Positions 1 through 32,000 of a DNA stretch of 32,000 nucleotides are shown one piece after another. The DNA comes from Geotalea uraniireducens Rf4 (GTDB lineage: Bacteria > Desulfobacterota > Desulfuromonadia > Geobacterales > Geobacteraceae). The position numbers were made by a program, and so were the translations under genes. The stretch covers positions 1,770,001-1,802,000 of the forward strand of contig NC_009483.1 of NCBI RefSeq assembly GCF_000016745.1, read 5' to 3'. The notes beneath the pieces were generated by a model, which searched no databases, was not told the origin of the DNA, and worked only from the letters and a program-made list of their open reading frames with translations. Every line of letters begins with the position of its first letter. The first letter of the stretch is position 1.

Positions 1-32
1 ACCCTGCCCGGGCGGATTGGTGTTTGAAGCTG

Positions 33-1061
33 TTACTTGATGCTCTTGACGGTTTTTTCCACCATCTTCGCCACGTTAGCAGGGAGTGGCGCATAGAGGA
101 TCTTGTCGGCCATCTTCTGGCCATGCTTCAATTCCCAGTTGAGGAACTCGACCAGCTTCTTTCCTATTACCTTGTCCTTCTGGTCCTGGTAGACGAGGAG
201 CCAGGTGAAGCCGACGATCGGGTAGGCATCCTTGCCCGGCTGGTTGACCAGCGAGATGCGGTAATCGGCAGGCATGGATTTGGCCGCGCCGGCAGCTGCT
301 GCGCTGGTGGACTTGATGGAAGGCTCGACGAAATTGCCGCTCTTGTTTTTCAATGTGGCGAAAGGAAGCTTGTTTTCGAAGGCATAGGCCAGTTCCACGT
401 AACCGATGGTGTACTGGGTGGTCTTGACCTGTCCGGCAACCCCTTCGTTACCCTTGCCGCCGAGGCCGATAGGCCACTTGACGGAAGCACCCTTGCCCAC
501 CTTGCCTGCCCATTCCGGGCTGACGCTGGAAAGATAGTCGGTGAAGATGCTCGTGGTGCCGCTCCCGTCAGAGCGGTGAACAACGATGATCGGCTGGTTG
601 GGAAGCTTGATCTTGGGGTTGTCGTTGGCGATCTTCGGGTCGTTCCACTTGGTGATCTTCCCCAGGTAGATATCAGCCACATCTTCGGAAGAAAGCTTCA
701 GCCCTTTACCCACGCCGGGAACGTTGTAAGTGACGACCACGGCGCCCATAACGGTCGGGATGTGGAGCAGCTTGCCGGGGGCAGCCTTCAGTTCTGCGTC
801 GGAGAGGAATTTATCGGAAGCGCCGAAATCGACGGTCTGGGCAGTGATCTGCTTGATGCCGCCGCCTGAGCCGATGGACTGGTAGTTGAACTTGACGGTC
901 GGATCGACCTTGGCGTATTCGGCGAACCACTTGGAGTAGAGCGGGTAGGGGAAGGTTGCGCCTGCGCCGTTGATGAGCGTTTCTGCCGATGCCTGGCCGG
1001 AGATGGCGGTTACCGCCAGGATGGCCAGGGTCAGAATGCTTTTACGGATGATGTTGAGCAT
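33..1061 (-). CDS. pstS: Phosphate ABC transporter substrate-binding protein PstS
   Basis: 342-aa ORF with a signal peptide (..AISGQASA) followed by the PstS hallmark run GAGATFPYPLYSKW..YQSIGSGGGIKQ. AAGGAGGA RBS lies 6 nt upstream of the ATG (rc of 1068-1075). Confidence 0.9.
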   Translation of the reverse strand: MLNIIRKSILTLAILAVTAISGQASAETLINGAGATFPYPLYSKWFAEYAKVDPTVKFNYQSIGSGGGIKQITAQTVDFGASDKFLSDAELKAAPGKLLHIPTVMGAVVVTYNVPGVGKGLKLSSEDVADIYLGKITKWNDPKIANDNPKIKLPNQPIIVVHRSDGSGTTSIFTDYLSSVSPEWAGKVGKGASVKWPIGLGGKGNEGVAGQVKTTQYTIGYVELAYAFENKLPFATLKNKSGNFVEPSIKSTSAAAAGAAKSMPADYRISLVNQPGKDAYPIVGFTWLLVYQDQKDKVIGKKLVEFLNWELKHGQKMADKILYAPLPANVAKMVEKTVKSIK

Positions 1062-1111
1062 GTATGTTCCTCCTTTTTTATGTTTGCTTTGGGCTTATTA
1101 TTGCCTGCTAA

Positions 1112-1133
1112 ATGTTACAACCATGTTACAGGT
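1112..1133 (-). promoter_or_regulatory. Pho-box-like tandem direct repeat upstream of pstS
   Basis: atgttacaacc/atgttacaggt is a direct repeat with 11-bp periodicity. On the gene strand it reads CTGTAACATGG TTGTAACATTT, close to the E. coli PhoB box (CTGTCAT N4 CTGTCAT). It sits ~50-70 nt upstream of the pstS start. Confidence 0.45.
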
Positions 1134-1238
1134 TGGGAAAGATTCGGTGAAAAAGCGTGAACGTTGCATTGTGAAGGGGGAAAGGGGAGAAAACATCTGC
1201 GTGCTCTGCCACCCTATCCAAGAAATATTACCATCTTT

Positions 1239-1676
1239 TCACAATTCTGCACGGTGGCTGCGGGGTGAATACCTGACGGCAATAATCCTGACAAAGGCCA
1301 GCGACAGGACGAGGATGATCACCATGGCCAGCTGCTGCCAGTCCATTTCCTTGTACCAGAAGGCCATCACTTCGGTGAGGACGGTGACCATGACCGTGTC
1401 GATGATGTAGGTGACCTTGACCCGTCCCTCGGTAAAGTAGGCCAGCGCGGTTCGTAATATTTCGACGATGGCCAGGACGGTGAGCACATCGACGAGGAAT
1501 GTCCTGAACGCGGTATGAAACTCCGTGATGAAGATCAGCCTCAGATCGTAAAAGGTGTAGATAATTCCCGTCAGGATCGCCAACAGTATTGCGGCAATGA
1601 GCAGGCTCAAAAGAACCCTGGCTGAAATCTCGAAAAATCTGGTCAGTTTTAAATCAACGACATCTTCTTTCCACAT
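1239..1676 (-). CDS. psiE: PsiE-family phosphate-starvation-inducible membrane protein
   Basis: 145-aa ORF with about 4 hydrophobic segments. Size and sequence flavour (..LVDVLTVLAIVEILR..VTYIIDTV..) match the PsiE family. AGGAGG RBS; adjacent to pstS. Confidence 0.65.
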   Translation of the reverse strand: MWKEDVVDLKLTRFFEISARVLLSLLIAAILLAILTGIIYTFYDLRLIFITEFHTAFRTFLVDVLTVLAIVEILRTALAYFTEGRVKVTYIIDTVMVTVLTEVMAFWYKEMDWQQLAMVIILVLSLAFVRIIAVRYSPRSHRAEL

Positions 1677-1712
1677 GATTCCTCCTTTTTTTCGATAAAG
1701 GATAGCGGCTGA

Positions 1713-1734
1713 ATGTTACAGCCTCGTTAAATGC
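1713..1734 (-). promoter_or_regulatory. Possible Pho box upstream of psiE-like gene (one strong, one weak half-site)
   Basis: The gene strand reads GCATTTAACGA GGCTGTAACAT. The CTGTAACAT half is identical to the pstS site and the second half is degenerate. Confidence 0.3.
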
Positions 1735-1828
1735 AAGTCAGGACTGGGAAAATATTGACATTGGCAGGGGAAAAGGTATCTTCAGATGAGCGGCGTCATG
1801 GTCGTTAAAGATTTACGAGGGGGGCGCT

Positions 1829-2437
1829 ATGGAAAAGGTGTTCAACCATCTTAAAAGCAAGTTTGTCACAGGGCTGTTCGTGGTCATCCCTCTTGGGATA
1901 ACCATCTTTATTCTCAAGTTTCTCTTCAATTTTGCCGACGGAATCCTCGGTTCCTATCTGGACAGCCTGTTCAGCGCCATTGCCCATGAAGAGTTCCATT
2001 TTCCCGGGTTGGGTATGCTGACCGGTGCGGTGGTCATCTACCTTTCCGGCCTTCTGGCGTCCAATGTCCTCGGAACCCAGTTCCTCAAATGGTGGGACGC
2101 GTTCCTCTCAAAAATTCCGCTCGTGAAGTCGATTTACACTTCCAGCAAGCAGCTGACCCATGTGTTCAAGGACGGAAAGACCTCCTATCGCCGCGCGGTA
2201 TTCGTCGAATGGCCCCGCAATGGGGTGCGCGCCGTCGGCTTTGTCACCGCCGAGGTAATGCGGAACGGTGAACGGCTGGTGGTGGTCTACGTGCCGACCA
2301 TGCCCAACCCCACCTCCGGTTTTGCCCTGTTCTTCCGCGAAGATGAGGTGCTGGAGAGCGGCATGACAGTTGAAGACGCGGTCAAGTTCGTGGTTTCCGG
2401 CGGCGTGGTGGTGCGCGATGAAACGCCCGTCGGTTAA
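1829..2437 (+). CDS. DUF502 family membrane protein
   Basis: 202-aa ORF with two N-terminal TM segments, then the motifs typical of DUF502/COG2928 proteins (IPLVKSIYTSSKQ.. and PTMPNPTSGF). GAGGGGGG RBS. Confidence 0.8.
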   Translation: MEKVFNHLKSKFVTGLFVVIPLGITIFILKFLFNFADGILGSYLDSLFSAIAHEEFHFPGLGMLTGAVVIYLSGLLASNVLGTQFLKWWDAFLSKIPLVKSIYTSSKQLTHVFKDGKTSYRRAVFVEWPRNGVRAVGFVTAEVMRNGERLVVVYVPTMPNPTSGFALFFREDEVLESGMTVEDAVKFVVSGGVVVRDETPVG

Positions 2438-2484
2438 AGCGTTTTTGAAAAATGCTTTTCACCACGGACATGGAGAAAACATGC

Positions 2485-2518
2485 AAAAAACCGGAGTATT
2501 TCAGAAAGGGGAAATACT
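2485..2518 (-). terminator. Rho-independent terminator downstream of the Hsp70-like gene
   Basis: 8-bp stem agtatttc (2495-2502) / gaaatact (2511-2518). On the minus strand it is followed by ccgg + TTTTTT (plus-strand A6 at 2485-2490). Confidence 0.55.
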
Positions 2519-2562
2519 GAATCAAGCCGGGAACAGCGGCTTAACAGCGGGGGCGGGCCGTA

Positions 2563-3834
2563 TCAAACAAACAGCGGTACACTGGCACCAAGCCCGTGGA
2601 CAACACTGGTAAAGGCATCCATATTCTCCAGTTTTTCTTTACCGAAGCGGTCGGCAAAAAGCTTTCGGACATAGGGGATATGGGAAGTTCCGCCGGTAAG
2701 GAAAACCGTGTCAATCTGTTGATGGGAAACCCCGGATTTGGCTACGACTTCGTCCACACAGCAGGCGATCTTTTCGAAATTTTCAAAGTTGATGGATTCG
2801 AACTCGCTTTTACTGATTTCTTCGCTGATGGAAAGGTCGCGCTCCTTGAAGCTGATTTGCGCATGGTCGGCATAAGAAAGCTCGCACTTGGCCTTCTCGA
2901 TTGATTGAAACAGGAAAAAACCGTAATTGTCCGTAATGATGTTTTCCAGGTGCTCTATCGCCTTTTTGTCACTGGCAGCGTTTTTTATCAGGCGGATATG
3001 TTCTCTCGTCTTTCTCGTTCTCAATAACGGAATCCGGTGCCATTGACACAGGGTAGAGATGATGCTCTGGGGGATGTCGAACCATTCATCCTTGCCCATG
3101 CCTTTGTATTTCACATGCCGCCCAAAATACTTGGCTATTTTATCCCACATGATCTGTGAATCGAATTTATCACCGGCTATATAGACACCGCCGAGAGACA
3201 GAACGTCGCTCCGCCGGTCAGCCCTGGCAAAGGCACCGCCTTTGACCCTTATCACCGTAAAGTCCGATGTCCCGCCGCCAAAATCACCGATAAAAATCAC
3301 CTTCTCCTCTCCCGGCTTTAAACTTTCTTCAAAAGCCAGCGCTGCCGCTACCGGTTCGAATTGAAACCAGATATGCTTGAACCCCGCCTTACGCGCCGCC
3401 TTTTCCAGCCGGTTCTGGGCAACGGCGTCTTTTTCGGCATTCCGGGAAAAGATTACCGGACGGCCCAGAACAACGCTGTCCACCGTATGCCCCACGTGGG
3501 CTTCGCCCTTTGCCTTGATTTTTCCGAGGATGATTGCGACGAGATCGTCGATGGCGTATCTTTTGCCATAGACCTCGGTGCAATCAAAACTGGTGTTCGG
3601 TAAAAAGGTCTTGATGGACTGCATGAAACGCCCTGCCGCTCCTTCATGGACATAATTGTTGATAGCCTCGTGGCCGGCAAATATCTCGTTGTCCTCGTTA
3701 AAATAAAGGACCGAGCGCATCAGTTTCCCGGTGGTGTTGTACTCATCGATGTCTACGATTTCAACCGCACCGTTTCTGTATACCGATAGCGCCGAATTGG
3801 TCGTCCCAAAGTCGATGCCGAATACTATTTGCAT
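2563..3834 (-). CDS. Hsp70-family ATPase lacking a substrate-binding domain (YegD-like)
   Basis: 423-aa ORF. N-terminal phosphate-1 motif GIDFGTTNSAL, IGDFGGGTSDF (phosphate-2) and LTGGTSHIP (adenosine motif). Its length corresponds to the nucleotide-binding domain only. Confidence 0.85.
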   Translation of the reverse strand: MQIVFGIDFGTTNSALSVYRNGAVEIVDIDEYNTTGKLMRSVLYFNEDNEIFAGHEAINNYVHEGAAGRFMQSIKTFLPNTSFDCTEVYGKRYAIDDLVAIILGKIKAKGEAHVGHTVDSVVLGRPVIFSRNAEKDAVAQNRLEKAARKAGFKHIWFQFEPVAAALAFEESLKPGEEKVIFIGDFGGGTSDFTVIRVKGGAFARADRRSDVLSLGGVYIAGDKFDSQIMWDKIAKYFGRHVKYKGMGKDEWFDIPQSIISTLCQWHRIPLLRTRKTREHIRLIKNAASDKKAIEHLENIITDNYGFFLFQSIEKAKCELSYADHAQISFKERDLSISEEISKSEFESINFENFEKIACCVDEVVAKSGVSHQQIDTVFLTGGTSHIPYVRKLFADRFGKEKLENMDAFTSVVHGLGASVPLFV

Positions 3835-3931
3835 TATTTAACTCCCCATGCGGAAAAAAGAGCCTGGAATCTGAACCGGGCACTTTAACCCACCACCTTG
3901 CCTGGACACAAGACAAGAATTGCGTCGCTGG

Positions 3932-3963
3932 AAAAAAAGTCGTGGGGGGGTAAAAACCCCGAC
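3932..3963 (-). terminator. Orphan terminator-like hairpin on the minus strand, upstream of the Hsp70-like gene
   Basis: The minus strand reads GTCGGGG-ttttta-CCCC(A)CGAC followed by TTTTTTT (plus-strand A7 at 3932-3938). No annotated minus-strand gene ends here. Confidence 0.4.
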
Positions 3964-4274
3964 TACCCATTACTTTTAGCAGCGTCGTCGCCGGCATTAC
4001 CAACAAGTTGACGGTGCTTTCCCTGAAGTGGATGCCGAGAAGGATGATGACAACGACGGCGAAGTTTCTCATGAGCAGGGGGGATGAAGTGACATCCGGA
4101 AATGCGATATTAATATTTTCTTGGAAAATCAAAAAAATGGCGCTATATCCTTAGTTGTTGTTGAAATAACATTTTGATCATTTTGTTTGTTTTGCTTTGT
4201 GCGGCATATTCCTTCCCGCTTCTATGCACTTTCTTTAACCGCTGAACCTGAATAGCCGGAGGAAATATCGAATC

Positions 4275-4745
4275 ATGAAAATAGAACAAGCAACCGCCGA
4301 TGATGCCGTCGAGATTCTGGCGTTGCAGAAGCTGGCCTATCTGAGCGAGGCGGAGCTCTACAACGACTTCACCATCCCGCCCCTCACCCAGACCTTGGGC
4401 GAGATTACCGCCGAGTTTCCACGTCGCGTATTTCTCAAGGCGGTTGAGGGGGGAAAGATCATCGGTTCAGTGCAAGGGTTTGAGGTCGGCGACACCTGTC
4501 AAGTCGGCCGGCTCATGGTCCATCCCGAACGGCAGGGAGAAGGGATCGGCACTCGCCTCATGGCAGCCATCGAGGCGGCTTTTGCCGATGTCGAACAGTT
4601 CGAGCTCTTCACCGGCCATAAAAGCGTTGCCAACATCCGCCTGTACGAACGGCTCGGCTACAGTGTTTTCCGGACCGAGGCGGTGACTCCGGCGCTCACG
4701 CTCGTTTTCATGGAGAAGCGGATACATCGCGGCAAGACCGTATGA
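4275..4745 (+). CDS. GNAT family N-acetyltransferase
   Basis: 156-aa ORF with the acetyl-CoA binding motif-A pattern (RLMVHPERQGEGIGTRLM). GGAGG RBS ~10 nt upstream. Confidence 0.8.
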   Translation: MKIEQATADDAVEILALQKLAYLSEAELYNDFTIPPLTQTLGEITAEFPRRVFLKAVEGGKIIGSVQGFEVGDTCQVGRLMVHPERQGEGIGTRLMAAIEAAFADVEQFELFTGHKSVANIRLYERLGYSVFRTEAVTPALTLVFMEKRIHRGKTV

Positions 4746-4823
4746 GGGGTGATGCCCGGCGCGAAGGCTGGCTGAATCAGGCGGGAACGGGGGAAAAGGT
4801 AAGTGGGGCAACTGTCGGAATAA

Positions 4824-5330
4824 ATGGGAGATGACGCCATGGATTCGGGGGAAGGGGAGACGGCTTTTCGGCGCCTGGCGGAGATTGTCGAGCGGAGCGG
4901 CGTCCCGTTCATCCTTCACGCGCACGCAGCGACGCGGACGGTGGAGGATGCGGAGAAAAACCTGTCGTTCGAGGTGGTGCGGATAGTCAAGACCGTGGCG
5001 TTTCGCACCCGCAACGGCGGACTTGTTCTGGCTGCACTCCGGGGGACCAGAAGGGTCGATTATCCACGGCTCGCGGCTCTCGTCGGCTTCAACCGCCGCG
5101 ACCTTGCTTCCCTCTCGCCGGAGGAGGTACGGGAACTCCTCGGGGTCGAGCCGGGGAGCGTTTCACCGCTCCCGCTCCGGGAAGATGTTACTGTTCTCAT
5201 CGATGATGACGTGCTGACGATTGTGCCGACCATCTACTGCGGTATCGGCCGCTCTGACCGGACCCTGGAGATAGCGCCCGCTGATCTTGCAAGGCTGACC
5301 GGTGGGCGGATAGGTGCTTTTTCGCGGTAG
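4824..5330 (+). CDS. YbaK/EbsC-type aminoacyl-tRNA deacylase domain protein
   Basis: 168-aa ORF. Layout and motifs (..IVKTVAFR..GGLVLAALRGTRRVDYPRLAALVG..SVSPL..) resemble YbaK/ProX editing-domain proteins. The exact start is uncertain. Confidence 0.6.
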   Translation: MGDDAMDSGEGETAFRRLAEIVERSGVPFILHAHAATRTVEDAEKNLSFEVVRIVKTVAFRTRNGGLVLAALRGTRRVDYPRLAALVGFNRRDLASLSPEEVRELLGVEPGSVSPLPLREDVTVLIDDDVLTIVPTIYCGIGRSDRTLEIAPADLARLTGGRIGAFSR

Positions 5331-5357
5331 TGAATGAATTGCTTCAGGAGGTTCCTT

Positions 5358-5561
5358 ATGATCCGATCCACAATATTACTGCTTACTTTGCTCTGTCTGC
5401 TGCTTTTTGCGGGCTGCGCGACCGACAACATACGGCATGGGCTCTATGAAGGATTCCGGACGCAAAACGATCTGCAGAACCCACCGCCGGAACGCGTCGG
5501 CAAGCCGGAATCGCCCGATTACCTGGAGTATGAACGGTTGAGAAAAGAGCAGAGCCGTTGA
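5358..5561 (+). CDS. Small lipoprotein
   Basis: The internal ATG at 5358 is preceded by AGGAGG. The signal peptide ends in the lipobox LFAG/C (MIRSTILLLTLLCLLLFAGC). Confidence 0.6.
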   Translation: MIRSTILLLTLLCLLLFAGCATDNIRHGLYEGFRTQNDLQNPPPERVGKPESPDYLEYERLRKEQSR

Positions 5562-5745
5562 TCCGTTGGCGAAGTTGCAGGCTGGATTACCCCAAGATTG
5601 GGTGGAGTTGGACCAACAACTGTTGCAATGTTGCTACGGAACACGGTAATGGCTGCTGAAATTCGTGCATCCAGGTCGGTCTGATCACGGGCTGACCCAG
5701 CGGTGCAACGACGTTAGCCGTTGACCCGCCAAAGGAAATTGAGCC

Positions 5746-6312
5746 TTGAACAAAGAACTTCACGATGAGCTTCTTTCGATGCAGCATGAAGACCAGAGAG
5801 TATTGCAGGAGCTGGTCGATAGTGGCGAATTAGGTACGGTCGAATACCATCCGAGAATCAAGGAAGTTCACGAGCGAAACAATGTGCGTATAAAGCAAAT
5901 CGTCGAACAATATGGATGGCCGGGGATCAGTCTGGCAGGCAAGGAGGGTGCAGAAGCGGCATGGCTCGTCGTCCAGCATGCGGTGCTTGATACTGAATTT
6001 ATGGGGGTATGTCTGGCACTTCTCGGAGAGGCCGTAAGAAACGGAGAAGCGGAAGGCGTGCACTTCGCCTATCTGCAAGACAGAGTGCTGATTATGTCCG
6101 GAAGGCCGCAAATCTATGGTACACAGCATGATGTAGATGAAAATGGAACTGCCTTCCCTTTGCCGATAGAGAACCCATCTGAAGTCGACTATTTACGGAG
6201 GGAGATGGGATTGGGCACTCTCGCGGAAGCGACAAGCCGAATACAGGAGATGTCCAATACCATTCGTCGTAACCGTGAGGCTGACAGGTTCAATAAGGAC
6301 ATTGCGCGCTGA
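5746..6312 (+). CDS. Hypothetical protein (resembles DUF6624-type family)
   Basis: 188-aa ORF with a TTG start at 5746 (alternative ATG at 5779). The motif run GWPG.SL.G..GA.AAWL.VQHA resembles what I recall of DUF6624 proteins; this needs a profile search. Confidence 0.55.
   Translation: MNKELHDELLSMQHEDQRVLQELVDSGELGTVEYHPRIKEVHERNNVRIKQIVEQYGWPGISLAGKEGAEAAWLVVQHAVLDTEFMGVCLALLGEAVRNGEAEGVHFAYLQDRVLIMSGRPQIYGTQHDVDENGTAFPLPIENPSEVDYLRREMGLGTLAEATSRIQEMSNTIRRNREADRFNKDIAR
6236..6287 (+). repeat. Direct repeat copy 1 (3' end of the 5746-6312 gene)
   Basis: gccgaatacaggaga + 5 nt + aataccattcgtcgtaaccgtgaggctgacag. The 32-nt part is identical to 13310-13341 and the 15-nt part to 13290-13304. 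Confidence 0.9.
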
Positions 6313-6515
6313 CACGATGGATCAGATGGTTATCGAACACCTTGTGAAACCCCTGGCGATCTCTGCGTCTGCAAGGGTGATACCCTGCCGCACATGGAAA
6401 GCCTCGGCCAAGTCAAACTATTGTTAGTCCCTTAGAAAAATTATTTGCATGTTTTTTGCGAAGAATTTTTCGTGAAGGGACTTATCCCGTTCATCGGGGT
6501 TAGGAATCTTAATAT

Positions 6516-7046
6516 ATGGCCAGGAATATCGAAATAAAGGCACGCATCGAGAATGTAGAAGCTATAATTCCAAAGGCAGCCGCACTTGCGGACAAAGGGC
6601 CAATCGAGATACTGCAAGACGATACGTTTTTTACTTGCCCGAACGGCAGGCTGAAGCTTCGTGCTTTTTCCTCCACAGAGGGCGAGCTTATCTTCTATCG
6701 ACGCCCCGATCAGGCAGGGCCTAAAGAATCGTTCTATCTCATCTCTCCAACATCTGCACCAGATGTACTTAGAGAGTCTTTATCGCTGGCTTATGGTCAA
6801 GTCGGGCGTGTACGCAAACACCGTACCTTGTTCCTTGCCGGCAGAACACGCATTCATCTCGATAGAGTTGAAGATCTGGGGCACTTCCTCGAGTTGGAGG
6901 TCGTCTTGTCGGATGGCGAAGCCATGGAAACCGGCAAAGAGATTGCGCAAGATCTGATCGGAAAGCTGGGTATTGCATCAATTCAACTCATTGAAGGGGC
7001 GTATGTCGATCTGCTTGACCAAACTGCGCCTGATCATGTCAAATAA
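6516..7046 (+). CDS. CYTH-domain protein (class IV adenylate cyclase/CyaB-like)
   Basis: 176-aa ORF. N-terminal EIK (ExExK-type CYTH signature within MARNIEIKARI), size and later acidic motif (HLDRVEDLGHFLELEV) fit the CYTH/CyaB family. Confidence 0.75.
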   Translation: MARNIEIKARIENVEAIIPKAAALADKGPIEILQDDTFFTCPNGRLKLRAFSSTEGELIFYRRPDQAGPKESFYLISPTSAPDVLRESLSLAYGQVGRVRKHRTLFLAGRTRIHLDRVEDLGHFLELEVVLSDGEAMETGKEIAQDLIGKLGIASIQLIEGAYVDLLDQTAPDHVK

Positions 7047-7130
7047 AGGCATTGAAAGGTGGAGTCCATTCACCCATTGGTGAGCCATTACCGCGCCTCT
7101 CAACGGCATTTTCCTGAAGGAGAAAAACAT

Positions 7131-7883
7131 ATGGAGAGCAGAATCGCCAAGGAATTGAAGCTCCGGCATGAGCCGGTGGCTATCATCTTCACCGACGAAA
7201 AGCCAGAAGGTGTGCTCCAGTTCACCGAGGGGCGCTGGGGGTGCGTGGTGGCCATGATGACAGCGGCGGCGAAGGGAAAAACGGCGGTGTTCGACCGCAG
7301 CACGGCCGGCTGCATGGGGGGCAAGGTGGGGCTCTGCTTCGGCAATACCTACCCGGATGTCCCGGGCGGGATCGAAAATTTCCTCTCCACAGGGACCCCC
7401 GGCCGAGAGGGGGAGGCGTACAAGAAAAGCCCGGAGTTGGCGAAGAGCTATGCCGACCAGCTTCCCTTTGCCGACATCCCGGAGAAGTATGTGATTTTCA
7501 AGCCGCTGGCAAATGTGGGCCCGGCGAGAGAAACACCCCAGGTGGTCTGCATGTACACAAACCCGGACCAACTGTCGGCCCTGGTAGTACTGGCAAACTA
7601 CGGCAGGCCGGGCGCCGATAACGTCATCATCCCTTTCAGCGCAGGATGCCATACCATCTGCCTGCTTCCGTACCATGAGGGACAGCAGGAGCGCCCGCGG
7701 GCGGTGGTGGGGTTGACCGATATTACCGCTCGCCCCTATATAGACGCGGACCTTCTTTCATTCAGCGTTTCATGGGGCATGTTCCTGGAGATGGAATCCA
7801 ACATCTCCGGTAGTTTCCTGGAAAAACATCAATGGCAAAAGGTGCGGGAGCGGATCTCGTTTGCCGCGAAACCGGCTGTATAA
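7131..7883 (+). CDS. DUF169 domain protein
   Basis: The ATG at 7131 is preceded by AAGGAG; the track ORF starts at an upstream GTG at 7059. PVAIIF..., internal Cys motifs and ~250 aa fit my recollection of DUF169/COG2043. Confidence 0.6.
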   Translation: MESRIAKELKLRHEPVAIIFTDEKPEGVLQFTEGRWGCVVAMMTAAAKGKTAVFDRSTAGCMGGKVGLCFGNTYPDVPGGIENFLSTGTPGREGEAYKKSPELAKSYADQLPFADIPEKYVIFKPLANVGPARETPQVVCMYTNPDQLSALVVLANYGRPGADNVIIPFSAGCHTICLLPYHEGQQERPRAVVGLTDITARPYIDADLLSFSVSWGMFLEMESNISGSFLEKHQWQKVRERISFAAKPAV

Positions 7884-7944
7884 TGGGACAAGATCCTTGG
7901 AACAGAACTTGAGGAACGTATCACATCGCATAAATGAGGAAATT

Positions 7945-8559
7945 ATGAACCCGGAATCTAAGAATTTGGATGACTATCTGATTTCAGATGCAATCGTGGA
8001 CTGGAAAACGCCGCATGTCCGGCAGACAGCCTTGGAACTTACACGGTCGATACCCGATGAAGTTGACAAGGCCCGCTGTTTGTACGAATGGGTCAGAGAT
8101 ACCATTCCTCATACCAATGATGCCGGACTGGAAATAGTGACATGTACCGCGAGTGAAGTGCTTCATCATGGTACTGGTATTTGTTTTTCGAAGAGCCATC
8201 TCCTGGCGGCTTTTCTGCGGGCTGTCAATATCCCGGCCGGTTTTTGCTACCAGGTTTTACGGTTTAATCCGCCGGTTAATAATGAGCTTGTATTGCATGG
8301 CCTTAACGGCATCTACCTCTCCAGCCTTGGCAAATGGATACAAGTGGATGCGCGGGGCAATACAAGGGGGATCAATGCCCAATTCAGTATCGTTAACGAG
8401 CAGCTCGCATTTCCCATGGAAGATTCGGCGGGTGAATTCATCTACGATACGTTATTCGCTGCACCGGTAAGTAATGTGGTTAGTAAGCTGAAAAAGTATG
8501 ATAGCAGAAGAGAGCTGTGGTTGGATCTGCCAAAAGCCTTTGAAAATAAGAACGCATAG
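7945..8559 (+). CDS. Transglutaminase-like cysteine protease-fold protein
   Basis: ATG at 7945 with a GAGGA RBS. The core motif GTGICFSKSHLLAAFLRAVNIPAG matches the transglutaminase-core Cys region, and a downstream H..D (LHGLNGIYL..QVDAR) is plausible. Confidence 0.7.
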   Translation: MNPESKNLDDYLISDAIVDWKTPHVRQTALELTRSIPDEVDKARCLYEWVRDTIPHTNDAGLEIVTCTASEVLHHGTGICFSKSHLLAAFLRAVNIPAGFCYQVLRFNPPVNNELVLHGLNGIYLSSLGKWIQVDARGNTRGINAQFSIVNEQLAFPMEDSAGEFIYDTLFAAPVSNVVSKLKKYDSRRELWLDLPKAFENKNA

Positions 8560-8650
8560 CAACCGAAAAAGCACGCCACCGGATTAGGAACCTTCCCGGC
8601 GAGCTTTGACGTTATCGACTTCCACCAAATCATTTCATACGGGCACGACC

Positions 8651-9499
8651 ATGAATACAGTCATCTACTATTATACCGGCACCGGCAATTCCCTCTGGAC
8701 AGCGCGTGCCTTCGCTGAAAAGCTCGGCGACACGGAGCTCGTACCGATGCACCGGATGAATCACGGCTCGCACAGCAGCAAAGCCGATATGGTCGGTCTC
8801 GTCTTTCCGGTCCACATCTGGGGCGTCCCGAGGCTTGTGCGTAATTTTCTTCAATCGATGGGAAAGCGACCCGGTGTCTATTATTTCGCCGTTGCGGTTA
8901 ACGGCGGGCAGGTATCGCGCACCCTCATTCAGCTCAAGGAGCTCATGGCCAAGGACGGCCTCACTCTTTCCGCCGGGTTCGACATTAAATTTCCGAGCAA
9001 TTATATTCCTTGGGGAGGGCCGGGTCCGGTGGAGGTGCAGCGGAAACTATTCAACGCGGCGACGGAGAAAATCAAGGTCGCGGCATTGTATATCTCAAAC
9101 CGGAAGTCGGGACTCATAGAGAAGGGCCCCTTGTGGCAGAGAGTGCTTTTCACCGGATTATACAAGATGACCTACAACCTCGTGAAGACGTTGGACAATA
9201 GCTTTCATATCGATGGCACGTGCACCTCCTGCGGCATCTGCGAGAGGGCTTGCCCCGTGAAGAACATCACGTTGGAAGCGGGAAGACCCCTCTGGCACGG
9301 CAGCTGTGAACAGTGCCTCGCCTGCATCCAGTGGTGCCCCGAAGAATGCATTCAGTATGGAAAGAAGACGAAGAACTACGAACGGTACCATCACCCTGAG
9401 GTGAAGGTGGAAGATATTTTACGAGAACTCATATCAAAGCGAGATTTTCGATGGCAGGGGGCGCGAGTGAATGACATTGTTTTTCATAAGGTCGAATAG
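8651..9499 (+). CDS. Flavodoxin-like / 2x[4Fe-4S] ferredoxin fusion (EFR1-family-like)
   Basis: N-terminus VIYYYTGTGNSLW (flavodoxin-like loop). Two ferredoxin motifs in the C-terminal part: CTSCGICERACP and CEQCLACIQWCP. Start chosen at MNTV; the track ORF begins at 8606. Confidence 0.75.
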   Translation: MNTVIYYYTGTGNSLWTARAFAEKLGDTELVPMHRMNHGSHSSKADMVGLVFPVHIWGVPRLVRNFLQSMGKRPGVYYFAVAVNGGQVSRTLIQLKELMAKDGLTLSAGFDIKFPSNYIPWGGPGPVEVQRKLFNAATEKIKVAALYISNRKSGLIEKGPLWQRVLFTGLYKMTYNLVKTLDNSFHIDGTCTSCGICERACPVKNITLEAGRPLWHGSCEQCLACIQWCPEECIQYGKKTKNYERYHHPEVKVEDILRELISKRDFRWQGARVNDIVFHKVE

Positions 9500-9503
9500 T
9501 CAT

Positions 9504-9562
9504 AACGAGCGGCTGGAGGCGACTGGCGCTGTAAGGCGCGCCAGCGCCTCAGCTTTCTCGTT
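9504..9562 (+). other. Long imperfect stem-loop between the ferredoxin-fusion gene and lspA
   Basis: 59 nt: aacgag..ctg(g)aggcg(a)ctggcgc-tgtaaggc-gcgccag cgcctcag..ctcgtt. This gives about 21 base pairs in three helical segments with two single-base bulges and one internal loop, and no T-run. Confidence 0.45.
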
Positions 9563-9600
9563 AGAGGATCAAGAAATAAAAAAAGATAAGGAGATCAAAC

Positions 9601-10101
9601 ATGAATCCGGTAAAAAGAACTTTATTGATTGCGCCTGTGTTGCTCTCCTGTGTCGGATGTGACCAGGTAACCAAAAACATTGCCCGGCATGGTCTGGCAA
9701 ATTCAGAACCAATCGCTTTCTTAAACAATATATTTCGTTTGCAGTATGCCGAGAATCCCGGGGCTTTTCTCAGCCTTGGGGCCGGTTCACCCGAGAACAT
9801 AAGATTCTGGGTATTCACCTTTTTTACTGGGATATTTCTGGCATGCATGCTCGTTTACCTTCTGGTTTCCCCGAATAATTCTAAAGTAAAAATGATTTCC
9901 CTTTCCCTTGTGGTCGGAGGCGGTATCGGGAACTTGATTGACCGTATTTTCAACGACGGGTGCGTCATCGACTTTATGAATATAGGCATAGGCTCATTGC
10001 GTACCGGGGTCTTTAATGTTGCCGATATTGCGATTTCATTTGGCGTTGTTTGGCTCTTCGCCATTTCTTTCAAAGCTTCAAAAAAGAAGCCGGCCCTTTA
10101 A
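9601..10101 (+). CDS. lspA: Lipoprotein signal peptidase II
   Basis: 166-aa ORF, AAGGAG RBS, 4 TM segments. Conserved LspA blocks: FRLQYAENPGAFLSLG and IDFMNIG..FNVADIAISFG. Confidence 0.85.
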   Translation: MNPVKRTLLIAPVLLSCVGCDQVTKNIARHGLANSEPIAFLNNIFRLQYAENPGAFLSLGAGSPENIRFWVFTFFTGIFLACMLVYLLVSPNNSKVKMISLSLVVGGGIGNLIDRIFNDGCVIDFMNIGIGSLRTGVFNVADIAISFGVVWLFAISFKASKKKPAL

Positions 10102-10219
10102 GCTTTTCAGCCCCTAAAACGGCTTTCCTCAAGCCCAGGACAGTGTCTCCATGGCGGAACTTTTCTCGGTTTCGTCACGCCCGGACATGCGTCACCCACA
10201 AATTCCCCTGAAATCTCCC

Positions 10220-10276
10220 TTGACACATATACCCCTTGGGGGTATCTTTGTATTGCGACATACCCCCAATGGGTAT
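10220..10276 (+). promoter_or_regulatory. csoR-copA promoter with two CsoR-type operator palindromes
   Basis: TTGACA (10220-10225), a 17-nt spacer, then TATCTT (10243-10248). Palindrome 1 is ATACCCC-TTG-GGGGTAT (10229-10245) and overlaps the spacer and -10. Palindrome 2 is ATACCC-CCAAT-GGGTAT (10260-10276). Confidence 0.6.
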
Positions 10277-10296
10277 TGCATGAACAGGAGGATCGC

Positions 10297-10587
10297 ATGA
10301 ACGGTACATCACAGAAAAGGCTGGCGACGCGGGTCAAGCGCATCGCCGGACAGGTGGGGGGGATAGAGCGGATGCTGGAAGACAAACGCTATTGCGTGGA
10401 TATCCTTAACCAGATTGCGGCCGTGCGCTCGGCCCTGGATGCCCTGGGCATCGAGTTGCTCACCAGGCATCTGGAGATGTGCGTGCTGGGGCATGGCAGC
10501 GGCTCGGAACATGAAACCGCCAAGCCTATGACGCAGCAGGAACTTCTTGATGAAGTCAAAACCGCGCTGTCGCGGTTTCTGAAGTAA
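10297..10587 (+). CDS. csoR: CsoR-family copper-sensing transcriptional repressor
   Basis: The ATG at 10297 is preceded by AGGAGG. The DUF156/CsoR core is [28 protein letters not shown], with the C...HxxxC ligand pattern (YC.., RHLEMC). Confidence 0.85.
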
Positions 10588-10769
10588 GGGACTGTCAGGA
10601 AATAAGTGTTACATATAAGGCGTTCAGATTTGGGTCGAATTTTGTAGGTCCGATTGAGGCAAACCGCAGGCGTAGCAGAGCTACGCTGAGGATTTGGCGA
10701 TTGAGGAATGGCGAAAGACGGCCCGAAGATGAGATGCATGATTGTTACAGTTATTTCCTGACAGTCCCT
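10587..10769. repeat. 183-bp element bounded by inverted repeats between csoR and copA (MITE-like or structured intercistronic RNA)
   Basis: Terminal inverted repeats agggactgtcaggaaataa(g)tgt(t)aca (10587-10613) and its complement at 10743-10769: 19 perfect bp, 25/27 overall. Interior has a 7-bp hairpin GCGTAGC-AGA-GCTACGC (10670-10686) and a direct repeat cgattgagg (10651-10659, 10698-10706). Confidence 0.6.
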
Positions 10770-10782
10770 AAGGAGGGGCCAC

Positions 10783-13176
10783 ATGCAAAAAGCTGCATTC
10801 GCTATCACCGGCATGTCGTGCGTCAATTGCGCGGCCAGGATCGAGAAGGCGCTCGGAGAGACCGCCGGCATCAGCCGGGCTTCCGTTAACTTCGCCATGG
10901 AGGAGTTGCTGGTAGAGTTCGACGACGCTGTCATCACTAGCGGGGCGATCGAGGAGAAGGTCACGAAGCTCGGGTACGGCATCAGGGCCAAGGGGGGCGC
11001 AGGGGAGCTCCGCTTCGGCGTCATGGGGCTGCACTGCGCCTCGTGCGTAAACAACCTGGAGAAAAAGCTCCTCGCCGCGCCTGGTGTGACTGCGGCGGTG
11101 GTTAATCTGGCGCAGGAGTCGGCCTTTGTCCGCTTCGATCCATCAACCATCGCCCCGGCGGAGATTTGTGCCGTGGTGACCGCAGCCGGCTACCAGCCGG
11201 TTCCGGAAGGGGCGGCAAAGGAGGACGAGGCAAAGACATACCGGAACCAGCGCAACTGGTTCATGGCGAGCCTCCTCCTCTCCCTCCCCATTATGCTCAC
11301 CATGGGTGTGCACCACATCCGGGCCGTCGGGTGGATGAACCTGGTGCTGGCCTCCATCGTCCAGTTCACGGCCGGGCTCACCTTCTACCGCGGCTCCTTC
11401 TACGCCCTTAAAAGCCGCAGCGCCAACATGGACGTGCTGGTGGCCCTTGGGACATCGGCGGCCTACTTCTATTCCCTGTTTGCCTTCTTCGGCGCCTTCG
11501 GCGAACATGGCGGCGAGGTCTTTTTCGAGACCTCGGCCATGCTGATCGCCTTCATCCGCCTCGGCAAGTACCTGGAAGCCAGGGCCCGCGGCAAGGCAGG
11601 CGAAGCCCTGAAGAAGCTCCTCAGGCTTCAGGCCGACAAGGCGCGGCTCATCACGGATGAGGGGGAGAAAGAGGTGCCGGCCTCCATGGTGCGGGTTGGC
11701 GACCTGCTCCTGGTCCGCCCCGGCGAGACAATCCCCACCGACGGAGAGATCGTGGAGGGAAGCACCAGCGTGGACGAATCCATGGTGACCGGCGAGTCGG
11801 TGCCTGCGGATAAGGTGGCAGGAGATGCTGTTACCGGCGCCACCATTAACCGGACCGGTCTTATCCGGGTGCGCGCCACGCGGGTGGGAGAGGAGACGCT
11901 CCTTTCCCAGATCGTGAAAATGGTGCAGGAGGCGCAAGGAGACAAGGCGCCGATCCAGCGCTTCGCCGACCGGGTCTCCGGTGTGTTCGTGCCGGTGGTT
12001 GTGGCGCTGGCGCTCCTCACCTTCGGCCTATGGTACGCTCTGCTTAACGAGCCGTTCCTCTTCGCCTTCAAGCTTGTCATCGCCGTTGTGGTCATCGCCT
12101 GCCCCTGCGCCATGGGGCTTGCCACGCCTACCGCCATCATGGTCGGGAGCGGAGTGGGGCTTTCCCGCGGCATCCTCATCAAACGGGGGTCGGTGCTGGA
12201 GAACATCTCCAGACTTCAGGCAATCCTGCTGGACAAGACCGGCACCCTGACCGAGGGGCGTCCGACGCTGACCGACGTGGTTGTAGCGAAGGCCGTGGAC
12301 GAGGGGAGGTTCCTGGAATGCCTCGCCTCGGCCGAGTCACAGTCGACCCACCCGCTGGCCCAGGCGGCGGTGCAGGGGGCGACGGCGCGGGGAATCGCGC
12401 CCGGTCCCGTTTCCGATTACCGTGAAAAAGGGGGATTCGGCGTTGCCTGCACCTTCGGCGGCATGCAGCTTATGGCCGGGAGCGCCCGCCTCCTGGAAGA
12501 GGCCGGCATCTCCGTTGCGTCGCTGGAGGCTTCCGCGCTACGGCTTGCCGAAGAGGGGAAATCGCTGATCTATGTGGCGGCGGGCGAGCGGCTCCTCGGC
12601 ATCGCTGCCCTGGCCGACAGGCTGAAGGCGTCTTCGGCGGCCGCGGTGGTGGAGATGCGGCGCCTCGGGATCAAGACTTTCATGATCACCGGCGACCAGA
12701 GGGCCGTGGCCGCTGCCATTGCGCGTCAGGTGGGAGTGGACGGCTTCGAGGCGGAGGTCCTCCCCGACAGGAAGCAGCAGGTGGTGAAGGAGTACCAGGA
12801 GAAAGGGCTGTCGGTGGGGATGGTGGGGGACGGCATCAACGACGCCCCTGCCCTGGCCCGGGCCGACATCGGTATCGCCATCGGCGGCGGGACCGACGTG
12901 GCCAAGGAAACCGGCGACGTTATCCTGGTGCGCGACGACCTGATGGACGCAGTGCGGGCTATCAGGTTAGGGCGGGCCACGCTGGCGAAGATCAAGCAGA
13001 ACCTCTTCTGGGCACTCTTCTACAACATCCTCGGCATCCCCATCGCCGCCGGGGTTCTCTACTATCCATTGGGGATCACCCTGAAGCCCGAGTTCGCCGG
13101 CCTCGCCATGGCCTTCTCTTCGGTTTCGGTGGTGACCAATTCGCTGCTGCTGAAACGGGTGAGAAATAAGTTGTGA
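10783..13176 (+). CDS. copA: Copper-translocating P1B-type ATPase
   Basis: 797-aa ORF, AGGAGG RBS. Two N-terminal HMA domains (GMSCVNC, GLHCASC), TM CPC motif ([11 protein letters not shown]), DKTGTLT phosphorylation site, GDGINDAP hinge. Confidence 0.95.
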
Positions 13177-13289
13177 CAGGAACAGGATGGAAGAACAAAC
13201 CACAGGATGGAAGAGATGAAGGCCGGACTATCTCAGCAACTCGCAACCGTCACGGCTGCGAAGGCGTCCTGCGGGAAGCAGGGGAAACG

Positions 13290-13341
13290 GCCGAATACAG
13301 GAGAGGGCGAATACCATTCGTCGTAACCGTGAGGCTGACAG
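13290..13341 (+). repeat. Direct repeat copy 2 (orphan remnant of a gene 3' end)
   Basis: Matches 6236-6287 (15 + 32 identical nt separated by 5 divergent nt). In the same frame it would read ..GRIQERANTIRRNREADRRM-stop. Weaker similarity with indels extends ~30 nt upstream. Confidence 0.85.
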
Positions 13342-13350
13342 AAGAATGTG

Positions 13351-13398
13351 AAAGGTCAGACCTACGCAATTGGCAATTGCGCAGGTCTAAACCTTTTT
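13351..13398 (+). terminator. Rho-independent terminator-like palindrome
   Basis: aaaggt-c-agacctacgcaattg-g-caattgcgcaggtct-aa-accttt followed by a T-run (13394-13398). The 15-bp arms carry one mismatch, plus an outer 6-bp helix. Confidence 0.55.
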
Positions 13399-13435
13399 CA
13401 TGTGCTCTAAATTCTCCAATTCGCCATCATACTTT

Positions 13436-13627
13436 TCACAGATGAAAGATGAAACTTATTCCCTTTTCAGATACATCCTTACAATTTCGACATATCACAT
13501 ATGAGGGTTCTTTTTGAGAGATTTGCCACCACCATGATCCTATGAAAACCATTATGCCAAGACCCAAAAAACGAGGCCATTCAGCAACTACCTCAGAAAA
13601 CTTCTTAGGTGTCGCTCCTTGGGCCAT
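13436..13627 (-). CDS. Possible small membrane protein (63 aa)
   Basis: Internal ATG of the 13436-13708 ORF with one hydrophobic segment (WPRFLGLGIMVFIGSWWW). No convincing RBS, so this could be noise at the island edge. Confidence 0.25.
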   Translation of the reverse strand: MAQGATPKKFSEVVAEWPRFLGLGIMVFIGSWWWQISQKEPSYVICRNCKDVSEKGISFIFHL

Positions 13628-13653
13628 TTTGTTAAATTTGCCATTGGCTACCC

Positions 13654-14622
13654 CTATTGCCCATCGAGAAATTTGATTACAGCTTGTTGAATGTACCGGT
13701 AATTCCATTCGATGAAAGGAATGTGGCCCACTTTGTTCGCATAAACGAAGCTGATGTCCTTGCTGCCGATTTTAGTGACTAATTCGAGGACATCGGCCTT
13801 TGATGAGGCGATATCTCCCGGACCATTCATAATAAGCACTCTCTTGTCAAATTTTTCCAGATCTTCAATGACCGGCAGACGGTATGATTCGAGGAAGAAT
13901 CCAACGGAGAACGAGCGGGTTTCATTGTAATAGTTTTGGACCCACTCCATGACTTCTGGTTCCGATGAAATGAATAAGGGGTACAGTTGTGGGACGAAAT
14001 TCATGTAGCCGTTTGGAGCATCGAGAAACATCTGTTCCGGCAGGATTTGCGCCGCCACATCGCCAATCTTGAAGTAGAAACCGCTCAGAAGGATGACATT
14101 CCCCACCAGTTCAGGAGCTTCCATTGACGCCTTCACCGATTGCCAGGCGCCGGTCCCATCTCCCAGCAAATCGACCTTGCCGATCCCTTTCTCAGCCTGC
14201 AGGTGCCGTATGACGGCAATGAGTTGTTTTGCCGATGTTTCCGTGGATATCGTTCTGCCGTCCGTCGGCCGGGTGCTTGCCCCGAATCCCAGGTTGTCGA
14301 CGGCATAAACATCATAGCCGTGCTCCGCAAGGAAGTTCATGAGTGAATAACCCTTGACTGGCACATCGTATATCATGTGATCCGTCCCTCCCCCATGAAG
14401 GAGGATAATGGCCTTTGAAACCTGTTGCCCAATAAGCCTGCGCGCCACTTTTTCCTTAACATGCAGGGTAACTCCTGCATCGGCAGGAATGTAATGGCTG
14501 AACTCTTGTATTTGCTTGAATTCATAGCTCTTTTCGTCAAAATGGGCGGCCTTTGCATCATAATTGATGACAAATACCGCAAGGAACATCATGAAAAACC
14601 AAGTTGCAAAGATCTTACGCAT
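13654..14622 (-). CDS. Exported alpha/beta-hydrolase-fold protein lacking the canonical nucleophile serine
   Basis: 322 aa, GGAGGG RBS, signal peptide (..VINYDAKAA). Has the HGGG oxyanion motif, DNLGFGAS, a nucleophile-elbow position reading LLGDGTGAW (Gly where Ser is expected), and later GPGD and GH motifs. Confidence 0.7.
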   Translation of the reverse strand: MRKIFATWFFMMFLAVFVINYDAKAAHFDEKSYEFKQIQEFSHYIPADAGVTLHVKEKVARRLIGQQVSKAIILLHGGGTDHMIYDVPVKGYSLMNFLAEHGYDVYAVDNLGFGASTRPTDGRTISTETSAKQLIAVIRHLQAEKGIGKVDLLGDGTGAWQSVKASMEAPELVGNVILLSGFYFKIGDVAAQILPEQMFLDAPNGYMNFVPQLYPLFISSEPEVMEWVQNYYNETRSFSVGFFLESYRLPVIEDLEKFDKRVLIMNGPGDIASSKADVLELVTKIGSKDISFVYANKVGHIPFIEWNYRYIQQAVIKFLDGQ

Positions 14623-14646
14623 AATTAAATCCCTCCTCGAAATATT

Positions 14647-15615
14647 TTACAGACAGATATTGTTTTCAGAATACCAGTGCCATGCCTGATCAACCCCTTC
14701 GAAAACTGTCGTCTTAGGTTGCCAACCGAGATCGTTGTCGCAGCTGTGCGCGAAATTGATGGAAAGGATATCGACTGCCCGCTTTGTCAGAGCGGGCGGC
14801 TTCTCCCTGCCGAGCAAGGAATAAATTCCTTCTGAAATCATGGCCAACGGGAAAACCAGCCATTTCGGGAATTTGAGCCAGGGGATAGGCGAACCTGTCT
14901 TTTCGGCAATGAGCCTGATGAAATCGTGAATGCCCATTTCAAGTCTCCCTACTCCCACATATTTGCCGCCGATGGCTTTCTCGTTTTCCGCTGCAAGCAA
15001 GAAAAGCTCGCAAAGATCGTCGATAAAGATCAGCGGTGCCCGTCGCTCGCCCCCTGAAACCAGGAATACTTTGCCTTTTTTCAGGCTTTGGGCGATAAAT
15101 GGAATGAATTTACTGTCATAAGGTCCGAAGATGAGGCCGGGATAGATGATGATAGCCTTTAACCCTTTCTTCTTCTGGAACCACGTCACCTTCTTCTCTG
15201 CATAATATTTGCTTATGGCATAATTGGTGCTCAAAAATTTCAGGTATCTCCTTAGGCGCAAAACGGAAATGGTGGAACAATGAATGAGGCGGCAACCGGG
15301 ATTATGGAGCAAGAGCGCATTGCAGAGATTTTCTGTCCCGGTTACATTGATCGCCTGATATTGTTCCTTTGAGGCATGACTGACCATGGCGGCCAGATGA
15401 ATGCAGACATCCAGATCCTTTACAAATTCATGAAGAGACTCTGCATTGAGCAGATCTCCTCGTACGATTTCGATGTCTGAGCCGGCAGCGTTGGTATTGC
15501 GAACTAAACATCTGACCATGTGTCCTTTTGCCGCCGCCAATTCTGTCAGCCTCTGGCCGAGAGCCCCAGTGCAACCTGTTATGCCGATTCGAAGCTGTGT
15601 CTTCATGATGTCCAT
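14647..15615 (-). CDS. NAD-dependent epimerase/dehydratase family (extended SDR)
   Basis: 322 aa. N-terminal GITGCTGALG (GxxGxxG) and the catalytic YxxxK (YAISKYYAEK). The alternative ATG at 15606 forms an ATGA overlap with the upstream stop. Confidence 0.8.
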   Translation of the reverse strand: MDIMKTQLRIGITGCTGALGQRLTELAAAKGHMVRCLVRNTNAAGSDIEIVRGDLLNAESLHEFVKDLDVCIHLAAMVSHASKEQYQAINVTGTENLCNALLLHNPGCRLIHCSTISVLRLRRYLKFLSTNYAISKYYAEKKVTWFQKKKGLKAIIIYPGLIFGPYDSKFIPFIAQSLKKGKVFLVSGGERRAPLIFIDDLCELFLLAAENEKAIGGKYVGVGRLEMGIHDFIRLIAEKTGSPIPWLKFPKWLVFPLAMISEGIYSLLGREKPPALTKRAVDILSINFAHSCDNDLGWQPKTTVFEGVDQAWHWYSENNICL

Positions 15616-16664
15616 GTAATCCCCATGTTCTTTTTATGGGTGAATAGATAATTGATATAGTTCCTGGTGTATACCAGAGCTCTGTAACATTTTAAAAACA
15701 TTAGTCTTATCAGGGTACTGTCTTTTATGACGACAAGCAATGCGGGTATGTAGCCACGTTCAATATAGGCAATGATTGGATTCTCGGCTTTGTTCGGGAT
15801 CGGAGACTTTACCAGCAGAATCTTTTCACAGCGGTGTTGTTTCTCGTAGGCTATAAATTCTTTGAGACTGGAAACCATCACTACTTGCAAATTTTTTTTT
15901 TCAATGGTCTCGATTAAGGAAACTAATGATTTATTTACTGAACCAGATGTTGCAATAAGTAATGCATCTGTTATCCCTTCAAGCAATTCTTCGCTCAAGC
16001 TTTCGATCTCAACGATAGGACTGGCTTTACTACTGATCCACATGCAACTGGTTATGTATTTCATACTCTGTCGTTCCGGAAAAGAATGGCATATGAAATC
16101 ATAAATTTCGTTGATATGAGAGGGCAAAAAAGTAACGTAAGGAAGAAGTGCCAGCTGTTTCCCATTCTGTTCCCGAATAATCTTTTCCTTGTAATTAGCC
16201 ATCTGCACGAGAATCAGATCTTTCGGAAAAATAGAGTTGTAGTTCTTTATAATAATATGATTTGGTTCACAGAGCAGGACGTATTGGAAAGTTCCGTCGG
16301 ATTTCTCGAGAATAGTTCTGATTTTTCGAATAAAGGAACATGGGAGGTCCACTATCTCGACGCCCCGTGCCTTTAAAATTTTTTCCTCATTGACGATCGA
16401 GTCGTAACCGGTGTTGACGACTATGAAATTATTGTCATTCGGAAGGTCGCGGTAGCTACCGACTACATCGAGACCGAGAGTCTTCAGCCATTTCAGATCA
16501 ACTCCTACTCTGCCATTGTCATTACTGATCCACTCAACGATGAGATACATCTTCTTGGCGCCGGGGCGCAAAGAGTGCTCTATCATTTTGGGGAAAATAC
16601 CGTGCATTACCTTATTTTCAAGCCATTTGCATCTCCCGTCGTTTTTCAGGGTTACAACTTCCAT
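15603..16664 (-). CDS. Divergent IspH/LytB-like Fe-S protein (fold assignment by eye)
   Basis: 353 aa. Colinear by-eye matches to E. coli IspH blocks recalled from memory: GRCKWL~GFCAGV, VDLPCSFIRKI~FDATCPLVTKV, LLCEPNHII~LIGHAGHPEV, LLPYVTFL~FMTQTTLS, ITSCMWIS~DICYATTN, LLIATSGSVNKS~VLVVGSKNSSNS. The ORF itself is solid; the family call needs an HMM or structure search. Confidence 0.55.
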   Translation of the reverse strand: MEVVTLKNDGRCKWLENKVMHGIFPKMIEHSLRPGAKKMYLIVEWISNDNGRVGVDLKWLKTLGLDVVGSYRDLPNDNNFIVVNTGYDSIVNEEKILKARGVEIVDLPCSFIRKIRTILEKSDGTFQYVLLCEPNHIIIKNYNSIFPKDLILVQMANYKEKIIREQNGKQLALLPYVTFLPSHINEIYDFICHSFPERQSMKYITSCMWISSKASPIVEIESLSEELLEGITDALLIATSGSVNKSLVSLIETIEKKNLQVVMVSSLKEFIAYEKQHRCEKILLVKSPIPNKAENPIIAYIERGYIPALLVVIKDSTLIRLMFLKCYRALVYTRNYINYLFTHKKNMGITWTS

Positions 16665-16667
16665 GAA

Positions 16668-17339
16668 CTATATCCCCGCTCTTGCCGGAGCCCGCAATTG
16701 CAGAATATCGATATTGGTCGGGATCGTAGCCGACCTGGAGATATCAAACATCTTGCCCCTGCTTATTTTCCGCAACTTTTGATAAAGATCGCGTTTCATA
16801 GTTGTCAATGCTGCATCAGCGAACGCGCACAGCTTGCCCTGTTGCACATAGAAAAATTGACAATCACGTTTCTTGAGTATGTCTCCGTTCATCTCGACGT
16901 TCTGGTCAACACAAATAATTGCCAAAGGAGCATCAAGCTCGCCGAAGGTAAGGTAGTCAAAATGTATTTTATTAGCAATAACGATATATCCTTCAAGTGG
17001 TACATTATAATGAGTATGGCACGAAGCGATTCCAAACTGGCGGATCAACTCGAACTGCTTCATAAGAGGATAGTGGTCTAAAGGGTGATCGAAACATACC
17101 TGACATTCAAGATTCGGCTTGGCTTGGCAGTAATAGATTGAATGTATCAGATTGTTTTCGCAGTACCGGCGAACAGCTGAATCATCTACTTGGTTAATTT
17201 CGCTTATTACCACCTGAGTCGGATCTAATTTGTGCACATACTTTTTCGGAATATGATTCTCGCTGAGTCCCTGTTTCCCAACGATATGATCGTAAAGGTC
17301 TTTAATTTCTCTGCTTGACAGTAGCATGACTTCCTCCAT
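16668..17339 (-). CDS. Hypothetical Cys/His-rich protein
   Basis: 223 aa, tightly packed in the operon with a 3-nt gap to the next gene. Motifs: C..(11)..C..(7)..CQVCFDHPLDH and SCHTHYN. I recognise no family securely. Confidence 0.65.
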   Translation of the reverse strand: MEEVMLLSSREIKDLYDHIVGKQGLSENHIPKKYVHKLDPTQVVISEINQVDDSAVRRYCENNLIHSIYYCQAKPNLECQVCFDHPLDHYPLMKQFELIRQFGIASCHTHYNVPLEGYIVIANKIHFDYLTFGELDAPLAIICVDQNVEMNGDILKKRDCQFFYVQQGKLCAFADAALTTMKRDLYQKLRKISRGKMFDISRSATIPTNIDILQLRAPARAGI

Positions 17340-17348
17340 TTTTTGAGC

Positions 17349-18137
17349 TTATCTGCTCATGAAGAGTTTCGTAGCAATGGTCATTAAACGTCGCGGCGTG
17401 AATTTAATAGAATAAACGGTCATTTTGTTGGCGAAGCCAGGAACGATGCTTCTTTTCCCCTGATTTAGCGCATCGTATCCAGCGCGTGCCACCGTGCGCG
17501 CATCCATGACCCCCCATTTATATTTAAAGAGGGTAATGTCTTCGATATTTGCGCGTTTCGCAAATTCCGTGGCGGTCGCGCCCGGACAGAGTGTAGTGAC
17601 GGTAATATTAGTTCCTTTCAATTCTTCAGCGATTGCTTCGGAGAAACTGAGTATGTATGCTTTAGTGGCACAGTAAACGGCGTTGAATGGTCCACCAGGG
17701 ACAAATGAGCCGGTGGAGCCGACATTGAGTATCCTTCCGCTCCCCTTGGCAAGCATGTCGACGAGGAACAGTTTCGTCAGAATCGTCAAGCCGGTAATGT
17801 GGACATGGAGCATATCCAACTCTTTGTCCAGGGGGGTCTCCGAAAATGTGCCATAGACCTGGAAACCTGCATTGTTGACAAGAATATCCACGGAAATTCC
17901 CTGTTGTTTCACAAAGTTGTGGATTTTCCGAGGACTATTCCCATTCGCTAAATCTGTGACAAGAATATGCGACTGTGTCCCATACATGTTTTTTAGTTCC
18001 TGACCAAGGGCTTGCAGACGTACTTCGTCTCGCGAGACGAGCACAAGATCATAGCCATCCTTTGCAAAGAGCTTGCTCAGTTCATAACCGATGCCCGCTG
18101 TAGGACCAGTAATCAGCGCTATTTTTTTCACGGCCAT
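17349..18137 (-). CDS. Classical short-chain dehydrogenase/reductase (SDR)
   Basis: 262 aa, GGAGGA RBS. TGPTAGIG (TGxxxGxG), NNAG, and the catalytic S..YCATK (YxxxK). Confidence 0.85.
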   Translation of the reverse strand: MAVKKIALITGPTAGIGYELSKLFAKDGYDLVLVSRDEVRLQALGQELKNMYGTQSHILVTDLANGNSPRKIHNFVKQQGISVDILVNNAGFQVYGTFSETPLDKELDMLHVHITGLTILTKLFLVDMLAKGSGRILNVGSTGSFVPGGPFNAVYCATKAYILSFSEAIAEELKGTNITVTTLCPGATATEFAKRANIEDITLFKYKWGVMDARTVARAGYDALNQGKRSIVPGFANKMTVYSIKFTPRRLMTIATKLFMSR

Positions 18138-18145
18138 TCCTCCAT

Positions 18146-18562
18146 TTAAATGCTGAATTCTATACTATTTCGCATCTTGATATAGTTAATCACTGACACA
18201 ACAATTCCTACAGCTCCTGTTGCAAGAAGAATGTAAGACTTGGTAAGTGGTATCCAAGCATCCAACATTGACAATGTACTGGCCGATCCCCAGAACGTTA
18301 TGACCAGGATTGTAAATAACATCCACCATAGTATCTGAAACTTAAGAAGTATAAAGGTTATGTTTGTATTAGACTCTATTAGTTCGTATCCAAAGAAAAT
18401 GAAAACAAACGCAATCAACATATTTTCTATCAGCAAAAACTCCTTATAGATCCATGTGGTTTTTAATAGTGGTATTTCGAAGGCAATGTGCATTACTCCA
18501 GAAATGATATTTACAACTGCCAGCAACCAAATGGACATACTCTTTTTCTGATAGTTGCTCAT
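18146..18562 (-). CDS. Small integral membrane protein (about 4 TM)
   Basis: 138 aa, GAGGAG RBS, four long hydrophobic segments. 8-9 nt gaps to both neighbours. Confidence 0.7.
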   Translation of the reverse strand: MSNYQKKSMSIWLLAVVNIISGVMHIAFEIPLLKTTWIYKEFLLIENMLIAFVFIFFGYELIESNTNITFILLKFQILWWMLFTILVITFWGSASTLSMLDAWIPLTKSYILLATGAVGIVVSVINYIKMRNSIEFSI

Positions 18563-18571
18563 AATTTCTCC

Positions 18572-19744
18572 TCAACAAGCTTTTGACATATTAATTCTAC
18601 GATTCCTGAATGAGCGAGCCTGCTCCATAAAAGACTCAAGTCTTGTTTTGATATTTGTTTGCTGCAGACCATCATCAATGAAAGTCATCATGGGAATATC
18701 TCCATTGTCTCGACGGATCTTTGTATAACAAGCGGTAGATATCTTCCCCAAGACACAGTTGAAGCCATGCGCATTCACGAGCCCATCGACATTCCGCTCC
18801 TCCACAAAATCGACGCATTTCCCGATGAACATGGACGGGATAACGGGAGCAACATCCGGATTGACATATTTGGATGCATTTACCGTCAACCACTCGTTAT
18901 CCTGGTCGGGAAACATTTCTGAATATTCTCCGGCGATTTGCTCGATGCGTTTTTTATAAAAATCGAGTGTGAAACTGCCACCGAACGTCATCGCCGCTTT
19001 TGGATAGTTCCCTTTTTCCCAGAGTGCTTTCACCAGCCTCACAGATCCGTAGCTAACGAAGTCGTGCCATGATGGCGGGAGGATTACCACCCCTCCCATA
19101 CGTTCTATCCCCTTAAAAATTTCGTTCATGCCGTATTTGTGGACGCGTGTGAATGCGTCACCGACGATCCCAATTTTTACCAGATCCCGTTCTTCCAACT
19201 CCACGCATTTCAACAAATCCATTGCAGCTTTGAAGTATTTGATGATCCGGTTTTCGCGTATTCCTTTCGCCAACTTCTGTTCCGCTTCGTGGTACGCCGC
19301 ATCAGCAGTGCCGCGGACTTTTTCATAGGGTCGAATCTGATAGCGGTATCTCGACAGATAATCATGGCAAATAAGGCCGATCCACAAATCGAGGGAGAGC
19401 TTCAGGCCAAAATTCTTTATCCAGTCAAGCGGATTATCCACCGTTGGGCCAAACAGCCAGATATCCCCTCCTACCGTCTCCTTCAGCACCTTTTCGTGCA
19501 GGTCTTTGAACAGGGCCAGACGACAGGCTTCGTTGTAACCGAAGGAAAAGAAAGCCGCCTTGTTAGGATCGAACCCTTCCATTTGTGTAGTGGCCAGGTA
19601 GTCACCGAGTACCACCTGGTAAGTCCGGCAATGTTTTTCGTTCGAGTGTTTGCGCCCGAGCATGTTTGAATGGGAGGATGTCTCACGCACAAGCTCACAC
19701 TTCACGTTGTGGGCGCGAAGAATTTCGATCAAGGACGTAAATGC
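18572..19744 (-). pseudogene. C-terminal 387 codons of the activase/dehydratase-like fusion gene, separated by the ISL3 insertion
   Basis: After removing 19745-21094 the reading frame continues exactly: ..VSEAFT|SLIEILRAHNVKCELV... The MIRCRAAFT start in the track is an artefact of IS-end sequence. Confidence 0.85.
19737..19744. repeat. Target-site duplication GTAAATGC (left) of the ISL3 element
   Basis: Identical 8-mer at 21087-21094, directly abutting the terminal inverted repeats. Confidence 0.9.
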
Positions 19745-21086
19745 GGCTCTGCAACGAATCAAGTGGGTAGAGGGAATAGCGACTTTAGGTTGAGCTTGCC
19801 TGCAACCAGATAAGCCATGCAGATCAAGTTGTCAGGATTCCGATAGCCTCGTGCCCGAGTTTTGGCTGATTGAATTAGGCTGTTGATGCCCTCAATGAAG
19901 CCGCTAGTCAGGCCGCTTTCAAAATGTGCCAGAATGCCATCCCAATGCTCTTTTACAGATTCGGCCATGTTCTTGATGAGTTGGATTGAGCTTGCGGCGG
20001 CTTTCCGATGCCATTTGGTCAACAGGGTTTCTGCCTCCGTTCGGCTTGAAGCAAAATAGACGTTCTGAAGGTTCAGCTTGTGCATGTAAGCTTCCGTACT
20101 CCTTAAGCTTTGACTGGTGATAATGGCATCCAGGCGCTGTTCCTCTTCCGGTGTCAGGTTCTCTGGATTTTTGAGGAACAGGTTTCTGCTCTTTTTCAGG
20201 ATTTCAGGAAATAACCTGGCTTCTTGAGCCCTTATCTTACTAAGCTTATCGTTCATAAGCTTGATGACGTGGAATTTATCGAAGGTGACCACGGCATGGG
20301 GCAACTGCTCTTTGACACCCTTTATGAATGCCTTGGACATGTCAATAGCAGCGTCTGTGATGCTATCAGGATCGCCGCCATGTGACTTAAGGTCCGCGAC
20401 GAAGCTCTTGACTGTTTCGTTGTCCTTTCCCGTCGTGCCGAACAAGAGCTTATGCATGTCGAGGTCGAAGAAGAAGGTGACGAATTTCTCGTCATGACTG
20501 CGCCCGGCAAAGGTTTCATCCGCACCGACCCTCTTCACCTCGGAGAAGTCTTCTGCGGCCCTTGCCTTCTCGACATAGGATTGAATCAACCGCCATAGAC
20601 GGGTATCGGTAACGGCAAACAGCCTGCTCATGACCTTCACCGGCAAATCACGAGCCATGGTCATGGCCAGGGCCTCAAACAGCAGCGTAAATCCTGAGCC
20701 TGCGCGAGCCCAGGGTACCTGGACCAACTTCACGCCGCAGTCGCTGTTAGGGCACTTTACCCGTGGAACACGCGCATGAAGGTAGGCTTCGTACTGGAAG
20801 AAATTCAGATGCCGCCACTCTTTCTCCGTGGTGTCATGGACTGGTGACAACGTTCCGCAGACCGGACAGGGAAAGGTGGCTCCCCGCTGGAAGTCGATGG
20901 TTATGTCCAAACGACTTGACTTCTTGTTGAAGTCAACAGAGGTAACCTTCCACGGGATGGCAATTCCAAGAGCAGCACCAAAAAGATCTTCAGGATTCAT
21001 AGCGATTACTAACCTCCAGGCTGAGTGATGGTGGCCTATCTTACATCAACCCGGCCCAGGCTACCCACTCAATTCGTCGAGGAGCC
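19745..21086 (-). mobile_element. ISL3-family insertion sequence (1342 bp)
   Basis: 26-bp terminal inverted repeats starting GGCTC.. (19745-19770 vs rc of 21061-21086, 21/26 identical). Single transposase ORF and a perfect 8-bp TSD. Confidence 0.9.
19759..21000 (-). CDS. ISL3-family transposase
   Basis: 413 aa. N-terminal zinc-finger region (CPVCG..H..; VKCPNSDCG) followed by a DDE domain, typical of ISL3 transposases (..GADETF.., ..AIDMSKAF.., ..NSLIQSAKTRARGYRN). Confidence 0.9.
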   Translation of the reverse strand: MNPEDLFGAALGIAIPWKVTSVDFNKKSSRLDITIDFQRGATFPCPVCGTLSPVHDTTEKEWRHLNFFQYEAYLHARVPRVKCPNSDCGVKLVQVPWARAGSGFTLLFEALAMTMARDLPVKVMSRLFAVTDTRLWRLIQSYVEKARAAEDFSEVKRVGADETFAGRSHDEKFVTFFFDLDMHKLLFGTTGKDNETVKSFVADLKSHGGDPDSITDAAIDMSKAFIKGVKEQLPHAVVTFDKFHVIKLMNDKLSKIRAQEARLFPEILKKSRNLFLKNPENLTPEEEQRLDAIITSQSLRSTEAYMHKLNLQNVYFASSRTEAETLLTKWHRKAAASSIQLIKNMAESVKEHWDGILAHFESGLTSGFIEGINSLIQSAKTRARGYRNPDNLICMAYLVAGKLNLKSLFPLPT

Positions 21087-21094
21087 GTAAATGC
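21087..21094. repeat. Target-site duplication GTAAATGC (right) of the ISL3 element
   Basis: Identical to 19737-19744. Confidence 0.9.
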
Positions 21095-24000
21095 TTCGCT
21101 TACGGGGGGGACATACAAAGTACGGCCATCGTTGACAATGTCTTTGAGTGTTACGGATCTGCGCTTGAATTTCTCGTAATTCTCAGCGTAATTATGATTC
21201 TTCCTATCAGCAGTAGCACTTTCCCAGAACGCTTCACATCGGGTAAGCACACCGGTCACGGAATTATGCTCATCGAGCTCGATTTCAAGCCAGGGTTCGC
21301 TGCCGAAAATGTCAGCAAGGTATGGAACAAGCATGGAATCCGCCGCGCAACCGAACGTCGTCAGCAACACTGGCAGCAATTTATTGACATGTTTGGTATT
21401 GTACTCGTGGATGTATTCCGCAACGTTGATCGTTTTATTGTTAGTTTTCCAGACCAGATCAATCTTTTGCGAATGAGTAATCGTCATGTCTAACGGAAGT
21501 AAATCGGCAGGTATCGTGGGGATACCCAACTTTATGAGGTGTCTGGCAAGATTGAGGTTGAAAAACTTGTCATGTGTAATATACGGGTGCCCCATAACAA
21601 CGAAAACTCTTTCAAAGGAGTCGAAATTTTTCAGCGCCTCCTTTCCTTTTTCCTTGCAGATGCGGACAAATTCCTGCTGGGCCGTCAACGCTTTCCTGCT
21701 TGCCTTGATACTTTCTTTGACCGGAATTCCCAACTGTTTACCGATTTCCACGAAAGCTTTTTCAATGTTGCGATCGTCTTTCAGCTTGAAGGTTGCGGTA
21801 ATTAAGGCGATATCGAGAGAGGAAGATTTCACGAAATCGGGAATCTGCTGGATATATTGGCAGTTATGAGCAAAATTCGTATCATAGGATTCGTCATACA
21901 TATTGAGGACATATGGCAGGAAAATTTTTGTAACACCTTTGCCACGAAGATTTTCAACAGCTCCGTACATCGATTTGATGGGAAAACATGTATCTGTCAA
22001 TATGTAGGAAATTCCTTTTTCATAAATTTGCTTGTTATAATTATCGGACAGTTCAACTGAATATCCTATCTCCTTGAAAAAAGTCGCCCACAGAGGAAAA
22101 AGCTCATAAAACTGCAACATTCTTGGAATTCCAATAATTCGTTCATTTCCCTTTTGACCCTGATAGGAAAGTAGGAGCTTTTCCCGCCAGGTGAAATAGT
22201 CGGGTATAAAATGACGTGACTCCTCCTGCTGTTCAAATTTCCCGCAGTTGCTGCCGTAAACTGCTTCCTGATCATCATCGAACTTTACACTCACAAGTTT
22301 GCAAACATTTGCGCATTCGCTGCAGTTGATGATTTTTTCCTCGGCGATCCGGTTATCGATATTGAATCCATGGAAGCGGGAAGGCCCATTGTGTTTCTTC
22401 ATCTCTTTCTGCGCAAGGAAAGCCATCCCGAGCGCGCCGGTAACCTCGTGATGCGGGGCAACGATGACGTCTTTGTTGAGAAGCTGGGTAAAGGCCCCTA
22501 CAACGCTGGCATTGAAAGCGACCCCACCCTGAAAAACAATTCTCTCGCCAATGGGATGATTTCCGCAGACTTTTTCGAGATAATTCTTCGCGATCGAATA
22601 ACTCAGACCAGCCAATATGTCTTCCTTCGGCACGTTGTTTTGCTGGTAATGGATACAATCCGTTTCCATGAAAACGGTACAACGAGTACCCATATCGACC
22701 GGGTTTTTCGAGGTCATTGCTAAACGGGAAAATTCCTCATTCAACGCCGTACCAAGTCTATTCGCCTGTTCCGCAAGAAAAGAGCCGGTCCCGGCGGCAC
22801 AGGTTTTATTCATGATAAAATCAGCGATGCTGCCGTTCTTCACACGGATATATTTAGCGTCTTGTCCGCCGATTTCGAAAATCGTATCCACATCCGGAAC
22901 AAGCATGACCGCTGCCGTAGTCTGTGCGGTTATCTCATTTTTGACGAGATCGGCGCCGACAATATTCGCGATGTATTTTCGACCGGAACCGGTAACCCCA
23001 ACGCCTTTGACGGAAAAATCACCGGGCCCCAAAACGTTGAGGATTTCAGCGAAAGACTTTTTCAGGGCTTCGACAGGCTCCCCGTTAATGGCGGTATATA
23101 CCGTATACTTAATTTCCTTCGCATCGTTAATGAGCACCACCTTGACACTTACTGATCCGACATCGATACCCACATAAAAATCGCGATTATTCTCAATTTT
23201 ATTCAGCTGATATGATGGACGAAGCACCCTCGCAGTTGTCAGTGGCGGTAACCCAGACATTTTGTGATTGCTCAACTGGGCAATAGTTACTCTCTCCAAC
23301 AGGAATGAATGGCTCCGTTTCTGCGTTCTGCCGGAACGGATGGCATAAAGCGCGGCTCCTATCGCTCCCATAGTGTCGAAATACTCAGGAATAATCATAT
23401 CTTCGATATTTACTTTGAGTAATTTTGTGAATGCTTTTCTCATTCCGGCATTCCGCGCCACACCCCCCTGAAATATGATTGGTTTTTTTATCTGCCTTCC
23501 TTTTACGAGATTTTCGATAAACGTTCTGACGGCGGCTTCACAAAGTCCAGAACACAAATCTTCTTTTGCAACGCCGGTCTGTTGAAAATGAATCATGTCT
23601 GTTTTAGCAAAGACGCTGCACCTCCCTGCTATCTTGGCAGGATTTACAGAGTTATACGCAAGCTCTGACAGCTCCTCGACTGTAATCCCCATGCGAAATG
23701 CCTGTTGATCGAGAAAAGATCCGGTTCCTGCCGCGCATATATCATTCATCGAGCTGTCTATTATGGCGGTTTCCCCGCTACTAGCTTTTTCGAGAAGGAT
23801 CAGTTTGGAATCCTGCCCGCCTATTTCTATAACGCTCTTCGCTTCAGGATGATAATAGGCAGCAGCAATTCCATGGCTTGTAATCTCATTTACCGACTCA
23901 CAATCGATCAACTTCGCGATCGATTCTCGCGCGCTCCCGGTGGTTGTAATGCTCTCGAATTCGATGGAATCCATGTCTTCAAATAATGAAGAGATGGCCT

Positions 24001-24151
24001 CAGCAAAAGCTTTTAGCGGCTCACCATGAGTACGGCGATAATCCTTCCAGATAACATTGCCGGTTTCGTCAATAACAGCAAGTTTTACACTGACAGAACC
24101 GCAATCAATTCCGAGATAATGTTTTGCTTCTTTTTGTTTTGAATTCGACAT
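21087..24151 (-). pseudogene. N-terminal part of a fusion of two BcrAD/BadFG-type ATPase (activase) modules with a DUF2229/dehydratase-like region, interrupted by ISL3
   Basis: Two actin-fold ATPase modules: GIDCGSVSVK..EIGGQDSK..CAAGTGSFLDQQA..RCSVFAKTD, and GIDVGSVSVK..EIGGQDAK..CAAGTGSFLAEQA..RCTVFMETD. Then a Cys cluster (CSECANVCK..NCG) and the IGIPRMLQFYELFPLWATFF block typical of DUF2229. Likely ATG at 24151 (AAGGA RBS); the track uses TTG at 24166. The last 14 codons of the track ORF are IS-derived. Confidence 0.85.
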
Positions 24152-24162
24152 TGTATCATCCT

Positions 24163-24324
24163 TCAAATATGGTCAATTCGCATTTCTATTGCTATGTCGT
24201 CTATATACGATATAAAGACTGATGTTTTGTTATATTTGTTTGTAGTGCTTGTGAATGTGTTTGTTAGAATGCTCTCAACGAAAAATTCATCATTTATTTT
24301 AAGATTGGCTTCGGATGCCCCCTG
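24163..24324 (-). pseudogene. Probable C-terminal part of the first operon gene (split by IS3)
   Basis: The frame QGASEANLKINDEFF..MRIDHI-stop ends 9 nt before the ATG of the big fusion gene. It is in frame with 25978-26316 across the IS3 boundaries, with the same AT-rich, Asn/Lys/Ile-rich composition. Confidence 0.5.
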
Positions 24325-24392
24325 TGTCAGGATAGTTGTCGCCTCTCTTCCGAACTTTTGTGTTAACCTGCGGGGCAACAGAGAGAGGGACC

Positions 24393-24917
24393 ATGGCCAC
24401 CAAATATTCCGAAGAATTCAAGTCGAGCATTATTGCCAGGCTTCTGCCTCCGCATAATGTCAGCGTTCCTGACATGGTAAAAGAGACCGGGGTTCCTAAA
24501 GACACCCTGTACACTTGGAGGAATCAATACCGCAACAGGCAGGTTAATGCCGAGGCGAGCGGAAATCATCCGGCAGCCAGCCTAAACAACGAAGAGAAGT
24601 TGGCCATCGTCATCGAATCCGCCAGTCTCACTGAAGTTGAACTGGGTGAATATTGCCGACGCAAGGGACTCTACCCTGAGCAGATCGCCGGTTGGAAGAA
24701 CGGCTTCGTACTCGGATCATCTGCCCCCCTCAACAAGGCCGAACGCGAGCAAATGAGGGAACAGACAGCGACCATTAAGCAGCTTGAGAAAGAGCTGAAC
24801 CGCAAGGATAAAGCATTGGCCGAGACTGCAGCCCTGCTGATTCTTCAAAAAAAGTTCCAGGCGCTCTGGGAGGAGCCCGAGGCAGAAAAATCGACCTCCC
24901 GGCGCGCCAAGAACTGA
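24393..24917 (+). CDS. IS3-family transposase OrfA (HTH)
   Basis: MATKYSEEFK.. start with a GAGAGGGA RBS. HTH region and a leucine-zipper-like C-terminus. Contains the frameshift site. Confidence 0.85.
   Translation: MATKYSEEFKSSIIARLLPPHNVSVPDMVKETGVPKDTLYTWRNQYRNRQVNAEASGNHPAASLNNEEKLAIVIESASLTEVELGEYCRRKGLYPEQIAGWKNGFVLGSSAPLNKAEREQMREQTATIKQLEKELNRKDKALAETAALLILQKKFQALWEEPEAEKSTSRRAKN
24848..24854 (+). other. Programmed -1 ribosomal frameshift heptamer A_AAA_AAG
   Basis: In the orfA frame the codons are caA AAA AAG. A -1 shift reads ..KKVPGALGGARGRKIDLPARQELIALIDEACAGGARLGRACEAVLLSPRTVQRWHLPDE.., joining the orfB frame without a stop. Confidence 0.75.
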
Positions 24918-24997
24918 TTGCCCTGATAGACGAAGCCTGTGCCGGTGGTGCACGTCTGGGTAGGGCCTGCGAGGCTGTTCTTCTTTCGCCCCGCACC

Positions 24998-25954
24998 GTG
25001 CAACGTTGGCATCTTCCTGACGAAATACCCTCAGATGGGCGCAAGGCCGCGTCTCGCGATCGGGCACCGGCCAATAAGCTTTCTGAAACGGAGCGGGTCA
25101 CAATCCTGGCGACTGCCAACCAGGAGAAATTCGCCAGCCTGCCGCCCAGCCAGATAGTTCCTAAATTGGCCGACGACGGGATCTTCCTCGCTTCTGAGTC
25201 AACCTTCTACCGAACCTTACGGGCAGAGAAGCAGCTGGCACACCGGGGCCGTACCAAGGCTGCAAGACACAAGCGCCCAGATGCCGTGCTGGCCACCGAG
25301 CCGAACCAACTCTGGAGCTGGGATATTACATACTTGAGCACTACCGTTAAGGGGCTGTACTTTTACCTCTACCTGATCATGGATGTCTTTAGCCGCAAGA
25401 TCGTCGGTTGGGAAGTCTATGCGGAGGAATCCGCCGATCATGCCGCCATAACGTTGCGCAAGGCCTATCTGCGTGAAGGCGTCGCCGGTCGCACCCTGAT
25501 ACTTCACTCCGACAACGGCTCGCCCATGAAAGGCGCTACCATGTTGGGAACTATGCAGAAGCTTGGGGTAATGCCGTCCTTCAGTCGGCCCTCTGTCAGC
25601 AATGACAACCCATACTCAGAGTCACTGTTCAAAACCTTGAAGTATCACCCCGGCCTACCGGAGAAACCTTTCGATACGTTGGACGAGGCACGGCACTGGG
25701 TTGCCGGTTTCCAGCATTGGTACAACGAGGAACATCAGCACAGTGCCATAAAATTCGTAACGCCGGGTCAGCGCCACCGGGGCGATGACAAAGAGATACT
25801 CAACAAACGAGCGCTACTTTACGCGATGGCGAGGGCCGCAATGCCGGAACGATGGTCGGGTGCTTGCCGGAACTGGACTCGACCAGCAGAAGTTTCCTTG
25901 AACCCCCAAAAATCGGCTCAGAACGGTACGCCGTCTCAAGCCAGAGCAGCATAG
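24998..25954 (+). CDS. IS3-family transposase OrfB (DDE integrase core), expressed as an OrfAB fusion
   Basis: DDE triad context: WSWDITYL, LHSDNGSPM, NPYSESLFKTLK. The frame is open back to the slippery site at 24848. Confidence 0.85.
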   Translation: MQRWHLPDEIPSDGRKAASRDRAPANKLSETERVTILATANQEKFASLPPSQIVPKLADDGIFLASESTFYRTLRAEKQLAHRGRTKAARHKRPDAVLATEPNQLWSWDITYLSTTVKGLYFYLYLIMDVFSRKIVGWEVYAEESADHAAITLRKAYLREGVAGRTLILHSDNGSPMKGATMLGTMQKLGVMPSFSRPSVSNDNPYSESLFKTLKYHPGLPEKPFDTLDEARHWVAGFQHWYNEEHQHSAIKFVTPGQRHRGDDKEILNKRALLYAMARAAMPERWSGACRNWTRPAEVSLNPQKSAQNGTPSQARAA

Positions 25955-25977
25955 AAGATGCGACAACTTCCTTGACA

Positions 25978-26316
25978 ACGACCGGATGGCGTAATTTCTA
26001 TTTTTGAAATTTCAGCATTTATTTTGTAGGAAGGTTTGAGGTCGTACATAAAGCTCATATATGCTTTATTCAATTGTGTGCTTATTACCAAGGCATGCAT
26101 TATATCCAACATAGGCTTCCGTTCATTTTTGTCGTATAGTATCTTGGCCTTTCCTTCTATATTTTTTGTAAAAATATTTATTTTGATTTTGTATATATTG
26201 TAATCAAAGTCGTATAATTTCTTTGAAATGTCAGGGAAGTATATGCCATTGATCATGCCGTTTATGGTTTTGAATGTCAGGTCGCAGACGTTGCTTATAC
26301 AGTTATAGCTCGGCAT
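25978..26316 (-). pseudogene. Probable N-terminal part of the first operon gene (hypothetical protein), truncated by IS3
   Basis: ATG at 26316 (MPSYNCISNV..) with an AAAGGTG upstream; the track uses TTG at 26334. Native sequence ends ..KIEITPSGR at 25978, and the remaining 13 codons of the track ORF are IS3 sequence. Confidence 0.5.
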
Positions 26317-26400
26317 TTTTGTCGCACCTTTCAAGCAATATTATAATAAAAAGTTAATTGATTTTTTCTGCAATACATATAAACTGAATAAAAATAAAAA

Positions 26401-26424
26401 ACACCTATACCAAAGTATAGGTGT
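26401..26424. promoter_or_regulatory. Perfect 10-4-10 palindrome in the divergent region between the operon and the kinase gene
   Basis: ACACCTATAC-caaa-GTATAGGTGT, flanked by an A-rich run upstream and TTTT downstream. It is either an operator for a dimeric HTH regulator or a bidirectional intrinsic terminator. Confidence 0.5.
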
Positions 26425-26445
26425 TTTGCTAATTAGGTGGAATTA

Positions 26446-27678
26446 ATGTTTGGTTGTTACAAGATGAACTTCTTTACTCTGAAATTTAAATCACCGGAAA
26501 TTGAGTCGATATTTCTCGATTATTACTATAACCAGTCAATACGGCACATCAGGGTCGCCCTTTTCTTCGGATTATTCCTCTATGTCGCCTTCGGTTTTCT
26601 TGATCCTTATGTAATACCAGAGGCAACATCAGAATCATGGTTTATCAGATATGTTATTTTTACCCCTTATATTACACTTGTAATCATATCTTCATTCTTT
26701 AAGTATTTCAAAAATCTCATGCAATCATTCTTGTTCACAGTTATTTTGCTCGGAGGCATGGGAATAATAGTCATTACAATTCATTCTAATCCAAAAACTA
26801 ATTATTTATACTATGCCGGTCTCATTATTGTAATAATGTTTTCATATACATTTCTAAAGCTGAGATTTATTTATGCATCCATTGCAACGTGGACTCTAGT
26901 CATTCTATACGAAATTATCTCTTTTGAAGTCGTAAAAATGCCTACAGCCTTCTTTATTAACAATACATTTTTCTTGATTTCTGCCAATTTGATCGGTATG
27001 TCCGCATGTTATCAAATGGAGGTTTCCTTTAGAAATAATTTCATTCAACAACTAACAATAAAAGAATTGGGAGAGAAAAGGCGGCAGGAAGAAAAAGAAA
27101 TGATAATGAAAGACCTGCATGATGGTATAGGTGGAATCATGACCAACATCAGCCTGTTAACAGAAATATCTCAAAGAAAGCCTGATTTAGTCGGAGATAG
27201 ATCCGATGTCTTAACTACAATAGCTGAGCTTTCCAGAGAAGCTATATCCGAACTACGAATGGTTATTAACAATCTTGACTCTAAAGACAGGGACTGGCAT
27301 GATTTCGCGGCTGATTTGAAAAATTTCGGGGGTATTATTCTATCATCGCATGGCATCTCCTTTTCCATCCATACGTCAGTAACAGGCCCATCGGAAGCTC
27401 CCAATACTGTGATTTATCTCAATTTACTTAGAATCTACAAGGAGGCGCTGACGAATGTTATCAAACACTCTTTTGCGCATAATGTCATCATTGACTTTGA
27501 CAAAAAAATTACGGACATAGTCTTGAAAATTCATGATGACGGAATGGGTATTCCTGCAGAAGGGCCAAAAGGAAGAGGCATTTTGAATATGCGGAAAAGA
27601 GCACAGGAAATCGGAGCTCAGATTGACATCAACGGAGCGAAGGGGACGACAATTATCGTAGCAGTACCACTCACTTAA
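26446..27678 (+). CDS. Membrane sensor histidine kinase, HisKA_3 (NarX/DesK-like) class
   Basis: About 6 N-terminal TM segments, a coiled linker, H-box MKDLHDGIGG, N-box EALTNVIKHS, G1 DDGMGI, G2 GRGILNMRKRA. The start is ambiguous (GTG 26437, ATG 26446 or ATG 26464). Confidence 0.8.
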   Translation: MFGCYKMNFFTLKFKSPEIESIFLDYYYNQSIRHIRVALFFGLFLYVAFGFLDPYVIPEATSESWFIRYVIFTPYITLVIISSFFKYFKNLMQSFLFTVILLGGMGIIVITIHSNPKTNYLYYAGLIIVIMFSYTFLKLRFIYASIATWTLVILYEIISFEVVKMPTAFFINNTFFLISANLIGMSACYQMEVSFRNNFIQQLTIKELGEKRRQEEKEMIMKDLHDGIGGIMTNISLLTEISQRKPDLVGDRSDVLTTIAELSREAISELRMVINNLDSKDRDWHDFAADLKNFGGIILSSHGISFSIHTSVTGPSEAPNTVIYLNLLRIYKEALTNVIKHSFAHNVIIDFDKKITDIVLKIHDDGMGIPAEGPKGRGILNMRKRAQEIGAQIDINGAKGTTIIVAVPLT

Positions 27679-27693
27679 TCATGGATGGTTCAT

Positions 27694-28393
27694 ATGAAAA
27701 TAGCAATAATAGAAGATGATCCACTTCTCAGCAAAAACCTCAAGCTTCTCTTAGAGAATGAACCAGGCTTCACCGTCCTCGCGACTTTTCCATCAGCCGA
27801 TGGAATACTTCCTAAGGTCAAAAGACTCATACCGGAGATCATGTTGGTTGACCTCGGCCTGCCAGGAATTTCCGGGATAGAGTTCATTACTCAGGCAAAA
27901 AAAGAAATGCCTCAAATAGATATAATTGCCCATACGATTTTTGATGATAAAGAAACAGTTTTCACGGCCATAAAAGCTGGGGCTACTGGATATATTTTGA
28001 AAGGATGCAGACCTCAAGAACTCATCGATGCATTCAATGAAGTGTACCATGGGGGATCTCCAATAACCCCGAAGATTGCACGTAAAGTAATACTTGAATT
28101 CCAAAATTTTGAAATGAATGAAAAGAAGAATCTGAGCATCGTGGAAGAAGACATTCTCAAAGATATTTGTCATGGAATGACTTCAACTGAAATTGCAGAC
28201 AAACTGTCAGTTCATTCATCAGAAGTTAAAAATCAAATTAAACAGATTTACAAGAAAGTACAAGCTCAAACAACAACCGACAAGGCAACTAAGTCTATAA
28301 ACGACTTGATAATATTAAGTTCAAGAGAAAAAGAAATTTTAAACTGGATAAAGCATGGCAAAAGTACTTGGGATATTTCTCAAATATTACAAA
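27694..28393 (+). pseudogene. NarL/LuxR-type response regulator, N-terminal part, interrupted by IS4
   Basis: REC domain (IAIIEDD.., ..MLVDLGLPGISG.., ..KAGATGYILK), then a first LuxR/GerE-type HTH (LSIVEEDILKDICHGMTSTEIADKLSVHSSEVKNQIKQIYKKV) and the start of a second (LSSREKEILNWIKHGKSTWDISQILQ|). The last 5 codons of the track ORF come from the IS end. Confidence 0.85.
28387..28393. repeat. Target-site duplication TTACAAA (left) of the IS4-family element
   Basis: Same 7-mer at 29950-29956, abutting the 13-bp terminal inverted repeats. Confidence 0.8.
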
Positions 28394-29949
28394 CTCAACT
28401 TTCGCACTAGCGAGATTGGCCGTAACTAGTTGACAGATATATGGTTTAGCTGCATACCGGGGCCAAAAGTAGCATTCGCTCCCTGAAAGCTCTTGGTAGT
28501 GTTTCTATAAAGCGTTGTATCAGTTGTTGCACCTGCTCTTTGCACAATCCAATAATGCTGTTGAGTGATTCTTCCAGAAATGTGAGCAACAGTGCCATTG
28601 CTTCTGTGAAGCCAATTCGTCTTATTTCATCGCATAGAGCGTGAAACAGGCTGCCAAGAGTTCGAGGATCAGCATTTTCCCGTTTCACCAGCTCAAGCAG
28701 AATGTAGCGGCAGCAGACCAGTGTGGCGTGGGCGACCAGAGCATCGAAGGAACGACTCTGGAACTCCTTTGCCAGATTCAGAAACGACTTGGCCATTTTG
28801 AAGAACACCTCGATGTCCCAGCGACGGCCGTAGAGCGTGATGATCTCCTCGGCGGTCAAGGTCGTATCGGTGGAAAGGAGCGCCAGCCATTTCTTCGAAC
28901 TGCGGTCGCGGACGAACACGATCTTTGCTGCCACCGGTTTACCGTGAATGTCTTGACCTATGGTCACCAGCACCTCTGCCAACACTTTGGCTCGACCGGG
29001 TCGCTTGCGGACCTCTTTGAATAGTTCTTTCAGGGTGAACGGCCACCCCTGCACCTCGTAGGTGACCTTACCCGTATCCTTGAGCATGCAGATGGTATGC
29101 ATCCCCAGGGCGCGGATCCGCCTGATGGTGGCGGGGAAAGCAAACCAGCTGTCAAAGAGCAGGTGCCGGGCAGTGGTTCCTGCCTTCATTGCCAAGGCAA
29201 CCATGTCCACCAGTACGTCGGTGGATTTCCTCATGCTCTCCCGGCGGCGCTGATATCCGTTGGTGCGCTTATCGATGCCCTCACGCATTGGGGCAAGGCG
29301 GTTCTTATCCTTGGCAGAGCTGAGCATCGACAGCATCATGGGTACAAAGCTGTTCCCATCGGACCACCCCAGGGTGAGCATCCTGAAGCCACGCACGTAA
29401 CGACCGGTGTTGTGGTCATGCACCCGTGCCAGCAGTTCGACCCGCTTGCTGCGGTCGCGACGATACAGAGTGTCGTCAGCGATCAGCACCTTGGTGGTCG
29501 TCTCATCGGTCAGCGGGAGAAGCCTTTGGACAATGACCCGCGTGCTGAGCAGCAACAGAAAACGGCGCCAGTTGGCATTGACCGAGTTCAACAGCCGATA
29601 CGCAGTGTCTTTACCGATACCATCCGGTGAATCTGGACTCTCCAGGAGACGGAACAGATTTTTTCCGGTAAAGGCAAGGGAAAGCAAAAGCTGGAACAAG
29701 GTGTCGAGGCTAACGCCCTTTTCCTTCCTGACATTGCTTTGCCGAAGTAACTGGCCGAGGTTCTGATTGTGAAAGAACGAATGAATCCGGTTTTCTACGG
29801 ATGCAAATCCTGCTACAATCTGCTGCATAGCGTCGTCTCTCTGTGCTAGTGGATTTGTTGGGGAACAAAGCCATTTTAACCCAGATTGCGACGCTATACT
29901 ATTAATAATTACAATATGTTACATATATTTACCAGCTGCGAAAGTTGAG
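28394..29949 (-). mobile_element. IS4-family insertion sequence (1556 bp)
   Basis: Perfect 13-bp terminal inverted repeats CTCAACTTTCGCA (28394-28406 vs rc of 29937-29949), one DDE transposase ORF, and 7-bp flanking direct repeats. Confidence 0.85.
28446..29828 (-). CDS. IS4-family DDE transposase
   Basis: 460 aa. DDE context (LIADDT, LLFDSWF) and the IS4 hallmark Y-(2)-R-(3)-E-(6)-K in YGRRWDIEVFFKMAK. Confidence 0.9.
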   Translation of the reverse strand: MQQIVAGFASVENRIHSFFHNQNLGQLLRQSNVRKEKGVSLDTLFQLLLSLAFTGKNLFRLLESPDSPDGIGKDTAYRLLNSVNANWRRFLLLLSTRVIVQRLLPLTDETTTKVLIADDTLYRRDRSKRVELLARVHDHNTGRYVRGFRMLTLGWSDGNSFVPMMLSMLSSAKDKNRLAPMREGIDKRTNGYQRRRESMRKSTDVLVDMVALAMKAGTTARHLLFDSWFAFPATIRRIRALGMHTICMLKDTGKVTYEVQGWPFTLKELFKEVRKRPGRAKVLAEVLVTIGQDIHGKPVAAKIVFVRDRSSKKWLALLSTDTTLTAEEIITLYGRRWDIEVFFKMAKSFLNLAKEFQSRSFDALVAHATLVCCRYILLELVKRENADPRTLGSLFHALCDEIRRIGFTEAMALLLTFLEESLNSIIGLCKEQVQQLIQRFIETLPRAFRERMLLLAPVCS

Positions 29950-29956
29950 TTACAAA
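29950..29956. repeat. Target-site duplication TTACAAA (right) of the IS4-family element
   Basis: Identical to 28387-28393. Confidence 0.8.
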
Positions 29957-30075
29957 TAAGCGAAACTACTGTCAAGTTCCATGTCAGTTCAATCATGAAA
30001 AAGCTTAATGCTGTAAGTCGAACCCATGCCGTTTCAATTGCGATTTCTTTAGGGATTATTGATCTCCTTGAATGA
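29957..30075 (+). pseudogene. C-terminal remainder of the response regulator (second LuxR-type HTH)
   Basis: Joining 28393 to 29957 gives ..[46 protein letters not shown]-stop in frame. This is the recognition helix and C-terminal helix of a GerE/LuxR HTH. Confidence 0.75.
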
Positions 30076-30084
30076 CTGGCCGTC

Positions 30085-30456
30085 GATAATCGCCATGAGC
30101 ATATTGTTGAAGTCGTGGGCGATCCTTCCTGCCAGGAGGCCGATGGCCTCCATTTTCTGTGCCTGGAGCAGGTGTTCTTCGAGCTTCTTGCGCGCCGTGA
30201 TATCTTCCGAGATACCCAACAGATACTGAGGGGTTCCTGTGTCGTCAAGAATGGGAATCTTCTTGGTATGGAGTATTTGCGTACCTTTGTTTCCGGTTTG
30301 GACGGTTTCTTCAGGGATGTCGAGAAGGGCGCCGTTATTGATGACCTCCCCGGTCTTTTGCAGTGAAAAAATCGGCTTCGTTGGGGGGAAGTCATAGGAG
30401 TTTTTCCCCGTGAGATCTTCTCGGCTATTCCCCAACAATTCTCGATAAAAGCTTTA
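30085..30456 (-). pseudogene. Remnant of a PAS-HisKA sensor kinase, truncated at both ends
   Basis: Reads (stop)[21 protein letters not shown] core..[43 protein letters not shown], then diverges at the island edge. There is no ATG or upstream PAS N-cap, and no HATPase domain. Confidence 0.6.
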
Positions 30457-30471
30457 CTTCAGGCCGGCTCT

Positions 30472-32000
30472 TTAGGTGTGGACCGGAAGGGATACGTAAA
30501 AGGCGCTCCCCTTGCCGATGCTGCTTTCTGCCCAGACCCTGCCGCCGTGGCCAATGGCGATTTCCTTTACAAGCGCAAGCCCGAGTCCGATTCCGCCGAA
30601 CATCCGCCGGTCGGTGTTGTCTACGCGGTAAAACAGCTCGAAAATATGTTCCAGCTCTTCAGCGGGAATCCCGACCCCCTGGTCCCTCACCAGGATCGTT
30701 ATGTTGCCCGCTTCCATAGACGCTCCCAGGCATACCTCACCACCGTTCGGCGAAAACTTGACGGCATTCGAAACGAGCATTTCGAGCATGCGGCGTAACA
30801 GCTTTTCGTCACCCAGGACGGGGGCGAGGTCGACTGGGCAGTCGACGATAATCCGGTGATTCCGCGAAGCGGCACCGAAGAGATCGGCGGTTTCTTCCAT
30901 GAGGGGACGGATATTGACCGGACGGAAGCCGGCGGTACTCCGGCTGGCTTTCTGCCTCTGGATGTCGAGATAATTGCCGATCAGCTCGTTTAACTTGTCC
31001 GCTTCCCGTTGAATGACCTTGAGATACTCCTTCAACTGCGGCATGGACAGTTCATTGGTCAGCATGAGTTCCGTATAGCCCATCAGGGCCGTCAGGGGGG
31101 TCCGCATTTCATGGCTAACCGCCGAGAGCATCCCTTCCTTGATCTGCTCAATCTCCTTCCGCTCGGTGATGTCGAAGGCGATCTGCAATCTGACCAGGCG
31201 GCTGTCGGTCCACGGAATGGCCCGGTCGATCCCCTGGTACCACCTGCCGTTTACTGCACTGCGGAATTCCCAGACGTAAGGCTGCTGCGGTATGCCGTCC
31301 CGCACGAGCATGTCGTTGGGGCACTTGCCGCAGTGTTCACCCGGATGCGACTGGAAGACCTCGTAGCACTTTTTCCTCTGCCAGTCGTCGCCAAACAGCA
31401 TGCCGCCGTACCGGTTCATGAAGAGGATTTCGCCGTTCTCCATGTCGGCCACGTAGACCAGGGCATTGAGAGCGTCGAAGATCGTGCTGAACTGGGTGAA
31501 CTGGCTCCGCAGCACCTCCTCCGCCTTCTTGCGCCTGGCCAGGGACTCTTCGAGTTCCCTCACCTTCTCTTCGAGCTTTGCCGCCACAACGCCGCTGTAT
31601 TTCCTGAGATATTCCTTCTCTTCTTCCAGAAGAGCCGGCGGCAGGGGCCTTTTCTTCCCTGTTTCAAGACCTCTCAGAATGGCGTTCAGTTCCTGCCAGA
31701 ACTCTTCGGGCTCCTTCGGTTTGACGATGAAGGCCTCCGCGCCGAGCGAAAAGGCGAGTTCTTTTTCCTTCGAGCCGGTATAGACGGCGGAATAGAACAC
31801 GAAGGGGATGGCCCTGAGTTCCTCGTCCGTCTTGATCATCCACAGGAACTGGAAACCGTCCAGCCGCGGCATCAGGGCATCGGAGATGATCAGGTCGGGC
31901 CTGTGCGCCCTGGCCAGGTCGAACCCTTCCCGGCCGTCGCTGGCCTCGATCACCGTATCGCAGCCGTGTTGCGCCAAGCTGTAGCGCAGAAGCCTCCGGT
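30472..32000 (-). CDS. Hybrid REC-PAS-HisKA-HATPase sensor histidine kinase (5' end outside the window)
   Basis: The frame is open to the window edge (..RRLLRYSLAQHGC..). REC motifs (LIISDALMPRLDG, ..FIVKP), a PAS region with a Cys-rich stretch (HPGEHCGKCP), H-box VSHEMRTPL, N-box SNAVKF, G-boxes DQGVGI and GGIGLGLA. Confidence 0.85.
   Translation of the reverse strand, partial: RRLLRYSLAQHGCDTVIEASDGREGFDLARAHRPDLIISDALMPRLDGFQFLWMIKTDEELRAIPFVFYSAVYTGSKEKELAFSLGAEAFIVKPKEPEEFWQELNAILRGLETGKKRPLPPALLEEEKEYLRKYSGVVAAKLEEKVRELEESLARRKKAEEVLRSQFTQFSTIFDALNALVYVADMENGEILFMNRYGGMLFGDDWQRKKCYEVFQSHPGEHCGKCPNDMLVRDGIPQQPYVWEFRSAVNGRWYQGIDRAIPWTDSRLVRLQIAFDITERKEIEQIKEGMLSAVSHEMRTPLTALMGYTELMLTNELSMPQLKEYLKVIQREADKLNELIGNYLDIQRQKASRSTAGFRPVNIRPLMEETADLFGAASRNHRIIVDCPVDLAPVLGDEKLLRRMLEMLVSNAVKFSPNGGEVCLGASMEAGNITILVRDQGVGIPAEELEHIFELFYRVDNTDRRMFGGIGLGLALVKEIAIGHGGRVWAESSIGKGSAFYVSLPVHT

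Follow-up and report, generated by a model that had tools for sequence, protein, structure and literature searches.

The window, a 32,000-nt stretch of Geotalea uraniireducens Rf4 DNA (NC_009483.1, 1,770,001-1,802,000), contains at 13654-26316 a gene cluster that is probably horizontally acquired and that probably makes a lipophilic small molecule, AfsA-derived and exported, of the gamma-butyrolactone (GBL) or butenolide kind. AfsA is the signature enzyme of gamma-butyrolactone synthesis, and this reading follows from the presence of AfsA together with the KASIII, ACP and KS genes, RND/MMPL exporters and TetR, Agr-type or two-component regulators of sister loci. The occurrence of an IspH relative and of reductive tailoring in an AfsA-type cluster is best read as new and undescribed. 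A previous sequence-only reading knew of no described pathway with such a gene set, and a literature search likewise found no published description of the cluster or pathway. The same reading had proposed that a membrane-associated substrate, lipid or isoprenoid-like, is remodelled reductively in several steps, whereas AfsA and the sister-locus context instead resemble a secondary-metabolite or signal cluster.

Organization and disruption of the cluster

The cluster consists of eight tightly packed genes, all on the minus strand (Table 1). It had been described as a nine-gene operon; strand and packing stand, but the count becomes eight genes plus two insertion sequence (IS) elements. The minus-strand open reading frames from the alpha/beta-fold gene to the 4-TM gene coincide with the genes in Table 1, and the further ones span 18572-19762, 21041-24166 and 25936-26334. 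The spacings measured on them (24 nt, an ATGA overlap, 3, 9, 8, 9 and ~11 nt) agree with the 3-24 nt or ATGA overlap reported previously, the overlap holding if the epimerase gene starts at its fourth codon, as in the annotation of locus L001. With 44.5-45.2% GC vs 54.5-54.7% in the flanks, the cluster is clearly AT-richer than its surroundings, although the earlier wording "far more" was generous.

Table 1. Features of the cluster and of the adjacent island genes
Feature	Coordinates	Strand	Remarks
Exported alpha/beta-fold protein, 322 aa	13654..14622	-	Pfam Hydrolase_4/Abhydrolase_1/6
Extended SDR, NAD-dependent epimerase/dehydratase family, 319-322 aa	14647..15615	-	core gene
IspH-fold Fe-S protein, 353 aa	15603..16664	-	core gene; small undescribed LytB-like family
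AfsA-family hotdog protein, 223 aa	16668..17339	-	core gene; PF03756
Classical SDR, 262 aa	17349..18137	-	adh_short 149 bits; add-on module
4-TM protein, 138 aa	18146..18562	-	unannotated family; conserved membrane-embedded His/Glu/Asn
Fusion gene, 3′ part (C-terminal ~390 aa)	18572..19744	-	in frame with 21095-24166 after ISL3 removal
ISL3-family IS	19745..21086	-	transposase 19759-21000; inside fusion gene
Fusion gene, 5′ part	21095..24166	-	two BcrAD/BadFG ATPase modules, CxxCxxxC...C motif, DUF2229
First gene, 3′ part	24163..24317	-	160-aa hypothetical protein, rebuilt by IS3 excision
IS3-family IS	24318..25982	+	orfA 24336-24917, orfB 24998-25954; inside first gene
First gene, 5′ part	25989..26316	-	160-aa hypothetical protein, 33% GC
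Membrane histidine kinase, HisKA_3 type	26437..27678	+	divergently transcribed; 37% GC for the kinase/regulator pair
NarL/LuxR-type response regulator	27685..28393	+	NCBIfam response-regulator matches
ISGur1, IS4 family	28394..29949	-	third IS of the island; truncates the neighbouring response regulator

In Rf4, the cluster is inactivated by three insertion sequences, none of which is present in L001. The ISL3 element (Pfam DDE_Tnp_ISL3, HTH and Zn-ribbon; 27-nt inverted repeats) is flanked by a perfect 8-bp target duplication, GTAAATGC, at 19737-19744 and 21087-21094, and its removal in silico restores a single uninterrupted fusion frame of 1414 codons, the 3′ part of which is 98% identical to the intact L001 gene. 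The IS3 element has inverted repeats and a 6-bp duplication, CGGATG, on either side. Its exact excision yields a first gene of 160 aa, matching a 160-aa gene in L001, rather than the ~166 aa given previously. ISGur1, named as such from its transposase in the source annotation, has terminal inverted repeats CTCAACT/AGTTGAG and a 7-bp duplication, TTACAAA; the response regulator, which it shortens at the C-terminus, is 241 aa long here vs 272 aa in L001. A colinear copy of the cluster without IS is found in a groundwater metagenome.

The genes at both ends are specific to the Geotalea lineage: the first gene has no family match in Pfam or NCBIfam and no homologue in the other loci, and no homologue of the alpha/beta-fold protein was found in any other locus examined. 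The latter had been called exported and Ser-less, in agreement with its signal-peptide-like N-terminus and the Gly at the nucleophile position of its GDGTG motif.

The AfsA, IspH-like and extended SDR core

The 223-aa protein, previously described as Cys/His-rich, is an AfsA hotdog protein, encoded by the key gene that had been overlooked: PF03756 matches it over one stretch at 50.6 bits (cut-off 24), and tblastn aligns its gene with Streptomyces ScbA/BarX genes at 23-27% identity. The protein is short and its NCBIfam ScbA/BarX score (48.7 bits) lies far under the equivalog cut-off of 200; the acyl group that it transfers, or the acceptor, may be another one.

The neighbouring IspH-like family is small (35 representatives among 1.84 billion at E<=1e-10). 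The initial IspH/LytB-like call is borne out by PF02401 (27.1 bits, cut-off 24.5) and by an AlphaFold model (pLDDT 90), for which the top 12 matches in a PDB fold search were all IspH (best E 4e-12; TM-score 0.6-0.68; 12% identity). The protein shares with IspH/LytB of the MEP pathway the three-domain fold, the three [4Fe-4S]-ligating Cys and equivalents of His124 and Thr167/168; C12, C109, C132, C207 and H136 are invariant in the family. It differs by C132, a fourth invariant Cys, and by Ile, Ser and Gly at the positions aligned with Glu126, His41 and His74 of E. coli IspH. As it lacks the residues with which IspH binds diphosphate and relays protons, the protein is unlikely to act on an isoprenoid. 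The fourth Cys and the missing Glu126 equivalent suggest that the Fe-S cluster might be fully ligated, serving electron transfer instead of IspH-type inner-sphere chemistry. The model ends in a long hydrophobic C-terminal helix, and such a helix occurs in many family members.

The sequence-only reading had singled out the pairing of an ATP-driven fusion with the IspH-like protein, a pairing that turns out not to be central. In a comparison of 23 distinct loci, drawn from five phyla (Desulfobacterota, Nitrospirota, Bacillota, Bacteroidota and Gammaproteobacteria), the near-invariant unit is AfsA, the IspH-like protein and the extended SDR. AfsA and IspH-like genes occur together in all 23 loci (AfsA in every locus with upstream DNA covered) and the extended SDR adjoins the IspH-like gene in 22, while just 7 have the fusion. 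Some loci, L030 among them, carry the three core genes and nothing more, and P0254 is a natural single-protein fusion of an epimerase-family SDR and an IspH-like part. The extended SDR matches PF01370 at 113 bits, its best NCBIfam matches being HpnA- and OleD-like, all far under cut-offs.

AfsA homologues have been found in 12 phyla, with products unknown (PMC8209734), and KASIII and other ketosynthase genes have been seen beside them (PMC5735094; PMC8209734). Sister loci of the present cluster carry KASIII, ACP, KS, KR, malonyl-CoA:ACP transacylase (MCAT) and acetyl-CoA carboxylase (ACC) genes, which could supply a beta-ketoacyl thioester. Export is indicated by their genes for RND efflux pumps or, in other cases, for MMPL together with LolA-like or DUF1329/LolA-like proteins, and TetR, Agr-type or two-component regulators lie close by. 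The distribution of the cluster is rare and patchy, and it resides on mobile elements.

The add-on module and its PlsA/Ger-type fusion

The add-on module, made up of the fusion, 4-TM and classical SDR genes, occurs in 7 of the 23 loci, all from anaerobe lineages; the fusion is absent from the other 16, including all those of Gammaproteobacteria and Bacteroidota. Besides Rf4, at least six further loci (Nitrospirota, Bacillota and Desulfobacterota) have the fusion as well as the IspH-like gene, a co-conservation that supports the earlier reading. The classical SDR, whose best NCBIfam match is mycolate-reductase-like and under cut-off, accompanies the fusion in L010, L011, L024, L026 and L031, and is also present in L014, where the fusion is cut by the contig end. 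The 4-TM protein matches nothing in Pfam or NCBIfam; its homologues (L003, L007, L010, L011, L024, L026 and L031) have the motifs MH[IV]xFE and F[IL]L[IV]EN in common.

The repaired frame and Pfam agree with the ~1414-aa fusion of two BcrAD/BadFG modules, a Cys cluster and DUF2229 proposed at first (BcrAD_BadFG 277 bits over two stretches; DUF2229 187 bits), and the profile-HMM calls of LYTB, adh_short, Epimerase and Abhydrolase hold as well. The gene likely starts at the ATG at 24151. The protein is 1409-1414 aa long, and an identical 1409-aa protein, P0115, is found in environmental contigs. Invariant Cys lie in both ATPase modules, the Cys motif and the C-terminal half, every Fe-S Cys being kept.

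The domain order is 'BBD', the ester-reductase architecture of PlsA/Ger, in line with the likeness suggested earlier. The plasmalogen synthase PlsA-PlsR of Clostridium perfringens and the glycerol ester reductase Ger (Thermotoga maritima Tmari_0479, Desulfatibacillum alkenivorans SHJ90043) belong, as the fusion does, to anaerobe lineages and are likened to it by architecture: ~1400 aa, two BcrAD_BadFG modules, DUF2229 and a Cys-rich C-terminal half. In a homology survey with thresholds of E<=1e-50 and 30% coverage, the fusion would probably pass as a 'Ger homologue'. However, cluster-borne fusions form a separate subfamily (at least 48% identity inside, at most 40% to the nearest others), and no PF06050 segment was detected in the Rf4 protein. 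Moreover, Ger acts alone on bulk phospholipids, whereas the fusion subfamily has AfsA, IspH-like, SDR and 4-TM genes alongside wherever the context is visible.

Proposed pathway

Beyond the observed gene content, folds, conserved residues, co-conservation and IS disruptions, we infer the substrates, the sequence of reactions, and what the product is and does, as follows. AfsA would esterify a beta-ketoacyl thioester onto dihydroxyacetone phosphate (DHAP), and, as happens when A-factor is made, ring closure of the ester could give a butenolide phosphate. The IspH-fold [4Fe-4S] protein would then remove an allylic oxygen (hydroxyl or phosphate) from the AfsA-derived intermediate in a two-electron reduction, a reaction that would parallel the conversion of HMBPP to IPP/DMAPP but on a substrate without diphosphate. 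The extended SDR would subsequently reduce the C=C or C=O bond left by this reaction. Where the add-on module is present, the classical SDR may reduce a side-chain or DHAP-derived ketone, and the 1409-aa PlsA/Ger-type enzyme may use ATP-driven low-potential electrons to reduce the AfsA-made ester or lactone carbonyl; if it works like PlsA/Ger, an ether or enol ether would take the place of the ester. Its 4-TM partner would work at the membrane, and the role of the adjacent kinase/LuxR-type pair is probably to control or sense the product.

Alternative explanations

We consider it unlikely, although worth weighing, that the cluster remodels structural membrane lipids (ether, plasmalogen-like or isoprenoid-like), with the fusion central and the other proteins tailoring; on that account, and with the same reserve, the cluster would yield a constituent of the membrane or outer membrane and not a diffusible metabolite. 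The BBD architecture, the MMPL and DUF1329/LolA-like genes of sister loci (of a kind typically involved in exporting lipids to the outer membrane), the sub-threshold HpnA, OleD and mycolate reductase matches of the SDRs, the 4-TM partner and the hydrophobic helix of the IspH-like protein all favour it. An acyl-DHAP ester, ester-to-ether conversion and ketone reduction would also mimic the eukaryotic acyl-DHAP ether-lipid route, and, given the MMPL and LolA-like exporters and the HpnA/OleD-like SDR, an outer-membrane structural lipid would fit as well as a signal. Against this, it is the fusion that is missing from 16 of the 23 loci, with AfsA and the IspH-like protein always there, and Ger by itself suffices for ether-lipid formation in E. 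coli (PMC13159169), hence such partners would not be needed. Furthermore, the cluster is rare, patchy, AT-rich, mobile and dispensable, as the three IS in Rf4 indicate, unlike a core membrane-lipid pathway, and the lost diphosphate-binding residues argue against an isoprenoid substrate.

Geobacter relatives are established degraders of aromatic compounds, and the ATPase modules match activators of 2-hydroxyisocaproyl- and 2-hydroxyglutaryl-CoA dehydratases and the ATPase subunits of class I benzoyl-CoA reductases (PDB matches including MbdQ/MbdP of 3-methylbenzoyl-CoA reductase at E 9e-35 to 4e-21, along with NCBIfam matches), with both Cys pairs for the bridging [4Fe-4S] cluster conserved. 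It is nevertheless very improbable that the fusion is a 2-hydroxyacyl-CoA-dehydratase/benzoyl-CoA-reductase-type system degrading an aromatic or hydroxy acid anaerobically, with the SDRs and the hydrolase acting downstream. The fusion joins two modules and its own acceptor domains in one polypeptide; no locus contains a CoA ligase or transferase, separate BcrBC/HgdAB subunits or beta-oxidation genes, genes of CoA-ester metabolism are absent from the surroundings of the fusion, and the constant partner AfsA is a biosynthetic acyltransferase, found with FAS-type genes and exporters. Mycobacterial LytB1/LytB2 provide a precedent for a second IspH (HMBPP reductase), and the IspH fold, the three cluster Cys and a LYTB score barely over gathering would agree with such an isozyme among incidental neighbours. 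This is scarcely credible here: TIGR00216 scores 23 bits vs a cut-off of 188, the Glu126, His41 and His74 replacements and the 12% identity set the protein apart, and the family profile gives canonical IspH at most 47 bits and its own members at least 87. In addition, the gene adjoins AfsA in 23/23 loci and MEP-pathway genes in none.

Comparison with other AfsA-type clusters

The Ruegeria pomeroyi DSS-3 megaplasmid cluster SPOA0339-0344, which makes a diffusible, density-dependent antimicrobial and switches on its own expression (bioRxiv 10.1101/766410), also contains AfsA alongside regulators and a transporter, and was likewise acquired horizontally by a host outside the Actinobacteria. A PlsA-like gene is absent from it, and it appears to be of a different type, since tblastn across the PLSDB collection found no IspH-like gene on any plasmid.

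Actinobacterial GBL, butenolide and furan clusters (AfsA-BprA of Streptomyces griseus, ScbA-ScbB-ScbC, GblA/C/D/E of Rhodococcus, MmfL, Spt9) offer a precedent: in them AfsA is joined by an NAD-epimerase/dehydratase, which is indispensable although its step is not known, and by an SDR ketoreductase (PMC5735094). The present cluster has the same three kinds of protein and adjoining regulators, and its sister loci add the likeness in TetR regulator and exporter. In contrast, the actinobacterial clusters contain no IspH-like or PlsA-like protein, their AfsA proteins are distant from the one in the window, and the hosts here belong to the five phyla listed above. They also rely on a TetR receptor, as opposed to the kinase/LuxR-type pair of the window. 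This kinase, which is probably the regulator of the island, has UhpB/MctS/MadS-like NCBIfam matches, all under cut-off, and its orthologue at the same position in L001 shows weak Pfam matches to MASE8, HisKA_3 and HATPase_c.

A conserved AfsA, IspH-like and SDR gene triad

What is new in this cluster is an AfsA-type gene set that contains an undescribed enzyme family, the IspH-like proteins, together with an apparently distinct subfamily of PlsA/Ger-like reductases. The 223-aa protein of the window, which the sequence-only reading had described as Cys/His-rich, carries an AfsA hotdog domain (PF03756, 50.6 bits against a Pfam cut-off of 24), and the same domain was found on the neighbour gene in L001, an IS-free groundwater-metagenome copy of the cluster, and in the homologous loci L003, L006, L007, L028, L030 and L031. 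This domain is shared with AfsA/ScbA-type clusters, from which the window nevertheless differs in several respects. Its AfsA-like protein scores below the ScbA/BarX equivalog NF041195 (48.7 bits, cut-off 200) and contains one Pfam stretch (residues 35-176) instead of the tandem hotdog repeats of about 300 aa, the versions in sister loci being 260-304 aa long. In addition, no TetR receptor of the ArpA/ScbR type lies beside the AfsA gene of the window, where the regulators are a histidine kinase and a LuxR-type response regulator; a TetR gene was found only in the Dysgonomonas locus. A sequence search of the PDB with the single AfsA-like sequence returned nothing significant.

By tblastn and by searching their complete ORF sets iteratively, 23 distinct loci were compared. 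Their hosts are Geotalea, Desulfobacterales, Syntrophobacteraceae, two Nitrospirota, Clostridia/Lachnospiraceae including abundant gut species, Dysgonomonas, Tannerellaceae, Cellvibrionaceae, Arenicella, Thiodiazotropha and other Gammaproteobacteria, some of the latter being aerobic. The AfsA gene adjoins the IspH-like gene in every locus in which upstream DNA was covered, and an extended SDR is present in all loci but one (22/23), the exception being L031, where classical SDRs take its place. Certain loci, including L030, are made up solely of this triad. In sister loci, the genes around it encode KASIII, ACP, KS, KR, malonyl-CoA:ACP transacylase (MCAT) and acetyl-CoA carboxylase (ACC), exporters (a tripartite RND pump, or MMPL with a LolA-like protein) and regulators of the TetR, Agr or two-component type. 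To our knowledge, the products of the AfsA homologues found in many phyla outside actinomycetes are not known, and the conserved three-gene unit offers a defined, clonable entry point to AfsA chemistry in these organisms.

In Dysgonomonas capnocytophagoides (L003), TetR, AfsA, IspH-like and SDR genes occur with a tripartite RND pump, a radical SAM enzyme and KASIII, and the flanking genes (RteC, DUF1896, a topoisomerase and a large methylase-helicase) are of the kinds usually seen in conjugative transposons, which suggests that this cluster is mobile. In human-gut Lachnospiraceae (L028/L029), the triad forms part of a larger locus that also encodes ACP, quorum-sensing proteins of the Agr type (AgrB, a kinase and a LytTR regulator), MCAT, acetyl-CoA carboxylase, KASIII, SAM synthetase and a radical SAM enzyme. 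The IspH-like protein of the latter locus is indexed in 122 assembly-collection blocks and is therefore common in gut metagenomes.

The IspH-like family

IspH is regarded as having one function, in isoprenoid synthesis, and is viewed as a drug target; a paralogue family conserved with AfsA would give the IspH fold a second chemistry. A word-index search recovered homologues of the window protein in 114 clusters at 90% identity, sharing 44-98% identity and spread over many phyla, and the family profile retrieved 35 proteins at E<=1e-10 from 1.84 billion representatives. The LYTB Pfam score is 27.1 bits (cut-off 24.5). Searching the PDB with the single sequence gave nothing significant; it took the family profile to retrieve Aquifex IspH. 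The AlphaFold model (pLDDT 90, pTM 0.81) was matched by Foldseek exclusively to IspH structures at ranks 1-12 of the PDB (E 3.8e-12 to 2.8e-8, TM-score 0.51-0.69, 12-16% identity), while the first non-IspH match had an E of 0.02. As modelled, the protein thus has a genuine IspH fold, with the three domains of IspH, in agreement with the IspH/LytB-like call made from the sequence alone.

Four Cys (C12, C109, C132 and C207) and one His (H136) are invariant in an alignment of 19 sequences. In profile alignments made with an E. coli IspH sequence, C12, C109 and C207 correspond to the cluster ligands C12, C96 and C197, and H136 to H124, the sole residue kept among the tested His124, the catalytic Glu126 and the diphosphate-binding His41 and His74, the last three being replaced by Ile138, Ser47 and Gly86, respectively. 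C109 also aligns to a Cys of Aquifex IspH. The protein therefore probably carries a [4Fe-4S] cluster, and the fourth invariant Cys may close the open site of this cluster. It is not an HMBPP reductase. A second IspH isozyme was considered and rejected because the TIGR00216 equivalog score lies far below its cut-off (23.2 bits against 187.85), because Glu126, His41 and His74 are replaced, and because family members (>=87 bits on the family profile) are clearly set apart from canonical IspH (<=47 bits).

Versions from Desulfobacterota, Nitrospirota and Gammaproteobacteria end in a long hydrophobic/amphipathic helix (residues ~305-347 of the window's IspH-like protein), which may be a membrane anchor; this helix is absent from the Bacillota and Bacteroidota versions of about 304-320 aa. 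The entries noted in the representative library are P0254, P0263 and P0270. P0254 is a natural fusion of 634 aa between an epimerase-family SDR and an IspH-like protein. Among more distant IspH-like proteins, which score 125-185 bits, two carry a C-terminal SnoaL_2 (polyketide-cyclase-like) domain.

A PlsA/Ger-like reductase in the extended clusters

In 7 of the 23 loci, all from anaerobe lineages, genes for a large fusion protein, a 4-TM protein and a classical SDR co-occur. The fusion contains two BcrAD_BadFG stretches (PF01869, 277 bits) followed by DUF2229 (PF09989, 187-190 bits), as the sequence-only reading had proposed. This 'BBD' architecture, by which it is likened to PlsA/PlsR and Ger, is reported to be conserved in all producers of alkyl ethers, and the C-terminal HGD-D/extra DUF2229 part is variable among such proteins (PMC13159169). 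Ger by itself leads to the formation of 1-alkyl-glycerol ethers in E. coli (PMC13159169). The C-terminal HGD-D and extra DUF2229 segments were not detected in the fusion: PF06050 (HGD-D) had no match at E<=5 on P0115, the intact 1409-aa representative. PF06050 is listed in the precomputed Pfam annotation of the subfamily members P0123, P0125 and P0136.

Closely related proteins (P0116-P0136) share 48-60% identity and, in every case checked, are encoded on a contig that also has an IspH-like gene. Identity then steps down to <=40%, mostly with 'CoA activases' of Dehalococcoidia, and this gap from 48% to 40% argues for a distinct PlsA/Ger-like subfamily. The Cys pairs C139/C178 and C451/C491 of the ATPase modules, a CxxCxxxC...C motif and six further Cys of the C-terminal half are invariant in both subfamily and outgroup. 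Outside the subfamily, the nearest homologue (40% identity) is encoded on L032, a contig of 10 kb, where its neighbours are genes for a 138-aa protein, two KASIII proteins, a KS and an ACP. No AfsA and no IspH-like gene was found on this contig, and homology of the 138-aa protein to the 4-TM protein was undetectable.

The ATPase modules match activators of 2-hydroxyacyl-CoA dehydratases, MbdQ/MbdP and the PDB entries 4eht, 1hux and 9gai, and share with the 2-hydroxyacyl-CoA dehydratase/benzoyl-CoA reductase systems an activase ATPase with Cys ligands of the bridging [4Fe-4S] type. The loci differ from these systems in that separate dehydratase or reductase subunits and CoA-activation genes were found in none of the window, L001, L010, L011, L024, L026 and L031, and a catabolic benzoyl-CoA/2-hydroxyacyl-CoA system was rejected on this ground. 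Ger/PlsA homologues serve as genomic markers of bacterial ether-lipid production and in the interpretation of lipid biomarkers. A BBD subfamily residing in a secondary-metabolite-like cluster would imply that ether-lipid surveys over-count producers.

Proposed pathway and nature of the product

In actinomycetes, AfsA enzymes esterify a beta-ketoacyl-ACP onto DHAP and the ester cyclises to a butenolide phosphate, which is reduced by BprA, while an SDR reduces the side-chain ketone; the NAD-epimerase/dehydratase GblE/JadW2 is also required, at a step that is unassigned (PMC5735094). The SDRs of the window belong, at the family level only, to the same families as GblE/JadW2 and the ScbB/GblD reductases: the extended SDR matches PF01370 (113 bits), its top sub-threshold matches being HpnA and the 2-alkyl-3-oxoalkanoate reductase OleD, and the classical SDR matches adh_short (149 bits), with mycolate reductase as top sub-threshold match. 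By analogy, the AfsA-like protein would convert a beta-ketoacyl-ACP and DHAP into the ester and then into a butenolide phosphate. Because this compound has allylic C-O bonds, as HMBPP does, the IspH-like protein is proposed to remove an allylic oxygen from it reductively, and the extended SDR, in some cases fused to the IspH-like protein, would reduce the product. Where the additional genes are present, the carbonyl of the AfsA-made ester or lactone would be the target of the PlsA/Ger-type enzyme, whose reduction would turn an ester into an ether or enol ether. A ketone would be reduced by the classical SDR, with the 4-TM protein acting as membrane partner.

The exporters and regulators held by sister loci point to a secreted lipophilic signal or antibiotic as the product. 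An outer-membrane lipid would also fit: export of the MMPL/LolA type occurs in sister loci, and the extended SDR is HpnA/OleD-like. A separate point against the butyrolactone-type reading is that the AfsA protein of the window is short and far below the ScbA/BarX cut-off. Tentatively, and with rather more doubt than confidence, we suggest that the triad defines an unrecognised class of bacterial small molecules, found in five phyla or more, among them Lachnospiraceae that are abundant in the human gut. The IspH-fold [4Fe-4S] enzyme would then perform the first known non-isoprenoid reductive deoxygenation of the IspH type, on an AfsA-made butenolide or acyl-DHAP, and in anaerobes an ATP-driven PlsA/Ger-type reductase would take a small-molecule ester or lactone as its substrate instead of a membrane phospholipid, yielding ether-, enol-ether- or furan-type signals or antibiotics. 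The core of the earlier idea of an undescribed reductive pathway is retained here, with its centre moved to AfsA and the likely product class changed.

AfsA homologues have been reported in 12 phyla, in diverse and unexplained neighbourhoods (PMC8209734). A targeted full-text literature search found no paper that ties AfsA to either a PlsA-like protein or a paralogue of IspH/LytB; the papers it retrieved on IspH-like or LytB-like paralogues concerned only true IspH isozymes, and nothing relevant was retrieved on butyrolactones in Geobacter. As a precedent for a secreted product, the AfsA cluster of Ruegeria pomeroyi directs the production of a diffusible, self-induced antimicrobial (bioRxiv 10.1101/766410). 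This cluster appears to be of a different type, since none of the 72,556 plasmids of PLSDB gave a tblastn match to the IspH-like protein.

The island in Rf4 and its insertion sequences

In the window, from Geotalea (Geobacter) uraniireducens Rf4, all minus-strand ORFs named in the sequence-only reading were found and the operon layout was confirmed, with eight genes instead of nine, separated by 24 nt, an ATGA overlap, 3, 9, 8, 9 and about 11 nt. The AT-richness noted in that reading is borne out by a GC content of 44.5-45.2% in the cluster, 33% in the first gene and 37% in the divergent kinase/regulator pair, against 54.5-54.7% in the flanks. An uninterrupted copy, L001, is colinear with the island (97.7-99.1% identical) and contains neither ISL3, IS3 nor ISGur1; this comparison raised the number of IS hits from the two first noticed to three (see the table below). 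Excision of ISL3 joins the two parts of the fusion into a single open frame of 1414 codons. The bounds of IS3 deduced from its inverted repeats alone (24325-25977) were replaced after comparison with the IS-free locus, and its exact excision gives a first gene of 160 aa, not about 166. ISGur1 removes 31 codons from the LuxR-type response regulator adjoining the cluster (241 aa, compared with 272 aa in L001). As read from its sequence, with three IS hits, the cluster is decayed and non-functional in Rf4.

Positions of features in the window and in homologous loci
Feature	Location	Positions	Details
Copper ATPase gene	window	10783-13176	ABQ25730 (exact look-up)
Segment between copper ATPase gene and cluster end	window	13403-13553	~151 nt
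Alpha/beta-fold protein gene	window	13654-14622	ABQ25731 (exact look-up, alpha/beta hydrolase)
C-terminal helix of IspH-like protein	window	15603-15750	
4-TM protein gene	window	18146-18562	
Fusion, parts joined by ISL3 excision	window	21095-24166 and 18572-19744	ABQ25735 and ABQ25737 (exact look-up, 'acyl-CoA dehydratase activase')
ISL3 element	window	19745-21086	27-nt inverted repeats; perfect 8-bp duplication GTAAATGC
IS3 element in first gene	window	24318-25982	duplication CGGATG
Palindrome	window	26398-26427	AAAACACCTATAC-TTTG-GTATAGGTGTTTT; perfect 13-bp stem
ISGur1 (IS4 family)	window	28394-29949	7-bp duplication TTACAAA
4-TM family member	L003	19290-19658	
4-TM family member	L007	9641-10393	
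4-TM family member	L010	17203-17634	
4-TM family member	L031	6199-6723	
Dysgonomonas cluster and flanks	L003	1-20960	
Lachnospiraceae locus	L028/L029	1-20915	
Nearest outside homologue of the fusion and neighbours	L032	1103-9983	

An Rfam scan of 13100-28500 gave no match, and a promoter/terminator scan yielded fewer sites than shuffled controls, leaving the operon ends undefined by this approach. The palindrome, flanked on both sides by T/A runs, sits in the divergent region, 120 nt long, that separates the start of the operon from the histidine kinase gene; it could serve as an operator site or as a terminator in both directions. The segment between the copper ATPase gene and the cluster end is single-copy within the window and is missing from L001, which is colinear elsewhere.

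Neither the 4-TM protein nor the 160-aa product of the first gene matched a family in Pfam or NCBIfam, and the single-sequence AlphaFold model of the latter (pLDDT 32) was unusable. The family of the 4-TM protein has no annotation; its conserved polar motifs, MH[IV]xFE in TM1 and F[IL]L[IV]EN in TM2, are embedded in the membrane. The protein is also present in clusters without the large fusion and is tandemly duplicated in the Desulfobacterales version. The alpha/beta-fold protein, for which a counterpart is absent from the other clusters examined, has a signal peptide and a nucleophile elbow that reads G-D-G-T-G. Candidate acid (GPGD) and His (VGH) positions of the catalytic triad are kept, with Gly at the nucleophile position, and the protein may serve in binding instead of hydrolysis. 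Finally, three IS families each strike a different gene of a single 15-kb island in Rf4, while none is struck in the environmental relative.
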